DNA of 64,000 nucleotides from IMG/VR virus record IMGVR_UViG_3300009169_000014, positions 44,741 to 108,740 of that record; one strand, 5' to 3'. How positions within the stretch are numbered: the stretch's first letter is position 1; every line of letters starts with the position of its first letter. The position numbers were made by a program, and so were the translations under genes. The stretch is from a virus (Duplodnaviria; Heunggongvirae; Uroviricota; Caudoviricetes). A model generated the notes under the pieces. That model was given only the letters and a program-made list of their open reading frames with translations. It ran no database searches and was not told the origin of the DNA. Positions 1 through 64,000 of this stretch are shown here, piece after piece.

Positions 1-593
1 TACTGCTTCCGCGTCGGAGCTTTGTGTCCGCAGATGGTGCAGACGTCGTACTTGATGCGGCACCCCATCGAAACAGCGGGGTACTCACCGGAAGCAATCC
101 GTTCCGCCAGATCAGGGGCGAGCTCATTCCTGAGTCCCAGGAGCAACTCAACCCGATGCATCTGCGGATTCCAGAACGACTTGAGCACGTCGCCGCAAGC
201 CTTCAGCGGGTCTTTGTTCTGGTGGTGACGGTAAATCTTGCCGTGCTCTTCGAAAGACTTGTAGTGGTTCGGAAGGATCTCAGACTGCGTCACCCACGCA
301 CCATCGGTCTGACAGCAGCCGCAGGTTGGTTTGAACCCGGTCTTGAAGGGGAACTCGTTGAATCCATCGCCGTTCCGGTTGAGGTCGTACGTCTCGTACG
401 CCCCCAGGGCGAGAACGAGAACAACGCTCATCCCAGGCTTCGGCTCAACGGCTTTGATGTAGTCCGAGGCTTCACTGGCAGTCTTGGTGAACCGTTCACG
501 CAAGGGTCGACCATTCGCGCCCCAGAGGAGCACGGGCTGAACCGTCGCTTCGCCCGTGGCGAAGTGCGTGTCGAGCTCATAGACCTTACGCAA
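1..593 (-). CDS. Partial CDS (C-terminus runs off the left edge): Cys-rich hypothetical protein, possibly virion-associated
   Basis: The reverse complement of 1-600 gives a clean ORF that is not in the supplied track because it has no stop inside the window. It reads ...GANGRPLRERFTKTASEASDYIKAVEPKPGMSVVLVLALGAYETYDLNRNGDGFNEFPFKTGFKPTCGCCQTDG...AVSMGCRIKYDVCTICGHKAPTRKQ. This is protein-like, unlike the Arg-rich + strand ORF 24..749. The start is uncertain (TTG at 593 or an internal GTG/ATG). Confidence 0.5.
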   Translation of the reverse strand, partial: MRKVYELDTHFATGEATVQPVLLWGANGRPLRERFTKTASEASDYIKAVEPKPGMSVVLVLALGAYETYDLNRNGDGFNEFPFKTGFKPTCGCCQTDGAWVTQSEILPNHYKSFEEHGKIYRHHQNKDPLKACGDVLKSFWNPQMHRVELLLGLRNELAPDLAERIASGEYPAVSMGCRIKYDVCTICGHKAPTRKQ

Positions 594-975
594 AGAGACC
601 TCGCATCAGATTTACTGCATACTCTCGTCCCAGAAGCTGGACCTTGCGAGCGGCGTCGTACTCTTCCCCGGACAATTTCTCAAGCTGCGCGGAGAGAACG
701 CCATCAACGTACTCAGCGGTGGCGAGCTTTTGAACAAAGTCCGCCGTGACCTCAGGGGAAGCTGCGAGCTTCTCCCCAGTGATGCGGTGGCTGTCTCGCA
801 TCTTGAAGATCGCAGAGAGCACCGCACCGGCCTTCTTCACCGAAGAGTACATGTCGTCGCACGCCAGAGCGAGCGCTTGCTGCGCGTCAACGGACACCGA
901 CAGATCGTCCGAGCTCGCCAGCTTTTCGAGGCGCTCCAATGCCTGGAGTTTGAACCAGAAAGTCGGGTAGTGCAT
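586..975 (-). CDS. Hypothetical protein (129 aa)
   Basis: Minus-strand ORF with balanced, non-repetitive composition. It sits in the co-oriented leftward gene block. Confidence 0.5.
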   Translation of the reverse strand: MHYPTFWFKLQALERLEKLASSDDLSVSVDAQQALALACDDMYSSVKKAGAVLSAIFKMRDSHRITGEKLAASPEVTADFVQKLATAEYVDGVLSAQLEKLSGEEYDAARKVQLLGREYAVNLMRGLFA

Positions 976-976
976 G

Positions 977-1186
977 TCAGCCCTCGAGGTCTTTCAACGC
1001 CGCCAGCCCGGAGTCGATGGCCTTCCACTCAGCCAAGCGGGTCATCAGCTTTCCGCCGATGATTTCGGAAGCAGTCTTCCCGTTGATCTCTTCCACCCCG
1101 AACATCGCGGCAGCGACCTTGTTGAAACCAAAGCGCTGTACCGCGGCACGGAGCTCAGGCGAGATGAGCTTGTCGATGTCGTTCAT
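977..1186 (-). CDS. Small hypothetical protein (69 aa)
   Basis: Minus-strand ORF tightly packed between its neighbours, with start/stop overlap at 1186. Confidence 0.4.
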   Translation of the reverse strand: MNDIDKLISPELRAAVQRFGFNKVAAAMFGVEEINGKTASEIIGGKLMTRLAEWKAIDSGLAALKDLEG

Positions 1187-2037
1187 TAGCGTTTCCCTCC
1201 GCCAAACGTCGGCTTGGACTCTGAGATGGATTTCTCGGTATCCACCAGATTCTTGATCGTGGCGTAGTTTACCCCGGATCCGCCCATCACAGCTTCACGA
1301 AGGAACGACCGTGTGGCGTTGATGTCCAGCGACAGAGTCGGAGCGAACTTGGTCATCGTGCCGTACGACTCGAGCAGCATGTTCTTGCTCTCAGGATGCC
1401 GTGTGAGAGCGTCCTTGATGACAGGGTCCGTCTTGAACAGGTTCTCGAGAAGAGCCCGGCGCTTGGGGTCGCTGGACAGGATGTTCTTGAGGTTGCTCAA
1501 AGAACCGCCAACAGTTCCCGCCAAGAGAGCGACAAGGCTTCCCGCCGCTCCGGTGGCAAGACCCTTCAGCATCTCCTGGCCAAATGAAATTGGTGCGCTG
1601 CCCGCAGCGGCCGCTTTCTTCTCAAGGAAGGTGTCCAGGCTCGCTGTGATGACCCGAGTCGGGTCGCGGTATGCGTTCATGAGTTCATCCTGGTAGCGGT
1701 GCTGTGACTGCCCAAACGCCTTCGAAAGTATAGGCGCCAGCAGAGCTGTACCAATGGCCGCCCGCGGATGCTCCATTACGAGGTTGCTGATGCCGCCAAG
1801 AGCACGGCCACCTAGGGCGCTACCGCCAGAGAGAAGCTTCTCCGCGACATTGGCACCCCCGCGAAGAATCTTCTCGCCCCCTGCTGCGGCTGCGTGCGCT
1901 CCACGCTCCAGAGCGAGACCCCGGCGGATTGGTCCCTTCAGATCGGGATTCGCATCCGCAACAGCGTAGGGGTCCTGCCCGAACGAGGTCTTCTCGAACA
2001 GTGCCTCCACCTGCGCTTTGAACACGGGGTTCTTCAC
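1186..2037 (-). CDS. Hypothetical Gly/Ala-rich protein (283 aa), possibly virion-associated
   Basis: Minus-strand ORF in the structural-like block. The opposite-strand ORFs are Arg/Pro-rich shadows. Confidence 0.5.
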   Translation of the reverse strand: MKNPVFKAQVEALFEKTSFGQDPYAVADANPDLKGPIRRGLALERGAHAAAAGGEKILRGGANVAEKLLSGGSALGGRALGGISNLVMEHPRAAIGTALLAPILSKAFGQSQHRYQDELMNAYRDPTRVITASLDTFLEKKAAAAGSAPISFGQEMLKGLATGAAGSLVALLAGTVGGSLSNLKNILSSDPKRRALLENLFKTDPVIKDALTRHPESKNMLLESYGTMTKFAPTLSLDINATRSFLREAVMGGSGVNYATIKNLVDTEKSISESKPTFGGGKR

Positions 2038-2038
2038 G

Positions 2039-2851
2039 TTACCGCCCCAGAGCAGGCATGTTCTTGTCGACCCAGGCGAGGGCGCCAGTCATCTTCTCGT
2101 AGGTCTGCCGAGCGTCGTGTGCTTCCTTCAGCAGCTTGAGCTCAGGGGTCTCCTCAACCACCAGGCGCTCCTGCAGGAAGGCCACCTTCTCGAGAGCGGG
2201 ACGGGTATGCTTGACCCGGAGCTCCTCGTAGAGGAAAGCCATCTCAGGTGACGCATCAGCGCCGAGCTCGGCCCAGGCGCACTTCTCGAAGTCCACGAAT
2301 TTGGGTCCGTAGCCCGGCGCACGCTTGAACACCTTGGCAAGGGAAGCCAGCTTCTCTTCCCACTGAGCGCCTGCGGAAATCTTGGCGATGGTGAACTCCG
2401 ACGCCAGCTTGCGGAGGTTCATCACGACGATGTCCTCACGGGCGGGCTTCTCGGAGTATTCGGCGACCTTCTCCGCCTCGGGGACGGGGTCGAACTTCTT
2501 CCCCAGACGCTTCTCCCGCATCATGTCGGGAACTTCCCCGGCGAGCTTGTCGTTGTTGATGTTCGCCGTCTGCGGCGGTTCGCTGGCAGAGGACACCATG
2601 TTTCGGATGACCGCCTCAGGGTCGCCGGTGTCGAATTCAATCATCTTGTCTCCACCGTCCTTCCTCTTGAACAGTTCCTGGAACGTCGCCACATTCGCCA
2701 GGCGCACGAGGGTCCGGATTTCCTCCGGGTTGAGCTTGTTCTCCGTGGCAAACTTCTCTGAGAGCTCATTCAAGCTCTTCTTGCTTACGAGGTGCTGCTC
2801 CGCAAGCTCTTGGGCGTACTTGATGTACTCACTCTCGTTCCAACGTGCCAT
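2039..2851 (-). CDS. Hypothetical charged/helical protein (270 aa)
   Basis: Minus-strand ORF. The K/E-rich composition resembles a scaffold or assembly-type protein. No motif was recognised. Confidence 0.5.
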   Translation of the reverse strand: MARWNESEYIKYAQELAEQHLVSKKSLNELSEKFATENKLNPEEIRTLVRLANVATFQELFKRKDGGDKMIEFDTGDPEAVIRNMVSSASEPPQTANINNDKLAGEVPDMMREKRLGKKFDPVPEAEKVAEYSEKPAREDIVVMNLRKLASEFTIAKISAGAQWEEKLASLAKVFKRAPGYGPKFVDFEKCAWAELGADASPEMAFLYEELRVKHTRPALEKVAFLQERLVVEETPELKLLKEAHDARQTYEKMTGALAWVDKNMPALGR

Positions 2852-2860
2852 GGCTATATC

Positions 2861-3556
2861 CTAGTGAAGAATGTCTGCGAGTGGCACCGGAGATTTCTCC
2901 ACCGGGGTTGTCTCATCGACGCCCTCAAGCGCGATGCGAAGTTCTTCATAGGCCTGCTTCGTAGCCTGAGGGTCCATCTTCTCCAGGATCTCAGCATTAC
3001 GGATAGCCGTCGCCCACCACTTCTGAGCTTCCTTGGCCACACCACTCGTAAGGCTGTTGCCTTTGTGCGACATGCCCCGGAAAAACGAGTCGATCATGGT
3101 GTGGCGTACAATGGCACGCGTATCAACGGAGTCCTTCCCGCCGTAGGTCCAAAGCAAGTAGTCCGCGCCCACCATGACGCCGGTCTTTAGCAGTTCCGCT
3201 GCGTAGGCGTCACCATCGTAATTCGAGGCGTAGGAGATCTTCTCCAAGCGATTCCGGAACGTGGAAGTGTCGAAGAAGAAGTACTCGTACATCAGCAGAA
3301 CGGACTCCGGGATATCGAGAACCTTTGCCACCGTAGCGCGTTCAGCCCCGGCCAAGATGAAAGCATCCAGTACGGCCCGGTGCTGGAGATCCAGATAGAG
3401 GTCGTAGGCGTAGGACACGCCAGCGTTGGGCTGGCCGGTACGTGTGATGAGCCCGTGCAACGCCAACTCCAACTCCTCCGGGGGAGGCGGAGCAGACGTC
3501 TTGACGGTCGCGAGAACAGCCTCGAACCGGTGCCGTGGCGAAACGGATTTCATCAC
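2861..3556 (-). CDS. Hypothetical protein (231 aa)
   Basis: Minus-strand ORF. Its start overlaps the stop of the 884-aa gene at 3556. Confidence 0.5.
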   Translation of the reverse strand: MMKSVSPRHRFEAVLATVKTSAPPPPEELELALHGLITRTGQPNAGVSYAYDLYLDLQHRAVLDAFILAGAERATVAKVLDIPESVLLMYEYFFFDTSTFRNRLEKISYASNYDGDAYAAELLKTGVMVGADYLLWTYGGKDSVDTRAIVRHTMIDSFFRGMSHKGNSLTSGVAKEAQKWWATAIRNAEILEKMDPQATKQAYEELRIALEGVDETTPVEKSPVPLADILH

Positions 3557-6210
3557 TACCCTTGGTAGGCGCTCGTGTCATTCTGGTCCCGGAGGATCAG
3601 AGTGTTTTGGTTGATCTTCAGAATCAGGTCACCCATACCACGGAAGGTCGAGCGAAGGTTGTCCTCGAGCGAAATGTACGCATCATCACCGATGTCACCC
3701 TTGATGCGAACCTCGTCCATCCAGAGGGTGAGCAGCACGCGGCCAAGGTTATCGAGTGACTTCTCGAGGTTCGGCAGATAACCCGCGACCATCTCCTTGA
3801 GTGATGGCGTCTGCGCCATCGACGACAGCGCCGCCGCGTCGAAAGTGCCTGCGTCGTTAAGCTGTCCCGCCTGCTCGATGAACTGCGGGTTCACCTGCTG
3901 CTGCATGGTGTCAACGGACCCGTCGTCCGACGCCATCATTGCCTGAGGCGGTTGCTGCTGCGCCTGAGCGTTGGGGTCCTGCCCCTGCTGAGCGGCGGCG
4001 TTCGGGTCCATTCCCGGCTGCGCTTGCTGCATCTGGGCGTTGGGATCCATGCCCGGCTGCGGCTGCCCCTGCGCCATCTGGGCGTTGGGATCCATGCCCG
4101 GCTGCGGCTGGCCGCCCATCCCTTGCACCGGAGCACCCGCCCCCATCATCGACGGGTCCATGGGACCGCCCATTGCGGCAGCCGCGGCAGCCGGAGCAGC
4201 GCCGGCTCCGCCGCCACTGGCGATCATGCTTGCCCGCTGCTGGATGGTCTGCACCATCTGCTGCATCTGCGTCAGCGCCTGCATCTGGCTCTGGATGCTC
4301 TGCATCTGCTCGGCGACCGCCATGTCGACGGGCGACGGACCTTGCGGCTGCTGCATCTGCGCCTGCTGCATTTGCATCATCGCCTGCTCGGCGGGATCCG
4401 GCTGCTCGGGCTGTTTCTCGGCGGCGACACTAAGCCGCGCCGCCACCTTCTCAAGCCCTGCGGGCTCGATGATCCAGAAGGAGTAGGCCCCCTGCTCCGC
4501 AGCCGTCTTCAGCGCGAACTCTGCGTCCTCGATGGTGATGACGGCTTCGGTGGCCAGCTTGCGCAGAGCCGAAACGAAGTTCGGCGTGTACTCGCCGCCG
4601 ACGTTGAAGCCGTTCTCCCCGGTGTACTTCGACACCTTCACCTTCTCGGCGCCCTCAGACAACATGGCGTCGGTGGTCCAGTTGAAGATGTCCTTCGGAG
4701 TGGTCAGGAAGTCCTTCTTGGTGAGCTCGTTCTTGGCCGGGAACCATACGAAGTTGCTCGGCATGTAGACTACGTCGCTGTTCGACGGAACCATCAGCTT
4801 GCTGCCGGGATGCTGCGCATCCGTTACCAAGGTCTTCTTGCCCCAGGCGCCCACCACCTCAATACGTCGACCCCCTTCGAAATCAGAGGTGATCGATTCG
4901 ATGGTGACAGGCGCTGTCGCGATGAAAGAAGCGCCGCGGCGCTGAACGAAGATACCCCTCTGGCCTTTGCGAGGGCCAGCAGCCGACGCCTCGCCAACGG
5001 TCTTCTTGAAGACCTCGGACCCTTCGAGTTGGCTCATCGCCACCTCTGTACCCAAGAGGTCAGTTGAGTCGATCAGGTCCCCGTCCTCGGTGACGCCGAC
5101 GTAGCGGTCGATGTGAAACTCATCTCGGCGACCGGTTTCACCAGGCACGCGGTAACGCTGGTTGTACCCGTCCAACTCGTTAGCGGGACCCGCCGACTGA
5201 TTGATGAATCGGATGTTCCGCGCCGGGATCCGCTTACCGGAGGGATCGCCAAACATGTTGATCGGATTTGCGATGACCAGCGCCACGACGGGCTTGCCAT
5301 CCTTCTTCCAGAGCTTGTAGGCCCCGGCGTTCTTGGGCTCCTTCAGGTCCAGGTACGGCTGAACCGCCAGGGCACGGTTGACCTTTTTACGGTCGTCCTT
5401 GGCGTAGTAGCCCTTCACCTTCACGCCCTGGAACGCCGCGGGAGACTGCGAGCCGAAGATGTCCTTGAACTCCGTCGAGGTAGTCTTGTCGTCGGCGACG
5501 TAAAGCGCGCCACCGTGGTTCTTGATGCCTCCGCCGTAGTCGGCGAGCTTCAGCGCGTCGACGAGCGGCTTCTCGCCGTAGAACCACACCGCCTGCTTCA
5601 GCATGGTGGGGCGTGTCTCCAGCATCTTCGCCGCTGCCTTCTTGATACGGTTCGGAGCCTTCGAGAGAAAGTCGAGGAACGCGAGCTTGGGCTCCGTTTG
5701 GCTGCGCGCTTCGTCGAAGACGCGTCCGGCCTGCTTAACGGCGCTCGACGTGTCTGAAGCGTAGCTGTACCGGCCCGTGGTGGGCGGCACGACCGTGTTT
5801 CGAATGTCGACGTCCGTCGGCATGGTCTTGGGCGGCGTGACGCCTTTCCCCATTTCTCCGAGAGACTGCTTGTCGAGCTCCTCGAGCCACTCCTTGCTCA
5901 AGGGCATGAAGGCGTTCAGATCCTTGAAGTAGAGAATGTCGAGCGGCTTGATTTGGTTGTCCGCCATCACGACCGGGACGTAGAGCGTCTGTCCGCGTCG
6001 GATGATGACGAAGGCGCCAACACCAGAACCCTCTTCGTGGTCTGTCTCCAGAACCTTGAAGGTGACGACGTCCGGCGCCACGTTGGGCAGCTTGCTCAGC
6101 AGAACATTGTAGGCCATCTGCGAGAGGCCCTGGTCGAACATGGCTTTCGCCTGATCGCTGGTCCCACCCATCTGTCCCATCGCTTGCGTCCGAGGCGAAA
6201 TTGCGGGCAT
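3556..6210 (-). CDS. Large virion-type protein (884 aa) with Q/P/M-rich low-complexity segment and triple coding tandem repeat
   Basis: Long minus-strand ORF with a globular N-terminal 600 aa. This is followed by QMQQ-rich low complexity and three copies of PQPGMDPNAQM(A/Q)QGQ, encoded by a direct nucleotide repeat at about 3960-4110. No enzymatic motif was seen. Confidence 0.6.
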   Translation of the reverse strand: MPAISPRTQAMGQMGGTSDQAKAMFDQGLSQMAYNVLLSKLPNVAPDVVTFKVLETDHEEGSGVGAFVIIRRGQTLYVPVVMADNQIKPLDILYFKDLNAFMPLSKEWLEELDKQSLGEMGKGVTPPKTMPTDVDIRNTVVPPTTGRYSYASDTSSAVKQAGRVFDEARSQTEPKLAFLDFLSKAPNRIKKAAAKMLETRPTMLKQAVWFYGEKPLVDALKLADYGGGIKNHGGALYVADDKTTSTEFKDIFGSQSPAAFQGVKVKGYYAKDDRKKVNRALAVQPYLDLKEPKNAGAYKLWKKDGKPVVALVIANPINMFGDPSGKRIPARNIRFINQSAGPANELDGYNQRYRVPGETGRRDEFHIDRYVGVTEDGDLIDSTDLLGTEVAMSQLEGSEVFKKTVGEASAAGPRKGQRGIFVQRRGASFIATAPVTIESITSDFEGGRRIEVVGAWGKKTLVTDAQHPGSKLMVPSNSDVVYMPSNFVWFPAKNELTKKDFLTTPKDIFNWTTDAMLSEGAEKVKVSKYTGENGFNVGGEYTPNFVSALRKLATEAVITIEDAEFALKTAAEQGAYSFWIIEPAGLEKVAARLSVAAEKQPEQPDPAEQAMMQMQQAQMQQPQGPSPVDMAVAEQMQSIQSQMQALTQMQQMVQTIQQRASMIASGGGAGAAPAAAAAAMGGPMDPSMMGAGAPVQGMGGQPQPGMDPNAQMAQGQPQPGMDPNAQMQQAQPGMDPNAAAQQGQDPNAQAQQQPPQAMMASDDGSVDTMQQQVNPQFIEQAGQLNDAGTFDAAALSSMAQTPSLKEMVAGYLPNLEKSLDNLGRVLLTLWMDEVRIKGDIGDDAYISLEDNLRSTFRGMGDLILKINQNTLILRDQNDTSAYQG

Positions 6211-6318
6211 GTAATTCTCCTACCGCGTGCGGTATACCACGTAAAGCGAAACGGCCGTCAGGTCCAAGTATAGGACCCAACGGCCGTTTTTGGGCCCTCT
6301 CGTTGGGGAGCCGAGGCC

Positions 6319-7677
6319 TTAGCTCGCCGAGGCTGAAGACGACGCGGCGATTTCACGGATCCGGCCGAGGAGAGCACTCTCCTTCTTCTGCTCGCCTCCA
6401 ACTTCGTCCTTGTGCTCCGGATCCTTCTTGTACTTGTCGTGCTTCGAGGCCTTCGACTCATCCGCGCCCGCGGTCTTGTGCAGGCCCGTCAAGTACTCCT
6501 GGCGCCCGTCGTGATCGAAGCCGATCATCCGGGTGATGTGTGCGACCTTCTCGTCGTCGCTCATCTTGGGAAGATACGGCCCCACGTCTTCCGCGGTCTT
6601 CTTGAAAAGAACCAGAAAGGCATCCTCTTCAGAGGTCTTCGACGCCTGGATAACCGAGTTGGTGCCCGAGGGGCTGTTCTTCGGCCCGTTGGGATGCGGC
6701 TCCTCGTGGCCGATGCGGTGGGTCTGCGGCTCAGAGAAGTTCGCGTTGCCCATGCCGACCAGGTACTTCCCCTGAGGACGGTTCTTGTTGTCCAGCTGCG
6801 CGAGGGTGTCGACCTTCGCAGCGTCGGTGAGCTTGTTCTTGTCCGTGCCGTCGTGCAGGCCGACCAGCTTGTTGGCGATCTTCTTCAGTTGCTCATCCAG
6901 GCCCGCGGCTTTGGACGCATCGCTGCTCACCGAATTAGTGCCCGACGGAGAGTTCGCGGGACCGCTGGGGTGATTGCTCAGGTCACCCAGGTGACCCTTC
7001 ATGGTCTCGAGCTCAGTCTTGCCGACACCGTGGTGGTACGCACCCTCGGGGCGCTGCTTCTTGTCGAGCGCGGCGACCTCGCCGTGCGTCGCAGCCTGCG
7101 ACGCGTCGTTGCCCTTGTCGCCGCCCTGAATCAGCGCGCCGCCTGCAGCGGCCTTCACCTCGTAGGCCGCTTTCTCCATGCACTCGACCGCGATGGCCTG
7201 TGCCAGCGACTCGTAGTCCGCCTCGGCGGCGGTCTTGGTCAGATCCATGGCAGCCTTGGCCGCCTCGGGCGACGGGGGCGGACCCTCGGGAGCCGCGCCC
7301 TCGTGTTCCATGCCCGGCGGCATTCCACCAGCGCCGGGAGCGGATGCGCCTGCCTGCTCCATCAGAGCGTGCGCGATCTCCATGAGCTTGTTCGCCACGG
7401 CGGCGAGCTCCTCAGGGGAGTGGCCGCCCTCGGGCGACATCTCCGGCATTCCTCCGGCCGCGGGAGAATCGGCGACTGCGTCAGCCGCTTCGTCCATCGC
7501 TTCCTTGGTCGGGAACGCGACAACACCCCGGCGAACGAGTTCGTGTGCTACTCCACGTGCTGCGGCGCGCTTGAAAAGGCCCATGAAAGTTTGCTCCTTC
7601 TTACGTTGGCCGGAGTGTAGGCCAGGGGTTGTGGTTTTACAATTGAGAATGTCGGCCAGCGCCGGTACCCCCAACAT
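6319..7677 (-). CDS. Hypothetical protein (452 aa) with internal duplicated HP(S/N)GP(A/K)NSPSGTNSV module
   Basis: Minus-strand ORF. Two copies of a roughly 35-aa module are present (…HPSGPANSPSGTNSVSSDASKAAG… and …HPNGPKNSPSGTNSVIQASKTSEED…). It also has a Gly/Pro/Ala-rich middle section. Confidence 0.5.
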   Translation of the reverse strand: MLGVPALADILNCKTTTPGLHSGQRKKEQTFMGLFKRAAARGVAHELVRRGVVAFPTKEAMDEAADAVADSPAAGGMPEMSPEGGHSPEELAAVANKLMEIAHALMEQAGASAPGAGGMPPGMEHEGAAPEGPPPSPEAAKAAMDLTKTAAEADYESLAQAIAVECMEKAAYEVKAAAGGALIQGGDKGNDASQAATHGEVAALDKKQRPEGAYHHGVGKTELETMKGHLGDLSNHPSGPANSPSGTNSVSSDASKAAGLDEQLKKIANKLVGLHDGTDKNKLTDAAKVDTLAQLDNKNRPQGKYLVGMGNANFSEPQTHRIGHEEPHPNGPKNSPSGTNSVIQASKTSEEDAFLVLFKKTAEDVGPYLPKMSDDEKVAHITRMIGFDHDGRQEYLTGLHKTAGADESKASKHDKYKKDPEHKDEVGGEQKKESALLGRIREIAASSSASAS

Positions 7678-7685
7678 AGGAAAAG

Positions 7686-8135
7686 TCAGCCATCATGCAC
7701 AACATCAGAACTACGTGGAGAATCAAACGCCTTTCCAACGGCGTGTCCTACTGGCGCCAAGAACATACCGCCTCCGATTTGTCCGAAGGCTCCTAGCGGA
7801 GTTCCTAGCAAAGCTCCAGTCGTGCGCCCAAGGAAATCTCCCGTGAGCTCGCCGGCCCCAATGTCCGGATTCGCTCGAGACGCCAAGAGTGCCCCCATCA
7901 GGGGCCACGCCAAGGTAGCCGCGAGCTGCCCCGGTGACTTCGGGAGAACCTGTCCTAGAAGTCCTTTGCGCGGATGAAAGAGCTGTCCCTTCTGAAACTG
8001 CTGCCAAGCTTTCTCTGGCTGCCCGATCCCCTGGCGCTTGACCTCTTCGAGGTAGTCATCCCAACTTCCAGCGACCTTCACCCCAAAGGCGGAGAGAGCG
8101 GCACGGGCACCCGCAGTTTGTGACAGACCCCGCAT
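7686..8135 (-). CDS. Hypothetical protein (149 aa)
   Basis: Minus-strand ORF immediately upstream in coordinates of the beta-prime C-terminal gene. Its start overlaps at 8135. Confidence 0.45.
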   Translation of the reverse strand: MRGLSQTAGARAALSAFGVKVAGSWDDYLEEVKRQGIGQPEKAWQQFQKGQLFHPRKGLLGQVLPKSPGQLAATLAWPLMGALLASRANPDIGAGELTGDFLGRTTGALLGTPLGAFGQIGGGMFLAPVGHAVGKAFDSPRSSDVVHDG

Positions 8136-9934
8136 TAGTATTTGCCTTCCGGTCCCATCCCGAATTCAGAACCGTAAGCGTAGGCCGGTACCGGGTGAGT
8201 GCTATGGCGATCTGACACTGCGCCGGTACGAGCTCCCTGAAGAAGACTGTCCTTCAAGAAGCGATGAGCCAGACGGGCCATCCAGTCCGGGTGGAGCAGC
8301 GGGTTTCGCGCCATCGGCCGCATCATGAACTCGACGCGCGGAAGTGAAGAGGCCACACCAACACTGGTGACCCCGTGGGTCTTGAGGGTGTTGAGGATCG
8401 AAGGAGTAAGAGGCGTACCCGCGGTGTAGTGGAGGACCTCTTTACCCAGTACGCCGCCCACGGCGTGAGCGAGTAGCGTATCCCGACTGCCCTTCTCCGC
8501 GGCGTTCCGATACGCCTCGTAGGGGACTACTTCTCCTTTGAGGAGCTCCGGATGCTCATCTGTGTGCTCGAGAACTTTGACGTGGTTGAGGTCTGCGCGG
8601 GCGACCAATTCAAAGTGCCGCTTGTCGACGTTGACGCCTTCCCGCCCATAGATGTCATGAAGTGCGTCCACGAGGTACTGTCGTCCAACGCCAAAACCTT
8701 TGTGGTGGATGAGCTCATCTGGTTTGGGGATTCCTTCTGAGAGTACATCACCAGCTTCCACTTTCTGATGGACACGCACAAGCGGCTTCAAATTCGGCCC
8801 AACGTAGTGCTGTACCTCATTGACGTAGATATGCGTACCGCCATGGGGCGCGGGTACGATCTTCGTAACGACCCCGGTACGCTCTGCCAGCGCCGCCTTA
8901 TTGATGAAGTTCTGCGGCACCTCGAGAAGCTGCCGAACCCCCGGCATTCCAGTGAGCTGAGAAGAAGACCCCTTGATGCTCTTCCCGCCGTGCTTGGCGC
9001 TCAACGCCATCTGGGTCAAAGGCTCAGAGATCGACTGCGCGGCACGGACACCGACATTGATGCCGATTGCGTGCGGACGTCCTCGCTCATCAAGACCTTG
9101 ACACTTGCGGCAGAGGCCTGGCGTGGCCTTACACGTCATCGGCGAGCGGACATAGACCGTCTTCACTTTGTTGCGGAGGCCCGACGCAACTGCCTTCGTC
9201 ACCAAGTCGTTCCGGCGGTAACCCGCCTGATCTCTGGAGAGGTACCTATCAATGATGTTCCCATCAGTGCTGGCGAGCGCTATACCGTTCGGTGTTCCAC
9301 AGTCGTCGGCGGTAACGACCATTGGATACATCGAGTTTGTCATGATCTTGAGCATGTCGCCAGGCTCAGAGATAGAGATGGCCGCCTGCACGGTGTTGTG
9401 CCGCACATCGTTTCCAGCGGCCCAGTAGTCCGCGGAGTGGAGCCCCTCTGAATAGGAGCGGTCAACTATCCAGGGCATCGCCCGCCCTTGGCTAGACGTC
9501 ACTGTGACCGGAGAGGATACGGTCTTGGCCAGCTGCTCCATGTTGCCGCGAGCTCCTGACATCGCCATCGCGGTCATCGTGCCTGGGTGCAGCTTGGTCT
9601 GCGCCAGCATCTTCACTTTTGCGTCGAGAAGAACCTTCTCCTTTGCCGCTGAAGTAGTGGCACTTTTCAGAGCCGCGGTCGTCGCCGTGATGAGCGCATT
9701 ACGCTCTTTGTACTGCGGCGTGATGTCATCGATGCCGACGGAGACCCCTTCGAGCGTGGAGATGTCATCCCCGAGACGCTTCAGGCTGCTGACGATCTCA
9801 ACGTAGGCAGAAGGGTCCTCTCGAGCGAGGTCCAGCAGCTTCTGCGTGAGCTCTTTCTTCCCCAGCGCCCCCGTCGTGTGGAGATGCTTGGGCAGCAGGT
9901 CGTTGACCAGGTATTTCCCAAGCGTCTGCGCCAT
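8135..9934 (-). CDS. DNA-directed RNA polymerase beta-prime subunit, C-terminal portion (regions F-H: bridge helix and trigger loop)
   Basis: Matches to conserved beta-prime blocks: MAMSGARGNMEQL (SGARGS..QirQL block); TADDCGTPNGI (DDCGT block); CRKCQGLDERGRPHAIGINVGVRAAQSISEPLTQMALSAKHGGKS (CxxCYG…[25 protein letters not shown] block). Confidence 0.8.
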   Translation of the reverse strand: MAQTLGKYLVNDLLPKHLHTTGALGKKELTQKLLDLAREDPSAYVEIVSSLKRLGDDISTLEGVSVGIDDITPQYKERNALITATTAALKSATTSAAKEKVLLDAKVKMLAQTKLHPGTMTAMAMSGARGNMEQLAKTVSSPVTVTSSQGRAMPWIVDRSYSEGLHSADYWAAGNDVRHNTVQAAISISEPGDMLKIMTNSMYPMVVTADDCGTPNGIALASTDGNIIDRYLSRDQAGYRRNDLVTKAVASGLRNKVKTVYVRSPMTCKATPGLCRKCQGLDERGRPHAIGINVGVRAAQSISEPLTQMALSAKHGGKSIKGSSSQLTGMPGVRQLLEVPQNFINKAALAERTGVVTKIVPAPHGGTHIYVNEVQHYVGPNLKPLVRVHQKVEAGDVLSEGIPKPDELIHHKGFGVGRQYLVDALHDIYGREGVNVDKRHFELVARADLNHVKVLEHTDEHPELLKGEVVPYEAYRNAAEKGSRDTLLAHAVGGVLGKEVLHYTAGTPLTPSILNTLKTHGVTSVGVASSLPRVEFMMRPMARNPLLHPDWMARLAHRFLKDSLLQGARTGAVSDRHSTHPVPAYAYGSEFGMGPEGKY

Positions 9935-9940
9935 GGAGCC

Positions 9941-10483
9941 TCAGTACTGATTGTTCTGGTTGCCAGAACTGGAGAAGGCATTCATCATCAGGGGGAGACC
10001 TGCCGACATGGCGAGCATCGGCGCCTGCTGCATCGCCGCCTGCCCCAATGAGTGGCCGAACGTTTTCCCTTCTTCGCCCTTCACACCCCCCATGAAGTTC
10101 TGGAAGAAGCCAGCGGGCTTTCCACCAGCAGCAGGAGCGCCAGCAGCAGGAGCGCCAGCAGCAGGAGCGCCAGCAGCAGGAGCGCCAGCAGCAGGAGCGC
10201 CAGCAGCAGGAGCACCGGCGCCAGCAGCGGGAGCAGCGACAGGCGCCGTAGGCTGCGGCTTCTTAGTCACGCCGGGACCCACCTGCTGCGGAAGCATGGG
10301 ACCGGGAGCGGCGGAGTTCGACGGCCCCTTGACCGGAGCGGCGGCGCCCATAACCGGCGCAGAGTTCGTCTGGGCTGCGACCCGCGGACCGCGGAACACC
10401 TGCGTGGGCATTGGCGCTGCCCCTTTGAAGAAGACACCCCACGCAGCGCGATACCCCTCATTGTACGCAGCTTCCTTGATCAT
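9941..10483 (-). CDS. Hypothetical protein (about 180 aa) with (PAAGA)n Ala-Gly-Pro repeat
   Basis: The track ORF 9941..10543 has an Arg-rich N-terminal artefact. The ATG at 10483 (MIKEAAYNEGYRAAW…) overlaps the upstream stop in an ATGA arrangement. A 15-bp unit gcaggagcgccagca is repeated about 6 times at 10121-10215. Confidence 0.5.
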   Translation of the reverse strand: MIKEAAYNEGYRAAWGVFFKGAAPMPTQVFRGPRVAAQTNSAPVMGAAAPVKGPSNSAAPGPMLPQQVGPGVTKKPQPTAPVAAPAAGAGAPAAGAPAAGAPAAGAPAAGAPAAGAPAAGGKPAGFFQNFMGGVKGEEGKTFGHSLGQAAMQQAPMLAMSAGLPLMMNAFSSSGNQNNQY

Positions 10484-10770
10484 ATTGCGGCTCCATCGCG
10501 GCCAATGCCGGAGTAATCGTGCGAAGAAGCGCCGACGCCCCAAGGAGACGTCGGGTTGCCCCAGCGCGTTGGGTTGCCGAACCGCTTGTGTCCCTCATCC
10601 TTCGACGGGACGACCTGGCTGTCCAGATTCGAAAGGGTCTTAGCGAGACGCTCCGCCGACACGTTCATGTCGCCGTGAGGAAGAGCGCGTTGAAAGGCAT
10701 CACCTGCGGTACGAAGACCGAAGTCCTCTTCCGCACGGGCCTTCCCTTCCTCGTAGGCGAGATTCATCAT
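10480..10770 (-). CDS. Small hypothetical protein (96 aa). Its N-terminus resembles that of the downstream 180-aa protein
   Basis: MMNLAYEEGKARAEEDFGL… compared with MIKEAAYNEGYRAAWGVFF… suggests a tandem paralogous start. The gene sits between the RNAP parts. Confidence 0.4.
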   Translation of the reverse strand: MMNLAYEEGKARAEEDFGLRTAGDAFQRALPHGDMNVSAERLAKTLSNLDSQVVPSKDEGHKRFGNPTRWGNPTSPWGVGASSHDYSGIGRDGAAI

Positions 10771-10926
10771 CGTGGGAGCGTAGGTGACTTGGCAGCGTTG
10801 GACAACCGAGCAGGGGCCTTCGACTGCTCTTTCCAGCCCACCAGCGCCTCGCGTCGTTTCACAGCGTCCTTCAACTTCTGCGCAAGTTCTTCCGCGGCCA
10901 GCTGCTGTCCTTCTTCGAACGCCTGC

Positions 10927-11535
10927 TTAAGGAATTGCTCCACCGCCGCCTCCTTCGCAGAACATCATGCGACGCAGATCGTCTGCATGCTGCTGGTCGG
11001 TGAAGACCATCTGTTCGAGCATGACCTTGAGCGACAGATTCTCCCCCGCCATGAGGGAGAGGTTTCGCAGCTCCTGGATGATCTGCTTCTCCGCCTGGAG
11101 CAGGACCATGAACATCTGGTGCAAGTCGTTGATGTCGGGGATGGTGCTCACCTTCGGAGTGGGCTCACCGCCCAACGCCGTGATCTTCATCGTCAGGTGG
11201 TAGGCGTCCTGACGCTCTTCGTCGGCGTGCTCTTTGAAGTGGTCGTAGATGACATCCCGGAAGTGCGCCCGGATCCGGTCACCGTAGTTGATGTACATCA
11301 TCATCATCGTGTACTTGAGCTTGAGCAGCTTCACGCACTGGCCGACGACCTTCTCCTGAGGAACTGCGAACAGCCCCTCCTCGGGAGACACCGCCAGCGG
11401 GTGAACGCCCTCCGAAGCGGTTGGCTGGGGGAGAGGAACAACAGCGCCAGCGGCTTCGGTGGCTTGGGCGTCAGGGGACTGCACCTGCTCTGGAGGCACC
11501 TCGATGCCGTCAACTGCGATCTTGTAACGAGACAT
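10927..11535 (-). CDS. Dps/ferritin-like protein with N-terminal extension (202 aa)
   Basis: …RIRAHFRDVIYDHFKEHADEERQDAYHLTMKITALGGEP… fits the Dps helix pair (lH..fee…iD.lAERi..LGG.P). Its start overlaps the RNAP stop at 11535. Confidence 0.5.
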   Translation of the reverse strand: MSRYKIAVDGIEVPPEQVQSPDAQATEAAGAVVPLPQPTASEGVHPLAVSPEEGLFAVPQEKVVGQCVKLLKLKYTMMMMYINYGDRIRAHFRDVIYDHFKEHADEERQDAYHLTMKITALGGEPTPKVSTIPDINDLHQMFMVLLQAEKQIIQELRNLSLMAGENLSLKVMLEQMVFTDQQHADDLRRMMFCEGGGGGAIP

Positions 11536-14500
11536 CAGCCCACCTCAACTTTGGTATGCAGCCCGATTTCGCCGCGCTTGTACGCGGCCATGGCATCGGC
11601 TTTGGTTTTGAACTTGTGCGTCTGCCCGTTTACGGACCCTTCGGCTTTCGTAGCCAGGTGCACGCCTAGCATAGCTTCCATGCGGGGAGCGACCATCAGG
11701 CTGTTTTGCTCGCGGTCCGAAAAGAGCAGGTTGGAGAGGGTCATTCCCTTCACCTCCGCGACGGCGGCGGGAAGAATAGGGACGTGGATCTGGAACGTGT
11801 CACCGTCGTAGTCCGCGTTCATGCCCTGTTCGATGAACGGATTCACACGGATGGTTTTGCCTGCGACGGGGACAGGGTTGGCTCCGACGAAGCCGTAACG
11901 GTGGAGCGTCGGCGCGCGGTTCACCATCACTGGACGTTCTTTGAGCTCCGCCATCATGGCGTCTCGAGCTGCCGGGTGCTTCTCGTCCAGCATCTCCTTG
12001 GCGCGAACAGCGTTGAAGCCTCGACGGATCAAGCGCCCGATGATGAACTTCCCGTACATGCCCCAGAGCATGTCTTCGGGGAGACCGATTTCGTCCATGC
12101 CCAGCGAACCGTCGGGGGCGATGGTTCCGCGGCCAGAGATGTCCTGCTGACGCTTCATGATCTTTTTCTGGAAAAAGCTGCTCTTGGGCGTCGTCTTGCC
12201 GGTGAGGTGCTCGAGCAGGCCCTTCACATTTCGCTTCTGGAGCTTGGGGTTGTCGGACTCGTGCGTGCCGACCGCAGCACCGACGGCGAGGAACAAGTTC
12301 TGGCGCAACTTGGAATGCTCATCAGGCGGGAGCACCGGCTTGTCGACCTGTGTCTGGAGGGACCGATTGTGCAGCATGAGGCTCTGATAGAGGTAGTTGG
12401 AGTCTCCGACCACGAGCTCTGAACCACTCTTCCCCGCGAGTATGGGCCGCATGATGGGCGGGAGAACAGGCATCTTCGACAACACGTAGGCATCACCAGG
12501 TCGGAGGTTCTGCTTGTCGAGGGCCTCGAGGAACTTGAGCTGCTTCACGGCGTCATCGAGCTTCACCCCGTTCAGACTCTTGATGGACGCCCGAACCTCT
12601 TTCAAGCGGGCCTTTACGTCGATCCCGTTGAGACGCTGCTTCAGCGCTGACCCTCCTGACTGGAATCGGTAAGCATCAAAGTCCTTTGATGCCATACCAA
12701 GCAGACGACGAGCTGGTTCAGCGAAAATGGGATTCACCATCGGCTCCGCGAGCTCAATGTGGCTCCACCGCGTCCCGTCGGGACCACCGGTAACAGCGGG
12801 GTCGAACAAGCCCCCGCGTTCCGGAGCCAGGTCCTTCGCACGGACCAGTTTCTCATTCTGCACGGCGCCGGCGGACATTCGCGTGATGTCGTTGTCCGTC
12901 AGCGGCATGAGCGTGCTGAGGCTTCCTCGAGTGTCCACCTTCACCCCAGCGCCGTGAAGCATGCCAATGAACTTGTCGTAGGCGAACGACGCCTTCAAAG
13001 GCGGGAGAGGCAAGCCCAGCTGTACGGCCTTCCAGAACTCATCATTCTTCTGGCTCTTGATCGACGCTGTCTCTTTCAACACGTTGCGAGCGTTATGCGC
13101 CACCAGCGCGTTGAACTCCATCTTGCCGACGGCCTTGGCGCCTTCGTCCCCGCCTTTGATGGGCTGCTGGTTGACGTCGTAGGCCCCGGTCCCACGAGCA
13201 GCGAAGTTGGTCTCTGTCGTCTTGAACAAGCGCAGCACGTACTGCGGTCCGACGAGGATGTTGGGAATCTTCTTCCCCGACACCGGGTCGAACAACGTCT
13301 CCTTGTCCTTGACTCCGTGCTCCTTCATCAGGTCCTTGGTCCACTGTACGTTGTCGCGACCGGAGAAGTTGGCAACGGCGATGGGCTTCCCCATCTTCTT
13401 AGCGACCTTGGCGACGCAGGTCTCAAGGATCTGCGCGGGGTTGATACGAGAGACGACGCCCGCCGAGGTATAGAGAACGTCGAGCGGCTTCCCCGCTTCG
13501 TCCTGGAGCATCTTGTGGTTCGGTACGATCAGGGACACGACGCCCTTATTCCCGTGACGCCCCGTGAGCTTGTCCCCGACGCGCATCGGTTCCTTGGTCC
13601 TGACAGTGACGACGACGCGCCTGTCGGTCACGTGGACGTCCATGACCTCACCCTCGAAGTCATGGTCCCAGGTCCGAACGAGCTCGCGATAGGGGTGAAC
13701 CAGTGTCTTCTTCAGATTCGACAAAAGCATGTCGGACGCGGAGAGTTTTCCACGCGTCACGCCCGCGATGAGCAGGTCGTGAGGCATCACCTTCGTGCCC
13801 TTGCGAACTACGCCGTTGGTGTCGAGCTTGCGATACTGGTCCGCCATGTACTTGGGCCCGTAGTACTGCCGATGAATCTCGCGCCCCAGAGTTGCATCGC
13901 GCTCAACCTCGAGGACCTCCTTGTACATGTGCTCGGAGGTGAGCTTGTCCGCGGCCCCTTCCGAGATGACGACGGCGTCGTTCGAGTTCATGCCGTAGTA
14001 GGGCACGTACCCGATGGTCATGTTCCGCCCCAGAGCAAAGGCACCGTCACGAGTGAAGTTCGAATCAGCTAGGCGCTGGTTCGCGTCAACGTGGTCGCCA
14101 GGCTTCACGAGTAGGTCGTGGTGAAGGTATGTCTTCGAAGCGAAGGGGAAGTTGTCCTCGTACGGGATGCGGAGGAGGTCCTTCTCCGCCGCCGCCTTCT
14201 CTCGACCGCGCTCTGAGAGGTAGTCGTCCTTGAACTCGTCCCAGGTGTACTCGGTCAACGAACCGTAGCCCCAGGGTGGACCGTGCTTCTCGTAGGCGTC
14301 CTTCGCGGCGTCCTTGGAGTCGAAGCCCACCATGCACTTGTCTTCGTCGTGCGAGCCGTCCTTCTTCCGCTGATGCACGATGTAGACGTTGTCGAACGTG
14401 CCCTCTTCCTTCAGGTAGATGTCGACGGTTTCGCCATCATCGCCAACGGTCTTGGGGATGTGGCCGTACGCCACGTACATCTTCTTCTCCCACTTTTCGC

Positions 14501-16346
14501 CCTTGTCGTTCGTCCCCGTGCGTACATCACCAGGCTCGAGCTCGATCTTCATGAGCAGGCCGTTGATGGTCTTCTGTCGTTTGACGGCGCCGCCACGCTT
14601 CTCGAACGAATTCTTCTCAATCCCAAAGTCTTCTGCGTGCTTCTTCCCAGTAGGGTCGATGTAGATGTACTGCCCGTCGACCTTCACAACCTTGCCTGCG
14701 ACGGGAGACGACGGGAGCTCCAGCATCGCGAGTGCCTTCTCCCAACTCGAGAAGACCTTGCCCGTCGCATCAGCGACACCCGACTGCACTAGGGGTGCTT
14801 CTCGGTGCACGAGCGGGAGCGCCTGCGTCATCGACTTGCCTCCCATGATGCCGCGGTTCCCCTGCACGGACTCCAAAAAGGGAACGAGGTTCGTGGCGGG
14901 AGAGTACAAGTCTGAAGCATCACTGATCTCGTGCGTAACCTCCGACCATGGAACGCGCTCCATCTTCCCGTACTTCATGACCGCGACGACCCCAAAGTGC
15001 TTCTGCCTCGGGAAGGCGACGACTGCCCGACTCATCCGCGCTGCGGACAGAAGCTCCGACTTACCGGTCTTGACGTCCCGCACCATGGAGTACAGGTTCC
15101 CCTTGGGGTCCCGGTGCGCGAACATCGAAGTACGGATGTCGATACCGGCGCGGAACGTCTCGGACGTTCGCACAGGATCAAGGATACCAAGGTGGCTCGA
15201 GTGAATCGCCCGAGCCTCGCCAGGGATTGCACGCTCGTTGGCGATGCCACCCTCGCCCAAGGAGGTCACCCGCACCGCGTGGTCAATGGCCTCCATCGGG
15301 TTGATGTGCGTTGGGATCGAGCTCAGCTGCGATCCTGTGAGGAAGCTTCGAATGCCCGCGGAAAAAGGAGAAGGCGGAAGAATGGTCCGGAGTTCCGTCT
15401 TGTGCGTGGCCCTCCCCTTCACCTTACTGGCGAGCGCCCGAGCATCCAGGGTGATGCGCTCTTTGATGAAGTCGTCGACCGAGTGGTACGTCTTGAACCG
15501 TAGAGCGTCTCGGTCGTCAGTGTCCTCGTTGTTCTTGTAGACGCTGAGGAGGCGCTTCGACGCCACCAAGAGAGACTGCGGAGTGACGCTGGAGAACTCG
15601 TGGCCCAGTGTCTCCTTGGTAACCTCAGGGTCCATCGCCGTAGCGGCGTAGGCTGTCCTGATGGCAGCGAGCTGCGACTCCGGGTCCTTTGCCATCCGCT
15701 TCGAAGGGTGCACCAGCTTCTCGTAGAGCTTCGACAGATTCTTGTCGTGCTTCCCTTCAAACGCAGACTCATTCTGCTTCGCAACGTCGGAGCCCCAGTG
15801 CGAAGAAATGTCCGTGTGTGGTACTCCCAGCTTCCGGAGTACTGAGTAAAGTGGAATGGACGTCGTGCCGTACTCGATGTACGGATGCCCCTGCGTCGGA
15901 TCCATCGACAGCCGGAAGTTGGACCCCTTCGACAAGTTGAAGGCGGCCTCCAGATCTTCGTTGCCGCGGCGACGGGTGTATACGCCCGGCTTCAGACGGA
16001 GTTGGTTAGAGACGTTGTACTCGTTGCCGTCCAAGATGAAGGTGTGCCGCCCCGTGAAGTAGGGCAGGTTAAGCAGAGTGAAGTTCTTTACCCGCTCGAG
16101 CTCCTTCCCGTCGGCCCCCCGGAGGATGACCGTCCCCTTCACAGGCTCAAAAAGAGACCCACCGCTGAGCAAAGCGCTCTTCTGATCGTGCGGACCGAAG
16201 TCCCTCTCGTGCACCTTGAGATCAACGACCTCGATTTTCTTGTCCCGAAGTGGAAGGGGAAAAGCTGTACGCAGCGCATCAAGCGCTTTCGAGCGGATTT
16301 GAATCCGCCGCGACTCGGGGTCGGTCATCACAGGCGTGAGCTGCAT
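11535..16346 (-). CDS. DNA-directed RNA polymerase, fused beta subunit plus beta-prime N-terminal portion (through the catalytic NADFDGD region)
   Basis: Beta motifs: MRVGDKLTGRHGNKGVVS (GDK…GRHGNKGV) and KAVGKMEFNALVAHNARNVLKE (GGQRFGEMEVWALEAYGAA). Beta-prime N-terminal motifs: WSHIELAEPMVNP (GHIELA.PV), VLPPIMRPIL…LYQSLMLHNRSL, and NADYDGD at 11797-11817, followed by 87 aa to the stop. The track ORF extends to 17171, but the first 275 aa are Arg-rich junk. The real start is proposed at the ATG at 16346 (MQLTPVMTDPESRRIQIRSK…). Confidence 0.85.
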   Translation of the reverse strand: MQLTPVMTDPESRRIQIRSKALDALRTAFPLPLRDKKIEVVDLKVHERDFGPHDQKSALLSGGSLFEPVKGTVILRGADGKELERVKNFTLLNLPYFTGRHTFILDGNEYNVSNQLRLKPGVYTRRRGNEDLEAAFNLSKGSNFRLSMDPTQGHPYIEYGTTSIPLYSVLRKLGVPHTDISSHWGSDVAKQNESAFEGKHDKNLSKLYEKLVHPSKRMAKDPESQLAAIRTAYAATAMDPEVTKETLGHEFSSVTPQSLLVASKRLLSVYKNNEDTDDRDALRFKTYHSVDDFIKERITLDARALASKVKGRATHKTELRTILPPSPFSAGIRSFLTGSQLSSIPTHINPMEAIDHAVRVTSLGEGGIANERAIPGEARAIHSSHLGILDPVRTSETFRAGIDIRTSMFAHRDPKGNLYSMVRDVKTGKSELLSAARMSRAVVAFPRQKHFGVVAVMKYGKMERVPWSEVTHEISDASDLYSPATNLVPFLESVQGNRGIMGGKSMTQALPLVHREAPLVQSGVADATGKVFSSWEKALAMLELPSSPVAGKVVKVDGQYIYIDPTGKKHAEDFGIEKNSFEKRGGAVKRQKTINGLLMKIELEPGDVRTGTNDKGEKWEKKMYVAYGHIPKTVGDDGETVDIYLKEEGTFDNVYIVHQRKKDGSHDEDKCMVGFDSKDAAKDAYEKHGPPWGYGSLTEYTWDEFKDDYLSERGREKAAAEKDLLRIPYEDNFPFASKTYLHHDLLVKPGDHVDANQRLADSNFTRDGAFALGRNMTIGYVPYYGMNSNDAVVISEGAADKLTSEHMYKEVLEVERDATLGREIHRQYYGPKYMADQYRKLDTNGVVRKGTKVMPHDLLIAGVTRGKLSASDMLLSNLKKTLVHPYRELVRTWDHDFEGEVMDVHVTDRRVVVTVRTKEPMRVGDKLTGRHGNKGVVSLIVPNHKMLQDEAGKPLDVLYTSAGVVSRINPAQILETCVAKVAKKMGKPIAVANFSGRDNVQWTKDLMKEHGVKDKETLFDPVSGKKIPNILVGPQYVLRLFKTTETNFAARGTGAYDVNQQPIKGGDEGAKAVGKMEFNALVAHNARNVLKETASIKSQKNDEFWKAVQLGLPLPPLKASFAYDKFIGMLHGAGVKVDTRGSLSTLMPLTDNDITRMSAGAVQNEKLVRAKDLAPERGGLFDPAVTGGPDGTRWSHIELAEPMVNPIFAEPARRLLGMASKDFDAYRFQSGGSALKQRLNGIDVKARLKEVRASIKSLNGVKLDDAVKQLKFLEALDKQNLRPGDAYVLSKMPVLPPIMRPILAGKSGSELVVGDSNYLYQSLMLHNRSLQTQVDKPVLPPDEHSKLRQNLFLAVGAAVGTHESDNPKLQKRNVKGLLEHLTGKTTPKSSFFQKKIMKRQQDISGRGTIAPDGSLGMDEIGLPEDMLWGMYGKFIIGRLIRRGFNAVRAKEMLDEKHPAARDAMMAELKERPVMVNRAPTLHRYGFVGANPVPVAGKTIRVNPFIEQGMNADYDGDTFQIHVPILPAAVAEVKGMTLSNLLFSDREQNSLMVAPRMEAMLGVHLATKAEGSVNGQTHKFKTKADAMAAYKRGEIGLHTKVEVG

Positions 16347-16430
16347 GTCCGTAAGTATAGCCCTGAAATTGGTATTAGTAGTTGAGCCCCACTGACGGGG
16401 CTTTGACGCAGTACCACGCGAGGGGAACAA

Positions 16431-17213
16431 ATGGCCAACAAAGTAGCGGGGAAGACGAAGAAAAAGAAGGTCGTAAAACGAGCGGCGCCTCCGATCCACA
16501 AGGAGGAGGCATCGTTCCTCATCGACGTCCGAGAGATTCCACCGGACAAAATCCTCCGCGCTTCGCTCGTCTGTGAAGTTGACGACCGAAAACGGTGGGA
16601 TGCGATGAGCGAGGGGATGGTGGCGAACCAGTTGCCGAGGATCGCCCGCATCGCAGCCACGCTGACCAACACCAAGGCGCGTTGCCACTTCTGCAACAAG
16701 CCGCAGGAACCGCTCTCCAAGGAGCGGATGTTTCATTTCAGCAGCGACTACAAGTTGTGCGAGTGCTTGATGGTTCTTCGCAAGCGCCCGTACGAGTACA
16801 TCCCGGGGTGGAGTCATCCTGAGAAGCTGAAGCAAATTCTCAGTCAAGTGGAAACCGGCGAGCTGCTTCCAGTGGCGCCGGTCTACCAAATCGTATGCCA
16901 CTGCGGAGAAGGCCCTGTCGTTGTTAACGCGGGACTGATCGCACAGAGCGTACTGAAGTTCGGAGCGCACGCGCGAAAGAGGCAATGTGATCGGTGCCAC
17001 TTGAAACACATGCGGGCGAAGGTCCGCCCCAATGCGCCGTTGCGTGCGCCCGTGTCGGAACTCATCGCTGTTCCTCAGGACGGGCCCGGTGGCAAGTTCA
17101 AGAGGAACCGCAAGAAGGGGCACCAGGGACCGCGGCAGGGGGCCGTGATCATCCCAGAGGGTAGCCTTCAACCTTTGACCGCGCTCGAGAAAGCGCCTGA
17201 GACACCTGCTTGA
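16431..17213 (+). CDS. Cys-rich (zinc-finger-like) basic protein, 260 aa
   Basis: A GAGGGGA Shine-Dalgarno lies 6 nt upstream of the ATG. The N-terminus is Lys-rich and there are multiple CxxC/CxC pairs (CHFCNK, CECLMVL, VCHCGEGP, RQCDRCHLKH). It is divergent from the RNAP gene. Confidence 0.5.
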   Translation: MANKVAGKTKKKKVVKRAAPPIHKEEASFLIDVREIPPDKILRASLVCEVDDRKRWDAMSEGMVANQLPRIARIAATLTNTKARCHFCNKPQEPLSKERMFHFSSDYKLCECLMVLRKRPYEYIPGWSHPEKLKQILSQVETGELLPVAPVYQIVCHCGEGPVVVNAGLIAQSVLKFGAHARKRQCDRCHLKHMRAKVRPNAPLRAPVSELIAVPQDGPGGKFKRNRKKGHQGPRQGAVIIPEGSLQPLTALEKAPETPA

Positions 17214-17318
17214 ACATCCGTTACGTGATCTGGATTTCGCTCGTTCGGTTCGGGCGTTAAGCCAGATCGGCTCTCCCGCGGGGATTATTTCCCGCGGGGG
17301 AGTTCGGGCGCGGAAGAC

Positions 17319-17819
17319 TCAGATAGACGGTTCCGGAACGGTGCCATCAACGCCCGGCTGCGGAGCTTTCTTTTTCTTCGACGGAATTTTTTCGTACCAA
17401 CGCAGGGAGACGAGGACGCTTCCGTCCTTCTGCGTGATCTCCTGCTCCGACCCGAACAGAAGCTTTCCGGCGAGGATGTCGTTCACCGTGGCTTCGTAAT
17501 CTTCCAGGCTCACGTGCGGGCACTCGTAGTCCCCTGTGGCGGGGATGCTTGACGCACCGGAAGCGATGTCCTGTCCACAGCGGGCGCAATCGCCCCAGGG
17601 ACGGAAGATGGTGAAGACCTTGCGGTGAATCTTGAAGTCGAACGCGGCAACGCCGGGGATGCCCTCCTGCTCGGAGTCCACCATCCGGTGGGTAGGATCC
17701 TTCTGGAAAGGAAAACCATCAGGCAGATCCTTACCATTGCTCTCGAATGCCTCAGGCACCCGCCCGGCGGAGTTCAAGATGGACGCAAAATCAGATCCAG
17801 CTTCTTGCTTCAATGGCAT
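17319..17819 (-). CDS. Hypothetical protein (166 aa)
   Basis: Minus-strand ORF between the portal-like gene and the RNAP region. The composition is protein-like and contains a CxxC…C…H element. Confidence 0.45.
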   Translation of the reverse strand: MPLKQEAGSDFASILNSAGRVPEAFESNGKDLPDGFPFQKDPTHRMVDSEQEGIPGVAAFDFKIHRKVFTIFRPWGDCARCGQDIASGASSIPATGDYECPHVSLEDYEATVNDILAGKLLFGSEQEITQKDGSVLVSLRWYEKIPSKKKKAPQPGVDGTVPEPSI

Positions 17820-17828
17820 GTGCTCTCC

Positions 17829-19559
17829 TTACATCGGGGGCTGAGCGCCCGCCTGAGCCTTCGCTTGAGCGCCCTGTTGGTTCTGCATATCCTCGAGCCG
17901 CTGGACCACGACCGCATACATGACCGCGTCTTCGGCCTGGAGGCTATGCATCTGTGACCGACGTGACCCGGGGTCCAGCCCCATGAGCTGCTGCACGAGC
18001 TGGTCGGCCTGCGCGATGACCGCCTGCTGGTCGTAGTTGAGCCCCGTCGATGCCTGCGCCTGCTGCTGGACCTGCTGCGCCAGGTTGTTCTGGAGCGCCT
18101 GTACCTCGCGCTGTACGCGTTGCTGGTGGCGGGCTTCGTCCAGCGTTTCCTGAAGCCGCTTCTCGCGCTCTTCATCGAGGTCGATGTCGAGCCGCTCACA
18201 GACGGTCGTCATGGAAACGAACTGCTGCCCCGTCTGCCCCGTCGCCATGTTGATGAGCATCTGCTTGGACTCGGTGTCGTCCACCATCTTCAGCGGAGTG
18301 AGCTTCGCTTCGATCTTCTCCCAGCCCAGGAACCGAGCCATCTGATCGGAGTACCACTGGAGCAGGTCGTTCATGTCATCTGCGTGACCCTGCGTCTGGT
18401 TCTGAATCAGGCGAAGCGTGGCTTCCATGCCCGCCTTGGTGAGGCCGCCGTACAGGAACTCCTGCGGAATGCCGAGCGCCGCCATGATGCTCTTCTCAGC
18501 CTCTTGGAGCTCGCCGATGGTGAGCATCGCACGGCCGTCGCCGCCCAGGTTGGAGACGCCCAAGGCAACAGGCGCCATCATGATGTGCAGCGGATCGCGG
18601 CGCCAACGCCGGATGTTCTGCTTCATCTCGTCCTGCCAGCGGGCGAGAGAAATCATCTGCGTGAAGTCCTGCTGGCCGTTCTGAGCCGGGTGCAGGATGC
18701 GCATAGGCACAACGTGCTCGAGCGCGATGGCCTCGTTCGCCTTGCGGAGCACCAAGGTGTAGAGGAACAGCTTGATGGTCGAGGCGAGAGGAGGGAAGCC
18801 CCACTGCTGGTCGATGCCCGACGGGCTCGCGACCTTGATGTGGAAGAGGGCGTCCTTCTCAAAGCGGAACGTCTTGTTGTCGCGGATGTTCTCGAGGAAC
18901 TCCATCGGCATGGAGTTGATGAGATGCTTCGACCCCGACTTCACCTGGTCTTTGATGTCCTGCGGGATGTTGTAGTAGTACACCGACTGCCCCGTGATCG
19001 GGTTGTAGTCGATGTCCATCAGCTTCGGGTCCCAGCGGATGATGTGGACCTTACTGGCCGCCAGGATCTTTCGGTCAACAACCGCACCCTGGACGTGCTT
19101 GCGGCACTTGAGACAGTAGTACGTGAACGACAGCTTCTTCAGGTCGAACTTGTAGTCGACGTGATTGATCGACGTAAGCTGCTGACACCCAGGGCACTTG
19201 AGGCTGCGCACGAAGGGCTTGTAGATGGAAGTGAAATGGTTCCCATAGACGTGCTTGTCGAGAGACGCCATCAACAGCGCACCTTTGATCTTTAGCGTCT
19301 TCTCAAAGAGCCGTCGGTAGTTACGACGGAGCGCTTCATTCGAGGTGCTGTACTCAATGTCGGTGACGACCAGCTCACCAAACTTCCGAAGCGCCGCGTA
19401 GACGTGCGCGCTGTTGTAGAGTAAATATTCGCACCATTTGAAGAGATCTTTGAGCTTGCGGGGAACGAATCCCGTGAGGAAGTCGAACGCCGGGTTCGGA
19501 TGCGACGCGGCCCTATCAAAGGCCGACATCGCATCAACGTTGGGGACTGAGTCAGACAT
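17829..19559 (-). CDS. Large virion protein, possibly portal (576 aa)
   Basis: It is the first gene of the leftward block, after a divergent promoter region. Its size is in the portal range and it has a Q-rich C-terminal tail. No diagnostic motif was found, so the assignment rests on position and size only. Confidence 0.3.
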   Translation of the reverse strand: MSDSVPNVDAMSAFDRAASHPNPAFDFLTGFVPRKLKDLFKWCEYLLYNSAHVYAALRKFGELVVTDIEYSTSNEALRRNYRRLFEKTLKIKGALLMASLDKHVYGNHFTSIYKPFVRSLKCPGCQQLTSINHVDYKFDLKKLSFTYYCLKCRKHVQGAVVDRKILAASKVHIIRWDPKLMDIDYNPITGQSVYYYNIPQDIKDQVKSGSKHLINSMPMEFLENIRDNKTFRFEKDALFHIKVASPSGIDQQWGFPPLASTIKLFLYTLVLRKANEAIALEHVVPMRILHPAQNGQQDFTQMISLARWQDEMKQNIRRWRRDPLHIMMAPVALGVSNLGGDGRAMLTIGELQEAEKSIMAALGIPQEFLYGGLTKAGMEATLRLIQNQTQGHADDMNDLLQWYSDQMARFLGWEKIEAKLTPLKMVDDTESKQMLINMATGQTGQQFVSMTTVCERLDIDLDEEREKRLQETLDEARHQQRVQREVQALQNNLAQQVQQQAQASTGLNYDQQAVIAQADQLVQQLMGLDPGSRRSQMHSLQAEDAVMYAVVVQRLEDMQNQQGAQAKAQAGAQPPM

Positions 19560-19612
19560 TCGAGTTCCTCGTCATACCGCGAATCTAGGCGATTCTACTA
19601 CGCAAAGAGACG

Positions 19613-19642
19613 TTGGCGGGATAAACCTACTTAGTGTAGTAT
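19613..19642 (+). promoter_or_regulatory. Candidate sigma70-type promoter (TTGGCG, 18-bp spacer, TAGTAT) driving the rightward replication block
   Basis: It lies in the relatively AT-rich 100-bp divergent gap between the portal-like and SNF2 genes. The -35/-10-like hexamers have near-consensus spacing. An AGGGAGAAAAG RBS precedes the ATG at 19662. Confidence 0.3.
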
Positions 19643-19661
19643 CGCAAGGGAGAAAAGTACC

Positions 19662-21719
19662 ATGCCTCTGATTTCACTGGAGACCATAAACGGTACCCCG
19701 GTCTTCGTCTCATCCGGGATGGTTCCCGGTTTCGAGCGGGTACACGCGGGGATGCTGGACGTAGAGAAGAAGCGTTGGATGTTCCCTGCGTACCCTCCTT
19801 TTGGGTTGCTTGCCGCCAACGATCTCAGGAAGGTACAGAAGGACACCAGCTTCACCCCAGAGGCAGAGCAGCAGATTGCGGTCCTCCAGTCCGTACCACA
19901 GCGCCTGAAAGAACGCACCCTTCCCGCGGGGTTCCAGTTCGCTACGAAACCGTTCGACCATCAAATCGACGGGCTCACGCATCTTCTGAACTACCCCAGG
20001 TTCGCCCTGTATTGGGACCCCGGAACAGGGAAGACCAAGGTAATGGTCGATCTGAAACGGAATTTCCCCGGACAAAGAATGCTCGTCCTGACGCCAAAGG
20101 TCACCGTGCCTGGATGGGTGCGAGAAGCGACACTGCACTCTGGCGGTGAGCTCAAAGCGGTGGCGCTCATAGGGTCCCCGGAGCAGAAAAGGGATATCAT
20201 ACGGAGGTACAAGGAGTACGACGTAATCGTAGCTTCCTACGGCACGGCGAGAAACCTTGGGCACCCGAGGCTATATCCATCGACGTTGTCAGCCCTGAAG
20301 GTGGCGAAGGAAGCAGGGGTTCCCCTGAGTGAGAGCGGCCTGGCGTCGCTCGTCCGGGGTATACGTTTTCTTTCGGATCCCGATAGGCAGCTCGACCTGG
20401 CCTTGGCTTGGGCGCTCGGAGCTCCCATCGCGCACGTCGCTCGCTGGGCTGAACAAGAGTCAGAGCAGAGCCCGCAGTGGTTGAAAGACATCGACTTCAA
20501 GATCATCGCCGCGGACGAGAGCCAGAACCTCAACAACATGAGCGCTGATCAAACGAAGGCGGCGCTGGCCTTGGCAAAGCAAGCTACTCGGCGATACCTG
20601 ATGTCAGGAACCCCGACGCTTGGGGACCCGCGACACCTCTACCCGCAAATGAAATTTCTTTCGCCTGCGATCATCCCGGAGGACTGGCTCAAGTTCTCTG
20701 ACATGTTCCTAACGCGGAACCCGTACAACAAGAGAATCGTCACAGGGTTCAAGAACATCAACATCCTGAACGAACGCGTGAACCGCGTCGCAATTCGAAA
20801 GACAAAAGAGGAGTGTCTCGACCTTCCTGAGCGGACGATCATCGACGTCCCAGTAGAGCTGTCCGGGGAACAGAAGAAGCTCTACAACAAGCTGGTCGAA
20901 GACATGTCGGCCGACCTGCAGGAGTACTTCAGCTCGGAGTCGACGCTCGCCGTACAGAACGCAGCCGTGCTGCTGAACAAGTTGGCGCAGGTGACCTCGG
21001 GCTTCATCATCGACAGCCAGCGTAAAGCGGGCATCTGTGACAGTTGCGAACATCTGGTGAAGTGCGTTGACGGCAACGTGCAGCCCTACACCGCACGGTG
21101 TCAGGTGGTGCAGAAGCCACCCCCTGGACTTCTGAACGTCCTGAAGGAGAACCCGAAGCTCGATGTCCTCGAAGGGCTCCTCGACGAGATCCTGGAGAAC
21201 GAGACCACCAAGGTCATCGTCTGGGGGCAGTACCACGCGGAGCTCGACGCCATCGAGGCGCTGCTCCAGAAGAAGAAGCTCGAGTTCGTCCGTGGTGGCG
21301 AAGGCAACATTCAGAAACGCATTGACACGTTCAACCTGGATCCGAAGTGTCGCGTGTATCTGAGTCACGTTGCGACGGGAGTCGGCATCACGCTGAACTC
21401 GGCTGCCTACATGATCTTCTACGCTCTTCCGTGGTCCTTGGGGCACTACCTCCAGGCCATCGACAGAAATTTTAGAGCCGGGCAGAAGATGAAGACGTTC
21501 GTGTACCGCCTCATCGCCGCGGGGACGGTCGACTTCTTCAAAGCAACGGCGCTCTCTGAGAAGAAGGACCTGAGCGCGCTGTTGACGAACAAGATCGCGT
21601 GCGCTACCTGCCACCGGCAAGAGCGCTGTCTGCGTGAAGACGTGGCGGTCTTTGACCCGGACTGCATTCACCCAAGAAGCGTCAAACGCACCGTAGCAAA
21701 AGCGAGGGTACTGACATGA
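19662..21719 (+). CDS. SNF2-family (SWI2/SNF2) DNA helicase
   Basis: Walker A GTGKT in …ALYWDPGTGKTKVMV…, a DESQ box (IAADESQNL), and the C-terminal helicase domain …LSHVATGVGITLNSA…IDRNFRAGQKMKTFVYRLIAAGTVD. Confidence 0.85.
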   Translation: MPLISLETINGTPVFVSSGMVPGFERVHAGMLDVEKKRWMFPAYPPFGLLAANDLRKVQKDTSFTPEAEQQIAVLQSVPQRLKERTLPAGFQFATKPFDHQIDGLTHLLNYPRFALYWDPGTGKTKVMVDLKRNFPGQRMLVLTPKVTVPGWVREATLHSGGELKAVALIGSPEQKRDIIRRYKEYDVIVASYGTARNLGHPRLYPSTLSALKVAKEAGVPLSESGLASLVRGIRFLSDPDRQLDLALAWALGAPIAHVARWAEQESEQSPQWLKDIDFKIIAADESQNLNNMSADQTKAALALAKQATRRYLMSGTPTLGDPRHLYPQMKFLSPAIIPEDWLKFSDMFLTRNPYNKRIVTGFKNINILNERVNRVAIRKTKEECLDLPERTIIDVPVELSGEQKKLYNKLVEDMSADLQEYFSSESTLAVQNAAVLLNKLAQVTSGFIIDSQRKAGICDSCEHLVKCVDGNVQPYTARCQVVQKPPPGLLNVLKENPKLDVLEGLLDEILENETTKVIVWGQYHAELDAIEALLQKKKLEFVRGGEGNIQKRIDTFNLDPKCRVYLSHVATGVGITLNSAAYMIFYALPWSLGHYLQAIDRNFRAGQKMKTFVYRLIAAGTVDFFKATALSEKKDLSALLTNKIACATCHRQERCLREDVAVFDPDCIHPRSVKRTVAKARVLT

Positions 21720-22156
21720 GGTTGATTCTGGAAAAGGACGAGATCGTAACCATCCTGGGCAAACACTTCGACGTGGCCCTCGACCCGGAGAGAGTCATCA
21801 TCCGGACGGATCCTCTCGAAATCGAGGTAAGCGGCATCCCGATGTCCGATGCCCCGACCAAGGAGGAAACAAACGTCGTGTCCCTCAACACGACAGCCCG
21901 GCGACAGAGCCAGGCGCGCGATGAGGAAGAGAAGGTCGCCGTACTTCGAGACGACCCTGACGCAACGACCGAACCTCCGCCGCCGGGGAAAGACGGAACA
22001 GAAGGTGAGGGGAACGCCGACGTTCACCCCGCGGCTGTCTTGGCGGCATCCAAAGCGCTCGAGAACGAGCTTGACCGTGAAAACCCCCAACTGAAGCGAC
22101 GCGCTGGCAAGTGGTCCGCTATCGCGCCGAAAGACTTCAACGACGAGATCCCATGA
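21716..22156 (+). CDS. Hypothetical acidic protein (146 aa)
   Basis: Start overlaps the SNF2 stop. Protein-like composition. Confidence 0.4.
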   Translation: MRLILEKDEIVTILGKHFDVALDPERVIIRTDPLEIEVSGIPMSDAPTKEETNVVSLNTTARRQSQARDEEEKVAVLRDDPDATTEPPPPGKDGTEGEGNADVHPAAVLAASKALENELDRENPQLKRRAGKWSAIAPKDFNDEIP

Positions 22157-23055
22157 CCAAAGGCAACGTCATCGAACACCCCGAGGCTGTCACCATGAAA
22201 GAATCCCGGACAGACGCACTGCTCCGTAAGCTGAACATCACCTCCGACTTCCTCGACCCGAAGCTCCCCAAGGGCTTCTTCTCGAACTCGCAGTACAACA
22301 GCTGGCTCATCTGCGGTAAGGCGTACGAGTTCAAGTACGTGCAGCAGATCTCCACCCCGGACTATGCATCGACGAGCCGTGGGAACGCAGTTCACGCCGG
22401 GGTCGAGCACGTCCTCAAGGCGAAGCTGGAAGGGAAGGTACCCAGCGTCGAAGAAGGGCGCGAAGTAGTGAGCCGCACCTTCGACGAAAAGGCGAAGGGT
22501 GTTCTCGACTGGGGCGAGGAAGACCCTGGAAAGACGAAGGACCTGGCACTGAACTTGTTCAAGACGTACGCCACGTACGCCCTGCCCAAGATCAACCCCG
22601 TCGCAATCGAGAAGGGGTTCGCCAAGAAGGTTGGGGACGTCCCCATGATTGGGTGGATCGACCTCATCGACGAACAGCCCAGCATCAACACGGCTGGGAT
22701 GCGCCCCGAAGACGCTGCCCTCGCGCCGAAGCGGCTCGTTACAGCGGATCTGAAGACGGGGAAGGCGAAGTGGAGTGACAAAGAAGTCGCGCTGGACCCG
22801 CAGCTGACCCTCTACTCACACGTGGAGGGGACGCCTGATGTACGCATCGACCAGCTCATCGCTCACAAGAAGGCACCCACCTTCCTGCAGGCGGAGAGCG
22901 CGCGGACCCCGCGAGACGCAGAAATCCTCATCGACCACGTGAACGAAGTTGCGGAGTACGTCCGGAAGGGTGTATTCCCTAAGACGGAGATCGACAACTG
23001 GGCCTGCAACAAGGACCACTGCTCGTTCTATCACTTGTGCCGCGGTAAGAAGTAA
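22153..23055 (+). CDS. PD-(D/E)XK nuclease, Cas4/RecB-like, with C-terminal Cys cluster
   Basis: …IGWIDLIDEQ…TADLKTGKAKW… gives the D…D-x-K core. The C-terminus carries CNKDHCSFYHLC (C-x4-C-x5-C). The ATG at 22153 overlaps the upstream stop. Confidence 0.65.
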   Translation: MTKGNVIEHPEAVTMKESRTDALLRKLNITSDFLDPKLPKGFFSNSQYNSWLICGKAYEFKYVQQISTPDYASTSRGNAVHAGVEHVLKAKLEGKVPSVEEGREVVSRTFDEKAKGVLDWGEEDPGKTKDLALNLFKTYATYALPKINPVAIEKGFAKKVGDVPMIGWIDLIDEQPSINTAGMRPEDAALAPKRLVTADLKTGKAKWSDKEVALDPQLTLYSHVEGTPDVRIDQLIAHKKAPTFLQAESARTPRDAEILIDHVNEVAEYVRKGVFPKTEIDNWACNKDHCSFYHLCRGKK

Positions 23056-23073
23056 CCCCCCAAGGAGACCAAG

Positions 23074-23418
23074 ATGGCCATCAAGATGAGCATGACGTGC
23101 ACCCGGTGCCACCGGGAAGACATCCACGAGATCGAAGACCTCGCTACGGCGCAGGCCTTCGAAGCGCTGCAGAAGCGTAAGGTCGCCACCCTGGCAAAGC
23201 TGGAGGCGTTCATCGCGACCCTCCCCGCTGACGAGCTGCCTGACTTTCTCGCGGTGCTCGGGGACAAGAAGCTTGTGCACACCTACCTGTGCGACCCCGC
23301 CGAGGCGAAGCGCTCCTGCGCCAAGCGCGTCGGAGACTTGCTCGAGGGTGTGAGCGAGCTCGGCGAGCGGAAGCCGCGGACGAAGAAGGACAAGACCGAA
23401 GCCGCCGAAAAGGCGTAA
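23074..23418 (+). CDS. Hypothetical protein (114 aa)
   Basis: Plus-strand ORF, K/E-rich, with paired Cys residues (CTRCH). Confidence 0.4.
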   Translation: MAIKMSMTCTRCHREDIHEIEDLATAQAFEALQKRKVATLAKLEAFIATLPADELPDFLAVLGDKKLVHTYLCDPAEAKRSCAKRVGDLLEGVSELGERKPRTKKDKTEAAEKA

Positions 23419-23421
23419 CGA

Positions 23422-23640
23422 ATGAACAAGGGGACCCCTGTGCCAGACATGGAAAAGTACGGCGTAGAAGAGACCGGCGAAGAGGTGAAGACCGCAGCAG
23501 ACGGGAAGTTGAAGTGCCCCGCCTGTGGCCATGCCCTTCGTCCCCCGGATGAGACAGGGGTCCTTTTGTGCACGAAGTGTGGCTCACAACCATTCGAAGC
23601 GGGAGCTCAGTCTCTCCATGACAAGCCGAAGCCCCGTTAA
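23422..23640 (+). CDS. Small zinc-ribbon protein (72 aa)
   Basis: CPACGH…CTKCG gives a four-Cys ribbon. Confidence 0.4.
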   Translation: MNKGTPVPDMEKYGVEETGEEVKTAADGKLKCPACGHALRPPDETGVLLCTKCGSQPFEAGAQSLHDKPKPR

Positions 23641-23875
23641 CAAGAACACGGCGCGAGTTCAACGCCACCTGGCGGCGCAAGAGCATCTCGTTTACAAGCT
23701 CAAAGCCGTGCGAGCTTTGTGGGTCACCGCCCACAACACACCACAAGCGGTAGAGAAGATGGAACGAGAATTCCTCTTCCTCATCGGCGAGATCGTAGAA
23801 GGTACCGCCGTTGAGAAGTTGCACATGACGAACATCAGCAAAGAAGCGTTCCTGCGCGAATTCCACGACGGGTAA
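23618..23875 (+). CDS. Small hypothetical protein (about 85 aa)
   Basis: The internal Met (MTSRSPV…) of track ORF 23525..23875 was chosen to avoid a long overlap with the zinc-ribbon ORF. Confidence 0.3.
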   Translation: MTSRSPVNKNTARVQRHLAAQEHLVYKLKAVRALWVTAHNTPQAVEKMEREFLFLIGEIVEGTAVEKLHMTNISKEAFLREFHDG

Positions 23876-23915
23876 CGCATCCCCAACAGTTCACCCCCTC
23901 ACCTGGAGGAGCCGA

Positions 23916-24872
23916 ATGGCTACCGCCGAGACACCCGTGTCATCTGAAGAGACCCCCGAAGCCGTCATCGCCGCCGTAGCACCGAAGGCGGCTTCCCCGC
24001 TGGCCACCAATCGCTTCGTGGAGCTGCCCGTCAAGGACATCGTCACCAAGGCGGGCGACAACATCCGCAGCGGGGAGCTTCCGGAAATCGAAGAGCTCGC
24101 CAAGAGCATCAAGGCTGAAGGGCTCGTGGAGCCCATCGTCGTCACCATGTCAGAGACGCCGGGGAAGTACACCGTCGTCGCCGGACACCGACGCCTCACC
24201 GCGGTACGCAGCTTGGAGTTGGCGACCATCCCCGCGATGATCGTCGACGCTGACGTGAACCGTCGCATCAAGCTGGCGCTCATCGAGAACATCCAGCGCA
24301 AGGACATGGCCCCGTTGGACAAGGCCAAGGCGTTCGCGAAGCTCATCAAGAACACCGGGCTCGAGCAGCAGCAGGTGGCGGAGGCCATCGGCATGGCGCC
24401 GGGCTACGTCTCGCAGTACCTCGCTCTGCTGGAACTGCCGGAGTCCGCTCTCAGCGCCCTGCGCGACGGAGAGCTGTCGTTCACGCAGGCACGGGCGCTG
24501 TGCCGCCTCCTGCCCAACACCAAGGCCATCGACGACCTGGTGTTCGAAGCGAGCGATCTGACGGTCGCGGCGATGGAGGCAAAGATCGCCCACATCCTCG
24601 GAACCACCGAGGCCGCGGCGGAGGAAGAAGAGGAAGAGGAGGACGGGGAGGCCAAGCCCAAGAAGAAGAAGGCGGCGAAACCCGCTCCGTCGGAGAAGGC
24701 CATCGAGTACTACGTCGACGCCGAATTCCACCCTCTCAAGAAGGATGACATCCGCGAGCTGATGGTCAGCTACAAGCGAAAAGAGGTCAACGCCGACACC
24801 GCGAAGAAGCGGGAGGAGTACCGGCTGATCCTCAAGGGGATCACCCTCGCGGCTGACCTGCGGCTGAAGTAG
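23916..24872 (+). CDS. ParB/Sulfiredoxin-like N-terminal domain protein (ParB-like nuclease or partition protein)
   Basis: …VEPIVVTMSETPGKYTVVAGHRRLTAV… carries the GxRR ParB box. The HTH-like segment is …GLEQQQVAEAIGMAPGYVSQYLALLELP. The C-terminus has an acidic Glu run and a KKKK tail. Confidence 0.7.
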   Translation: MATAETPVSSEETPEAVIAAVAPKAASPLATNRFVELPVKDIVTKAGDNIRSGELPEIEELAKSIKAEGLVEPIVVTMSETPGKYTVVAGHRRLTAVRSLELATIPAMIVDADVNRRIKLALIENIQRKDMAPLDKAKAFAKLIKNTGLEQQQVAEAIGMAPGYVSQYLALLELPESALSALRDGELSFTQARALCRLLPNTKAIDDLVFEASDLTVAAMEAKIAHILGTTEAAAEEEEEEEDGEAKPKKKKAAKPAPSEKAIEYYVDAEFHPLKKDDIRELMVSYKRKEVNADTAKKREEYRLILKGITLAADLRLK

Positions 24873-25706
24873 CTACTCCGCGAAAACGTCCCTGGTGGCT
24901 GATACGTGATTGGCCACCAGGTACATTTTCAACTGCGCCATCGTATTTTTCTTGATCTGCCGTACCCGCTCAGAGGATAGGTCCAAGCGGTTCGAAATTT
25001 GTCGGAGGTTCTTAGGATCCTCCCGTGCTCCGAAGTACGCCAGCACGATGTACTTGTCTCGCTCCCGTAGGGCGAGCTCATCCAGGGCCTGCCGCAGAAG
25101 TGTAAAGCCGTATGTGTTCACGAAGTCCCGCTCAAGGACATCGTCGCTGTGCCCAGCCGCGTCGATGGACTCCACGGTGTCCAGCGTCACATGAGGAGCT
25201 TCAACGTCCGTCCCACTACCGTGCTTTCGCTGAGCGCGCAGGGCCTTCTGCTTGTGCGCTGGGACACGAATGATCCCCTGACTGTCGAGCTCTTCCAGAA
25301 TCTTCTCTCGGACCCACCAAGCGGCGTACGTCAAAAACTTGGTGTTTCGGGAGGAGTCAAAACGATCCGCGGCGACAAGCAGTCCGATGTTACCGGCGGA
25401 GATGAGAGTAGTAAGAACGTCGTTGTCGAAGTTGGGCCCCTTCGTACGGTAGGCGTACTCTTTGGCGACCTTCACGACGAAACGAAGAGCGCCGGAGATG
25501 AGACGGTCACGGGCCTTAAAGTTGCGAGGAGCCTTGCACTTGGCGCAATGCGTGGCTGAAGACCCAAGGGCGTATGACGCACGGCACGAGGGGCAGGTAC
25601 GGTAGCTCTTGACGAGTTCCTGCTCTTCCTTCTGGGGAATGAACACGTTACCGCGTAAATCGGTGAAGTAGGCCGCGATGACACGGTCGTTATCGGTCGA
25701 GCTCAT
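24873..25706 (-). CDS. Sigma-70 family RNA polymerase sigma factor (regions 2 and 4) with zinc-ribbon insertion
   Basis: Region 2-like: VVKVAKEYAYRTKGPNFDNDVLTTLISAGNIGLLVAADRFDSSRNTKFLTYAAWWVREKI. Region 4 HTH: LSSERVRQIKKNTMAQLK. The N-terminal CPSCRA…CAKCK is a Zn-ribbon-like insertion. It is the only minus-strand gene within the + strand block. Confidence 0.7.
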   Translation of the reverse strand: MSSTDNDRVIAAYFTDLRGNVFIPQKEEQELVKSYRTCPSCRASYALGSSATHCAKCKAPRNFKARDRLISGALRFVVKVAKEYAYRTKGPNFDNDVLTTLISAGNIGLLVAADRFDSSRNTKFLTYAAWWVREKILEELDSQGIIRVPAHKQKALRAQRKHGSGTDVEAPHVTLDTVESIDAAGHSDDVLERDFVNTYGFTLLRQALDELALRERDKYIVLAYFGAREDPKNLRQISNRLDLSSERVRQIKKNTMAQLKMYLVANHVSATRDVFAE

Positions 25707-25828
25707 TCCCTAATGATCCTCGCTTTTGCACTTGAAACACGCCCTACGAAGCGGTAGGGTCGCCGCGCCAAAAACAACATCTCTTAAGCACAAAACCTAC
25801 AAACCCGCAAAAACAATGGAGTACAGCA

Positions 25829-26884
25829 ATGGCCAAGAAGCCCGACGCAACCCCTGCCACTGAAGCACCCGCAGCACCGGAAGCTGCTCCCACTGCCGCT
25901 CCCGCTGAAACCACCGCTCTCGCTACCGCCGAGAGTGTCTCTCCGGAGTTCGCGGCGCGCAAGGCCCTGGCGAACCGGCTCCCTCCCGAAGTCCGAGCGA
26001 AGGCGATGATGCTCAAGCGCCCCACTCCCATGGAGCTCATGGACATCGTCATGGCGCTCCCGGAGGCCAGCCAAGAAGCAATGATGACGCTGGTTTCCAA
26101 GACCAACCCGGAGAAGCAGGGCCTGCACTCGTCCACCAGCGGATTCGAACCTACGGAACTCAAGGTGTTCCACGGCGTCGGCAATGACCCCACCAGGCCG
26201 CGTCAGTGCCTGCCGGGGCAGTTCTACTCGAAGGACTCCCGCGTTCTCGGGGAGAAGTTCAACGCGGTCCCCCTCGCCATCTACGAGGGCCAGATCCTCT
26301 GGCCGCCGCAGACGCCGGGAAGCAACGAGAGCAAGGCGCCTCTCTGCGTCTCGATGGACCGGAGGACCGGGAGCAAGTACGGCTCCTGCGCTTCCTGCCC
26401 TCTCGCCCCGGAGCTCCGTCCGTACACCCAGGGCGGCTGCATGCGGGAGATCACCGCCTACCTGCTGGACCAGGACATGACGTCCATCTACGTCTTGAAG
26501 TTCGCCAAGACCAGCGAAGGCGCTGGCAAGGCGATGATGGGCATCCTCAAGAAGTCGAACACGCTGTGGGACCGGTGGTTCACCTTCGAGGCCAAGGAGC
26601 GCGTCGACGGGACCAAGAAGTACTACGTCCTGCAGGCCAGCCCGGTGGCTGACGCTGCGAAGGCGAACACCGACGCGAAGTTCCACCCGCTGTTCACGTC
26701 CCTGTCGAAGGTCATCGACGCCGACATCTACTACCCGGCGCTCGCTGGTGTGCACGACAGGCTGAAGAACAGCGCAGAAGCTGGCGGCGCCGCCGCAACG
26801 GGCGCGGCAGCCGTACCGTTCGACGAGAAGGCGTTCCTCAAGGGCGACACCGAGGCTGCGCCGGACTACTCCAAGGACGTCTGA
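25829..26884 (+). CDS. Hypothetical protein (351 aa) with Ala/Pro-rich N-terminus. Possible DNA-binding or annealing partner of the flanking nucleases
   Basis: ORF preceded by a purine-rich RBS. The globular core has conserved Cys residues (CLPGQ, CVSMD, CASCP, GGC). No Walker motif. The functional guess is from gene context only. Confidence 0.4.
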   Translation: MAKKPDATPATEAPAAPEAAPTAAPAETTALATAESVSPEFAARKALANRLPPEVRAKAMMLKRPTPMELMDIVMALPEASQEAMMTLVSKTNPEKQGLHSSTSGFEPTELKVFHGVGNDPTRPRQCLPGQFYSKDSRVLGEKFNAVPLAIYEGQILWPPQTPGSNESKAPLCVSMDRRTGSKYGSCASCPLAPELRPYTQGGCMREITAYLLDQDMTSIYVLKFAKTSEGAGKAMMGILKKSNTLWDRWFTFEAKERVDGTKKYYVLQASPVADAAKANTDAKFHPLFTSLSKVIDADIYYPALAGVHDRLKNSAEAGGAAATGAAAVPFDEKAFLKGDTEAAPDYSKDV

Positions 26885-26936
26885 GCCGCAATGTCGGGCT
26901 CGTACGCTCTCCGCTAGTGTCGGGGAGAGATCAGTA

Positions 26937-27797
26937 GTGCCGATGCGGGGCTCCTGCAATGTCGGGGAGCCTCCATCGGTTTACTCGTCGACCTTTGGTG
27001 ACCCCATGGATCTAGTCATCCCTGAGTATGTTCAAAAAAACGGTCCGTGGTCTTTCTCCAAGGCCGGGGTCATCTCGAAGTGCTCGCTGCAGTACGACTA
27101 CAAGTACGGCGCGCAGAAGCGGCCAGAGGAGCCTCGAGCGTCATCTGAGGACAGCCGCATCGGCGTCGCCGTGCACAAGGCGCTCGAGTTCGCGCTCGAC
27201 AACATCCCCACCAAGAAGGCGTTCCAGTTCGCCATCGACCAAGGGGAGTTGACCACGGACGAGAGTGAGAAGGTGATGAGCTTCTTCGACCAGGTGGATC
27301 GGTTCGTGAAGCGCATCGCAGCCTTCAAGGAGAAGCACGGGGTTCGCCCACAGAACGTACTCATCGAGTACAAGATCGGAATGGGCGCGGACTTCAAGAG
27401 CTGCCAGTTCTTCGACAAGACCGGGCTCTTCCGCGGCGTACTCGACTTCACCATGCTCACAGCGCGTGGGGACGCGGTCGTCATCGACCACAAGTCGGGC
27501 AAGCAGAAGGACATGAAGCACTACGAAGACCAGTGCAAGGCCTACTGCGTCCTGGCGCTGGCATTCCGTCCTGAGCTCAAAGGCGTACAGACGGCCATCA
27601 ACTTCGTTCAAACGGATCAGCTGCTGTGGAACCCCCGCGTCACGGCGGAGACAATCCGCAACGAGTACCACCCGTGGCTCGTCAAGTTTCTCGCAGACTC
27701 CTGTGCCGGTCTCCAGAAACCCCCTGAGCCCCAAGAGGGCTGGTGGTGTGACTGGTGCGGGTACAAGGGGGTCTGTCCCAAGTTCACCAACAAATAG
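26937..27797 (+). CDS. Second PD-(D/E)XK nuclease, Cas4/RecB-like, with C-terminal CxxC-x5-C
   Basis: …GVLDFTMLTARGDAVVIDHKSGKQKD… parallels the motif of the first nuclease (ID..K(S/T)GK). The C-terminus is WWCDWCGYKGVCPKF. Start may be GTG at 26937 or ATG at 27006. Confidence 0.6.
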   Translation: MPMRGSCNVGEPPSVYSSTFGDPMDLVIPEYVQKNGPWSFSKAGVISKCSLQYDYKYGAQKRPEEPRASSEDSRIGVAVHKALEFALDNIPTKKAFQFAIDQGELTTDESEKVMSFFDQVDRFVKRIAAFKEKHGVRPQNVLIEYKIGMGADFKSCQFFDKTGLFRGVLDFTMLTARGDAVVIDHKSGKQKDMKHYEDQCKAYCVLALAFRPELKGVQTAINFVQTDQLLWNPRVTAETIRNEYHPWLVKFLADSCAGLQKPPEPQEGWWCDWCGYKGVCPKFTNK

Positions 27798-27805
27798 GAG
27801 TGCTC

Positions 27806-30778
27806 ATGCCGAAGCCGCATGCGTGCTGTGCGGGGTGCCCGCGGGAAAACCCCACGAGCACGCACTCGCACGGGTACGCTGTTTCGCCCATTGCCTCTGA
27901 CGCAAACCTCATCATCATCGCAGAGAATCCCGTCTGCGACCGCTACGGAAAATTCTCCACAGCGTTCGACGATGACAGCGGAAAGATCATCAAGAAGGCT
28001 GTCGCGGAGCTGAAGAGACGTGAAGAGTACCGCGGGCTGAAAGTCGCCTACAGCTACGCAGTCCGCTGCACCTGCAACCAAGGGGATAAAGAGCCCCCGA
28101 AAGCAGTGCTGGAGAAGTGCAGGACAATTCTCCAAGAGGAGCTCACCCTCACACGACAGAAGCCCGTCCTCTTGCTCATGGGGATGACTGCGCTCCGTGC
28201 CCTCGATATCAAGGCAGCGAAGCTGAGGGACATGCAGGGGCGTTTGCTCTCCCAGCAGGTTGTGGGCAACATCTTGACCGGGGAGCAGCGCTTCGACACG
28301 GTCATCACCATCTCGACGAAGCAGTTGGTCGCCGTCCCAGGGCTCTACACAACGTTCACAGCCGACCTTCAAAGGGCCGCGGACGCTGCTCGCTCTGGGG
28401 GGCTCTCCACCGTACCTGCGCTCGACGCGCTGACGAAGAACTACCGCCTCCCGACGACAGTCGAAGAGGTCAGGGCGGTCTGCCAAGAGATCCTCAACTA
28501 CGCGGAAGGAAACGTAGCGCCAGAGAACTGGCCCATCTCAGTGGACACGGAGACCAACACCAAGTTTCCGCACAGAGACAAGCTGAAGGTGCTGGCGGTC
28601 TCTTTCGCGTGGGCAGAGGGGAAGGCGACGGCTATCCCGCTGTGGCACCCAGAGGTCCAGTACGACCCGAAGGAGGTCGTGCCGTACATCCTCGAAGTAC
28701 TGAAGAGCAAGAAGCCGAAGTTCTTCCACAACGCCAAGTTCGACCTCAAGGTGTTCATGAAGGTCGGGTGGGAGTTGGTCAACTTCATCTGGGACAGCAT
28801 GACTGGCGAGCATGCGCTCGAGGAAGACAAGAAGGGCCAGTACGGCTTGAAGCCGCTGACCCGGACCAACTTTCCGGACTTCGCTTCGTACGCAGACTCC
28901 CTGCACGAGATCCTCACAAAGGAAGAGGGGGACTCGCAGCTCCACAACCTCCGTAAGGTGCTCAAAGCCACCGTCACGGGCGGTCGGAAGAAGAAGGCGG
29001 GAACAGAGAATGATGGCGGGTTCGAAAAGATTCCGCTGGCCACACTGATGCTCTACGCGGCGGTCGACGCGGACATGACTCGAAGGCTCGTCTACCTCCA
29101 AGAAAAGAGAATCCTCGCGGAACAGAACACCGTGATTGGGACCCAAAACCGAACGGTGCGAGAGCAGGCGCTGGCTGCATCGGGAAAGCAGAAACTGGAA
29201 GAACGGGCGCGGCCCAACACAGAGGAGCTGGATGCGATGATGAAGCATCCCGTTGCTCACCCGATCCCCAAGCTCTGTGACGCTGAGCGGCCTGTTCGGC
29301 GATTGGCGCTGAAGAACATCTTCCCCGTCACTCCTTCCCTCGCGGCCATGGAGTTCAGGGGGATTCGCATCGACCGCCCCTACCTCACGACGCTACAAGC
29401 GGACCTGGGGAAGGTGGTGCAAGAAGCCACGGAACAGCTGTACGCCATGGCGGGCGGGGAGCTCAAGCTCAACAGTCCCGCGGAGATTGCGCGGGTCTTG
29501 TTCGACACGGGGTTCACGCACCCCGACACGCAGGTGCTGACGCGGTACCCGCTAGCGGGCATCTCGAAGACAAAGACGGGGCAGACACAGACTACCGAGA
29601 AGGTCATGCAGTTCCTGGTGGCACGGTACGGATGCCCCTTTGCGTCCAAGAAGCTGATCTACGCCAAAGCGTTCAAGGCGAAGAACACCTTCTGTCAGAA
29701 CGTGGCGGACCTCTCAGAGCTCGATGGGTACCTGCACACCAACTACAACCAGCACGGCACGTCTACGGGGCGGCTCTCATCCAACGATGAGAACATGCAG
29801 AACATCCCGAAGAAGCTGGCGGGCGTGAACATCAAGAAGGTGTTCATCCCAGACGACGACTCGTACCTTTTCGTCAACGCGGACGCAAAAGGCGCAGAGG
29901 TCCGAATCCTCACGGCCTACTGCAAAGACCAAGCGTTGATTGACTCACTGAACGCAGGGCAGGACACGCACTGCTTCATCGCTTCAAAGATCGTGGAGAT
30001 CGTACGCCAGAGTCCGGGCGCTGCTGACGTGCTGGCCAGCATGAACCTGGACGACCAGTACCTTCTGACGTACGACGACTTCGCCAACAGAGGGAAGATC
30101 GAGAACACGAACGCGAAGTACGGAAAGATGCTGGACAAGTTCCGAACGGCGGTGAAGCGCGTTGTGTTCGGGATCTTGTACGGCGCGGGACCTCAGAAAA
30201 TCGCGGAGACAATTGGTATCAGCTTGGGACAGGCCCAACAACTCATCGACATGCTGTTCACACTGTTCCCATCGATCAAAACGTACATGGCCCAGACGAA
30301 ATGGGAGCTGCAGACGTTTGGATTCGTGGAGACGTTCTTCGGACGCCGCCGTCGTTTTAGCGTCATCGGTGCGCCCAAGTACCTCATGGGCAAAGCCGAA
30401 CGACAGACTGTGAACTTCAAGATTCAGAGCACGAGCTCTGACATCGTCATGGGGCGCTTGGTAGCGCTCGAAGGTCCCCTTCGGGACATGGGTGGGCGGC
30501 ACCTGCTGACCGTGCACGACAGCCTCGGTTTTCAGATCCTCAAGAAGTACGCCTCGCAACTGCCGGACTTCATCTATACGCACCTCGAGAAGGGCGCGGC
30601 TGACCAACATCCCTGGCTTCCTGTCGCCTTCAAGTGGGACTACGAAGTCGGCCCGTCATACGGAGAACTCAAGTCACTCGATGCTTACCTAGAAAATATC
30701 GCGATCAAGGAGTACTCAAACGATGCCGCCGAAGCCTACACGGAGGAAGAAGTCCGGACCGCGCTTGCCGAAGTTTAA
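27806..30778 (+). CDS. Family A DNA polymerase (PolA-like) with N-terminal uracil-DNA-glycosylase-like domain
   Basis: An AGGAG RBS lies 5 nt before the ATG at 27806. N-terminus: CAGCPRE…ANLIIIAENPV (UDG family 4-like GEAPG-type motif). Pol motifs: motif A FVNADAKGAEVRILTAYCKD (DYSQIELR-like), motif B RTAVKRVVFGILYGAG (RRxxKxxNFGxxYG), motif C LLTVHDSLGFQ. A 3'-5' exo-like region lies between. Confidence 0.85.
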   Translation: MPKPHACCAGCPRENPTSTHSHGYAVSPIASDANLIIIAENPVCDRYGKFSTAFDDDSGKIIKKAVAELKRREEYRGLKVAYSYAVRCTCNQGDKEPPKAVLEKCRTILQEELTLTRQKPVLLLMGMTALRALDIKAAKLRDMQGRLLSQQVVGNILTGEQRFDTVITISTKQLVAVPGLYTTFTADLQRAADAARSGGLSTVPALDALTKNYRLPTTVEEVRAVCQEILNYAEGNVAPENWPISVDTETNTKFPHRDKLKVLAVSFAWAEGKATAIPLWHPEVQYDPKEVVPYILEVLKSKKPKFFHNAKFDLKVFMKVGWELVNFIWDSMTGEHALEEDKKGQYGLKPLTRTNFPDFASYADSLHEILTKEEGDSQLHNLRKVLKATVTGGRKKKAGTENDGGFEKIPLATLMLYAAVDADMTRRLVYLQEKRILAEQNTVIGTQNRTVREQALAASGKQKLEERARPNTEELDAMMKHPVAHPIPKLCDAERPVRRLALKNIFPVTPSLAAMEFRGIRIDRPYLTTLQADLGKVVQEATEQLYAMAGGELKLNSPAEIARVLFDTGFTHPDTQVLTRYPLAGISKTKTGQTQTTEKVMQFLVARYGCPFASKKLIYAKAFKAKNTFCQNVADLSELDGYLHTNYNQHGTSTGRLSSNDENMQNIPKKLAGVNIKKVFIPDDDSYLFVNADAKGAEVRILTAYCKDQALIDSLNAGQDTHCFIASKIVEIVRQSPGAADVLASMNLDDQYLLTYDDFANRGKIENTNAKYGKMLDKFRTAVKRVVFGILYGAGPQKIAETIGISLGQAQQLIDMLFTLFPSIKTYMAQTKWELQTFGFVETFFGRRRRFSVIGAPKYLMGKAERQTVNFKIQSTSSDIVMGRLVALEGPLRDMGGRHLLTVHDSLGFQILKKYASQLPDFIYTHLEKGAADQHPWLPVAFKWDYEVGPSYGELKSLDAYLENIAIKEYSNDAAEAYTEEEVRTALAEV

Positions 30779-31064
30779 GCCGATTCAGGACGACATCCTC
30801 GACGAATGGAAGGACACCCTCGTAAAGGTGTTCACGGTGACAGGGGGATGCTTGACGGGGCGACTCATCAAGTATGACCACAAGTCACTGATCATTTCAC
30901 CCAAAACCTGTGTGCAGCGGAAGCACATAGTCTCGCTGTACCAGGCCAACAATGCTCCCGACAAACAAGCCGCAGGACCTGCTGTTCGTGGACACCGAAA
31001 CGACGGGGCTCGACCCCACGAAACACGAGCTGCTGGAAGTCGCAGCGATTCGAACGAGTCCTGA
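30723..31064 (+). CDS. Doubtful small ORF overlapping the PolA end and the DnaQ start
   Basis: The first about 75 aa are protein-like (…DDILDEWKDTLVKVFTVTGGCLTGRLIKYDHKSLIISPKT…). The tail is Arg/Gly-rich and overlaps the DnaQ gene in another frame. Confidence 0.2.
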   Translation: MPPKPTRRKKSGPRLPKFKPIQDDILDEWKDTLVKVFTVTGGCLTGRLIKYDHKSLIISPKTCVQRKHIVSLYQANNAPDKQAAGPAVRGHRNDGARPHETRAAGSRSDSNES

Positions 31065-31524
31065 CGGGAAGACCGTCATCAAGACGTACGAAGCAAAGCT
31101 GAAGCCGCTCCACCTCGAGACTGCGGAGCCGAAAGCTCTCCAGGTCAACAACTACAAGCCTGAGGAGTGGACGGACGAGAAGTGCGTGAAGCCTGAGCTC
31201 GTTGTGGATGCGCTTCAGCAGATGGCGGGCAACACGGTGCTGGTCGGACAGAACGTCTCGTTCGACGAGGGCTTCCTCACGCCGCTCTTCACGAGGCTGA
31301 AGATGAAGGCCCCCTGGGGCTACCACAAGGTCGACACGGTGGCGCTGGCCTGGCCGCTGTTCTGCTACACGGGGCTGCCCGGACTGAGCCTCGAGAAGCT
31401 GTGTACGTTCCTCGGAGTCACTGAGATGCCGAAGCACCGAGCGATGGCCGACGCTGAGGCCTGTCGCCAGGTGTACTTGAGTATAATGGGGCGCTGGACA
31501 GCGGTAGTGGCGCCTACGAAGTAA
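30952..31524 (+). CDS. DnaQ-like DEDDh 3'-5' exonuclease
   Basis: Exo I motif LLFVDTETTGLDP at the N-terminus. Exo III-like …HRAMADAEAC… near the C-terminus. Confidence 0.8.
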   Translation: MLPTNKPQDLLFVDTETTGLDPTKHELLEVAAIRTSPDGKTVIKTYEAKLKPLHLETAEPKALQVNNYKPEEWTDEKCVKPELVVDALQQMAGNTVLVGQNVSFDEGFLTPLFTRLKMKAPWGYHKVDTVALAWPLFCYTGLPGLSLEKLCTFLGVTEMPKHRAMADAEACRQVYLSIMGRWTAVVAPTK

Positions 31525-31529
31525 ACGCT

Positions 31530-32320
31530 TCAAAAAGATCTTGCACCGGTACCTATCCGGCGTCTCCGTAGTGGAGACATTTCCCTCCCGGTGGTCTCCT
31601 ACAGCCTAGCTGAACGGAGACCAGGATGTCCTCGAGGGAGACGTCGTCGATGAGCTGAGGGTGGTTTCGTTATGCAGCGCCATCGCCGAGCTCTTCAGAC
31701 ATGTTGGAACTCAGAAGATCTGCTTTACCTTTCCTGCACCGGTACCTATCCGGCGTCTCCGTAGTGGAGACATTAACCCGTCCGGTCGGCGCGCAGCCTA
31801 GCTGCTTTGCCGACACCGAGGGTCATCATGAACGCGGCGCCGTCGTCGAGCTCCTCCTTCATCTCGAACACCCCAGTCCTGGACCAGGCTCATCGATAGA
31901 ACACAGAGGAAAAAACGTTGTGAACTCTTGCTCCGGTACCTACCCGGCGTCTCCGTAGTGGAGACAATGAGGCCGTGGGTGATACGCAGAGCCTAGCTCT
32001 CGCTACACCCAGGATGTTTTCGTACGGCCGTGCTTCGACGAGGTCCTCCTCGAAGATGTTCGCCGCGGCCGCCTCGAGCTGCTGCAGATGATAAAACAAA
32101 GAAGAGTTCTGTAGAACCTGGTGATTCGATCAGGTGCTGTACGCACCGACCGCGTAGTGCGGTCTTTTGCTCCAAAGCTACCCTCGAGATATTTCCCTGG
32201 GGTGTGAGGAAATATCATCACAGGAGTCACCACGTGCCGCAGGTTCGGATCAGAGGTGATCCTCACCTACGCGCTAAGGAGTCACCACCATCGTGCCGCG
32301 GCCTCCGGAGCCTAGCTCCT
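31530..32320. repeat. Non-coding repeat region: three roughly 193-bp-periodic modules, each with a GATCT box, a conserved 38-nt box carrying the hairpin GTCTCC-N5-GGAGAC, and a downstream AGCCTAGCT box. A second repeat family AGGAGTCACCAC…CGTGCCGC occurs 3 times
   Basis: 38-nt boxes at 31542-31579, 31735-31772 and 31931-31966 (tgcaccggtacctaYccggcgtctccgtagtggagaca). GCCTAGCT at 31604, 31795, 31991 and 32310. AGGAGTCAC at about 32222, 32277 and 32357. The region lies between the convergent DnaQ and terminase genes. Confidence 0.6.
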
Positions 32321-32367
32321 GCTTCTAGTCGGCCGCGAGCTGAAGCCAAGCTTCTTAGGAGTCACTA

Positions 32368-33984
32368 TCAGGCGTAAAACTTCAAGTCGTTGAGGACAAG
32401 CTTGTGCGCGAACCAGCCAAATAGCTGCGCGTGCAAGCAGTCATCGGGAAGCTGTGGGCTGTGGCGCCACACCTTTTTGCCGGCGAGGGTGACCTCTTCG
32501 TAGATGTTGAGGATGTCCTTGATAGGCTCCCGCATCTCTTCACGCGGGGGATAGATGACAGCGCCCCGCTTGAGGTACATGAGAAAGTTGTCGATGAGCG
32601 TAGTGCGGTCGGCGAGGTACCGGTCAAGTCCGTTGTGCTTGATCGGTTGCCCCAGCGCACCGTACTGAACCATGTGCACGCGGTGATGCCCGAGACGCTC
32701 ACGCAGTGTTGCGTTGGGCAGGGCGCCTTCACCAGCGTCACCGATGACCATGGCCACAGAGTACTGCTGGCAAATCTTGGCGATGTCCTCGACGTCCGTG
32801 ACGGCGTTGTTGCCAGGGTAGATGCGGTAGTACAGCGTCCGCAGCTTCTGCTGCCCCGGGACAAAGCCCCAGATCCACAGCACGGTGCGGCTCACCCCAG
32901 AGGTCCCCCCGCCTGACCAGTCGACGCCAGCGACGGTGAGGCTGCAGCCGTTCATGTTCGTATTGGGAGTGGGGGAGATGGACGGACCAACACAGAGGGC
33001 CTCAAGCTCCTCCAAGGAGATGAGACGACGACCGATGGCGTCAGAGACACCCAGCACCTCGTTGCGGAACTTCGCAGACGAGAACATGTCGTGGTCGCGA
33101 AGGATGTCGTTCCAACGGTCCTGGGCGTCCTTCACGGCGTTAGGCTTCTCCGGAGTGTTTTTTACGCACGACGGAATGTTCAATGGCATGATCAGCTGAG
33201 GAATGTGGAACCCCTTCACGGAATGCCGTCCCGTGTCCGGGTCCACCTTCTTCATGTCGATCCACTGCCCCGTTCGGGGGTTCAACACGTGCCCGCAGTT
33301 GAGGCAGATGGGGCCGTGCTTACCCAGGGACTTCTCTGAGACGACGAAATTGTACTTGCTGCAGCCCTCGCACTTCATCACCCACTCGCTCTGAGACGAC
33401 TTGTCCCAGAGGTACTGGATGCTGGCTTCCATCGTCTTCGGCGTGCCTGCGTAGGTCTCAAACCGGTAGTTCGAGTTCTTCATGCAGGCGTTGATGACAG
33501 GGACCACCGAGTCGTACAGCATGTCCTGAAACTCATCGTAGCTGACGCGGTCAGCGGAAAAGCCTCGAGCGCGGTCGGCGTCGTCACAGGCGTAGGTGAA
33601 CGCGTTCTCAGAGCCGTTGGTGTACGACCGGTGGAGCACGCGGTCCGCGTGTTCCGGGGACTGGAAGTACTTCTTCACGATGGGGGAGTAGGAGAGCGTT
33701 TTCCCGACGCGCGTATTAGAGAAGATCAGCGTCTGTTCTTTGGACGGAGAGACGTAGTACTCACGGAAGAACGGGATGGCCACCGACTCCGCGATGATGA
33801 AGTTCGCTAAGGAGGTGCTCTTTGCCACCTGCCGCCCACACATCAGGAGGGTGGACTTGTAGCGCCCGTTGTAGATCTGTCGGTACATCGGATAGTCGTT
33901 CAAACTGAACGGCGCGCCGTCCAACCAAAGCAACCGCTCAGCGACATCCGACAGACGTTTCGTAGCAATGTTCAGGTCCATCAA
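32368..33984 (-). CDS. Terminase large subunit
   Basis: N-terminal ATPase with Walker A (MCGRQVAKSTSLANF). C-terminal nuclease-like region (…VMKCEGCSKYNFV…, …MVIGDAGEGA…). The size of 538 aa is typical. Confidence 0.85.
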   Translation of the reverse strand: MMDLNIATKRLSDVAERLLWLDGAPFSLNDYPMYRQIYNGRYKSTLLMCGRQVAKSTSLANFIIAESVAIPFFREYYVSPSKEQTLIFSNTRVGKTLSYSPIVKKYFQSPEHADRVLHRSYTNGSENAFTYACDDADRARGFSADRVSYDEFQDMLYDSVVPVINACMKNSNYRFETYAGTPKTMEASIQYLWDKSSQSEWVMKCEGCSKYNFVVSEKSLGKHGPICLNCGHVLNPRTGQWIDMKKVDPDTGRHSVKGFHIPQLIMPLNIPSCVKNTPEKPNAVKDAQDRWNDILRDHDMFSSAKFRNEVLGVSDAIGRRLISLEELEALCVGPSISPTPNTNMNGCSLTVAGVDWSGGGTSGVSRTVLWIWGFVPGQQKLRTLYYRIYPGNNAVTDVEDIAKICQQYSVAMVIGDAGEGALPNATLRERLGHHRVHMVQYGALGQPIKHNGLDRYLADRTTLIDNFLMYLKRGAVIYPPREEMREPIKDILNIYEEVTLAGKKVWRHSPQLPDDCLHAQLFGWFAHKLVLNDLKFYA

Positions 33985-34010
33985 CCACCAACACCAGTCG
34001 AGGGGAAGTT

Positions 34011-35285
34011 ATGAGCAACGCGGCACAGGACAAAGTCGTACAGGGAGAAGCGTACTGGGATCGCTACTCGATTCCCAGGATGACGCTCCACGAGGCGATG
34101 TGGCAAATCGACCTCAGCCTCGAGCAGGAGCAGACCCGTGGCGTCTGGTGCCTCATCTCCGAAGCCGGAGAGGGGAAGTCCCAGGGGATTCACCAGCTGG
34201 CCCGGAAGCACGGAAGGCGTGTCGTCGACATTCGCACGTCGCAGTTCTCCATGATTGGCGCCGGTGTTCCGCAGCGCGCTGATGAGACGGGGCACTTCAA
34301 AATCGCCATTCCGAATGACTACCCGAAGCCGGGGGAGAAGTGTGTACTCATCTTCGATGAAATCAACCAGGGCCAGCAGCATGCGATTGCGCTCTTCTTC
34401 AAGTTTCTCGAGGACCGCGGGATCTACGACTACACCCTACCCGATGACTGCGTGATTGTCGCGCTGATGAATCCGTCGACGGCGGGATACAACGTCACGA
34501 AGATCGAGACCAACTCCGCGTTCAACCGCCGCCTGATGAAGGCATACGTGTACAACACGTTCTCCGACTGGAAGAAGCACGCGCAAACCAACGATTTCCA
34601 CTTCACGGACGGACTCGAGAAGCCGTGCCACCCGATGGTGCTGCGGCTGCTCACGGCGACTCCGGCGATGCTGTACACCGCCAAGGACCGCGACGGGAAC
34701 AAGCAGTTCGCCTGCCCTGCTACCTGGCAGACGGTGTCGCTGTCGCTCTACAACCTCGAGGCGGCCAAGGTCGACCTCACCAGCGAGAAGGCGGAGAACC
34801 GAATCGCGGCGTCCATCAACACGGTGAACGCCAGGACCCTCGCCGAGTTCATCAAGAACAACGAGATCCTCATCGGGCCGGAGGAGGTGCTCTTCAAGTA
34901 CAAGGAGAAGAGCAAGCTCCGTGAGCGCGTGCTGGCCCTCCAGAAGGAAGCAGGGGGCACCTACACCCAGCTGGTGCAGGACGTCGCCCAGCACATCTTC
35001 CGGGAGCGCCCGGATGCTGAGCTCATCGCACCTCAGCTCGTGCGGTTCTGGCATGACATGCCGGTGGAGCAGGCGCAGCCGTTCTACCAGATGCTTGACG
35101 CAGCGTGTCAGGCGCACGGAGGGATTGGGGAGCCGAAGAACCTGGCCTACATGCAGGCATTGACGATTGCAAATCGTCAATATCCGCAGTGGAAGGAGAT
35201 CAACGACCGCATCAACCGCATCCACGACGAGATGGAGAAGAAGGTCCACGGACGGGGTCAGACCAAGGATCCGATGGAGGCTTAG
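34011..35285 (+). CDS. MoxR-like AAA+ ATPase
   Basis: Walker A-like ISEAGEGKSQGIHQLARK, Walker B VLIFDEINQGQQ, and sensor region. It starts 27 bp from the divergent terminase start. A vWA partner lies downstream at 38065. Confidence 0.7.
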   Translation: MSNAAQDKVVQGEAYWDRYSIPRMTLHEAMWQIDLSLEQEQTRGVWCLISEAGEGKSQGIHQLARKHGRRVVDIRTSQFSMIGAGVPQRADETGHFKIAIPNDYPKPGEKCVLIFDEINQGQQHAIALFFKFLEDRGIYDYTLPDDCVIVALMNPSTAGYNVTKIETNSAFNRRLMKAYVYNTFSDWKKHAQTNDFHFTDGLEKPCHPMVLRLLTATPAMLYTAKDRDGNKQFACPATWQTVSLSLYNLEAAKVDLTSEKAENRIAASINTVNARTLAEFIKNNEILIGPEEVLFKYKEKSKLRERVLALQKEAGGTYTQLVQDVAQHIFRERPDAELIAPQLVRFWHDMPVEQAQPFYQMLDAACQAHGGIGEPKNLAYMQALTIANRQYPQWKEINDRINRIHDEMEKKVHGRGQTKDPMEA

Positions 35286-36007
35286 AGCTGCTCAAGCTCT
35301 CCACGCAGACGCTTCGTCTTCTCAGAGACGTACACCCAAGACGCAGCCAGCTTCTCCAACTGTGCCCCCAAGGGGGAGTCGTCGAACTTCTTCTGTTCGA
35401 GCTTCTCCTTGGGGAGCGCGGTCCATGCCTTCTCGGTCTCCCCGAGAAGGAGGGCTGCGCTCTTCGGCAGTCTTGCTTTTAGCTCGTCCGCAACGACGTG
35501 AAGGCCCGCGGGCGGGTAGACGAACCCTTCGTCGAAGAGGGCGACAGCGATGTACGCCTGCACGCAGTCATCGAACTCCGGCCTCGTACTCTCGCCGTCC
35601 GAGAGTGCGAACAGGAGCTCAGCCTCAAACGCGGCCCAAGCCATCGGTCCGGCGTCGCAGTGCGGCACCTCTTCGGGCTGCACGTGGCCGTTGCTCAGCG
35701 CGTGGACGGTGGCGCCGAAGACGCGGTAGTCCCAGTAGAAGCTCGGGGTCATCGCCAGAGCAATGGCCGCCATCAGCTTGTCGCGGTTCGAAGCGCAAGG
35801 GTCCAGCTCCAGCCACAAGGTCTCGGGTTCGTATGAAACGAAGGTCGGGCCCAGCAGGTGGCGGGCTGCCACGAAAACTGCAGTGGCGGTGGCGTCGCAA
35901 TCCTGCAGCACTGCCTTGGCGTGATCCTTCTGAGCGTGAGTGGGCGAGCGGAAAAACGCCGCATAGGCCTCCTTCACGACGAGACGCTGTTGATCGGAGA
36001 GGGTCAC
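35282..36007 (-). CDS. Hypothetical protein (241 aa)
   Basis: Minus-strand ORF. The stop of the MoxR gene overlaps its stop, giving convergent ends. Confidence 0.45.
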   Translation of the reverse strand: MTLSDQQRLVVKEAYAAFFRSPTHAQKDHAKAVLQDCDATATAVFVAARHLLGPTFVSYEPETLWLELDPCASNRDKLMAAIALAMTPSFYWDYRVFGATVHALSNGHVQPEEVPHCDAGPMAWAAFEAELLFALSDGESTRPEFDDCVQAYIAVALFDEGFVYPPAGLHVVADELKARLPKSAALLLGETEKAWTALPKEKLEQKKFDDSPLGAQLEKLAASWVYVSEKTKRLRGELEQL

Positions 36008-36618
36008 AAAGAGCCTGCGGCACGGAGGTGACGAACAGCGCGAAGACGCTTCTCATGCTGGTCCAGCGACGGCTCTCCCCCTGGAGCGATGGGGGCGATG
36101 GGCTCAGGTTTCGGACCCACAAGGTCTTTGAGGCGATCCCCGGTGAGGAGGGACTCTGGCTTGTTCGGACGCTTGAGGCCCTGGTCGTACTTCGCTTGGA
36201 CGTCTCGAGGAAGAATCGTGAACTTGTCTAGACCCCAACCCGGCGAAGGTCCAAGTACGTCGTTCACCCTCTTTTGCGCGGTGAGACGCTTGTCACGGCT
36301 GCGCTCGTTGACGTCCTTCCACGCCCCAGTAGGCATGAGAGGTTTGCTCAGTGTGGCGACTGAGAGCGGCAGCGTGAACAGATTCACCCCTAAGTTGAAC
36401 AGGCGCTCAAGGCCGTGCATCTCCTTCAGCTTGGGCGGAAGCGCCTCAGCCCTGGCCCCTTGGCGAGCAGAGAATTCCTGCGCGCTCTGCGCAGCAGCAC
36501 CGGGACCGAGACGCGTCATCCTGGAGGCAAGACCGCCTTGAAGTTTCTTGTTGATCCAGTCATAAGAGACGGCGAACTTCTCGAAGGCGTCTCGCTGTCC
36601 TAGCCCGTAGAAGTTCAT
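36004..36618 (-). CDS. Hypothetical protein (204 aa), MNFYxLGxRD-family paralogue A
   Basis: N-terminus MNFYGLGQRDAFEKFAVSYDWINKKLQ. Start/stop overlap with its neighbours. Confidence 0.5.
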   Translation of the reverse strand: MNFYGLGQRDAFEKFAVSYDWINKKLQGGLASRMTRLGPGAAAQSAQEFSARQGARAEALPPKLKEMHGLERLFNLGVNLFTLPLSVATLSKPLMPTGAWKDVNERSRDKRLTAQKRVNDVLGPSPGWGLDKFTILPRDVQAKYDQGLKRPNKPESLLTGDRLKDLVGPKPEPIAPIAPGGEPSLDQHEKRLRAVRHLRAAGSL

Positions 36619-37010
36619 CGCGCTTTGGTATTGATGAGAGAAGGAAACTCTTTGGCTACGTTCACAGCGGCACTGGTAGCCGCGGAGCGGTTCGCAGTCA
36701 TACGCTGTAGGTTCTGCAGCCGCTCGACGTCCGGGGGCTGTTGTCTCACCGCCGCCATGGTGCGCCGCAAGAGACGCATAGACGCGGGGGGCTGTCGATC
36801 AACAAAGGTTGTCACCCTTTTAGCGTTGTTCATTCCCTCTACGCCGTGTTCAAGCCCGCCTTCCAGGCCGCCACCCCCTCGGTAGGGCGCTACTGCGATG
36901 GCCTGCTGAAGGAGATTTCGAGTGGCGTCGGTCGTATGACTCTTGATCCACTCAGGGCTAACGGCGAACTTCTCCAGAACATCCCGGGTACCCAACGCGT
37001 AGAAGTTCAT
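36615..37010 (-). CDS. Hypothetical protein (131 aa), MNFYxLGxRD-family paralogue B
   Basis: N-terminus MNFYALGTRDVLEKFAVSPEWIKSH. Tandem with paralogue A. Confidence 0.5.
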   Translation of the reverse strand: MNFYALGTRDVLEKFAVSPEWIKSHTTDATRNLLQQAIAVAPYRGGGGLEGGLEHGVEGMNNAKRVTTFVDRQPPASMRLLRRTMAAVRQQPPDVERLQNLQRMTANRSAATSAAVNVAKEFPSLINTKAR

Positions 37011-37028
37011 TACTTATTCTCCAATAAG

Positions 37029-38045
37029 TTAGCGACAGTGCGCCTTCAGCTGGAGCTTCAGATCCAGAGGAAGCGTGTCCACCACGGTGGCCAACTTCGA
37101 CTGGTCAACGACTCCGCCGGGGGCGATCTCGTCACCGAGCTCCTTGCCACCGAGGTCTTCCCAGAAAGACGCAGGGAGTTGTGCAAGCTTGGCGACTGTA
37201 ACGAACGTGCCGCCCAGGTCCACAGAGTTCCCTGCAAGTTTTTCGGTGTTGAACACCGTCCGCAGTGCGTCAGGCAGCTTGCGGTCGTAGTGCTTGTCGA
37301 GGCCCGACTGTGCGTCGAGCTCACCAATGGCCGACGCCACCTTGAGCAGGCCCGCGCGCTCTGAGAGCTCTTCCGGTCCTTTCCTCATGTGTGTGGCGAG
37401 GGTCTGGTAGGCCGTCTTGAACACGTCTCCCTCGGGGAACCGCGAAGCTCGTGCATCGAGCCACTGGGCCGCCAGCTTGGTGCTGGAAACCACGAGGCCA
37501 GACAGCTGGAGCACTTCAGGGCGGAGCTCCACCTTGAGCTCGTCCGCCCGCTTCACCAGGTTGGCGCAGGCGGTGGCGCGGTTCGCGAGGTCCAGCTTGG
37601 GGAGCTCTGCGACCAGGCGGTCCTGCGCCAGCTTCACCTGAGCTTCGGTGTGGAGGGGGAGGAACTTGAACTCGGGGAGGACGTACAGGTCGTCCGACGC
37701 CACCTTCTCAGCCAGCTCAGCGAAGGTGGTCTCCGGGACCTCGTACACCTCGAGAGCCTTCACGATGTTGCTGCGGACTTCCGCGGGAAGGACAGAGGCA
37801 ACCTTGCTGTACGCGTAGGACAGAGCGGCATGCTCTGGCGTGTGGATCGGGAACTTGCGTTCCGCGGGCCATGCGAAAGCCGAATCGGGCAAGGAGCGAG
37901 CCTCCTCAGGCTCCACAGCGGCCTGCTTCACGAAGTCCTCGAGGGCGGGCATCTTATTGACCTGCCGGTAGAGGGTGCCAAAAGCAGGGTCACTGAATTG
38001 ATCGACAGTCGGCATTTTGCCACCTCGAAAAGGGTACAGAACCAC
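37029..38045 (-). CDS. Hypothetical protein (338 aa)
   Basis: Minus-strand ORF preceded by a GAGG-type RBS. Globular composition. Confidence 0.5.
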   Translation of the reverse strand: MVLYPFRGGKMPTVDQFSDPAFGTLYRQVNKMPALEDFVKQAAVEPEEARSLPDSAFAWPAERKFPIHTPEHAALSYAYSKVASVLPAEVRSNIVKALEVYEVPETTFAELAEKVASDDLYVLPEFKFLPLHTEAQVKLAQDRLVAELPKLDLANRATACANLVKRADELKVELRPEVLQLSGLVVSSTKLAAQWLDARASRFPEGDVFKTAYQTLATHMRKGPEELSERAGLLKVASAIGELDAQSGLDKHYDRKLPDALRTVFNTEKLAGNSVDLGGTFVTVAKLAQLPASFWEDLGGKELGDEIAPGGVVDQSKLATVVDTLPLDLKLQLKAHCR

Positions 38046-38064
38046 TTGAGTATAGGAGAATCAC

Positions 38065-39705
38065 TTGAGCTCTCACAACGACGAGAATGAGCTCGCGAAG
38101 TCCCTGGTTTACTGGGTATCGCGACGCGGAGCAAACAACTACTGGGCCACGCTCATCAATGGCTGCGACAAGAAGTACACCAACGAAGACGGTACGATGT
38201 CGGTCCAGCTGGCGCCGAATTGGCGCTACCTACTGACCTGCCACCTGCCGTTCTTCGAGAAGTGCTCGCCGGAAATGCGCCTGTTGGTTCTGGTGCACGA
38301 GGCGGCGCACATCGCGCTGAATCACATCCCTCGCCTGTTCAAGCTGCTGGCGAACTGCACGGACCCGTTCGTGCGCAGGGCGATTCTAGCCACCTTCAAC
38401 TGGGCCGCGGACTTTGCAGCCAACGACGCCATCGTGCGGCTCGAGCCTGGATTCGAGAAGGCGCACAAGGCGTTCATGCACGTCGGCAAAAACGGAGAGA
38501 TGGTCAATGTCACCGAGGAAGAAATCGAGAAGCTCCCTGGTGAGTTTCCGTTCCTGCTGCCCGAGGAGTGGGGCTTCCCCAAGGGTCTCTCTATGGAGGA
38601 GTACTTCATCCTCATCCTGAAGGACCTGCCGAAGTTCAAGCAGAAGGTCGAGCGGATGATGGAGGACCTCAAGCGACAGCTGGAAGAGATGGGAAAGAAC
38701 GGAGAAGGCGAGCTTCCCTCGGAAGAGGAAGGCGACGTAATGGCTTCCCCGTTTGGCCGCGGGAAGAGTGGGCTGCCCAACAGCGTTCCGGGTCTTCCGG
38801 AGTCGTTGATCGGCCACGCCATCAATTCTCCTGAAATCTTCGACATGATGCAGAAGGCCTTCGACAAGATCTCCGGAAATTCGCACAAGCAGTGGAACGA
38901 GAAGGCTGAGGGGATGACGCCTGAAGAGGCCATCTCCGCTGGGTCGAAGATGAAGAAGCACGCCCAGCAGCTGGCTCGCTCTGCGAACGAGCGCGTCCAT
39001 CGGGACCGCGGGTACATGTCGGGGAATGTTCAGCGCATCATCGACGCGCTGCTCGAGCCTGAGCAGCTCCCGTGGGACATGTTCCTGCGTGACATCATCC
39101 AAGGCGCCATCACCGCCCGCGTGATGGAGGAGATGACCTCTCCCAACTTGTCGCTCATCAACGAGGACTACCTCGAGCCCTGGCCCGGCCAGACGCTGGA
39201 GTTCGGCTTCAACATCACCTGGATGACGGACACGTCTGGGTCGATGGGTGACGACGAGTACGCCCGTGCCTGCGCCTGCATCAACTCACTGCTGGCCCAG
39301 AACAAGTCGGTCTTCGTGACCTACTGCGAGTGCGACGCGGCCATGCAGAAAGAAGTGAAGGTCACCAACGTCGAGCCTCCGACTGAGGAGTACATCAAGG
39401 AGCTCCAGAACCGCCGTGGCCATGGGGGCACGGTCTACACGCCGTTCTTCAAGCGAGTCGCCGGGGCGGACAGCCCGGGGGATTGGGTGCGCAATGCGCC
39501 CAGGCTCGAGGACAAGCACCCGAAGCCGGACCTGATGGTCATCTGCACCGACGGCGGTGTGGGCCTGATGGGCGAGTGCTTCCCGCAGTACCAGCCTGAG
39601 TGCCCCATCATCTGGCTGCTGATGCCTGGGTGTCACCCCTGCGAGGGCATGGACAACATCGCACCGAATCGGTTGATCGAGATGTTCAAGATGAAGGAGG
39701 AGTAA
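38065..39705 (+). CDS. Putative zinc metallopeptidase (HExxH) fused to a C-terminal von Willebrand factor A domain
   Basis: LVLVHEAAHIALNHIP carries HExxH. The vWA MIDAS motif is ITWMTDTSGSMGDDEY (DxSxS), with …TDGGVGLMG downstream. It pairs with the MoxR ATPase at 34011. Confidence 0.65.
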   Translation: MSSHNDENELAKSLVYWVSRRGANNYWATLINGCDKKYTNEDGTMSVQLAPNWRYLLTCHLPFFEKCSPEMRLLVLVHEAAHIALNHIPRLFKLLANCTDPFVRRAILATFNWAADFAANDAIVRLEPGFEKAHKAFMHVGKNGEMVNVTEEEIEKLPGEFPFLLPEEWGFPKGLSMEEYFILILKDLPKFKQKVERMMEDLKRQLEEMGKNGEGELPSEEEGDVMASPFGRGKSGLPNSVPGLPESLIGHAINSPEIFDMMQKAFDKISGNSHKQWNEKAEGMTPEEAISAGSKMKKHAQQLARSANERVHRDRGYMSGNVQRIIDALLEPEQLPWDMFLRDIIQGAITARVMEEMTSPNLSLINEDYLEPWPGQTLEFGFNITWMTDTSGSMGDDEYARACACINSLLAQNKSVFVTYCECDAAMQKEVKVTNVEPPTEEYIKELQNRRGHGGTVYTPFFKRVAGADSPGDWVRNAPRLEDKHPKPDLMVICTDGGVGLMGECFPQYQPECPIIWLLMPGCHPCEGMDNIAPNRLIEMFKMKEE

Positions 39706-39707
39706 CT

Positions 39708-39920
39708 ATGGAATTCTTGGATTGGCTGCTCACACAGGAAAAAGAACAAGGGGCTATCGGAGACCTGGCGAGGGACGCCGCGAGAGATCTCAAGTACGGG
39801 GAATGGAAACCCCTGACGAAGAAACCAGAGTCCTTACACCACAGGATGTGGACCACCAACGCGTGCGCAGAAGCCCACCAAGCCTTCGAAGACGCGGTGG
39901 CCGCTTGGCAGGAGGGATGA
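39708..39920 (+). CDS. Small hypothetical protein (70 aa)
   Basis: AGGAGG RBS before the ATG at 39708. Sequence MEFLDWLLTQEKEQGAIGDLARDAARDLKYGEWKP…. Confidence 0.35.
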   Translation: MEFLDWLLTQEKEQGAIGDLARDAARDLKYGEWKPLTKKPESLHHRMWTTNACAEAHQAFEDAVAAWQEG

Positions 39921-40192
39921 TGTCGAAGAAAGCAATCCGACGAGAAGACGTAGAAATCCGCTGGTTCACCGACGACAAGTTCGACGGGACCCGCATCGAC
40001 AAGAACCGCCACATCTTCCAGCGGGCAGATGGGACGGAGTACATCACCAACGGCGGGGACGTCACTCGAGACCCGGCCACCGGAAAGCTGTTCGTTGAAC
40101 GGCGCTGCAAGACGATTCAGCCGATCAACATTCACGACTGGGTCAAGAAGGTCAAGGAGTCCGGCGGGCAGATCGTCATCCTGCCTCCCTAA
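39917..40192 (+). CDS. Small hypothetical protein (91 aa)
   Basis: GGAGGG RBS, then ATGATG. Sequence MMSKKAIRREDVEIRWFTDDKFDG…. The Arg-rich N-terminus of the track ORF was discarded. Confidence 0.4.
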   Translation: MMSKKAIRREDVEIRWFTDDKFDGTRIDKNRHIFQRADGTEYITNGGDVTRDPATGKLFVERRCKTIQPINIHDWVKKVKESGGQIVILPP

Positions 40193-40195
40193 GCC

Positions 40196-40720
40196 ATGGG
40201 CTACTCCCTCGCAACGCCGATCAAGAGTGAGAAGGCCAAGAAGGAGATGATGGCCTTCCTCCGGAGGCACTACAACCACACGCTGGACCCCTACGCGCGG
40301 GGACCGATGGATCGTGACCTCTCGTACGACCACGGTCCCTGTCGCATTGGGTTCGATTTCACCGTGCAGCATGACTACCCAGTCTCGGTGTGCGCTTGGA
40401 TCGCCCTCAAGGTGGGGAAGCGAAAGACGTACCCCACCAAGCAGTGCGACAAGGTCCACGGGCCCTACAAGTACATCGTGTACGACGGTTACGAAGACTG
40501 GCCGCTGTACATCACATCGACGTGGCGGACTGGACTACCTCAGCTGGTGAAGATCAACTGGGTCGGCTGCCTGGTACCGCAGCCACAAACGTGGGACCGC
40601 CTGACAGGGCGTAAGAAGCAGCTCAAGCGCATCGAAGAAGAGCTCAAACGACTCGACGCGCTTTGGACCTCAGGAAAGTGGCGGAACATCCGAAGCGAGT
40701 TCGCTGCTCAGCGGTACTGA
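40196..40720 (+). CDS. Hypothetical protein (174 aa)
   Basis: Plus-strand ORF with protein-like composition. It is upstream of the RT module. Confidence 0.45.
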   Translation: MGYSLATPIKSEKAKKEMMAFLRRHYNHTLDPYARGPMDRDLSYDHGPCRIGFDFTVQHDYPVSVCAWIALKVGKRKTYPTKQCDKVHGPYKYIVYDGYEDWPLYITSTWRTGLPQLVKINWVGCLVPQPQTWDRLTGRKKQLKRIEEELKRLDALWTSGKWRNIRSEFAAQRY

Positions 40721-40745
40721 CCACCAACCACCACCAGGAGATCCG

Positions 40746-41372
40746 ATGGACCTGTATTGCCTCCGTGTCCGGCGGGAAACCGCCGGCAAGCAGTTCCCGT
40801 TTGACCGGGTGTACCTCGCCAAGAACGGCGAGCACGGCGTCTTCAAGAAGCTGTTCCGCTACGCCTTGGTGTTGCCCGTCGAGAGCAGCCTCAAGAACAT
40901 GCTGCTTGACTACGTGAAGATCGACGCAGGCGAGACGCACGAGCATGACCGACGTGACGACGCCCCTCCGCCCAGCGACACGGAGTGGAAGGAAGCGCTC
41001 GAGACTGGGGACTGGGTGATGTGCGTGCCCATCCTGGCGAAGTACGTGGCGTCGAACATGCCGCGGTATCTCACAGCGGCGGGGGCCTACCGAGCTCCCA
41101 CCAACGGTAAAACCAAGCGCCGACGCCGAGGGGCTTCAATCATGCCGGGGATCAAAGAACCGTTCCCCACCCTGACGTACTTACAGACGCCCGAGCAGAA
41201 CATCCGGCCTGTCTGCATCGCCTGCCCGAACTTCATCAACCACCAGAACGGTCACTGCCGCCTGGGTGAAGAGATCTGCTACACCTCTCTCTCCCTCGGG
41301 ATGCACAACCACTTCAAAGAAGGGCTGGAGGTTCCTGAACCTTCGGCGCTCCCTGCTTTCGAGGAAGACTGA
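40746..41372 (+). CDS. Hypothetical protein (208 aa), translationally coupled to the reverse transcriptase
   Basis: Its stop overlaps the RT start (TGATG at 41370-41374). A Cys/His cluster lies near the C-terminus (CIACPNFINHQNGHC). Confidence 0.5.
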   Translation: MDLYCLRVRRETAGKQFPFDRVYLAKNGEHGVFKKLFRYALVLPVESSLKNMLLDYVKIDAGETHEHDRRDDAPPPSDTEWKEALETGDWVMCVPILAKYVASNMPRYLTAAGAYRAPTNGKTKRRRRGASIMPGIKEPFPTLTYLQTPEQNIRPVCIACPNFINHQNGHCRLGEEICYTSLSLGMHNHFKEGLEVPEPSALPAFEED

Positions 41373-42568
41373 TGCCCACCTACAAGCAGAACTTCCTCGA
41401 GAAGATCGAGGTCAAACCGCTCCTGGTGAACTCGCCCGACGTACCGCTGATCGTCGATGACTGGACGCTGGCCTTCCGGCTGGGGTTCACTGGCAAGACG
41501 TTCTGGTACATCGTGGACAACCGCGCCAAGATGTACAACGAGTTCATGATCAAGAAGAAGTCTGGCGGCCTTCGCCGGACATTCGACCCGAACGGGCTCA
41601 TCCGCATCTTTCAGCAGCAGATGCGCGCTCGTATCCTGCTACCCCTGTGCTCCAAGCTCGGGGCGCATGTCTCGGCCTACCAGGTGGGGAAGAGCACGCT
41701 GGACGCCGCTCAGGCGCACCTGCGTGACTGCCCCATCTGTGTGGAGACCACCAAGCCGGGGACCAACCCGGTGAAGCACGACTGCCCGCGGCGGGGCGTG
41801 AAGTTCAAGATGGACCTCAAGGACTTCTTCTTGTCGACCCGCCGGTCATGGATCCGCCAGTACTTCCACGAGGTCGTTGGCTACAACCACTACGCCAGCA
41901 GTCTGTTGGGCCAGCTGCTCACGACCGACTACCGCGACGAGAAGAAGAGGAAGCGGACAGGCGTTCCTCCGGGAGCGCTCACCGCCGGGGACATCTGCAA
42001 CCTGGTGTGCGACTGGAAGATTGACCAGCCGCTGTTGAAGGCTCTGCCAAACGGGTGGCGCTACACCCGGTACGCAGACGACTTGTACTTCAGCAGTGAT
42101 ACGCCCCTGCCCACAGAAGAGGTGAACAAGGTCATCCAGCTGGCGACCGACATCATCAAGGGCTCAGGCTACCGAGTAAACTGGAAGAAGCTCCAGGTCC
42201 AGCACTGGCGGCGGCCTCAGCGAGTGCTGGGGATCAACATCAACCGCAAGCTGAACATCCCAGCGAACGAGTATCGCAAGCTGCACATGCTGCTGTACAA
42301 GGCCAATCAGCACGGCTTCGAGGCGCAAGTGAAGTACGCCAAGAAGGACGATGTCGTGAAGCTGCATGCGTGGATCGTCGGCAAGCTGAACTACTTCACC
42401 CGGTTCGCGCCGGAGAAGACAGAGAAGCTGCGGAAGCTCTACCAGCGGGCGAAGGAAACCCACAAGACTTCGGACATCACCATGTTCGAGTTCGTAAACG
42501 GGGAACTGACGAGCGAGCCCATCGATCTCGAGAACCAGGATCCGCCGTTCGAGGTGACAGGCACATGA
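41372..42568 (+). CDS. Reverse transcriptase (retron/DGR/Abi-like RT domain, motifs 1-7)
   Basis: Motif 1/2: IKKKSGGLRRTFDP. Motif 2a: AHVSAYQVGKSTLDAAQAH. Motif 3: FKMDLKDFFLS. Motif 4 variant: GVPPGALTAGDICNLV. Motif 5: YTRYADDLYF (YADD at 42071-42082). Motif 6/7: RVLGININ. A Cys insertion DCPICVETT…HDCPRRG lies between motifs 2 and 3. Confidence 0.8.
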   Translation: MPTYKQNFLEKIEVKPLLVNSPDVPLIVDDWTLAFRLGFTGKTFWYIVDNRAKMYNEFMIKKKSGGLRRTFDPNGLIRIFQQQMRARILLPLCSKLGAHVSAYQVGKSTLDAAQAHLRDCPICVETTKPGTNPVKHDCPRRGVKFKMDLKDFFLSTRRSWIRQYFHEVVGYNHYASSLLGQLLTTDYRDEKKRKRTGVPPGALTAGDICNLVCDWKIDQPLLKALPNGWRYTRYADDLYFSSDTPLPTEEVNKVIQLATDIIKGSGYRVNWKKLQVQHWRRPQRVLGININRKLNIPANEYRKLHMLLYKANQHGFEAQVKYAKKDDVVKLHAWIVGKLNYFTRFAPEKTEKLRKLYQRAKETHKTSDITMFEFVNGELTSEPIDLENQDPPFEVTGT

Positions 42569-43830
42569 AATACACCGTTTGTCTCGCTACCTCTCGAAGC
42601 CCAGCCCTGCTCTTTCAGACACTGGACGTCGAGAAGGTAGCTGCGCTGCCGGAGCTCGAGAAGATCTTCTCCAACGGGTACTTCGTGACTCAGGTGGGGG
42701 AGAGGAACCCCGAAGCGCGCTCCTGGTACAACAGGAACGAACGAGAGCCACCCGAGAAGAAGCTCCATGTACTGGTCTCGACGCACCTGAAGGACCAGAA
42801 CCCGGACGAAGCTCCCCTCGAGGGGGCCGATCTCCGGTTCTTCATCAACGGCAAGCCCCACGCGTTGAATCTGCGTACCAGGTACAACCAGTGCCTGTCG
42901 CTCTTCAAAGCGGTGGGCTGTTCGCACTGCCCCGACCGAGGGATGAGGTGTCTCTCGGAAGGGGTGGGGTTCGAACTGCCTCAGCGGCTCTCGCCAGCGC
43001 ACCAAGAAGAGGACCTGTGGGACCACGTGCGAGAGAACTTTCCCAAGCTGGGGGAGTTCACTCTCGTGAAGCCGGGGTCAACGCGGACAGCGGCCTTCTC
43101 GAAAGCGATTCGCTCCTACTGGGAACACGACTTCGAGGAAATGGAGAAGAACCACAAGAAGCGCTCTGAGGCGTCAACGCAAGGCGCTGAGACCAAGAAG
43201 TTCAAGAAGGAACAGTGCGGCAAGTGCCCCATCAAGAGCAGCTGCGACCGTTCTCGATGGTGCAAGGGTGCTTACCCGCCAGTCGAAGACATCGTCGAGA
43301 TGAGCGAGCGTCGTCTCACCGAGACGCTTGCGAAATCCCCCTGGCCTGAGTGGCAGCTGTGGGAAGTCGCTCGAGCCATGGGCGCGACAGCGAAGGTCTC
43401 TCGCTGGAACGTCATGCTGACAGGGCTCAAGCTGCAGGGGACTGACGGCGTCGTTGCGACGGTGCATCGGGCCAAGGGAGACATTCAGCCGTTCGGGATG
43501 CTCAAGACGTACGAGGACATCGCCAAAGCGTTCGACCTGGCGCTGACCGAAGCAGATGTGCCTGCGAAGCGTGGGCCAGTCAAGGACAAGACCACTCGAG
43601 CGCTGCTGTGGTTGACGCTCAAGACGGGGAGAGGAAACAAATCGTACGGTTGGGGCTGCCGTAGCTACATCACCGCGGTCGGCTGCGACAATCACAGTGT
43701 CAGAGTAAAATGGACTAACGGGTCCTACATCTCGGACTACTACGACGACACTCTCACGGAGATCAGCCAGGTAGCGTCCCGGCTGTCCGATGGGCAACTG
43801 GCTGACATCGACAAGGAGGAGGTTCGGTAA
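42565..43830 (+). CDS. Hypothetical protein (421 aa), translationally coupled downstream of the RT
   Basis: The ATG at 42565 overlaps the RT stop (ATGA). Cys-containing segments (CSHCPDRGMRC, CGKCPIKSSCDRSRWC). No known domain recognised. Confidence 0.5.
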   Translation: MKYTVCLATSRSPALLFQTLDVEKVAALPELEKIFSNGYFVTQVGERNPEARSWYNRNEREPPEKKLHVLVSTHLKDQNPDEAPLEGADLRFFINGKPHALNLRTRYNQCLSLFKAVGCSHCPDRGMRCLSEGVGFELPQRLSPAHQEEDLWDHVRENFPKLGEFTLVKPGSTRTAAFSKAIRSYWEHDFEEMEKNHKKRSEASTQGAETKKFKKEQCGKCPIKSSCDRSRWCKGAYPPVEDIVEMSERRLTETLAKSPWPEWQLWEVARAMGATAKVSRWNVMLTGLKLQGTDGVVATVHRAKGDIQPFGMLKTYEDIAKAFDLALTEADVPAKRGPVKDKTTRALLWLTLKTGRGNKSYGWGCRSYITAVGCDNHSVRVKWTNGSYISDYYDDTLTEISQVASRLSDGQLADIDKEEVR

Positions 43831-44012
43831 TGTTTCTCTGCTACATGACGCTGCGACGTGATGATCCGCGTTGGTCCGCCTTCGGAAACGGAGACGAGAT
43901 AGTCGTCGCACAAGCACTGACGCGCGAAGCAGCTGAAGCGGTACAACGGCTCTTCGCTCCCACGAAGTTGCAGGTGTGGGAAGCGAAGCAGCCGCGAAAC
44001 GTCTACCTCTAA
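43830..44012 (+). CDS. Small hypothetical protein (60 aa)
   Basis: Start overlaps the upstream stop. Ends convergently against the minus-strand gene at 44009. Confidence 0.3.
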   Translation: MFLCYMTLRRDDPRWSAFGNGDEIVVAQALTREAAEAVQRLFAPTKLQVWEAKQPRNVYL

Positions 44013-45142
44013 GGAACCGTGCGCTCCGCGGTGGGGCACACTTCCTGGAGTGCCAGAAACGCGGCGGTATCCGCGGCGAGGGCGGCCGCAGTAGCTTTGT
44101 CGGCCGCCTTTTTTTCGGTTGCAGCGTCCGCAGCGGTCCTGTCTGCCTCTGTCTTGGCGTCCGCGGCGATTGCAACCTCGGAGATCTTGGTAGTGCAGGC
44201 CGCCGACATGTTGGTGGCGAACGTCGTCATGACGGGCTGCCCACCAACCGCCTCCGCCTGAGAAGCCGTCGTCGCAGCGGTGATGGCGGCTTGCCACGTG
44301 GCCTTCACGCCGTTGAAGATTCCGGTCGCTGTGTCGAGGGCGGTTTCGTCCCCAGAGCCCGGGTTGTCGATGGCCCGGTACACAGCGACGGCGGCCTGGT
44401 AGGTCGTGCACGCCGAATCGAAAAGCTTCGACTGTGTCAGCAGATTGTTCATCTGCGTGCGGAATGTGTTGATCGGAGCGATACCGCTGTTGTACTGCCC
44501 CAACAGAGTGCTGCACTTCTGGCTTTCAGCGACAGCGCTCGTGGCGTTGTCGTTGGCGGCGGATGCAGTAGCTGTTGCTGCGGTCAGCGTCACCGCTGCT
44601 ACCGCGCTCGTAGCCGTTGCGTCCAGGAGCTCAGCGTGCGCCGCGTTGTACGCGTCCTGCCGTTCGGAAACGATACTGGTAGTCAGCGGAAGCGTGATGT
44701 CCGAGTACGTGTACGGCGGGCCCTCTGGTGTAGGCGCATTGAGCGGGTACAGGAACTGCTCGTTGTACGCATGCCAATCAGCGATGAGGTTATCGACCCG
44801 CTGCTGAATGAGCAGCTTCGCCTGGTTCGCTGTAGCGATGTCGTCGTAGATGACGACGAAGTTCGCCGACAGGTAAATCGTCTTCCCGGAGCTCAGCGCG
44901 GATTCACGCCCCTGGGGAAGGGTGGTCAGGTCAGCGACGTTAGCCACTCGCAGGAACGTGTCCTGCTTCGGATCCGTCGGCGCGACGATCTGATGCACGA
45001 AGACGTTTGAGGTATAAGGAGCAGGACCGTAAATTGGCAGGTCCCCCGGCAGCACCTCGTCGATGGACGACTCGATCTTGAAGCGCTGAACACTCTGTTC
45101 GTCGAGAAAGACGGTGCAGCGCTGCCCAAGAATCGTAGCCAT
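44009..45142 (-). CDS. Ala/Thr-rich hypothetical protein (377 aa), possible fibre or receptor-binding-like protein
   Basis: Minus-strand gene embedded in the + strand block. The N-terminal region is shared with the next gene (…VFVHQIVAPTDPKQDTFLRVANVADLTTLPQ…). The C-terminal half is A/T/N-rich low complexity. Confidence 0.4.
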   Translation of the reverse strand: MATILGQRCTVFLDEQSVQRFKIESSIDEVLPGDLPIYGPAPYTSNVFVHQIVAPTDPKQDTFLRVANVADLTTLPQGRESALSSGKTIYLSANFVVIYDDIATANQAKLLIQQRVDNLIADWHAYNEQFLYPLNAPTPEGPPYTYSDITLPLTTSIVSERQDAYNAAHAELLDATATSAVAAVTLTAATATASAANDNATSAVAESQKCSTLLGQYNSGIAPINTFRTQMNNLLTQSKLFDSACTTYQAAVAVYRAIDNPGSGDETALDTATGIFNGVKATWQAAITAATTASQAEAVGGQPVMTTFATNMSAACTTKISEVAIAADAKTEADRTAADAATEKKAADKATAAALAADTAAFLALQEVCPTAERTVP

Positions 45143-45151
45143 GTGGTGTCC

Positions 45152-45568
45152 TTACGGAAGGTTGACAGGGCCGGTGACGCCGACGAAGGTGCTCGCCGTG
45201 ATCTCGTACTCATTACAGAGTGACTTCATGCGAGAGATCAGCGTATCCGCGAAATCCTGTGCCACTTCCATCGTTGCGAAGTCTTTAGTGACGGACATCA
45301 GTCGGTAGTACGGCTGATTGGCGCCTTGCGCCGCGAGCAAGCTGTTCGGGAACGTCTGCATGTCCAGCACAGTGGCCACGTGGCTGAAAAGCCCGTCGGC
45401 GACCTTGTGCACGAACACGGACGCCGGAGACGTCGGGCCCGGCGACAAGCTCTCAGGGAACCCTGTCGAAGAGTTGATGACGTCCACTACGCGATACGGC
45501 GCGGAGACCGAAGCCGCGGGAGGAACGGACGCGGTACGGGTCTGAGTGTGGTTGAGCGTAGCTGCCAT
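45152..45568 (-). CDS. Hypothetical protein (138 aa), paralogous to the N-terminal region of the 377-aa neighbour
   Basis: …SVFVHKVADGLFSHVATVLDMQTFPNS… resembles the downstream gene's N-terminus. Co-oriented, with a 10-bp gap. Confidence 0.4.
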   Translation of the reverse strand: MAATLNHTQTRTASVPPAASVSAPYRVVDVINSSTGFPESLSPGPTSPASVFVHKVADGLFSHVATVLDMQTFPNSLLAAQGANQPYYRLMSVTKDFATMEVAQDFADTLISRMKSLCNEYEITASTFVGVTGPVNLP

Positions 45569-45725
45569 AGTGGCCCCAGTATAGGTGTTGCCTCAGTGGA
45601 GTAGAAGCAGTAAGAAGCTTTCCCCCTGGACGTCTATCACCGTCCACCCCAAATTCACAGAAGGCCGAAAGGCCTCCCCGCTGAGCGTGTGATAGCGCTC
45701 GCGGGGGTAGTTTGTTCGGAGCCCC

Positions 45726-45947
45726 ATGAGCGAACGAGCTCGTTGTGCGGCGTGCGACGTTGTGCGGACCCTCAAGACCTACGAAGAAAACATCCCTGGA
45801 AGCCTGAAAACCCAGCCCACGAAGTTGTGCTCGACGTGCGCCGACACCGTGAGCCTCGGGTTCCTCCGGAACGACAGCCTCGGCAAGGTGCTGCTGCAGA
45901 TCAACGCGAAGTTGGATGTACTTTCTCGACGCAAGAAGGGGGAGTGA
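45726..45947 (+). CDS. Small Cys-containing protein (73 aa)
   Basis: CAACDV…CSTCAD gives a Zn-ribbon-like pattern. It is the first of a run of tightly overlapping small + ORFs. Confidence 0.4.
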   Translation: MSERARCAACDVVRTLKTYEENIPGSLKTQPTKLCSTCADTVSLGFLRNDSLGKVLLQINAKLDVLSRRKKGE

Positions 45948-46132
45948 TGAAGCCCAAGAAAGTGAAAGCCGAAGACTGCGTCAACGGGAACTGCGAGATC
46001 TGTGAACTCGCTGAGATGCCCCTCGACCACAAGCTGATGAACGCCTTCCAAGAAGGGGGCATGGGTGCCGTAGCGAAGGAGATTCAAGCGAGGGAAGAAG
46101 AGAAGCGGAACGCTCTGGAGAAGAAGGCATGA
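45947..46132 (+). CDS. Small zinc-ribbon-like protein (61 aa)
   Basis: TGATG overlap with the previous ORF. Sequence MKPKKVKAEDCVNGNCEICE…. Confidence 0.4.
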   Translation: MKPKKVKAEDCVNGNCEICELAEMPLDHKLMNAFQEGGMGAVAKEIQAREEEKRNALEKKA

Positions 46133-46422
46133 CGCCCGATGGCTATCCGGACGACGCAGAGCTCAAGAAGATCGCCAAATGGTCTCCCTTTGACCTCGAG
46201 GGACTAATGGCGTTCGTGCGGACACTCTGGGGCGCCGCCGACATGGGCTACTGGCGCCAGCGTGGCGGGAAGTACTGGATCTCGACGGCGGGGTGGAGCG
46301 GCAACGAGTCGATCATCGGGGCGCTCGAGGAGAACTACGTCTTCTGGGCCATCTGCTGGCTCCAGTCGCGACGAGGAGGTCACTACATCTTTCAGCTACC
46401 GAAGAAAGGGAAGAAGAAATGA
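46129..46422 (+). CDS. Hypothetical protein (97 aa)
   Basis: ATGA overlap chain. Trp-rich, protein-like composition. Confidence 0.4.
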   Translation: MTPDGYPDDAELKKIAKWSPFDLEGLMAFVRTLWGAADMGYWRQRGGKYWISTAGWSGNESIIGALEENYVFWAICWLQSRRGGHYIFQLPKKGKKK

Positions 46423-46877
46423 ACCAAGAAGAACACGGCGAGAAGTGCCAACGCTGCGGTGAGGTTGGAGAAGACAGACGCACGCTGTGGATGGCGTGCT
46501 TCTACGAGATGCAGGAGCTTGGGCTGCCCTTCGAAAGGAAGTCCCTGCTGGAAGCTGACCCCGTGCACCTCAAGCTGCACAAGCCTGCGCCCACTCTCCC
46601 TCTTGGGAACGGTGTGTCGATCAACATCGGCTCGGGCGAAGTCACCACGGACCAGCCTCTTGGGGTTCGTGGCTTCTACACGCTGCGCGTCTGCAAGGAC
46701 TGCCGGTCGACCTGGATGTCGGCCATCCAACGCTGGTTCAACGAGCCACAGCGGTGGCCTGAAGTGGACTCAGGCATCTTCGTTCGGCGTAACGGAGCGA
46801 ACGTGGAGATCACCGAAGAAGAGTGGAAGCGGATGCACACCGACCGAACGCCGATTCGAGCTCCGAGGACGAAATGA
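46419..46877 (+). CDS. Hypothetical zinc-finger protein (152 aa)
   Basis: ATGA overlap. Contains CQRCGE…C and RVCKDCRSTW. Confidence 0.45.
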   Translation: MNQEEHGEKCQRCGEVGEDRRTLWMACFYEMQELGLPFERKSLLEADPVHLKLHKPAPTLPLGNGVSINIGSGEVTTDQPLGVRGFYTLRVCKDCRSTWMSAIQRWFNEPQRWPEVDSGIFVRRNGANVEITEEEWKRMHTDRTPIRAPRTK

Positions 46878-47269
46878 CCAGCAAGAACGATGACGATGTG
46901 CTGGAAGTTCTGATGGGAGTTCGAGACGCGATGCTTGCGTCAGGGCAAGGGCCCGACATGCCTGAGCTGCACAACTTCACAGGGAACCGTGACAACTGGT
47001 TCGACCCTCGACGGCCCCTCGCTACCGATGTGTGGCGCGTCCTGGCGGGGCTCCCTCGGAAGTACAAGAAGGTGGTCTTGACCGAAGTCGAAGAGCATGC
47101 AGCGCATGGGCGACGGTACTTCGGGGGCGCTCAGTGCTCCTGCCCTGTCTGCGTCAAGCACCGCCAGGAGCAGCTACCTTCAACTTGCTCTGCCTGTTGG
47201 GGCACCAAGAGAGTCCTCGAGGACCACGACGGACGAAGCGGGTATCACCCCTGCGGAGAATGCACGTGA
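46874..47269 (+). CDS. Hypothetical zinc-finger protein (131 aa)
   Basis: ATGA overlap. Contains CSCPVCVKH…CSACWG…HPCGEC. Confidence 0.45.
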   Translation: MTSKNDDDVLEVLMGVRDAMLASGQGPDMPELHNFTGNRDNWFDPRRPLATDVWRVLAGLPRKYKKVVLTEVEEHAAHGRRYFGGAQCSCPVCVKHRQEQLPSTCSACWGTKRVLEDHDGRSGYHPCGECT

Positions 47270-47535
47270 TCGAACAGATGATGTCGAAGGAGGCGATGCT
47301 CAAGGACGCGGAGTCCCTCGAGTACTTCGAAAACACGCGCTGGGCGTTCCTCGGACGCCAGAGGGAGCTGCCCGGTACAAAGCTCATCGGGGTTGGCGGG
47401 TACCCGAAACCAGGTCAAGAGAAGTACGGGCAGGAGATCTGGGAATTCTCGAAAGAGATACAGGAGAAGGCGCTTCGGTTCGCCCGGTGGGCGCAGGACG
47501 AGTACATCAAGTCGGCGAAGGCGAGGAAGAAATGA
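47260..47535 (+). CDS. Small hypothetical protein (about 90 aa)
   Basis: Sequence MHVIEQMMSKEAMLKDAESLEYFENTRW…. The exact start (ATG 47260, GTG 47266 or ATG 47278) is uncertain. Confidence 0.35.
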   Translation: MHVIEQMMSKEAMLKDAESLEYFENTRWAFLGRQRELPGTKLIGVGGYPKPGQEKYGQEIWEFSKEIQEKALRFARWAQDEYIKSAKARKK

Positions 47536-47795
47536 CTGGGAGAGAGAAGCTCCGTGAAGATCGGATCGACTGGCTCACTCGAGCCGTTCGTGGGCTCCTG
47601 AAGATGGAGTTCGACGGCACGTTCGGGAGCAAGAAGTACGAAGAGATGGCCGTGGGCCAGCAAGACGCGGCGCTCATCGAACGAGAGAAGAAGTACGCAG
47701 CGGTGGAGAAGGAGTTCGCGGACTTCATCAAGGAACCGGACCAGGCAAAGGCGGAGGAAAAGCTCCAGCAGATGCTGGGGAAGGAGAAGCCATGA
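47532..47795 (+). CDS. Small hypothetical protein (87 aa)
   Basis: ATGA overlap. K/E-rich, helical composition. Confidence 0.4.
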   Translation: MTGREKLREDRIDWLTRAVRGLLKMEFDGTFGSKKYEEMAVGQQDAALIEREKKYAAVEKEFADFIKEPDQAKAEEKLQQMLGKEKP

Positions 47796-48046
47796 AACCT
47801 CGGTACAGCGCAGCGATGACCGAAGCGAAGAAGAGAGAAGAGAAGCTGCGGGCAGATGATCCGCGGCTTCACTGTGGCGGCGTGTACCTGTCGCACGACG
47901 ATGGTTCGTCGTTCTTCTGGCAGAGCGCCTTCGTTGAACGATGGAAAGGCTACGTGATGGTCTTCACGGAGCACCACGGCTTCCACGTCTACGACAACGA
48001 CGACGTTGTCATCGTGGCCGAGACACAGAGGAACAACAGAACATGA
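47792..48046 (+). CDS. Small hypothetical protein (84 aa)
   Basis: ATGA overlap chain. Confidence 0.4.
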   Translation: MKPRYSAAMTEAKKREEKLRADDPRLHCGGVYLSHDDGSSFFWQSAFVERWKGYVMVFTEHHGFHVYDNDDVVIVAETQRNNRT

Positions 48047-48273
48047 CTCTCTTCGAGTGGATGACGATTTTCAACTCTGCGACGCTGGCACTGTGGATCA
48101 TCCTGCAAGTGCGAAAGTGGTACCTCGACCGTCTCGACCTGGACGCCAAGGTACTTGCTCTCGCGGAGAACTACCCCGCGGGCGTGAAGAAGCTGACAGC
48201 TCGCATGGGTTGGACAGATGAGCAGATGGCTGCGTTCTTGGAGAACGCGAAGAAGAGGATCAACAAGCCATGA
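48043..48273 (+). CDS. Small membrane-associated hypothetical protein (76 aa)
   Basis: MTLFEWMTIFNSATLALWIILQV gives a hydrophobic N-terminal helix. Confidence 0.4.
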   Translation: MTLFEWMTIFNSATLALWIILQVRKWYLDRLDLDAKVLALAENYPAGVKKLTARMGWTDEQMAAFLENAKKRINKP

Positions 48274-48488
48274 AGTGCCCCTACTGCCAGCACGAAATGC
48301 TTTGCGACATGGTGGATGTCGGCGTCGGGGAGATTCAAAGCGGGCCCTACGGCTGCGAGAACTGCCACGCCGTTGCAGTGTCCTGGGAAGATCGTAACTC
48401 GCCGGAGCTGGATGCCGACGAGAAGAAGTTTCAAGTCTGGAAAGGGAGGAAAGAAAATGGGTCTGAAGATCAACAGAAAGAAGCCTGA
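48270..48488 (+). CDS. Small zinc-ribbon protein (72 aa)
   Basis: MKCPYCQHE…GCENCH gives a 4-Cys ribbon. Confidence 0.4.
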   Translation: MKCPYCQHEMLCDMVDVGVGEIQSGPYGCENCHAVAVSWEDRNSPELDADEKKFQVWKGRKENGSEDQQKEA

Positions 48489-48720
48489 GTCGTTCTACGT
48501 GGAGAAGGCCCTGCGAGAGCAGAACGCCAAGCTCCGCGACATCATTCGAGAGATGCACTCTGCGTCGCGAGAGCAATCAGCGTTCGTGCACGCCGTGCTC
48601 GTGTGCGAGCTCATCGACAACCCCAGCGAGAACCGCGCGTTCGAGAAAGCGGAGATGCTTCTGGGCAACTTCGCCACGAGGATCACGAGGCTCGCCACCC
48701 AAGACGTCGTGGGGAAGTAA
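48457..48720 (+). CDS. Small hypothetical protein (87 aa)
   Basis: A GGGAGGAAAG RBS precedes the ATG at 48457. It overlaps the previous ORF end by 32 nt. Confidence 0.35.
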   Translation: MGLKINRKKPESFYVEKALREQNAKLRDIIREMHSASREQSAFVHAVLVCELIDNPSENRAFEKAEMLLGNFATRITRLATQDVVGK

Positions 48721-49739
48721 TGGGCTACGGGACCTCTGTCGCAACTGTCTACATCGAGAAGCTGCACTACCACATCTTCCCCATCCGACAGATCTTCGGA
48801 GCGGGAACAGACAATCCACGCTGCGACTGCGTGGATGAGACCTGCCCCAACGTGGGGAAGCACCCTCGTATCGCCTGGTCGAAGGAAGCTGGGACGCCTG
48901 CAATGTGGGAGAAGTGGCCCAATGATGGCTTCGGCATCGCGACGGGGAAGAGAAGCGGAATCTGGGTGCTGGACATCGACCCGAAGAACGGCGGCATCGA
49001 AACGTTGTCCGCACTGGAGCAGAAGCATGCACCGCTTCCGAAGACAATCAGCGTGGTCACCGGATCTGGAGGGCTCCATTTCTACTTCCAGTATCCGGGT
49101 CCCGACTACCGCAACACCGCGGGTGCTCTGGGTCCAGGGCTCGATACACGAGGGGATGGGGGCTACGTCGTGGGCCCCGGTTCTCTGCACCGAAGCGGAA
49201 AGCGCTACAACTGGCAGAACGGACCCGCCGACGCGCCCCTGGCTGTGGCGCCCGAGTGGCTCCTGAAGCTGGTGCAGCAGCCTGCTCGACGCTCCTCGGG
49301 GTACACCCCTGGCGAAGAGAAGCAGGGGATGCACTCTGCGCCGGCTCCCAAGTCTGAGGCGAAGTTTCTGCTGGAGGAGATGCTCTCCGAAGAAACTGCG
49401 ATGACTCAATGGATGCGGGACTACCCAGACGAAGTAGATCGAGAGACGTGGCGAGGCTTTGCCACGAACCTCGCATGCGCCTGTCTCGACTACCCGGACC
49501 TCATGGAAGAAGCGTGCAAGGCCTTCCACGAAATTTCGGCGGAGTACATAGGCTACAAGCCGATGGAGACGGAGCGTGTGTTCCGCGACTCCATCAGCGT
49601 TGCAGCAACGTACGGACCCATGTCGTTCGAGCACATGGTCCGTTCGGGTATGCCCGCGGAGTACGTCTACCCGCCTGACGCGAAGAACCTGTTGCACTCC
49701 GCGAGGTTGGAGATGTGGCGGCAAAGAACTCGACGGTAA
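48720..49739 (+). CDS. Bifunctional primase-polymerase (PrimPol, archaeo-eukaryotic primase fold) N-terminal domain protein
   Basis: …NDGFGIATGKRSGIWVLDIDPKNGG… (acidic DxD), …GGLHFYFQYPG…, …DTRGDGGYVVGPGSLH… give the Prim-Pol signature. The ATG at 48720 overlaps the previous stop. Confidence 0.7.
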   Translation: MGYGTSVATVYIEKLHYHIFPIRQIFGAGTDNPRCDCVDETCPNVGKHPRIAWSKEAGTPAMWEKWPNDGFGIATGKRSGIWVLDIDPKNGGIETLSALEQKHAPLPKTISVVTGSGGLHFYFQYPGPDYRNTAGALGPGLDTRGDGGYVVGPGSLHRSGKRYNWQNGPADAPLAVAPEWLLKLVQQPARRSSGYTPGEEKQGMHSAPAPKSEAKFLLEEMLSEETAMTQWMRDYPDEVDRETWRGFATNLACACLDYPDLMEEACKAFHEISAEYIGYKPMETERVFRDSISVAATYGPMSFEHMVRSGMPAEYVYPPDAKNLLHSARLEMWRQRTRR

Positions 49740-49815
49740 GCGGAAATCGTGCTAATGAGCGCGCCCCGCGGACAGCTGACACTGTCTACACTTCTCAACC
49801 TTCTGCCGGTCTTCG

Positions 49816-51813
49816 GTGGACCCCCGTGGTGGCATGTCAGTGCCGCCCGGGGGGTTGTCTTTCTTTTTGGGGGACGGGATGCCGGTTCCAAGCCCAGCAG
49901 AGCTCAGAGAGATGTTGGTTGGAACGACATTTCACAGCGACGCCTTCACCGTAGCAAAAGGCCAGAAGACACAGTGGATGCTGGAGACGGAAGCGGACAA
50001 GAACGCCGCGGCTGCTCTGGCGCGACAACAAGCGGGACAGCCCGCGATACCGCCAAAGACCTCCGCACCGCCGGACCCCGCTCAGCCTCCAGTACTGGAG
50101 AAACTGGCCGGGGTCCTGAAGTATTTTGTGGGTGGAGATCCCGTCCTCGATGCGGCTACGAAGATCAGATTCAAAGCAGAGTTCGCGAACGTCCTGACGC
50201 AGGGGCAGCTCGTACTCGCTCCGCTGTGTGATGGCATCTATGACGCGGCGAAACCTGAGGACGTCGAGTATCGGGTCCTGCGGAAGCTCGGCATGCATCG
50301 GGGAGGCGAGCCGCTGGGCATCGACTCCATGTGCAAATGGGTCAAGAGCAAGACGTACGGCTCCTGCATGCCCAACGGCGACATGGCAGACGACTTTGTC
50401 TGCTTGGTGACGCTGATGCGAATGGACCCGGCGCTACTCGGGGGAAAACTCGAGTGGAACATCATGGACTGCTGCGTCACCATTGATCGTAAGCGACTCC
50501 CCGACGGGGTGCTGAACGGTCGGGTGCGCATGGCCATCGGAGAGACCTACTCCGTAGCCACGCCGGGGAAGCGGGGAATGCGTCGTTTCGTGCCCAGCGA
50601 CACATACGTGCAGCAGGCCATCGAACTACTGGCCCACGAGAATGAGTACCACGAGTCTCGAGAGTACTTCGATGCGCTGCGCGGGACGTGGGACGGTAAG
50701 GACTACATGCTTGATACCCTCAAGGCGTTCGGTGGGTACATGGAGATCGAAGAAGGTGAAGAGAACAACATCATCAAGCAGAAGGTCGTCGCCAATCAGA
50801 AGAAGATCAACGACCTAGCGCTGTCGATGTGGACCAAGACGCTGATTGGCTGCGTGGCACGTACCTACGTCCCCGGCTGCCAGATGGACACCATGCTGGT
50901 GCTGAAGTCGAAGCAAGGCACCAAGAAGAGCTCGCTGTTTCGGGCCATCGCACCAGCGGGAAGGTTCTCCGACGCCCACATCGAGTTCGGCAACAAGGAC
51001 TCGTACATGTCGATGCAGCAGAACACCATCTACGAGTGCGCGGAGCTCTCAGGCATGGTGAAGAAGGAAGTACAGATCACCAAAGGCTTCATAACGACGC
51101 GTAGTGATGACTTTCGACTGCCCTACGCGAAGGCGATGACGAAGAACCCTCGCCACTGCATCCTCGTAGGAACAACGAACGACGACACGCCATTCCGAGA
51201 CCAGACGGGATCTCGCCGCTTCTGGATCATCGTCGTAGGCGACCAGACAAAGACGGACATCGTCTACATCGAAATGGTGAAGCCGCAGATGTGGGCTCAG
51301 ATCCTCGAGCTCTACTTTGCTGCGGACTCTTGCCCTGATTGCAAAGCGGCGTTGGATGGCGAGCTCCGCTGCACCAAGCACCGCTGGTGGTTGTCCCGTG
51401 ATGAGGACGAGCTTCGAGAGAAGTACAACCTCGAGTTCACGGAGCACGAGCCGTACATCACATGGCTCCAGAACTGGGTAGCCAACAACGTCACGGCGAA
51501 GAACTCGTCCAAGCAGGGAATGCACTCGGCGTACAAGAACACCGACGCGCTGACGGTCAGTGAGCTCTTGGAGGCGGCCGGTTTGCCGGCTGAGAAGTGC
51601 CATGACCTGGTGCATCAGAAGCGCATGGTGGTGGCCCTCAAGTTTTGCGGGTACATCAAGCGCCACACAGAAGCAGGTAACGTTTGGATTAGCCCTGGTA
51701 TGGCGAACCGACCGAACCTCAGCGTAGTAACGACGCCCGGACAATCAGGGTCTAGTGGAAACAACGGAACGCCTCCCAGCGGATTAACGGGCTCGGGAAC
51801 AGGTAATCCGTAG
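49816..51813 (+). CDS. Primase-associated helicase (VirE / D5-like SF3 NTPase family)
   Basis: P-loop-like VLKSKQGTKKSSLF. Walker B-like HCILVGTTNDD…RRFWII. The C-terminal region has CPDCKA. The true start may be the internal ATG at 49879. Confidence 0.6.
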   Translation: MDPRGGMSVPPGGLSFFLGDGMPVPSPAELREMLVGTTFHSDAFTVAKGQKTQWMLETEADKNAAAALARQQAGQPAIPPKTSAPPDPAQPPVLEKLAGVLKYFVGGDPVLDAATKIRFKAEFANVLTQGQLVLAPLCDGIYDAAKPEDVEYRVLRKLGMHRGGEPLGIDSMCKWVKSKTYGSCMPNGDMADDFVCLVTLMRMDPALLGGKLEWNIMDCCVTIDRKRLPDGVLNGRVRMAIGETYSVATPGKRGMRRFVPSDTYVQQAIELLAHENEYHESREYFDALRGTWDGKDYMLDTLKAFGGYMEIEEGEENNIIKQKVVANQKKINDLALSMWTKTLIGCVARTYVPGCQMDTMLVLKSKQGTKKSSLFRAIAPAGRFSDAHIEFGNKDSYMSMQQNTIYECAELSGMVKKEVQITKGFITTRSDDFRLPYAKAMTKNPRHCILVGTTNDDTPFRDQTGSRRFWIIVVGDQTKTDIVYIEMVKPQMWAQILELYFAADSCPDCKAALDGELRCTKHRWWLSRDEDELREKYNLEFTEHEPYITWLQNWVANNVTAKNSSKQGMHSAYKNTDALTVSELLEAAGLPAEKCHDLVHQKRMVVALKFCGYIKRHTEAGNVWISPGMANRPNLSVVTTPGQSGSSGNNGTPPSGLTGSGTGNP

Positions 51814-51821
51814 GTCAGTGG

Positions 51822-52130
51822 CCTCGGCTGAACCTTCGGCTGCTCGTATGGTACAGCCGAGGCCCCCGCTGTAAAGCCTTGCCGCGTTTGAGGATTTCGA
51901 CAAAAATTGGAAGCGGCTGAACCACTGAACCTGCTGAACCATATTTCGCCAAACTCTGCTGGGGGACACAGAACCGGAGGTAGTGCGGCTAAATAGCCAC
52001 ACATATGGTCATTTTGGCTGAACCTCTTAAAAGAATATAGAAATTTAGGTTCAGATGGTTCAGTGGTTCAGAAGAATAAGAGTTTTGGATACTTAGAGCT
52101 GAAGCATGCCCCTTAAAAACCTGAACCATA
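51822..52130. repeat. Candidate replication origin: cluster of at least 9 copies of the heptamer CTGAACC / GGTTCAG (both orientations) in an AT-rich intergenic stretch
   Basis: CTGAACC at about 51824, 51915, 51924, 51934, 52019 and 52118. GGTTCAG three times at 52049-52075. Local AT-rich track (aagaatatagaaatttagg). It lies directly downstream of the primase/helicase genes. Confidence 0.5.
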
Positions 52131-52328
52131 GTCCACCGACCTTCACCCACAGACTCCTACGAAAGAAGTGGTTGCTGGAGCCTTCCGGCACCATTGGGTC
52201 TGTGCCGGTTGTTGTAATCGCCTTTCTTGGCTCGGCGGAGACACCCACCCCGCGGACACGCACGCAACCCGTCGTTCATCGCTCAGGCGCCCCGCTGGGC
52301 CCGCTGGCAACGCTTTCCTGAGGTACTC

Positions 52329-52517
52329 ATGGTTGATGAGACGCTGGTCGGCGAACCGATTCCCTGGGTCACGCCGGTCTATTTGGAGAAACTGGGATTG
52401 GAGCAGTTCGCGGTGTGCAAGCACTGCAACCAGATTCGGAGAGACCACGCTGGTGAGGAAGAGAAATGCCTTTTCGACGCGAGTACCTTTGTCGTCCTCA
52501 AGAGCCTGTTGAAGTGA
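52329..52517 (+). CDS. Small Cys-containing protein (62 aa)
   Basis: A GAGG RBS precedes the ATG at 52329. Sequence MVDETLVGEPIPWVTPVYLEKLGLEQFAVCKHCNQIRRDHAG…C. Confidence 0.4.
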   Translation: MVDETLVGEPIPWVTPVYLEKLGLEQFAVCKHCNQIRRDHAGEEEKCLFDASTFVVLKSLLK

Positions 52518-52519
52518 AC

Positions 52520-52927
52520 GGTATGCCGACACGGATACACGACGAAATCATCAAAGAGTTTGTCCCGACGTGTCGTCACTGCAAGAAAACGGCGGAGGTT
52601 CATGTTGGCGGGAACATGTTCCCTCGTAAAGCCGACCCGAGGGATTTGATGTTCCCTCGGCCTTGGCCGTGTCTCTTCGATTCCACAGCCTGGGACCCAA
52701 TGTCTCAGTCCGAGTGGATGGAGTGGCGCAAGAAGCTGTGGGCGGAGCTCGGCGGAATCGGCGCTGACTTCATCCGCGACAAGCTGAAGCAGGCAGGCTT
52801 CGCTCAACGCATGGTGATGGACCTCCACGTCTACGGCAACGCCACGCTGGAAGTAGAAGACCTGGACGACGGCAAGGTGAATGTTCGTCTCTTGGACCCA
52901 CGAGACGTAGTGAGGAAAGATGACTGA
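52520..52927 (+). CDS. Hypothetical protein (135 aa)
   Basis: Contains MPTRIHDEIIKEFVPTCRHCKK…. Start overlaps the upstream stop. Confidence 0.4.
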   Translation, partial: GMPTRIHDEIIKEFVPTCRHCKKTAEVHVGGNMFPRKADPRDLMFPRPWPCLFDSTAWDPMSQSEWMEWRKKLWAELGGIGADFIRDKLKQAGFAQRMVMDLHVYGNATLEVEDLDDGKVNVRLLDPRDVVRKDD

Positions 52928-53135
52928 GCTCTCCAAGCGTGAAGTTCTCCGCCGCTATCTCTACAACGATGGCCGTAATCTCACCGACATTCATCCTGGG
53001 CGGCAAGATCTGCTGCAGCGTTGCCTTGCTGATTGTGCGCGTCATTACGTCGAGGCAATGGACTTCGGAGACGACGAACTTTTGCGAGAAGCTGAAGGGA
53101 ATCTTCGTCTCGCTGTGAAGCAGCACTGGGCCTAA
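52920..53135 (+). CDS. Small hypothetical protein (71 aa)
   Basis: Overlapping start. Helical composition. Confidence 0.35.
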   Translation: MTELSKREVLRRYLYNDGRNLTDIHPGRQDLLQRCLADCARHYVEAMDFGDDELLREAEGNLRLAVKQHWA

Positions 53136-53147
53136 GCTAGGAGTCGC

Positions 53148-53702
53148 ATGTACCTCGGAATTGACCAGTCGATGCGTAGTTCCGGGGTGGCGGTAATCTC
53201 AGAGAAGCAGACTGTACAGTTCGTTGGCACGGTGGCTCCTGGGAAGCGTACAGGAGCCCCTCGACTGGCCTGCATTCGCGACGCTCTGCGTGACGTCTTG
53301 GCCGCGGAGCCTGACATCAAGTACGCCGCCCTCGAGGGCTATGCGTACGGCGTTGGCGTTGGGCAGGTGTTCGAGCTCGGCGAGGTCGGCGCAGTGGTGA
53401 AGCTCGTTCTCCACGACGCCGCCGTTCCTTTTATCGTCGTTCCGCCTGCTTCGCTGAAGCAGTTCGTAGCAGATCATGGACAAGCTAAAAAAGAACAGAT
53501 GCGCCAAGCCGTACTCAAGAAGTGGGGGCAAGACTTCGCGCAGGACGATATCTGCGACGCATTTGGTCTCGCTCAAGTAGCGCGGTCTTTCCACCTCAAC
53601 AAGGGGACAACCCGCTCAGAGCTTGAAGTATTGAAGAAACTCCGAGACACAGACAAAAAGATCTCGCTGGTGAGTTTTACGGCGAACACCATCTCCACAT
53701 AA
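53148..53702 (+). CDS. RuvC-like Holliday junction resolvase (RNase H fold)
   Basis: N-terminal MYLGIDQSMRSSGVAVI gives the catalytic Asp in LGID. Later acidic residues are …ALEGYAYG… and …DDICDAFGLA…. Confidence 0.65.
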   Translation: MYLGIDQSMRSSGVAVISEKQTVQFVGTVAPGKRTGAPRLACIRDALRDVLAAEPDIKYAALEGYAYGVGVGQVFELGEVGAVVKLVLHDAAVPFIVVPPASLKQFVADHGQAKKEQMRQAVLKKWGQDFAQDDICDAFGLAQVARSFHLNKGTTRSELEVLKKLRDTDKKISLVSFTANTIST

Positions 53703-53714
53703 CCAAGGTGACCC

Positions 53715-56465
53715 ATGGACGTTCAAGTAATCCCCTCCCACGGCGGCGGGGCTGCGAAGGTTGCACCCGCGAAGTCCCATCTCTCGCTCGATATGTACTT
53801 CAACAAGCACGGACATCCGCTTGACTCCGTAAAGTGGACGAAGCGTGACGCGGTCATCAAGAACGCCAAGGGTGAGGTAGTCTTCGAACAGAAGGACGTC
53901 GAGGCGCCGGAGTCCTGGAGCGACAGAGCCGTCAACATTGTCGCGGAGAAGTACTTCCGCATGGTGAACGGAGTGAAGGAGAACTCCGTCAAGCAGCTCG
54001 TCACTCGTGTGGCGCACACCATCGCGAAAGCGGGCTATGAGCAGTTCCTCTTCTCCCTCGAGACCTCTCTCGTGTTCGAGCAGGAGCTCACGTACCTGCT
54101 GCTGCACCAGATGTTCGCGTTCAACTCGCCTGTGTGGTTCAACATCGGCGTTCCCAACGTGGCGCAGCAGGCGTCGGCCTGCTTCATCAACCACGTCGAA
54201 GACACGATGGAGAGCATCACTGACCTCGGCAAGACGGAGATCATGCTCTTCAAGGGCGGCTCGGGAGCAGGCAGTAATCTCTCGAATCTCCGCAGTAGCT
54301 ACGAGCGTCTCTCCGGTGGTGGAACGCCTTCAGGCCCGGTGAGCTTCATGAAGTGGCTCGACGCTGGCGCTGGTGTCACCAAATCAGGAGGCACTACGAG
54401 ACGCGCTGCGTTGATGCGTGTTCTCAACGTAGATCATCCCGACATTCTCGAGCTGGCCAACGGTGAGGCAGGCTTCATCACCTGCAAGGCTCACGCAGAG
54501 AAAGTGGCGCAGGCCCTCATCAACGGCGGGTTCAGCGCAGAGTTCAACAAGGCGGGCAACGCGTACGACCTCGTGCCGTTCCAGAACGCCAACAACTCCG
54601 TTCGCGTGACCGACGAGTTCATGCACTGCGTTGTTGCGGATAACGAGTTTTACACTCGGAGCAGGACTACGGGCGCGCGCGTCCATCTTTACAAGGCGCG
54701 GGACCTCTGGGATAAGATCGCCGAGGCGGCTTGGGCCAGCGGTGATCCGGGCATTCAGTTCGACACTTCGACTAATGCCTGGCACACGCTACCTAACACG
54801 GGGCGTATCAACGCGAGTAACCCGTGTTCCGAATTCCTCCACCTCGACAACACGAGCTGTAACCTCGGTTCGTTCAACCTGATGAAGTTCGTCTCTGAGC
54901 GCGGGTTTCACGTGGAGGAGTTCATCGCGGCTACAGAGGTCTGTATAACGGCCATGGAGATCCTGTGCGGCTACAGCGTCTACCCGTCTGAAGAAATCAC
55001 GAAGCAAACGAAGGCGAGCCGTCCGCTGGGAATTGGCTACGCCAACCTCGGCACGCTGCTGATGACGGAGGGCCTGGCCTACGACTCCGACGAGGGTCGT
55101 AACTTGGCCGCGGGCATCACGTCGCTCATGTCCGCAGTGGCGTACAGGCAGAGCGCCAAGATGGCCGCAGTCTCAGGCCCGTTCGACTACTACGAAGCGA
55201 ACAAGGCTCCGATGCTCAAGGTCATCGACAAGCACCGGCACGCTTCTGGCGGAATGGACTCCAACGACGTCTCTCGCCCGGCTCACCTCATCTGGAGTGA
55301 AGCGTTGGAGCTCGGAAAGCTTCACGGCTTCCGCAACAGCCAGGTCTCCGTGCTGGCACCGACGGGAACCATCGCGTTCATGATGGACTGCGACACCAAC
55401 GGCATCGAGCCGAATCTGGCGCTGACGCAGTACAAGAAGCTCGTCGGTGGTGGCTTCGTCAAGATTCCGACGCGGGCTGTTCCTCAGGCGCTCAACAAGC
55501 TGGGCTACAACGGGGCAGCGAAGGGGATTCTCGAGACCATCGAGAAGACGGGTTCTCTTCCGGAAGACATGGACCCGACGCACAAGAAGGTCTTCCAGAC
55601 GGCCATTGGGGACGACCAGATCTCAACTGACGGCCACCTGCTGATGATGGGCGCTGTTCAGCCCTTCCTCAGTGGTGGCATCAGCAAGACGGTGAACATG
55701 GCGTCCACGGCTACGGTGGGCGACGTGTCCAACGCTTTCATGCGTGCCTGGCAGCTGGGCTTGAAGTGCGTCACCGTGTACCGGGACGGTTGCAAGGCCA
55801 GTCAACCCGCCAGTGCGAAGCAGGAGAAGACGCTCAACGCCGAACAGTCGGATGAGCTCAAAGCGGCTTTGACGAAGACCATCATGGCCTTCGAGCAGAA
55901 CCGCGGAGAGCCCGTTCTGCTGTGGGGCGAGCGGAAGCGCCTCCCCGATGAACGCTTCAGCGTCACGCACAAGTTCAGCGTGGGCGGCCAGGACGGCTAC
56001 TTCCACGTCGGACTCAACCCCGACGGAACGCCTGGCGAGGTGTTCATCAACATCAGCAAAGCAGGATCAACGCTCCATGGTCTCGTCGACATGGCCGCTA
56101 CAGCGATGTCACTGGGGCTCCAGTACGGCGTTCCGCTCAACACGCTGCTCGAGAAGTTCAAGGGCGTGCGCTTCGAGCCGTCAGGCTTCACTGGCAACGA
56201 GAAGATTCCCCGAGCAGACTCGCTCGCGGACTACTTCGCTCGCTGGATGGAGAACCGCTTCACCTGGACTGAAGACAAGCTCACGGAGTTCGAGGAGAAG
56301 AAGAAGGAACTCACCGAATTCTTTGGGAATCAGCAACCAGTCGTTGCCAAGAAGACGGGGGTGAGCTATCACGGAGCTCCTTGCAGTTCATGCGGTAACA
56401 TCACCGTACGCGCTGGCACCTGCTGGGTGTGCAACACGTGCGGTACAACAACGGGATGCGGATGA
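53715..56465 (+). CDS. nrdJ: Ribonucleotide reductase, class II-like (adenosylcobalamin-type large protein) with C-terminal zinc ribbon
   Basis: Catalytic NPCSEF (NPCGE-type) loop at …ASNPCSEFLHLDNTSCNLGSFNL…. Also …TVYRDGCKASQP…. The length is 916 aa. The C-terminus is CSSCGNITVRAGTCWVCNTCG. Confidence 0.8.
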   Translation: MDVQVIPSHGGGAAKVAPAKSHLSLDMYFNKHGHPLDSVKWTKRDAVIKNAKGEVVFEQKDVEAPESWSDRAVNIVAEKYFRMVNGVKENSVKQLVTRVAHTIAKAGYEQFLFSLETSLVFEQELTYLLLHQMFAFNSPVWFNIGVPNVAQQASACFINHVEDTMESITDLGKTEIMLFKGGSGAGSNLSNLRSSYERLSGGGTPSGPVSFMKWLDAGAGVTKSGGTTRRAALMRVLNVDHPDILELANGEAGFITCKAHAEKVAQALINGGFSAEFNKAGNAYDLVPFQNANNSVRVTDEFMHCVVADNEFYTRSRTTGARVHLYKARDLWDKIAEAAWASGDPGIQFDTSTNAWHTLPNTGRINASNPCSEFLHLDNTSCNLGSFNLMKFVSERGFHVEEFIAATEVCITAMEILCGYSVYPSEEITKQTKASRPLGIGYANLGTLLMTEGLAYDSDEGRNLAAGITSLMSAVAYRQSAKMAAVSGPFDYYEANKAPMLKVIDKHRHASGGMDSNDVSRPAHLIWSEALELGKLHGFRNSQVSVLAPTGTIAFMMDCDTNGIEPNLALTQYKKLVGGGFVKIPTRAVPQALNKLGYNGAAKGILETIEKTGSLPEDMDPTHKKVFQTAIGDDQISTDGHLLMMGAVQPFLSGGISKTVNMASTATVGDVSNAFMRAWQLGLKCVTVYRDGCKASQPASAKQEKTLNAEQSDELKAALTKTIMAFEQNRGEPVLLWGERKRLPDERFSVTHKFSVGGQDGYFHVGLNPDGTPGEVFINISKAGSTLHGLVDMAATAMSLGLQYGVPLNTLLEKFKGVRFEPSGFTGNEKIPRADSLADYFARWMENRFTWTEDKLTEFEEKKKELTEFFGNQQPVVAKKTGVSYHGAPCSSCGNITVRAGTCWVCNTCGTTTGCG

Positions 56466-56752
56466 ACCGACGAAGCTTTCTTTCCCTCGGTGGGCTGTTC
56501 GGTGTGGGCGCTGGGCTTGCCGCCACAGTGTCCCACGCCAGCCGTCCCACAGATCCTCGAGCCATGGTTTCGTGTGAAGGAGCTCACGAGCCCGTGGCGG
56601 CCTACATCGACGGTGACCCCGCCATCTGCATCGGGACGACGGACGACCCCGCGCGAACTCTCGTACCGTGCAAGCGTTGCGGTGCGTTGTTTGCGTTGCC
56701 CTTGAAGGCGGCGCAAGCGCCGTCGATGCTCTTCAGTGGGCGTATCCGATGA
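56462..56752 (+). CDS. Small protein with twin-arginine (Tat-type) signal peptide, 96 aa
   Basis: MNRRSFLSLGGLFGVGAGLAATVSHA has an RRxFLS motif, then a hydrophobic stretch and an AxA-like site. Its start overlaps the RNR stop (ATGA). Confidence 0.35.
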   Translation: MNRRSFLSLGGLFGVGAGLAATVSHASRPTDPRAMVSCEGAHEPVAAYIDGDPAICIGTTDDPARTLVPCKRCGALFALPLKAAQAPSMLFSGRIR

Positions 56753-56952
56753 AATGCTCAAATTGTAACGCAGAGATTGTAGACCACACGAACGCCCTGC
56801 TGGTGGTTCGTGGGAATGGGAGGGCGCAGATCGCGGCGCTGTGCAAGACCTGCGAGACGGGCGTCTTGACGATGAAAGTAGTACTGTCGCGGCAAGATCC
56901 GTTGAAGGAGTTCACCTTCGAGGGGTACCTCCCAGTTTCCTCGGTAAAGTGA
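56749..56952 (+). CDS. Small zinc-ribbon protein (67 aa)
   Basis: MKCSNCNAEI…CKTCETG. ATGA overlap with the previous ORF. Confidence 0.4.
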   Translation: MKCSNCNAEIVDHTNALLVVRGNGRAQIAALCKTCETGVLTMKVVLSRQDPLKEFTFEGYLPVSSVK

Positions 56953-56959
56953 GGGCGTC

Positions 56960-57391
56960 ATGCCGATTCTGAGCGCCGCGTACAAGAGCGCGCTGGAGAA
57001 CATTGGCTTCCCTGAGACGGTCGGGGAGGCCCAGCAGAAGTGGGAAGCTGCTTGGAAGAGCTGCGTGAGTGGTTGTACGCAGGCAATTGCTACGGGACTG
57101 TCGTACACCTTGGCAGGAGCCTTTGAGCCTACGGACGACCCCACGGCGTTCTTCAAGAAGTTGGAGTCAGCGGGGAAGGCGGACATCGCCTCCTTCGTCC
57201 TGATTCCAATTTACGGCACGACGACACCCCCTACAGGGATGATCTCCCCCATCACGGGGACCTCGGACAGCATCGGGCCTCCCTTGGAGAAGCTCAGCGC
57301 ATCTGTAGCGGCCTTTGCTCAGTCCGCGGGGTACACCGGATCTCCGCTTCCCCCGCCTTCGGGGACACCACCAGGGACAAGCCTGTCGTAA
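56960..57391 (+). CDS. Hypothetical protein (143 aa)
   Basis: Plus-strand ORF. Pro/Gly-rich C-terminus. Confidence 0.4.
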   Translation: MPILSAAYKSALENIGFPETVGEAQQKWEAAWKSCVSGCTQAIATGLSYTLAGAFEPTDDPTAFFKKLESAGKADIASFVLIPIYGTTTPPTGMISPITGTSDSIGPPLEKLSASVAAFAQSAGYTGSPLPPPSGTPPGTSLS

Positions 57392-57409
57392 TCGTAGTAG
57401 GAGTAGGGC

Positions 57410-57616
57410 ATGTCTTTCGAATACGACGACGTTCCCGAGCCCGTAACTGAGCCTGGTTTCATCTTCACCGTTTCGCTGACGTTGGAGCAGCGAGCAGCGC
57501 TCGATGAGATCAAGGCTCTTCGCCAGAAGAAGACGGGAGTCCGCCCGTCTGTTCGAGACCTGATGAACGACGCAGTGAAGCAGTTCATCGCCCACGAGTT
57601 GTCTCAGCGGTTCTAG
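57410..57616 (+). CDS. Small hypothetical protein (68 aa)
   Basis: Plus-strand ORF with a good RBS (gtaggagtagggcATG). Confidence 0.4.
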   Translation: MSFEYDDVPEPVTEPGFIFTVSLTLEQRAALDEIKALRQKKTGVRPSVRDLMNDAVKQFIAHELSQRF

Positions 57617-57632
57617 CTAAGGAGCAACTGGC

Positions 57633-57989
57633 ATGACGCCCGGTGGAATCGACGCAATCATCGCAACGAGTCACCCTGTCGAGCTGATGGAGCTCGCTGT
57701 GCGGTGGCTCTTTACCCACTGGAAGCACGGGGTGGCCTGTGACGCGGAGGGAGCTCGACTCTGGTTCCCTCAGTCGTATTACCGAATTCCCTTCGGGGAG
57801 AGCACAGAGCTCTTCGTGTACCCTACGGATAAAGCGTTCGTAGCCTCGAGGGAAGACCCCACCAACATCGACCAGATCCACCTTCTCCGTACGAGTGGTG
57901 AGCTGACAGTCGTTCGGGACGTGGAGTCGCAAGTCGGGGAAGAGCTCGTAGACATGCTGAGGGCCACGAAGTTTCCTGGTGATGTGTGA
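57633..57989 (+). CDS. Hypothetical protein (118 aa)
   Basis: An AAGGAG RBS precedes the ATG. Confidence 0.45.
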   Translation: MTPGGIDAIIATSHPVELMELAVRWLFTHWKHGVACDAEGARLWFPQSYYRIPFGESTELFVYPTDKAFVASREDPTNIDQIHLLRTSGELTVVRDVESQVGEELVDMLRATKFPGDV

Positions 57990-58306
57990 CCTCCGCCACG
58001 GAGTTTCCTTTGACCCAACTATCCCCGGGCGGCTCGATGTTTCCGTCTTGGATCCCATGTACCTCTTGCAGCCAGCCGCTAAAATACCACACCGACAAGA
58101 AGTGCCCCTTTGACTCAACGGAGTTTCGTCCAGATGAAACGACGGTTGAGATGATCTTGGGTGAGATGCGTTACGCAGAGGCGACTTCGCCCAGTCGCGG
58201 AGATGACACGTGGTTGTTGGCGGTAGTTACCCGCCGCTACCTTCAGGCGTTCGAAGTCGTCGTGGACAAGCTCGCAGACCACATCAAGTTCGTGGAGGAA
58301 TCTTGA
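57986..58306 (+). CDS. Hypothetical protein (106 aa)
   Basis: ATGA overlap. Contains CTSCSQP…C. Confidence 0.4.
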   Translation: MTSATEFPLTQLSPGGSMFPSWIPCTSCSQPLKYHTDKKCPFDSTEFRPDETTVEMILGEMRYAEATSPSRGDDTWLLAVVTRRYLQAFEVVVDKLADHIKFVEES

Positions 58307-58602
58307 AGCTAAAAGAAGGCGTGAAGCACGATGCTCAGAAACGCAGATTCAGCCTCTTCCCGACGAAGGCGCTGTACGCCGTGGTCGATGTGCTCGAGTA
58401 CGGCGCGAGGAAGTACGAGGAAGACAACTGGCGCAAGGTCCCCGACTCGAGGAAGCGCTACTACGACGCCTCGATGCGGCACATCAACGACTGGTGGATG
58501 GGAGAGACGCACGACCCGGAGTCGGGTCACCATCACCTGGCCCATGCGATGTGCTGTTTGGTTTTTCTTTTGACCGTCGAACTTGAACAGGAGAGCAAAT
58601 GA
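58303..58602 (+). CDS. dATP/dGTP pyrophosphohydrolase-like phage protein (DUF-type nucleotide pyrophosphatase fold)
   Basis: KRRFSLFPTKALYAVVDVLEYGARKYEEDNWRKV…YYDASMRHINDWWMGETHDPESGHHHLAHAMCCLVFL matches the conserved phage family often annotated dATP/dGTP diphosphohydrolase. The TTG/GTG start near 58303-58321 is uncertain. Confidence 0.5.
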   Translation: MKLKEGVKHDAQKRRFSLFPTKALYAVVDVLEYGARKYEEDNWRKVPDSRKRYYDASMRHINDWWMGETHDPESGHHHLAHAMCCLVFLLTVELEQESK

Positions 58603-59081
58603 GCGACATGATCTTTAGCGTCAAAGAAGGGTTCCGTGACGTAACTCCAGAGGACAATGTTCCTCCGGCGGAGATGAAAGGATCTTGGGATGCGTGGCTT
58701 CGTGACGCGAAGTTCAAACGACTGGAGCTGTCCGCCCACGAGGATATGTCCGGTGAGCTCGCGTATGAGATGTACGAACGTGAAGAGGGTCCGTGGCGTT
58801 TTCTTGTGATGATGAACGACTCTTCCTCGAGTCAGGCTGTCTACATGAAGGAGTTCGCCGCTCTCATCGAGCTACGCTTTCGCTTGGCCGCGCAGGCGAG
58901 CGCTGAGCGAACCGCTTATCTCCTGACAGATCTTCACCGAATGGCGGACATCATGTTCAAGGTCACACACGGCCACTCCTTCGAGGCCATCTGCAGAAAG
59001 TGCGACCCTGAAGGTTACGAGAAGATGCTTGAGGCTCGGCGTCTTCGCGAAGAGAAAAAACGAACCGCAGCAAGCATGTAG
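58599..59081 (+). CDS. Hypothetical protein (160 aa)
   Basis: ATGA overlap. Protein-like composition. Confidence 0.45.
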   Translation: MSDMIFSVKEGFRDVTPEDNVPPAEMKGSWDAWLRDAKFKRLELSAHEDMSGELAYEMYEREEGPWRFLVMMNDSSSSQAVYMKEFAALIELRFRLAAQASAERTAYLLTDLHRMADIMFKVTHGHSFEAICRKCDPEGYEKMLEARRLREEKKRTAASM

Positions 59082-59103
59082 TCGGCGTAGGGTTGAGAAA
59101 CGA

Positions 59104-59826
59104 ATGCCCGGTAAGAAGTGGAAAATTGGACGCCGTCCCCCCGGGTATTGGACCGGCCCTGAGGCGCTAGAACATCTTCGGGCGGAGGCTCAAAAGTTTT
59201 CTCGCCGTGGTGATTTCATGGCAGGTAGCTTTGGGGCGTATCTCGCTGCAAAGAAATTGGGAGTCTACGAAGAGATTTGCGCGCACATGGGCCCGTCTAG
59301 ACGGCGAGCGCACAACTGGACGCGCGCCGAGATCTTGGAAGGGGCCCGAGGCGCTCTCTCAGCGTCGGATCTTTTGGCAAGAAATCCTAACGTGTACAAA
59401 GCTGCACTGAAGAAGGGGCTTCTCCAAAAACTGTTTCCTGGTTTTGAGGTTGGGGCAGCTAAATATTCCCTCTCTGAGGTGTTGGCGGCTGCACGCAAGT
59501 ACTCCTCGGTTAAGGAGTTTCGCGCGGGAGACGCCAAGATCTACAAAAGTGTTCTTAGGCTACAGCGCGACGGGACGGGACCCAAGCGTGAGTGGTTCAA
59601 GCAGGCTACCGCCCACATGGTCCCCGACACGTGGAATTGGACGTACGAAGTTTTTCTGGAGGTGACAGCTTCGTACCTTACAAAAATGGATCTCCTTGAG
59701 TGTCTTGGTTGGGGTATCTACGAGAAGTCGTTAAGGGAAGGGTGGATCGACCGTAAGTATGGCCGAGCCCCCTGCGCTAAGAACCCGCGCCCAATGTTAC
59801 GCCCTTCCAGAGCAAAAAAACGATGA
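59104..59826 (+). CDS. Hypothetical protein (240 aa) with four internal repeats of a W…E…A…Y/K module, in a lower-GC island
   Basis: MPGKKWKIGRRPPGYWTGPEALEHL… The local GC content is visibly lower than the flanks (many aaa/ttt runs). Possible mobile or homing-endonuclease-type insertion, but no nuclease motif was identified. Confidence 0.4.
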   Translation: MPGKKWKIGRRPPGYWTGPEALEHLRAEAQKFSRRGDFMAGSFGAYLAAKKLGVYEEICAHMGPSRRRAHNWTRAEILEGARGALSASDLLARNPNVYKAALKKGLLQKLFPGFEVGAAKYSLSEVLAAARKYSSVKEFRAGDAKIYKSVLRLQRDGTGPKREWFKQATAHMVPDTWNWTYEVFLEVTASYLTKMDLLECLGWGIYEKSLREGWIDRKYGRAPCAKNPRPMLRPSRAKKR

Positions 59827-60116
59827 GTAAAGAGCAACAACTGCAGGGGATCACCCCGTACGTCCTGCGCCTGGCAAGCTACTACGCTTGCTTGGGCGTG
59901 GGCACGTACAGGCCCCGCGGGTACGCTCAGTTCGACCGCATCGAGGTGAGGGTCAAGCAGCCGTGGCAGCCTGGTGAGCTGTTCACGGAGTCCTGCTTGA
60001 TCCTCGTGGTCGAATTTTTTAGCTCCGACGAGATGCTGCGCTACGTGGAGTTCGCCCTGACGCCCGCCGGGTTCAGCGGGAAGCCGGTAGTTCGGGAGGT
60101 TCCTCGTGAACAATGA
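59823..60116 (+). CDS. Hypothetical protein (97 aa)
   Basis: ATGA overlap with the upstream gene. Confidence 0.4.
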   Translation: MSKEQQLQGITPYVLRLASYYACLGVGTYRPRGYAQFDRIEVRVKQPWQPGELFTESCLILVVEFFSSDEMLRYVEFALTPAGFSGKPVVREVPREQ

Positions 60117-60291
60117 CGCCTGCAAGCATCAGGTTCTTGCGGACAAGTTCCGGAAGTACGGCTCACCTTCGGCGCTACCCTGGATTTTCTGCGACGAGTG
60201 CTCGAAGCCAGTTCACCAAGAGACGCTGAAACAGATCTACCCCAAGGACACCAATGTACGAATACCGCGCCAAGCTGCTCAAGGTCATTGA
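60106..60291 (+). CDS. Small Cys-containing protein (61 aa)
   Basis: MNNDACKHQ…CDECSKPVH. It overlaps the next gene start by 38 nt. Confidence 0.3.
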   Translation: MNNDACKHQVLADKFRKYGSPSALPWIFCDECSKPVHQETLKQIYPKDTNVRIPRQAAQGH

Positions 60292-60628
60292 CGGAGACAC
60301 CGTCGATCTCGACATCGACCTGGGCTTCGACGTTCACCTGAATCCAATGCGCTTCCGTCTCGCGGGGATCAATGCCCCTGAGAAGAACGCCAAGAACGCC
60401 TTGGAGCGCGCTGCTGCTCTCGCAGCCACCACAGCCCTCGAGGCGATGCTCAAAGATGCCCCGCTCGTGGTGAAGACGGAGAAGGACAGCCAAGAAAAGT
60501 ACGGGCGATACCTGGCGAACATCTGGGTTCGCACCATCTGCGTCAACGTCGAGATGATCCGCCTTGGTCACGCGGTGGGATACAACGGCGTTGGGCCCAT
60601 GCCTGTGTGGCCGTGGACGCCCGCGTAA
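60254..60628 (+). CDS. Staphylococcal-nuclease-like (thermonuclease, SNase fold) protein
   Basis: KVIDGDTVDLDIDLGF…RFRLAGINAPEK…YGRYLANIWV…VNVEMIRLGHA matches the SNase Ca-binding and catalytic signature (DGDT, R…GIDAPE, YGR). Confidence 0.6.
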   Translation: MYEYRAKLLKVIDGDTVDLDIDLGFDVHLNPMRFRLAGINAPEKNAKNALERAAALAATTALEAMLKDAPLVVKTEKDSQEKYGRYLANIWVRTICVNVEMIRLGHAVGYNGVGPMPVWPWTPA

Positions 60629-60641
60629 CCTAAACTGTTGC

Positions 60642-61202
60642 ATGCGCGTCGCCATCTACGACAAGAATCCGGGCACCGGTTTCAATCAGTGGTTTCTCGC
60701 ACTGACCTGGAAGATCGGTTGCTTCCTGCACAAGCTGTTCGGAAAGCTGGACGACTACCGCGCAGCGACGTCGTGGGAGGACGCCTTCGCCTGGCTCGAG
60801 CACCAGCCCAAGCCGCTGACCAGCATCCAGTACTGGGGCCACGGTAGCCCTGGGAGCGTCTGGCTGGCGCAGAAGGCCATGCCCGCTACTCGCTTTCGAG
60901 CTCTCATCCCGTACGTCACCCCCGACACCGTCATCTGGTTCCGCACCTGCTCAACGTTCCAGGGCCAGCGAGGCTACGACTTCTCGAAGTACCTCGTAGA
61001 TCTACTCCAGTGCACCGTCGCTGGCCACACCCGCATCATCGGCCTCCTGCAGGGCGGCCTTCACACCAGGAAGCCGAACGAGCTCCCCAGCTGGCCGTTG
61101 ACCGAGGGGGAGCATCCGAAGTCCTTCTGGGCGAGCTTGGGGCTCAAGGGCGGCAACCACACGATCTTCTGTCTCAGGGCTTCTATCCCGAAGGGGTGGT
61201 GA
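60642..61202 (+). CDS. Hypothetical protein (186 aa)
   Basis: Sequence MRVAIYDKNPGTGFNQWFLALTWKIGCFLHKLFGKL…. Trp-rich. No motif recognised. Confidence 0.4.
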   Translation: MRVAIYDKNPGTGFNQWFLALTWKIGCFLHKLFGKLDDYRAATSWEDAFAWLEHQPKPLTSIQYWGHGSPGSVWLAQKAMPATRFRALIPYVTPDTVIWFRTCSTFQGQRGYDFSKYLVDLLQCTVAGHTRIIGLLQGGLHTRKPNELPSWPLTEGEHPKSFWASLGLKGGNHTIFCLRASIPKGW

Positions 61203-61690
61203 TGCTCTTCGCACTCTTGTGGGCTCCCTTCTCGTTCCTCCTCCACAACGTCATCCATGAGGGCGCGCATGCGCTGGTTACCGTTGCCTACGGAGGCAAG
61301 GTCACCGCCTTCTTCCCGTTCCCCAGCAAGAGGACCGGCTACTTTACTTGGGCCCACGTAGCCACTACGACGATCCGTCAAGGAACCGCCTTGATGCTTG
61401 TTGCCCCCGTGCTGGCGGAGCTCCTGTGGCTCTCCATCTTCTTGAGCCTGTCCTTCGTGACCGACGGCGTTCTCCAGAAGATTCTCCTGGTCGAAGTCGT
61501 GAGCTCGAACGTGGACATCGTGGTGTGGCTCTTGGGTTGGTGGAACCCGAAGCCGACCCCGTACTGCGACGCCGAGAGGTTCCGTAGCCTGCTCAACTTC
61601 ACGCGGACCAAGGGGAAGCTTCTCAGCCTCGTCCTCCTGCCTGTCGCGCTGTTCAGTGGCTTCGCACTGGTGCGAGGCTACGTAGGCTAG
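61202..61690 (+). CDS. Integral membrane protein with HExxH in a transmembrane helix (site-2-protease-like motif)
   Basis: MLFALLWAPFSFLLHNVIHEGAHALVTVAYGG gives HEGAH within a hydrophobic segment. There are 3-4 further hydrophobic helices. Confidence 0.4.
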   Translation: MLFALLWAPFSFLLHNVIHEGAHALVTVAYGGKVTAFFPFPSKRTGYFTWAHVATTTIRQGTALMLVAPVLAELLWLSIFLSLSFVTDGVLQKILLVEVVSSNVDIVVWLLGWWNPKPTPYCDAERFRSLLNFTRTKGKLLSLVLLPVALFSGFALVRGYVG

Positions 61691-61694
61691 GCGG

Positions 61695-62013
61695 CTACTT
61701 CGAGCTCGCAACGGTCGGAGGCGCGGCTGCAGCAGCTTGCTGCGCTTTAATCAGATCCGTCAGAACCTTACCGCGCGTTTGGGCCACGTCGGCGTGGTGC
61801 CTCGGTGTCCCGCGGTAGGCGATGACGCTCGGAGCTTGGGGTGCCTGCGGCGCAGGCATCTGGTGCATCACTCCCGCCGTAGCGAAGGGGATCGCCAAGA
61901 GCGTGCGGCGCATGTACTTCGCCACTTCCGGTCCCAGAAAATCGAGCGCAGCTTCTTTGTCGAAGCCGAAAGCCAGCGCTGCGTCACACTGTCCGATTGC
62001 GTAGTTACTCATC
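61695..62013 (-). CDS. Hypothetical protein (about 105 aa)
   Basis: ATG at 62013 (MSNYAIGQCDAALAFGFDKEAALDFLGPEV…). The upstream extension in the track ORF is Arg-rich. Confidence 0.4.
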
Positions 62014-63021
62014 GTTCCTCGACAGGAAGTGGTGCGCCAGCGCTGCCGCGGTTGCTGTGGCCCCGAGAGCCAGCGCTGCCTTGGGAGCGACGCGCCGGAT
62101 CCCCGCAGCACGGCGGTTCTTCACGAGAGCTTGGACCGCCGCGTCGGTCGCCTTGACGCCGCCGACAGCGCCAGCAGCTCCGCCGAGAACACCGCCTGCG
62201 CCACCGCCCAAGATAACTCCAGGGATCCAGGGTGCACTTCCTTCGACCCCGCGAACGGCCCGTACCCCGGCAAGGGCACCCAGCGGCGCTCCAGCGCCTA
62301 CTCCAGCAGCCCCTCCGCTGATCCCGCCCAGGATCTTCGCAGCCAGGGGCGTCTTCATGGGAGCAACTTTCCCCCACACGTCGGCCATAGAATCAGCGTA
62401 GTCCGCTTCCTTGGTAGGCTCGTCGACCTTCGACAGGAAGTGATGCGCCAGGGCCGCAGCTGTAGCCGTAGCGCTGAGCCCCAACCCTAGACGGGTCGTC
62501 GCACGGCGTTCGCTTCGAACGGCCTGCCGTTTGATGTGGGTGGTTAGGGCAGGAATCCCGAATCGTCCAGCCACGGAGCCCGCGGCAGCCCCGCCGTAGT
62601 ACCCGATGGCGCTTCGAGCCCCCGGCGAGAGTTTCAGCTTGTCTCCGGGGCGTGCCCCGGCGGGTGCCTTTGTCTTCGGCGCGGCGGGGCGTCCGTCGTG
62701 CTTGGTCATCGCCCTTGTAGAGATGTCCTTCTCCGCCGCCGGCGGGTGCGACATCGTGTGGAGCGTAGGATCGGTCATGTCGCCGATAAGCGATCCCGCC
62801 AAGGAGCCGAGGCCTCCGCCCATCGCGCCGCCGTAGCTTTTCAGGAGACTGTGAGCTCCTGGGTCGAGGCGCGTGGGTGACGCTTTCTCCCAGCGATCCA
62901 GCAGCTTGTTCTCGAGGTCCGTGTACCCGGCGTTCTTGAAGAACGTTGCCGCAGCATCGCCCCGTCCAAGGGAGTAGAAGTCCATGGGCGAAGTATAGGC
63001 GCTACTTTGCGACGTAGACAC
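62005..63021 (-). CDS. Gly/Ala-rich hypothetical protein (338 aa). Third member of the (N/D)FYxLGxRD family, with an internal duplicated LGxxATAAALAHHFLS(K/R)xDE module
   Basis: N-terminus …MDFYSLGRGDAAATFFKNAGYTD, compared with MNFYGLGQRDAFEKF. The C-terminal repeats are …LGLSATATAAALAHHFLSKVDE… and …LGATATAAALAHHFLSRNDE. Glycine-zipper-like segments are present. Confidence 0.45.
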   Translation of the reverse strand: MSTSQSSAYTSPMDFYSLGRGDAAATFFKNAGYTDLENKLLDRWEKASPTRLDPGAHSLLKSYGGAMGGGLGSLAGSLIGDMTDPTLHTMSHPPAAEKDISTRAMTKHDGRPAAPKTKAPAGARPGDKLKLSPGARSAIGYYGGAAAGSVAGRFGIPALTTHIKRQAVRSERRATTRLGLGLSATATAAALAHHFLSKVDEPTKEADYADSMADVWGKVAPMKTPLAAKILGGISGGAAGVGAGAPLGALAGVRAVRGVEGSAPWIPGVILGGGAGGVLGGAAGAVGGVKATDAAVQALVKNRRAAGIRRVAPKAALALGATATAAALAHHFLSRNDE

Positions 63022-63436
63022 CCAGGAGAACCCCTGCGACCACGCCGACCGCGATGCCTACGCCAGCGCCGATGGCCCACGCAGGGAAGGGCCCAGGCTT
63101 CGCCTCAGCCTTGTTGGCTCGAGTCGTCTCCTTGACCAGCATCTCGTTCAGCTTGGTGTTGCTCTGCTGGAGTGTGAGCGTGGCACTCTTCTGCGCCTCG
63201 AGAGCCTCCTGCAGGCTCGTCGTCGCCTTCTTGAGATCAACGCTCATGCCCGTCGTGAGCTTCACCTGCTGAAGCAGCAGATGCAGGTCGGCGTCGAGCT
63301 CCAGAAGCTTCTTCGCTTGGTCGAAGTCGTAGCACGCTTTCTCGCCGCACATCGACCACTTGGGGATGTACCTGAGCTCGTCGGCGAGAACCGAGCTGGG
63401 GAACACCAGGAGTAGCAGGAGGGCGGTCTTCTTCAC
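63002..63436 (-). CDS. Secreted/membrane protein with N-terminal signal peptide and C-terminal TM helix (144 aa). Possible lysis or spanin-type component
   Basis: MKKTALLLLLVFPSSVLA signal peptide. Coiled-coil middle region. C-terminal AWAIGAGVGIAVGVVAGVLLGVYVAK. Confidence 0.4.
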   Translation of the reverse strand: MKKTALLLLLVFPSSVLADELRYIPKWSMCGEKACYDFDQAKKLLELDADLHLLLQQVKLTTGMSVDLKKATTSLQEALEAQKSATLTLQQSNTKLNEMLVKETTRANKAEAKPGPFPAWAIGAGVGIAVGVVAGVLLGVYVAK

Positions 63437-63831
63437 GGCGTCACCCCGGCGAGCTTGTTCAACGCGTCCCAGTCCTTGTCCTTCACTGCTTGAAGCTGTG
63501 CGATCTCTCGCTTGTGCGCTGCGTCGAGTGTCAGCAAGCTGTCCTGGCTCTTCTTTGCGTCTGCCAGCGCCGTCGTAGCGGCGGCCTCCGCCACCCGGCG
63601 CTTGTTGACGTCGGTTTCGACCTTCGCATCGACGGCAGCCTTCTCAGCGGCCAGTTTCTTCTTGTCCGCCTCGGTCTTCAGCGCCGCCAGAGCCTCGGAG
63701 CGCTTGGACAGCAGGTAGCTGATCCAGATGGCCATCACCAGGAAGATGAGCCCGCCAAGAACCTTCCACCACCACGATGGAGGGTTCTTCACCTTCTCAG
63801 CGAGGTCGAGGATGCGTTCTTGGGTGGTCAA
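63433..63831 (-). CDS. i-spanin-like protein (N-terminal TM anchor plus periplasmic coiled coil), 132 aa
   Basis: WWWKVLGGLIFLVMAIWISYLL TM helix followed by a K/A/E-rich helical region. ATGA overlap with the downstream gene. Confidence 0.45.
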   Translation of the reverse strand: MTTQERILDLAEKVKNPPSWWWKVLGGLIFLVMAIWISYLLSKRSEALAALKTEADKKKLAAEKAAVDAKVETDVNKRRVAEAAATTALADAKKSQDSLLTLDAAHKREIAQLQAVKDKDWDALNKLAGVTP

Positions 63832-63838
63832 ATGGTCA

Positions 63839-64000
63839 GTCCTCCTCGATGAGATCCGCCTGCAAGGCTAGCTTCTTTAGAATAGCGTCCTTTTGTTGTG
63901 GATTGAGGGCGGTCCACTTCTTCTTTGGGTTGTCTCGGAGTTCTTTGCGCTTGGCTTCTATTCTCGCCGCATGCGCTGGGATCACATCCTTGATTTTTCT
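63839..64000 (-). CDS. Partial CDS (N-terminus beyond the right edge), unknown function
   Basis: The reverse complement of 63839-64000 is an open frame ending …RKIKDVIPAHAARIEAKRKELRDNPKKKWTALNPQQKDAILKKLALQADLIEED, with its stop at 63839-63841. It is not in the supplied track because no start lies inside the window. Confidence 0.35.

Follow-up and report, generated by a model that had tools for sequence, protein, structure and literature searches.

The window, meaning the whole 64-kb stretch of tailed-phage DNA analysed, encodes a genuine multisubunit RNA polymerase (RNAP) made of two polypeptides. Both genes lie on the minus strand, at 11535..16346 and 8135..9934, as a sequence-only reading had placed them. 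Their products contain RpoB/RpoC-type Pfam domains and align with bacterial beta and beta-prime in the PDB, which upholds that reading's identification of the enzyme. Beta is fused to the N-terminal part of beta-prime (beta-prime-N), and the C-terminal part (beta-prime C) has a separate gene; this proposed layout is borne out by Pfam, by phmmer against the PDB, and by positions in the NCBIfam rpoC model. It is fairly probable that the two polypeptides form the phage's own bacterial-type RNAP core, with the roles in assembly, packaging, sigma use, and cassette chemistry considered below.

The beta::beta-prime-N fusion protein

11535..16346, minus strand: beta::beta-prime-N fusion gene, 1603 aa (Pfam, phmmer against the PDB, gene call)
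13542..13577, minus strand: beta active-site motif GDKLTGRHGNKG, aa 924-935
12906..12932, minus strand: beta/beta-prime junction TRGSLSTLM, aa ~1139-1147
12741..12815, minus strand: site expected for the beta-prime N-terminal zinc finger, GGLFDPAVTGGPDGTRWSHIELAEP, with no Cys
11799..11819, minus strand: catalytic Mg loop NADYDGD, aa 1510-1516

The fusion protein comprises the whole of beta and the first third of beta-prime, continues through the NADYDGD loop, and ends 87 aa past it. An independent gene call gives the identical 1603 aa. Pfam places Rpb2_3 at aa 347-397, Rpb2_6 at aa 741-1065 (E 5e-51), Rpb1_1 at aa 1241-1384, and Rpb1_2 at aa 1469-1536 (E 3e-18). In phmmer against the PDB, aa 68-561 and 738-1115 align with bacterial beta (E 3e-67), and aa 1221-1602 with beta-prime residues ~160-550 (E 3e-44); the protein ends at position 533 of the rpoC_TIGR model. 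The junction between the two parts is conserved across the family and has no long linker. Identity to any bacterial subunit is only ~30%, and the N-terminal part of beta has ~115 aa, compared with ~230 in the bacterial beta that matches best (PDB 7l7b chain C).

The catalytic motifs fall at the aligned catalytic positions, in agreement with their earlier assignment. GDKLTGRHGNKG lines up column by column with bacterial GDKMAGRHGNKG (phmmer against the PDB), and the Mg loop lies inside the Rpb1_2 match, with D1512, D1514, and D1516 invariant in the family alignment. The coordinates of both motifs were checked; the distance of 87 aa from loop to stop was given correctly before, but the loop itself had been put 2 nt off, at 11797-11817. 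The beta-prime N-terminal zinc finger is absent, as previously noted, since the whole fusion protein contains just two Cys (aa 671 and aa 977). Sequence of the GGLFDPAVTGGPDGTRWSHIELAEP type occupies its site in all aligned relatives. Beta retains a stretch that aligns with the flap-tip helix of bacteria (phmmer against the PDB) and that, judged by the E. coli sequence, is presumably the flap tip. On the same basis, the beta-prime clamp coiled coil is presumably kept in the family alignment.

The beta-prime C protein and its downstream neighbour

8135..9934, minus strand: beta-prime C gene, 599 aa (Pfam, phmmer against the PDB, NCBIfam rpoC model)
9542-9559, minus strand: SGARGN motif of beta-prime C, coordinates checked
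9101-9307, minus strand: second zinc site of beta-prime C, C212/C268/C275/C278, coordinates checked
9002-9055, minus strand: VGVRAAQSISEPLTQMAL block of beta-prime C, assigned to the trigger loop by the sequence-only reading
7686..8135, minus strand: small conserved gene, 149 aa, with a Gly-rich C-terminal half

Beta-prime C matches Rpb1_5 (E 3e-20) and, weakly, Rpb1_4 in Pfam, and spans positions 550-1070 of the rpoC_TIGR model. In phmmer against the PDB it aligns with beta-prime, the C-terminal region included. The motifs SGARGN, DDCGT, C-x6-C-x2-C, and VGVRAAQSISEPLTQMAL are all present. The protein holds exactly four Cys, which together form the second zinc site, including C-x6-C-x2-C. The ATG of the small conserved gene overlaps the beta-prime C stop (TAATG; read directly). 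Homologues of this gene follow beta-prime C in the related loci L003, L006, and L007, and genes of similar size are found at its position in L004 and L005.

The gap genes and the break in beta-prime

10927..11535, minus strand: ferritin/Dps-like gene, 202 aa (PF00210, E 9e-11)
10480..10770, minus strand: small gap gene, 96 aa
9941..10483, minus strand: low-complexity gap gene, 180 aa from the ATG at 10483 (gene call in L002)

The sequence-only reading counted three genes between the two RNAP genes as part of the architecture. A ferritin-like gene and two small genes are indeed present, but the contents of the gap vary among relatives and the gap is absent in four of them. The fusion-gene stop and the ATG of the ferritin/Dps-like gene overlap (TGATG; read directly). 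Of the compared loci, only L006 and L007, which are close relatives, carry this gene and the 96-aa gene. The 180-aa protein has about seven APAAG repeats in its translation, and neither it nor the 96-aa protein has a family match in Pfam or PHROG. The gap in relatives measures 0.5-5.7 kb and has other genes inside. In the four distant relatives without a gap, a single chain of ~2,050 aa (1994-2115) comprises beta and all of beta-prime, from Rpb2_3 through Rpb1_5. The three gap genes are variable cargo and no part of the RNAP. The break in beta-prime is ancestral to the lineage and lies at a spot where phages carry differing inserted genes.

The break falls in the post-DPBB region, as in Ralstonia phage RP13 and E. 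coli phage EP_H11. The beta-prime of phiKZ/AR9 and of cyanobacteria is split in the same region (Sokolova review, PMC7598289). The fusion/split pattern had been described as unlike that of phiKZ/AR9; this holds for the unsplit beta and the fusion, but not for the position of the beta-prime split. What sets the enzyme apart is limited to the unsplit beta and its joining to beta-prime-N.

The pyrophosphatase cassette in beta

14148..14642, minus strand: cassette in a surface loop of beta, ~165 aa, aa 569-733
14226-14585, minus strand: family-I inorganic pyrophosphatase (InPase, PF18823) domain, aa 588-707 (Pfam E 7e-32)

The catalytic positions of the cassette (Y-G, P, D-G-E, D, and D-E-x-K) vary little or not at all across 52 homologues. 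Its AlphaFold model has a pLDDT of 78.6, and Foldseek returns almost only inorganic pyrophosphatases, with low TM-scores of 0.3-0.46. Among PDB sequences, its best match is to a phage portal, 9b41_L, in the C-terminal domain. InPase domains occur characteristically in packaged polyvalent proteins and in portal fusions, which have the same domain family PF18823 (Iyer et al. 2017; PDB 9b41 gp19 portal). In contrast to those proteins, the cassette sits inside an RNAP beta subunit, and Iyer et al. 2017 lists no such insertion. The site is empty or has a GNAT domain in relatives (alignment), and the cassette is absent in 52 of the 74 scorable loci. Because most relatives have no cassette, or have another domain at this place, it is optional and has no role needed for polymerase function.

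The cassette may well be an active pyrophosphatase, which would clear the pyrophosphate of RNA synthesis beside the enzyme and so favour synthesis over pyrophosphorolysis. It is possible, although rather unlikely, that it is instead an injected effector riding on the polymerase, which hydrolyses a nucleotide-like host signal or defence molecule and takes no part in transcription chemistry. The presence of GNAT acetyltransferase or other cassettes, and mostly of none, in the same loop of relatives fits a swappable cargo slot; AR9-type virion RNAPs also bear a fused HD phosphohydrolase, of unknown role. Iyer et al. 2017 proposes nucleotide-derived substrates as one InPase role, but equally proposes pyrophosphate clearance that helps early transcription. 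The conserved residues of the cassette match true inorganic pyrophosphatases, and the effector role would cover the cassette alone, leaving the polymerase untouched.

Genomic context of the RNAP genes

16353..16359, minus strand: promoter-like CTATACT motif, followed by a T, then 6 nt, then the fusion-gene ATG
17829..19559, minus strand: portal gene, 576 aa (30% identity, E 5e-90, to the portal gp204 of Salmonella phage Arash)
19662..21719, plus strand: SNF2-family helicase gene (Pfam SNF2-rel_dom and Helicase_C), divergent from the portal gene
24873..25706, minus strand: sigma-70-family gene, 277 aa, regions 2 and 4 (Pfam Sigma70_r2 and r4)

The CTATACT motif also stands upstream of the RNAP gene in L003, L005, L006, and L007, and is common to the RNAP gene and the gene for the gp218 homologue. 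The portal gene is upstream in the same conserved block, at an identical position in all examined relatives. The SNF2-family helicase gene is a conserved member of the module and is syntenic in L004, L005, and Arash; linkage of SNF2 and RNAP genes is also reported in the literature for phiKZ-type phages. The sigma-70-family gene lies ~8.5 kb upstream of the fusion gene on the same strand. Its product passes the NCBIfam sigma-70 superfamily model and is homologous to Arash gp196, with synteny in L004, L005, Arash, and the Vibrio phage D69. The sequence-only reading overlooked both this conserved gene and the pyrophosphatase cassette.

The RNAP genes stand between the portal gene and homologues of proteins that mass spectrometry detected in virions, in keeping with the earlier placement in a virion-protein block. 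The flanking genes (portal, terminase, and PolA) are phage genes, and the terminase matches PF05876 in Pfam. Among the ~65 window ORFs scanned there is no Pfam hit to RpoA or RpoZ, in agreement with the sequence-only reading, which saw no alpha or omega homologues. A homologue of Arash gp10 is likewise absent from the 64-kb window. The window is part of a phage genome of ~187 kb, and the rest of that genome may encode a second RNAP set, an alpha-like assembly factor, or a packaged sigma.

Comparison with known RNA polymerases

Arash and Vibrio phages: Salmonella phage Arash (gp206, gp216) and Vibrio phages D69, D181, and D148 have the same two-gene layout, with the fusion at 36% identity and beta-prime C at 32%. 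The genes also follow a common order: sigma, helicases, portal, small gene, fusion, gap, beta-prime C, and virion genes. Their genomes are 180-187 kb; the Vibrio homologues are unannotated, and Arash is a myovirus among the unclassified Caudoviricetes. Unlike the window phage, Arash and D69 have no pyrophosphatase cassette (alignment), and their gap contents differ, Arash having nine small genes there and D69 two. The Arash paper names the proteins beta and beta-prime subunits, and the fusion is undescribed there.

phiKZ/AR9-type phages: These phages also encode beta and beta-prime; their beta-prime is split directly behind the catalytic barrel, they lack alpha and omega, and an SNF2 helicase is linked to the RNAP genes. 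One of their sets is packaged in virions, and the HD phosphohydrolase domain fused to the AR9 vRNAP is comparable to the cassette. In contrast, their beta is in two or three pieces and unfused to beta-prime. Two paralogous sets are present and a sigma homologue is lacking, whereas the window has one set and a conserved sigma-70-family gene. In sequence they are also far more distant from bacterial RNAP. The description of the window enzyme as highly divergent was overstated, as the enzyme resembles bacterial beta and beta-prime far more than it does the phiKZ-type PHROG families.

Cellular fusions: In the fusions PRK09603 and PRK14844 (NCBIfam), which we take to be the Helicobacter and Wolbachia types, the beta C-terminus is directly joined to the beta-prime N-terminus, as it is here. 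PRK09603 is the best NCBIfam hit of the fusion protein, at 335 bits, far below the cut-off of 5372. In the window, by contrast, the fusion takes in no more than the first third of beta-prime, the genome is that of a phage, and the zinc finger is missing. The distant single-chain phage relatives resemble the cellular fusions in having the complete fusion in one chain.

Cyanobacteria and plastids: The gamma/RpoC1 and RpoC2 subunits are likewise split after the catalytic barrel. In the alignment the fusion matches gamma at positions 178-555 of 624, and beta-prime C starts near the RpoC2 start. Gamma continues for ~70 residues beyond the end of the phage fusion. In these enzymes beta forms a subunit of its own, alongside alpha, omega, and host sigma.

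mReC phages: The mReC clade (Weinheimer and Aylward 2020) and Kleczkowskaviridae comprise tailed phages below or near 200 kb with bacterial-like RNAP large subunits. The beta-prime of Rhizobium phage RHph_TM30 (Kleczkowskaviridae) has 1127 aa and, unlike that of the window, is unsplit and unfused. The mReC phages have gp23-type capsids and PF03237 terminases, in contrast to the PF05876 terminase found here. The mReC paper mentions fusion for the crAssphage RNAP only.

Proposed assembly, packaging, and promoter use

In the favoured explanation, polypeptide 1 supplies full beta joined head-to-tail with beta-prime to just past the catalytic double-psi beta-barrel, and polypeptide 2 the rest of beta-prime. 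The covalent link between beta and beta-prime would stand in for the alpha-dimer assembly platform. The enzyme would be made late with the virion proteins, packaged in the capsid, and injected, and we propose that early genes could thereby be transcribed independently of the host polymerase. Promoters would be recognised by phage sigma-70-family factors: the one in the conserved module and, in Arash, a second in virions. Mass spectrometry of Arash virions recorded 3516 spectra for gp206 and 1210 for gp216, the homologues of the fusion and of beta-prime C, ranking first and fifth of all proteins; the sigma factor gp10 was also detected. The abundance of both RNAP proteins in Arash virions makes packaging plausible for the window phage. 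It is also favoured by the position of the genes between portal and virion genes, by the usual occurrence of InPase domains in packaged or portal-fused proteins, and by the CTATACT motif in common with the gp218-homologue gene. For sigma use, the supporting points are the conservation of the sigma gene in the module, the detection of gp10 in Arash virions, and the flap-tip-like segment of beta.

It is unlikely that the polymerase is a middle or late intracellular enzyme like the phiKZ nvRNAP, with host RNAP transcribing the early genes and the Arash signal being carry-over. The Arash virion list also holds many replication and nucleotide-metabolism enzymes, among them ribonucleotide reductases, RNA ligases, primase, and helicases, and its authors allow for carry-over of abundant non-structural proteins. 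The phage sigma-70-family proteins could also act by redirecting the host core, a mechanism suggested in reviews for jumbo phages without their own RNAP. Against this stand the top and fifth-ranking spectral counts of the two RNAP proteins, the location of their genes between portal and virion genes in every examined relative, and the type of the InPase cassette, otherwise known from packaged or portal-fused proteins. A single RNAP set is detectable in Arash, which leaves no separate virion enzyme.

Less probable still is a hybrid enzyme, in which the phage proteins take the place of host beta and beta-prime yet depend on the host for the alpha dimer, omega, or both; it might use host sigma, and the phage sigma might act on either core. 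The far greater nearness of the phage proteins to bacterial beta and beta-prime than to phiKZ-type families agrees with this, as do the lack of phage alpha and omega hits in the window and the presence of the beta-prime C-terminal region, which we take to bind omega in bacteria. The low identity to bacterial subunits and the much shorter N-terminal part of beta argue against it, and an injected enzyme would be unable to await host subunits unless those were packaged too. Reviews also state that neither alpha nor omega is needed for the phiKZ and AR9 enzymes to work.

Lineage and conservation

The two-gene layout is common to a large, barely studied phage lineage, and no description of it was found in the searched reviews and papers. 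The fusion is present in more than 100 best-scoring database proteins of 1436-2480 aa. The beta/beta-prime-N junction, of 8-10 codons, reads through as a single open frame in 77 of 80 related IMG/VR loci. The identical fusion protein occurs on independent contigs, one of them of 187,070 bp, and relatives reach 198 kb, which makes the earlier label of non-jumbo phage marginal. An artefact of frameshift, mis-assembly, or bacterial rpoB/rpoC contamination of the metagenome contig has next to no probability and is refuted by the independent contigs, the in-frame junctions, the phage flanking genes, and the same layout in cultured phages; no support for it was found, although the phage database does hold bacterial rpoBC contaminants matching at ~30% identity. 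The check for a frameshift or assembly error suggested with the sequence-only reading thus revealed none, isolates included. In Arash and D69 the fusion is one annotated gene, and in D181 and D148 a homing-endonuclease element interrupts it.

Domain structure of the two polymerase proteins

The RNA polymerase (RNAP) is encoded by two genes:

11535..16346, minus strand: beta fused to the N-terminal part of beta-prime, 1603 aa
8135..9934, minus strand: C-terminal part of beta-prime (beta-prime C), 599 aa

A sequence-only reading of the window had placed a two-gene RNAP at these ORFs, and this is borne out by the coordinates, Pfam matches, phmmer comparison with PDB sequences, and direct translation. 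The Pfam domains of the long protein are, in order, Rpb2 domain 3 (aa 347-397), InPase (588-707), Rpb2 domain 6 (741-1065, E 5e-51), Rpb1 domain 1 (1241-1384), and Rpb1 domain 2 (1469-1536). In phmmer searches of PDB sequences, bacterial beta aligned to aa 68-561 and 738-1115 (best E 3e-67), and beta-prime residues of about 160-550 aligned to aa 1221-1602 (E 3e-44). The GDKLTGRHGNKG segment falls on bacterial GDKMAGRHGNKG in the PDB alignment, and the GDK...HGNKG lysine motif of the beta hybrid-binding domain is at the aligned bacterial position. NADYDGD lies inside the Rpb1 domain 2 match, and its three aspartates are invariant in the family alignment. This loop ends 87 aa before the stop codon, as had been described, but its coordinates are 11799-11819, 2 nt from the earlier figure.

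The short protein contains an Rpb1 domain 5 match and a weak Rpb1 domain 4 match. It covers positions 550-1070 of the NCBIfam rpoC model, and the fusion ends at model position 533. The motifs SGARGN, DDCGT, C-x6-C-x2-C, and VGVRAAQSISEPLTQMAL were all recovered by direct translation; the trigger-loop label of the VGVRAAQSISEPLTQMAL block is the assignment of the sequence-only reading. Beta-prime C has exactly four cysteines, which form the second zinc site. The fusion has only two, so the N-terminal zinc finger of beta-prime is absent, in line with the earlier description. No RpoA or RpoZ match was found in the Pfam scan of the window ORFs, which agrees with the reported lack of alpha and omega homologues. 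RpoB/RpoC Pfam searches, suggested as a check on the assignment, matched beta and beta-prime domains, with the catalytic motifs at aligned positions. On its Rpb2 and Rpb1 domains and catalytic motifs, the enzyme is confirmed at the sequence level as a multisubunit (two-barrel) RNAP of the bacterial beta/beta-prime type.

Conservation of the fusion

The beta::beta-prime-N fusion is real and old in its lineage. A frameshift or assembly error had been raised as an objection, and independent contigs, database loci, and cultured phages agree against it. Two independent contigs, of 187,070 bp and 16.8 kb, encode the identical 1603-aa protein with the same gene call. In 77 of the 80 IMG/VR loci gathered with a beta-prime C profile, the end of beta and the start of beta-prime are in one unbroken frame with a junction of 8-10 codons; in the other three, the upstream sequence is missing or too divergent. 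The junction AGVKVD-xx-GS-x-L-x-L-x-PLTD is conserved in the family alignment and has no long linker. The best 120 homologues have the Pfam order of the window fusion. Most comprise 1436-1680 aa, and the longer ones contain inteins or other large insertions.

Among cultured phages, Salmonella phage Arash has a fusion protein of the same layout (gp206, 1525 aa, 36% identity), and Vibrio phage D69 has the fusion as in Arash. In Vibrio phage D181, a homing-endonuclease element of about 950 bp (L011 5525-6473) breaks the fusion gene after about aa 514, and a matching hit pattern suggests a similarly interrupted gene in phage D148.

The window thus holds a true, well-conserved two-gene RNAP of the Arash-like lineage of 160-200-kb phages. 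This lineage is abundant in metagenomes and comprises at least 150 IMG/VR loci and four isolates. Arash is an unclassified member of Caudoviricetes. Both RNAP genes are annotated as "hypothetical protein" in the deposited D69 genome (L010 9980-14563 and 15202-17031), as are the RNAP ORFs of D181, and the D148 hit summary agrees. Megablast of the region against 50,697 phage records gave zero matches, so the relatives are visible at the protein level only.

Inteins (PF14528, PF14890) occur in several metagenomic homologues (P0014, P0015, P0038, P0039, P0041, and P0105). Some IMG/VR ORFs have an extra 570-630 aa past the catalytic loop.

The gap between the genes and single-chain relatives

Three genes lie between the fusion and beta-prime C genes:

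minus strand, ATG overlapping the fusion stop codon: ferritin-like gene
minus strand: 96-aa gene without Pfam or PHROG match
9941..10483, minus strand: 180-aa protein, low-complexity, with about seven APAAG repeats

The sequence-only reading treated these genes as part of the RNAP architecture, which does not hold, as gap contents vary and four relatives have no gap. The three genes are shared only with the closest relatives, L006 and L007. Other relatives have two unrelated small genes instead, L005 has a LigD-type primase-polymerase gene (14359-15945, 528 aa), and Arash has nine small genes on both strands. In 73 split loci, 0.5-5.7 kb (median about 1.5 kb) separate the end of the fusion from beta-prime C. 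The gap genes are cargo, and the split point is an insertion hot spot.

The gap is absent in four distant relatives, in which beta and a complete beta-prime form a single ORF of 1994-2115 aa:

L083, 5516-11686: single-chain beta plus complete beta-prime
L089, 5525-11869: single-chain beta plus complete beta-prime
L086, 5780-11761: single-chain beta plus complete beta-prime
L090, 5666-11719: single-chain beta plus complete beta-prime

These ORFs contain, in order, GNKG, the catalytic loop, SGARG, and the CxxC of the second zinc site; NADxDGD was matched in three of the four, and SGARG in L083 and L086. Pfam domains from Rpb2 domain 3 through Rpb1 domain 5 are in one chain in L083 and L089, and in L083 Rpb1 domain 3 spans exactly the point that is split in the window. 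The window is therefore the split form of a lineage that also has complete beta::beta-prime chains. The single-chain form was not found in any cultured phage of the database searched.

An enzyme cassette within beta

A discrete insert in beta (residues 569-733 of the fusion) was omitted from the sequence-only reading. It sits between YIYIDP and LLRIPYEDNFPFASK, segments that are joined by a short loop in cassette-free forms, including Arash. The site is presumably near residue 740 of E. coli beta, counted back from the NFEDS motif. The insert matches InPase (PF18823) with an E of 7e-32 and 110.5 bits against a gathering cut-off of 26.8. Its acidic metal-binding motifs, D-x-D/E-x-x-D and D/E-x-K, are present as DGETVD and DEDK. 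In 52 homologues with inserts down to 28% identical, the Y-G, P, D-G-E, D, and D-E-x-K positions show little or no variation; within the two metal-binding motifs, D, D, and K are invariant, and E, D, and E are at least 90% conserved. Among PHROGs, the insert is closest to minor head proteins, virion structural proteins, and DarB-like giant proteins; among solved structures, it is closest to the C-terminal domain of a phage portal (PDB 9b41). The AlphaFold model of the insert has a pLDDT of 78.6. Its top Foldseek matches are almost all inorganic pyrophosphatases, with a best probability of about 1 and TM-scores of only 0.3-0.46. The domain matches and the model are evidence that the cassette is an InPase-type inorganic pyrophosphatase domain, with predicted activity.

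Cassette state was scored at 74 IMG/VR loci: 52 have none, eight have InPase, one has a detected GNAT domain, and 13 have other inserts of 40-193 aa. One of these 13, L062, is on the contig of the GNAT-bearing protein P0085, and GNAT forms were seen among database proteins too. Because inserts at this loop vary or are absent, it is a slot for optional enzymatic cargo. Relatives with a GNAT acetyltransferase or unassigned inserts of 89-193 aa in the loop include L004 (10001-14752, P0062), P0080, P0082, P0085, L052, L053, L055, L061, L063, and L043. In the proposal of Iyer et al. (2017), InPase domains of this type are packaged, and they clear pyrophosphate to aid early transcription or act on nucleotide-like molecules.

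Sigma factor and conserved gene module

The sequence-only reading also omitted a sigma factor gene, which belongs to the same conserved module as an SNF2-family helicase:

24873..25706, minus strand: sigma-70-family gene, 277 aa, with regions 2 and 4
19662..21719, plus strand: SNF2-family helicase gene, a conserved neighbour of the portal-RNAP block

The module order is sigma, (ParB, PD-(D/E)XK nuclease), SNF2 helicase, portal, a small gene, and the fusion, and it is kept in L004, L005, Arash, and D69. Past the fusion, the lineage has the gap, beta-prime C, and virion genes. Arash encodes a second sigma factor, gp10, within its structural-gene block, and this protein is detected in virions; no homologue of gp10 was found in the window.

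In a jumbo-phage comparative-genomics survey, sigma factors were reported as absent from RNAP-encoding Group 1 jumbo phages, and RNAP as absent from jumbo phages that encode sigma. The Arash-like lineage combines its own RNAP and a sigma factor. One segment of the fusion aligns with the presumed bacterial flap-tip helix, and a segment resembling the clamp coiled-coil is presumably kept, judging from the family consensus and the E. coli sequence. These flap-tip-like and clamp-like segments are consistent with sigma docking, although they prove nothing. Iyer et al. (2021) described a similar SNF2-RNAP linkage in phiKZ-type phages and suggested a RapA-like role.

Comparison with known polymerases

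According to the review of Sokolova et al. (PMC7598289), from which the phiKZ/AR9 split position is taken here, both the virion and non-virion beta-prime-like subunits of phiKZ/AR9 are split just after the catalytic barrel, and this split coincides with that of cyanobacteria. The window fusion likewise stops 87 aa past NADYDGD. In E. coli phage EP_H11 and Ralstonia phage RP13, beta-prime N (522 and 517 aa, respectively) stops no more than about 35 residues from the break seen in the window; phiKZ itself was not reached by the short query, the last 171 aa of the fusion. These ends, together with the statement in the review, make the beta-prime break of the window the familiar one. Beta-prime is unsplit in Vibrio phage Va2 and Rhizobium phage RHph_TM30.

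Two other features differ. In phiKZ/AR9-type phages, beta consists of two or three unfused polypeptides, whereas in the window one frame holds all of beta and beta-prime N. Their genomes lack a sigma-70-family homologue, whereas the window has one (24873..25706). As for the two paralogous sets of those phages, virion and non-virion, one set was seen in the 64 kb of the window, and the whole Arash genome gave a single matching place. The claim that the fusion/split pattern departs from known phage sets is thus half right: the break is familiar, but a whole beta covalently joined to beta-prime N is unusual. A tailed-phage beta to beta-prime-N fusion is not described in the Sokolova review, the jumbo-phage comparative-genomics survey, the mReC paper, a June 2026 review, or the Arash paper. 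The exception in the literature is the crAss enzyme, which is very divergent and single-chain. No published analysis of the polymerase of the Arash-like lineage was found.

Cellular beta::beta-prime fusions (NCBIfam PRK09603 and PRK14844) contain a full-length beta-prime in the chain, whereas beta-prime C is separate in the window. Against the NCBIfam equivalog of the cellular fusions, the window protein scores 335 bits, with a cut-off of 5372. Membership of the mReC clade (Weinheimer and Aylward 2020) was rejected, since its terminase family and beta-prime layout differ: it has separate beta and beta-prime genes, a gp23-type capsid (PF07068), and a PF03237 terminase, whereas the window has the fused/split layout and a PF05876 terminase. 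By tblastn and synteny, the window shares homologous fusion and beta-prime C genes in the same module with the Arash-like lineage, and its terminase is 31% identical to Arash gp1.

This RNAP is set apart by an unsplit beta that continues into beta-prime, either completely or as far as the usual split, and by the optional enzyme cassette that beta can carry. It also stands out for its associated sigma-70-family genes and for having, on what was seen, a single RNAP set.

Probable packaging in virions

In the Arash virion proteome, the fusion homologue tops the spectral counts (3516), and beta-prime C ranks fifth (1210 spectra). RNAP proteins in virions are reported for Arash itself only. The Arash list includes many metabolic enzymes, and its authors note possible carry-over. 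In the window, a 576-aa protein has the Arash portal as its homologue (E 5e-90), and a downstream protein (3556..6210, minus strand, 884 aa) has gp218, whose structural role is backed by mass spectrometry; both identities derive solely from homology to Arash. In L083, the gene following the single-chain RNAP has a T4 gp5 hub domain. The RNAP of the window phage is likely packaged in virions.

No Pfam or PHROG match was obtained for the two small gap genes, the portal, the 166-aa gene, or the downstream proteins of 149, 452, and 884 aa, and NCBIfam had none for the portal or the 884-aa protein. The gp218 homologue has a low-complexity, Q/P/M-rich stretch with GMDPNAQ repeats.

Expression signals

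The genes from the fusion through ferritin, the other gap genes, and beta-prime C to the 149-aa gene are closely packed, with start/stop overlap at two junctions, and no convincing terminator was found on the minus strand between the two RNAP genes. A scan for consensus sigma-70 promoters gave fewer sites than shuffled controls. All six copies of the heptamer CTATACT in the window are on the minus strand (16353, 62991, 45577, 38048, 6266, and 1726). Five copies are at most 65 nt upstream of a minus-strand start codon, and three are just 6-10 nt from an ATG, including that of the fusion gene. Upstream of the RNAP gene, the heptamer is found in L003, L005, L006, and L007; L004, Arash, and D69 lack it there. 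Its absence at this position in Arash and D69 makes it a subclade feature at most. As a lead rather than a result, CTATACT may be a subclade-specific -10-like element, possibly for leaderless late transcripts.

Interpretation and significance

Phage multisubunit RNAPs have been studied almost only in phiKZ/AR9-type jumbo phages, whose enzymes have both large subunits in pieces and work without sigma. The Arash-like lineage shows the opposite trend, with beta::beta-prime fused and sigma-70-family genes conserved nearby. We infer an enzyme that would assemble without alpha, be injected, use sigma, and clear pyrophosphate. A joint reading, which we hold tentatively and consider somewhat doubtful, is a minimal, self-sufficient RNAP of one or two chains without alpha or omega, directed by phage sigma, packaged and injected, with swappable beta cassettes (pyrophosphatase, GNAT, and others), and a living intermediate in which the split arose by gene insertion into rpoC. 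Given single-chain and split forms, and variable genes at the phiKZ/AR9/cyanobacterial split site, the lineage would be an intermediate between cellular RNAP and the fragmented jumbo-phage enzymes. If so, the beta-prime split would be shown to arise by gene insertion into rpoC. The split and unsplit members make its origin testable.

If self-sufficient, this would be the simplest sigma-type RNAP core known, with one or two chains. Being close to bacterial RNAP, it is an appealing subject for structural and mechanistic studies. With a pyrophosphatase inside a subunit, the polymerase also allows a direct test of whether product is removed in cis. It is relevant to phage biology and therapy that these phages may not need host RNAP and may not be inhibited by rifampicin. 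In the fusion, rifampicin cluster I differs at positions that presumably correspond to D516 and Q513 of E. coli.

Other features of the window

No tRNA genes or Rfam families were found in the whole window. A 130-aa ORF (58210..58602, plus strand) matches PF18909, the N-terminal domain of dATP/dGTP diphosphohydrolase (E 5e-34). We take it to be a MazZ-like enzyme; such enzymes are associated with editing of the nucleotide pool in phages whose DNA is modified. The window gave no PurZ-like (adenylosuccinate-synthetase) match. A cysteine-rich ORF of 260 aa (16431..17213, plus strand) lies between the 166-aa gene and the RNAP gene on the opposite strand, with a stem-loop between it and the RNAP gene. 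Its homologues are in L006 and L007 only, and it has no family match. A family A DNA polymerase of 1007 aa (27755..30778, plus strand) combines a 3'-5' exonuclease domain with a uracil-DNA-glycosylase-superfamily domain at its N-terminus. Three stretches of 636-843 nt (31525-32367, 41608-42369, and 59082-59717) are poor in ORFs.

What the first reader, a model, noticed from the sequence alone, without database searches (positions are those of the whole stretch)
10480..11535. Dps/ferritin-like gene and two small paralogous-start genes inserted between the two RNAP genes
The start of the 202-aa ORF overlaps the stop of the beta–beta-prime-N gene. Its core, …HFKEHADEERQDAYHLTMKITALGGEP…, looks like the Dps four-helix-bundle signature with an about 80-aa N-terminal extension. 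A DNA-protecting or iron-binding protein co-transcribed with a virion RNAP is unusual. It could serve to protect or condense injected DNA, or to shield the RNAP from oxidative damage. The following two genes share MxxxAYxEG N-termini and one has a (PAAGA)n repeat.
Basis: partly seen in the sequence, partly recalled or inferred. Interest (0 to 1): 0.55.

Follow-up and report, generated by a model that had tools for sequence, protein, structure and literature searches.

The report
Remodelled ferritin-like gene inside phage RNA-polymerase operon
A large uncultivated phage carries, wedged between its two RNA-polymerase genes, a real ferritin-fold protein of the bacterioferritin/Dps-like type that has lost two of its six iron ligands. 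It is therefore probably not an iron-storing or DNA-coating Dps, but an accessory protein that travels with a pyrophosphatase-bearing polymerase.

Summary
The 202-aa ORF (10927-11535, minus strand) is real. Its ATG shares one base with the stop of the RNAP beta–beta'N gene. It is a ferritin-like four-helix bundle (Pfam PF00210, 42 bits against a 24.5 cut-off; AF2 core pLDDT above 90; TM 0.90 to PDB 2qqy).

It is not a canonical Dps. Its nearest relatives are the bacterioferritin-type "mini" proteins (2qqy, mini-bacterioferritin, DpsL).

At the six di-iron ligand positions the whole family reads K-E-x-E-D-H instead of E-E-H-E-E-H. The haem-binding Met is absent, and the protein and its N-terminal tail are acidic.

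The gene is conserved in a metagenome-only clade of phages with contigs up to about 190 kb. In most loci examined it sits in one tightly overlapping operon: beta–beta'N, ferritin-like gene, small genes, beta'C.

That clade also has an inorganic-pyrophosphatase (InPase) domain inserted in beta. The nearest isolates, Salmonella phage Arash and Vibrio phage D69, lack both features. Elsewhere the same ferritin clade is fused to InPase, or forms the N-terminus of 500-1100-aa proteins; one examined example lies between the head and sheath genes.

The small genes share an N-terminal AYxEG…FG helix motif. The (PAAGA)n gene lies outside the stated coordinates.

Verdict: a new variant of a known fold. 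Virion packaging and the functional link to the polymerase are inferred, not shown.

The parts
11535..16346 (-). RNAP beta–beta'N fusion gene, 1603 aa from the ATG at 16346. The mechanical ORF extends to 17171 from a TTG.
   Evidence: Pfam Rpb2_3, Rpb2_6, Rpb1_1 and Rpb1_2. Orthologues start at the equivalent ATG. 37% identity to Arash gp206 and D69 gene 0261.
14226..14585 (-). InPase (type I inorganic pyrophosphatase, PF18823) domain inserted in the beta part of the polymerase.
   Evidence: Pfam E=9e-32. Present in L001, L006, L007 and L051. Absent from Arash and D69, where the alignment has a gap over aa ~575-725.
10927..11535 (-). Ferritin-like gene, 202 aa. Its start overlaps the stop of beta–beta'N by 1 nt.
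11422..11535 (-). aa 1-38: N-terminal tail that is variable in sequence and length, acidic, Ala/Pro-rich and predicted disordered.
   Evidence: Alignment A1. pLDDT about 50. Charge -3.5.
11350..11421 (-). aa 39-62: conserved pre-domain motif PTASEGVHPLAVSPEEGLFAVPQE. The EG-x-F-x-VP-x-E part is shared with the whole phage ferritin clade.
10951..11358 (-). aa 60-195: four-helix bundle. The ligand positions read K74, E107, D110 (variable in the family), E149, D180, H183. Y81, H99 and H103 are also conserved.
10767..10943 (-). 58-aa gene (GTG start, MEQFLKQAFEEG…). Basic and predicted helical.
   Evidence: Orthologues in L001, L002 and L051 at 65-71% identity. No family hit.
10480..10770 (-). 96-aa gene (MMNLAYEEGKARAEEDFGLRTAG … DYSGIGRDGAAI).
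   Evidence: 42 homologues, with the large contigs of up to about 190 kb typical of this clade. Found in L006 and L007 directly upstream of beta'C. AF2 gives an N-terminal helix 4-27 with the rest of low confidence.
9941..10483 (-). 180-aa gene (MIKEAAYNEG…). Ala/Pro-rich with (PAAGA)n and a hydrophobic Met/Gly-rich C-terminus.
   Evidence: Perfect 15-nt x 5.9 tandem repeat at 10125-10213.
8135..9934 (-). RNAP beta'C gene, 599 aa.
   Evidence: Pfam Rpb1_5 E=3e-20. 34-36% identity to Arash gp216 and D69 gene 0264.
7686..8135 (-). 149-aa gene after beta'C. Its N-terminus (…GARAALSAFGVKVAG) carries the same helix motif, followed by Gly-zipper-like segments.

Best explanation
The ORF encodes a phage-specific member of the ferritin-like superfamily. 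It belongs to the bacterioferritin-type "mini" branch, whose solved members are 2qqy, mini-bacterioferritin and DpsL.

Its intrasubunit di-iron centre has been remodelled to K-E-x-E-D-H:
- The terminal Glu of helix A is an invariant Lys.
- The His of the helix-B ExxH motif is lost.
- The bridging Glu of helix D is shortened to Asp.

The likely result is that metal site A is abolished, with the Lys ammonium group taking its place against E107 and D180. At most one metal site remains (E107, E149, D180, H183). The protein is therefore probably not a ferroxidase, an iron store or a DNA-condensing Dps.

The gene is expressed from one overlapping operon with the two RNAP genes and three small helix-motif proteins. 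I infer that the protein is packaged in the head and delivered together with a virion RNAP that carries its own pyrophosphatase domain. In that reading it acts as a structural, oligomerising or single-metal accessory module of the injected transcription kit. Its relatives with an intact site would supply iron and peroxide detoxification.

Shown: the fold, the ligand pattern, the operon structure, conservation in the clade, the clade-level co-occurrence with the InPase insert, and the domain fusions.
Inferred: virion packaging, metal stoichiometry, and any contact with the RNAP.
For: Fold:
- Pfam PF00210, 42 bits.
- PDB profile hits to 2qqy (1.5e-11), DpsL PA4880 (5e-8) and mini-bacterioferritin (1e-6).
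- AF2 plus Foldseek gives TM 0.90 and rmsd 1.3 Å to 2qqy.

Ligand mapping:
- The mapping is the same against three solved relatives and E. coli Bfr.
- K74, E107, E149, D180 and H183 are invariant in 28 diverse homologues, and position 110 is variable.
- The ligand numbering comes from the mini-bacterioferritin paper (PMC13168243).
- Across 236 relatives there are two correlated states, EEHEEH and K-E-x-E-D-H. The variant may have arisen more than once, on a crude NJ tree only.

Operon:
- Stops and starts overlap or nearly abut from beta–beta'N to beta'C.
- No convincing minus-strand terminator lies inside the block.

Synteny:
- The arrangement is kept in L001, L002/L003, L006, L007 and L051, at 39-88% ferritin identity.
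- In L009 the gene stays next to beta'C even though beta–beta'N is not upstream.

Link to InPase:
- The insert and the ferritin gene occur together in this clade, and both are absent from Arash and D69.
- Four independent cluster representatives fuse Ferritin and InPase in one polypeptide.
- One of them, P0117, matches both window features.

Virion context:
- The Arash RNAP subunits, portal, gp210 and gp213 are detected in particles.
- The window block is collinear with that module.
- The one examined long relative (L020) lies between the major head and tail sheath genes.
- A Ferritin–InPase fusion lies near a MuF-domain protein.
- InPase is described as a phage polyvalent-protein domain likely to be packaged (PMC5512222).
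- Phage G gp346, a ferritin-like protein, was detected in particles (PMC12484599).

Precedent for the site change: class Ie RNR R2, also in the ferritin-like superfamily, is functional and metal-free after ligand substitutions that include Glu to Lys (PMC11846895).
Against: - There is no proteomic, biochemical or structural data for any member of this clade, and no isolate carries it.
- The Arash particle proteome lists 116 proteins, including obvious non-structural enzymes, and its authors caution about carry-over. "Virion RNAP" is therefore suggestive rather than proven.
- Four of the six ligand positions remain acidic or His, so a mono- or even binuclear metal site with altered geometry cannot be excluded from sequence alone.
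- The site between the two RNAP genes is an insertion hot-spot. Arash has about 4.7 kb of unrelated genes there and L002 has an HNH gene. Adjacency alone is therefore weak evidence of function.
- The model coordinates could not be inspected, so the proposed Lys74–E107/D180 contacts are not verified.
Confidence: 0.55

Rival explanations
1. The protein is a working Dps-like mini-ferritin that oxidises and sequesters iron and/or coats DNA, protecting the injected genome or the RNAP from oxidative damage.
For: - The fold is ferritin-like.
- Relatives with an intact EEHEEH site exist in the same phage clade, so the ancestral activity was probably ferroxidase or peroxide detoxification.
- Phage G packages a ferritin-like protein.
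- E107, E149, D180 and H183 are invariant and could still bind a metal.
Against: - An invariant Lys replaces a ligand Glu, the ExxH His is lost, and this holds in all 90 close homologues.
- The Dps-type inter-subunit ligands are not alignable, and the DpsA model scores 14 of 300 bits.
- The protein has pI 5.1 and an acidic tail, with no Lys-rich DNA-binding arm.
Confidence: 0.15
2. The gene is incidental cargo. A ferritin-like auxiliary gene or moron landed in the hot-spot at the beta' split site, is expressed in the infected cell (for example for metal or redox homeostasis), and has no functional tie to the polymerase or the virion.
For: - The same inter-RNAP gap holds unrelated genes in Arash (9 ORFs, some on the opposite strand) and only two tiny ORFs in D69.
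- An HNH-like gene is inserted after the ferritin gene in L002.
- Inteins or LAGLIDADG domains occur in the RNAP genes of L006 and L051.
Against: - The gene is kept with overlapping stop and start across homologues down to 39% identity.
- It stays linked to beta'C after rearrangement.
- Ferritin–InPase fusions recur, and the gene co-occurs with the InPase insert.
- The relatives examined sit in structural modules.
Confidence: 0.2
3. The protein is an integral non-catalytic RNAP subunit. A four-helix bundle serves as an assembly, bridging or specificity factor of the phage polymerase, analogous to the extra subunits of other phage multisubunit RNAPs.
For: - The gene is translationally coupled to beta–beta'N.
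- It is retained beside beta'C in L009.
- Catalytic ligands are lost while the surface and fold are conserved.
Against: - Arash and D69 have homologous polymerases without it.
- The same domain heads large proteins; in the one locus examined (L020) no RNAP gene was recognised among the ten ORFs scanned.
- No test of interaction was possible.
Confidence: 0.1

Closest known systems
B. anthracis SigB-operon ferritin-like di-iron protein (PDB 2qqy)
   Same: Best sequence and structure match: profile E=1.5e-11, TM 0.90, rmsd 1.3 Å over 134 columns, 23% identity. It is a bundle of about 140 aa.
   Different: 2qqy has Glu and His at the aligned helix-A Glu and helix-B, helix-C and helix-D ligand positions. 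The phage protein has K74, a variable residue at 110, and D180. It also has a 55-60-aa N-terminal extension and a phage operon context.
Dps-like proteins (DpsL: P. aeruginosa PA4880 8w1d/e, S. solfataricus 2clb) and mini-bacterioferritin (Ca. Methanoperedens 9qq4/5)
   Same: The subunit fold is the same, and the ligand positions lie inside the four-helix bundle as in bacterioferritin (PMC11150526, PMC13168243).
   Different: These are 12-mers with an intact E-E-H-E-E-H centre and demonstrated iron oxidation. Mini-bacterioferritin also has a strictly conserved haem-binding Met. The phage family has Arg/Gln at that position and lacks two ligands. Its oligomeric state is unknown.
Canonical Dps (E. 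coli Dps)
   Same: Ferritin-like four-helix bundle, small subunit, and the LGG-x-P motif after helix B.
   Different: The Dps ferroxidase site is formed between two subunits (His51, His63, Asp78, Glu82; from my own knowledge). No such alignment is obtained. There is no Lys-rich N-terminal arm, and no canonical Dps is recognisable among the 50 listed Foldseek hits.
Class Ie ribonucleotide reductase R2 (metal-free QSK and VPK variants)
   Same: It is a ferritin-like superfamily protein in which conserved metal-binding Glu residues were replaced, one of them by Lys, giving a functional metal-free site next to a conserved Tyr (PMC11846895). The phage family also keeps the site-adjacent Tyr (Y81).
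   Different: It is a different branch of the superfamily with no sequence relationship beyond the fold. No NrdI-like partner was recognised near the phage gene. This is an analogy only.
Phage polyvalent or virion-packaged proteins with InPase domains (Iyer et al. 2017), and phage G gp346
   Same: InPase is a marker of phage proteins predicted to be injected. Relatives of this ferritin domain are fused to InPase. Phage G's ferritin-like protein is found in particles.
   Different: Here the ferritin domain is a stand-alone gene and the InPase is embedded in RNAP beta. The 2017 survey does not mention ferritin at all (zero occurrences of the word).
Encapsulin ferritin-like cargo (Flp, EncFtn)
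   Same: A ferritin-like protein associated with an HK97-type shell system, with a disordered Pro/Ala-rich segment plus a short conserved motif flanking the fold.
   Different: No recognised cargo-loading peptide. The motif is N-terminal, and part of it belongs to the domain itself. Packaging is untested.

Membership tests
Ferritin-like superfamily (Pfam PF00210 Ferritin) | Score above the curated Pfam gathering threshold | tested here: met
   42.3 bits against a 24.5 cut-off, aa 69-189, profile positions 6-134 of 142. All 90 homologues carry PF00210.
Ferritin-like superfamily (Pfam PF00210 Ferritin) | Four-helix-bundle fold superimposable on solved ferritins | tested here: met
   AF2 gives four helices with core pLDDT above 90. 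Foldseek finds 81 PDB hits at E<=1e-3, with a best target TM of 0.90.
Bacterioferritin, mini-bacterioferritin and DpsL (intrasubunit di-iron ferroxidases) | Six ligands: Glu(A), ExxH(B), Glu(C), ExxH(D) | tested here: not met
   The aligned positions read K74, E107, D110 (variable: D/A/S/G/F/H), E149, D180, H183.
Bacterioferritin and mini-bacterioferritin | Haem-binding Met next to the helix-B Glu | tested here: not met
   Position 108 is Arg in the window and mostly Arg or Gln in the family. The Met is strictly conserved in mini-bacterioferritin (PMC13168243).
Dps sensu stricto | Inter-subunit ferroxidase ligands (two His on helix A, Asp and Glu on helix B of the partner subunit) | tested here: not met
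   hhalign of A1 against E. coli Dps aligns only 13 columns with probability 0.4%. NCBIfam DpsA scores 14.4 bits against a 300 cut-off. The ligand identities are from my own knowledge.
Dps sensu stricto | Basic (Lys-rich) N- or C-terminal arm for DNA binding, found in the DNA-binding members | tested here: not met
   The N-terminal 62 residues carry a net charge of about -7. The whole protein has pI 5.1.
Mini-ferritins (Dps, DpsL, mini-bacterioferritin) | Dodecameric cage | not testable with these tools
   Only single-chain prediction was available and no coordinates were returned.
Virion-packaged or polyvalent phage proteins | Presence in particles, or fusion to packaged-protein marker domains | tested here: inconclusive
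   The window protein itself is not fused. Relatives are fused to InPase or lie next to MuF, head and sheath genes. There is no proteome for this clade.
Encapsulin-type cargo | Terminal cargo-loading peptide and an adjacent shell gene | not tested
   No model of cargo-loading peptides was available. The C-terminus (…CEGGGGGAIP) is variable in the family.

The most novel reading that the evidence does not exclude
The K-E-x-E-D-H ferritin-like domain is a metal-free or single-metal module that large phages load into their capsids as dedicated cargo, together with a virion RNA polymerase that has its own built-in pyrophosphatase. That would make it a phage counterpart of encapsulin ferritin-like cargo. 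Its Lys and Tyr centre may carry out chemistry of its own, as in metal-free class Ie R2, rather than being a dead site. The same triple substitution possibly arising twice (on a crude tree) would argue for a selected alternative function.
Probability: 0.12. Interest if true: 0.8.

Novelty: new variant of a known kind. Interest (0 to 1): 0.5.

Why it matters
If it holds, three things follow.

1. It defines a sizeable ferritin-like clade that no phage family library covers. The profile finds 684 cluster representatives at E<=1e-3. Every contig that could be placed for the sampled members was a large viral or phage-like contig, and several of those genes lie in structural-gene neighbourhoods.

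2. It links that domain repeatedly to a pyrophosphatase domain, which here sits inside a multisubunit RNA polymerase. That suggests an injected transcription kit with more parts than polymerase subunits alone.

3. It gives ferritin biochemists a natural, strongly conserved K/x/D replacement of a di-iron centre to test.

It also bears on the proposed parallel between encapsulin cargo and proteins enclosed in phage procapsids. If instead the protein is a stray auxiliary gene, the finding reduces to an unusual location for a degenerate ferritin homologue.

Tried and rejected
Searches that found nothing or added little:
- tblastn of the window protein, and of a canonical relative's ferritin domain, against 50,697 phage records gave no match. 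No isolate is available for proteomic cross-reference.
- PHROGs gave no hit for the ferritin gene, the small genes, most neighbours or the long relatives.
- NCBIfam gave only a sub-threshold DpsA hit.
- The search for related loci with single long proteins returned nothing, or only DUF5661 or InPase pieces. An alignment query worked.
- The contigs carrying the Ferritin–InPase fusions P0117 and P0122 are too short to give context.
- The large neighbours of P0153 are not RNAP.
- hhalign of the family profile against single E. coli Dps and Bfr sequences was not significant for either. It was used only to check column correspondence.
- AF2 of the 96-aa protein had low confidence (pLDDT 58), so no fold search was run on it.
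- The afdb50 fold library was unavailable.

Ideas considered and set aside:
- A haem-binding bacterioferritin: there is no Met at the haem position.
- A Dps with a DNA-binding tail: the tail is acidic.
- The N-terminal ASE|G or PEE|G as a phiKZ-type prohead-protease site (that motif is recalled from memory): not testable here.
- A recurrent h-x-K-[TLV]-A-[GSAE] motif in neighbouring proteins, seen 11 times against 2.6 expected. It was found post hoc and is absent from the ferritin protein, so it is recorded only in passing.
- A chemical link between pyrophosphatase-derived phosphate and ferritin mineral cores: pure speculation, and it does not apply to a site-degenerate protein.
Full report
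**What is there.**
All genes of the region lie on the minus strand. In order they are:
- a 576-aa protein (17829-19559), which is 30% identical (E=2e-81) to the portal protein gp204 of Salmonella phage Arash;
- a 166-aa gene;
- a conserved 260-aa gene on the opposite strand (16431-17213);
- the RNAP beta–beta'N fusion (ATG at 16346, ends at 11535; Pfam Rpb2_3, Rpb2_6, Rpb1_1, Rpb1_2);
- the 202-aa ORF of the finding (10927-11535);
- three small genes of 58, 96 and 180 aa (10767-10943, 10480-10770, 9941-10483);
- RNAP beta'C (8135-9934; Rpb1_5);
- a 149-aa gene, followed by larger proteins. One of these (884 aa) matches the Arash structural protein gp218.

The 202-aa ORF starts with an ATG that shares its A with the TGA of beta–beta'N, and GAGGTGG lies 7 nt upstream. 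The following genes overlap or nearly abut, and no convincing minus-strand terminator lies inside the block. This looks like one transcription unit with translational coupling.

**The fold.**
- Pfam Ferritin (PF00210) matches aa 69-189 at 42.3 bits against a 24.5 cut-off.
- A direct search of PDB sequences finds 2qqy (7e-8), a 139-aa "bacterioferritin" (9qq4) and the DPS-like protein 8w1d.
- A profile of 28 homologues improves these to 1.5e-11, 1e-6 and 5e-8.
- AlphaFold2 with that alignment gives four helices (60-89, 94-120, 138-163, 167-195) with block pLDDT of 91-98, and a disordered N-terminus.
- Foldseek returns 2qqy (target TM 0.90, rmsd 1.3 Å), then mini-bacterioferritin, bacterioferritins, T. 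maritima ferritin and DpsL proteins. No canonical Dps is recognisable among the 50 listed hits.

**Which kind of ferritin.**
The profile-to-structure alignments place the family on the bacterioferritin-type intrasubunit centre. The ligand positions are Glu16, Glu49, His52, Glu91, Glu124 and His127 in mini-bacterioferritin (PMC13168243).

The aligned residues in the window protein are:
- K74 in place of the helix-A Glu;
- E107, retained;
- D110 in place of the helix-B His;
- E149, retained;
- D180 in place of the helix-D Glu;
- H183, retained.

The same correspondence appears against 2qqy, 8w1d, 9qq4 and E. coli Bfr. In 28 homologues spanning 39-88% identity, K74, E107, E149, D180 and H183 are invariant, and position 110 varies among D, A, S, G, F and H.

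Other features:
- The haem-ligand Met of bacterioferritins is Arg108 here.
- The Tyr that hydrogen-bonds the helix-A Glu (Y81) is kept.
- The protein is acidic (pI 5.1, net charge -10), including its tail.
- The E. coli Dps sequence aligns over only 13 columns.
- The NCBIfam DpsA model scores 14 bits against a 300 cut-off.

The protein is therefore neither a Dps in the strict sense nor a complete Bfr/DpsL ferroxidase.

**The substitution pattern is a family state, not decay.**
A profile search of 1.84 billion cluster representatives found 684 relatives at E<=1e-3 and 228 at E<=1e-10. I aligned all 236 retrieved proteins to the family HMM. The six positions fall into two correlated states:
- the canonical E-E-H-E-E-H, in 61 representatives;
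- K-E-x-E-D-H, in all members of the window's clade and in about 70 others.

A few exceptions exist.

In a crude neighbour-joining tree the K-type sequences form two groups. One contains the short stand-alone proteins, including the window's clade. The other is nested beside canonical long proteins of identical architecture. The minimum is three state changes. This hints that the triple change arose more than once, but it needs a proper phylogeny.

Losing Glu(A) and His(B) removes two ligands of one metal site. The remaining E107, E149, D180 and H183 could hold one metal. From charge and position, I infer that the Lys fills the vacated site and pairs with E107 and D180.

A documented precedent exists in the same superfamily. 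Class Ie RNR R2 replaced three metal-binding Glu residues, one of them by Lys, and works without metal (PMC11846895).

**Distribution and synteny.**
The 90 close homologues come only from metagenomes, on contigs of up to 190 kb. No phage isolate has the gene.

- In L001 (88% identity), L002/L003, L006 (39%), L007 (51%) and L051, the gene follows beta–beta'N directly and precedes beta'C. In L001, L006 and L007 the stop and start overlap; in L051 about 108 nt separate the called genes.
- In L009 (60%) it still sits upstream of beta'C, but beta–beta'N is not adjacent.

The closest isolates by RNAP similarity are Vibrio phages D69, D181 and D148 and Salmonella phage Arash (34-36% in beta'C). They have the same portal–RNAP–structural layout but no ferritin gene. 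D69 has two tiny ORFs in the gap, and Arash has about 4.7 kb of other genes. The gap is thus an insertion hot-spot. L002 carries an extra HNH-like gene there, and L006 and L051 carry intein or LAGLIDADG hits in the polymerase gene.

**The pyrophosphatase link.**
The window's beta–beta'N contains a PF18823 InPase domain (E=9e-32). It lies between the Rpb2_3 and Rpb2_6 regions. The insert is present in L001, L006, L007 and L051. It is absent from Arash and D69, whose alignments skip aa ~575-725. Among the loci examined, the insert and the ferritin gene therefore occur in the same clade.

Independently, four cluster representatives (P0117, P0122, P0153, P0156) carry Ferritin and InPase in one polypeptide. 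P0117 matches both window features: 36% identity (9e-22) to the insert and 31% (1e-15) to the ferritin gene. These fusions have the canonical site, and they share the family's N-cap (EG-x-F-A-V-P-x-E) and the RxxFRD motif.

InPase was described as a domain of phage polyvalent proteins that are probably packaged and injected, possibly to clear PPi for early transcription. That paper does not mention ferritin (PMC5512222).

**Virion context.**
- In Arash, particle mass spectrometry detected RNAP beta (the most spectra of any protein), beta', the portal, and gp210 and gp213, which are encoded between the RNAP genes. However, 116 proteins were listed, and the authors themselves note possible carry-over.
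- Most long relatives (500-1100 aa) have the ferritin domain at residues ~40-180, followed by Gly-zipper-like, Q-rich and Pro/Ala-rich regions. They occur on viral contigs, many of them 120-185 kb. In L020 the gene lies between a major head protein (phrog_2522) and a tail sheath (phrog_279).
- L020-type phages share at least one structural gene with the window, at 30-533 on the minus strand.
- A Ferritin–InPase fusion lies two genes from a MuF-domain protein.
- BFVD contains phage ferritin/Dps-like models, some within proteins annotated as prohead protease, and phage G gp346. gp346 was found in particles (PMC12484599).

Together these make packaging plausible, but they do not show it.

**The small genes.**
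- *96-aa protein.* It has 42 homologues, with contigs of up to about 190 kb as in this clade. Its N-terminus (AYxEGxxxAxxxFG) and C-terminus (DYSGIGRDGAAI) are invariant. Recognisable versions lie directly upstream of beta'C in L006 and L007. AF2 predicts an N-terminal helix and otherwise low confidence.
- *58-aa and 180-aa proteins.* They are conserved only among closer relatives. In L006 and L007 a transmembrane protein takes their place, with a Phage_holin_6_1 hit in L007.
- *Shared motif.* All three small proteins, and the 149-aa protein after beta'C, begin with a similar ~20-residue helix motif. Pairwise similarity beyond that is not significant.
- *The repeat.* (PAAGA)n is a perfect 15-nt x 5.9 repeat at 10125-10213. 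Orthologues have different Ala/Pro-rich linkers.

"Paralogous starts" is a fair description. The function of the motif is unknown; it could be targeting, binding or a propeptide.

**Interpretation and scores.**
- Identity as a ferritin-like protein is near certain.
- The conclusion that it is not a standard ferroxidase or DNA-binding Dps is well supported by residues and charge.
- The view that it is a packaged accessory of an InPase-bearing virion RNAP rests on conserved coupling, clade-level co-occurrence and domain fusions. I give the combined statement 0.55.

The rivals are:
- a functional Dps (0.15);
- an incidental auxiliary gene in a hot-spot (0.2);
- a true RNAP subunit (0.1).

The fold is known. 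The remodelled centre, the phage-restricted clade and the association with InPase and RNAP were not found in the literature I could search. I therefore rate it a new variant of a known kind, with interest 0.5.

Noticed in passing
window 14226-14585 (-), within the RNAP beta–beta'N gene 11535-16346: A type I inorganic pyrophosphatase domain (PF18823 InPase, E=9e-32) is inserted inside the beta part of a multisubunit RNA polymerase, between the Rpb2_3 and Rpb2_6 regions. It is present in the clade (L001, L006, L007, L051) and absent from the homologous polymerases of Arash and Vibrio phage D69. A polymerase with its own PPi-clearing domain may be more notable than the ferritin gene.
   Followed up: partly
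proteins P0091-P0236: Across the phage ferritin clade the six di-iron positions take only two correlated states, E-E-H-E-E-H or K-E-x-E-D-H. A crude NJ tree suggests that the K-type arose at least twice.
   Followed up: partly
L020 9962-11812; L024 9899-12166; L042 9977-12256; proteins P0123, P0128, P0143: Large proteins of 500-1100 aa start with a conserved leader (IPLxEAAxFFxGLKKxAEWTDPPDxTGxLEG) and the ferritin domain, then Gly-zipper-like, Q-rich coiled and Pro/Ala/Gly-rich regions. The three loci shown lie on 167-185 kb viral contigs; in L020 the gene sits between the major head and tail sheath genes. No PHROG family covers them.
   Followed up: partly
window 7686-8135, 9941-10483, 10480-10770, 10767-10943 (all -): Four small proteins flanking beta'C begin with a similar ~20-residue motif, (A)(Y/F)xxGxxxAxxxFG(h)(K/R)xAG. 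Several also have Gly- or Met-rich hydrophobic segments. In Arash, the Gly-zipper-like protein gp213 in the same gap is a particle protein by mass spectrometry.
   Followed up: partly
window 1186-7677 (-): proteins of 452, 884 and 270 aa, plus the 149-aa and 96-aa proteins: A short motif, h-x-K-[TLV]-A-[GSAE], occurs 11 times in the module's proteins against 2.6 expected from shuffles. Similar …EKTAS… strings occur near the N-termini of proteins in L020, L024 and L042. It could be a maturation-cleavage or binding motif. It was found post hoc.
   Followed up: partly
window 10125-10213: A perfect 15-nt tandem repeat of 5.9 copies encodes (PAAGA)n. Orthologues have different Ala/Pro-rich linkers, so the segment looks recently expanded and free to vary in length.
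   Followed up: yes
L002 8448-9074; L006 3681-10001; L051 1383-9893: Mobile elements target this module in relatives. An HNH-like endonuclease gene sits right after the ferritin gene in L002. Intein or LAGLIDADG hits enlarge the RNAP beta–beta'N gene to 2106 aa in L006 and 2836 aa in L051.
   Followed up: no
L007 10633-10974 and L006 10618-10998: In more distant relatives the 58-aa and 180-aa genes are replaced by a protein of 113-126 aa with an N-terminal transmembrane segment. The L007 version has a precomputed Phage_holin_6_1 hit. This puts a holin-like gene inside the polymerase operon.
   Followed up: no
window 16431-17213 (+): A conserved 260-aa Cys-rich gene lies on the opposite strand between the 166-aa gene and the RNAP gene. 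Counterparts lie at L001 4347-5078, L006 2827-3570 and L007 3872-4765. It leaves an ~85-bp divergent gap in front of the RNAP ATG at 16346. No family hit.
   Followed up: no
window 6319-7677 (-) and 3556-6210 (-): The 452-aa protein contains an internal duplication (…RP(E/Q)G.Y…HP(S/N)GP.NSPSGTNSV…). The 884-aa protein, which matches Arash structural protein gp218, has PGMDPNAQM-type repeats and a Q-rich segment.
   Followed up: no
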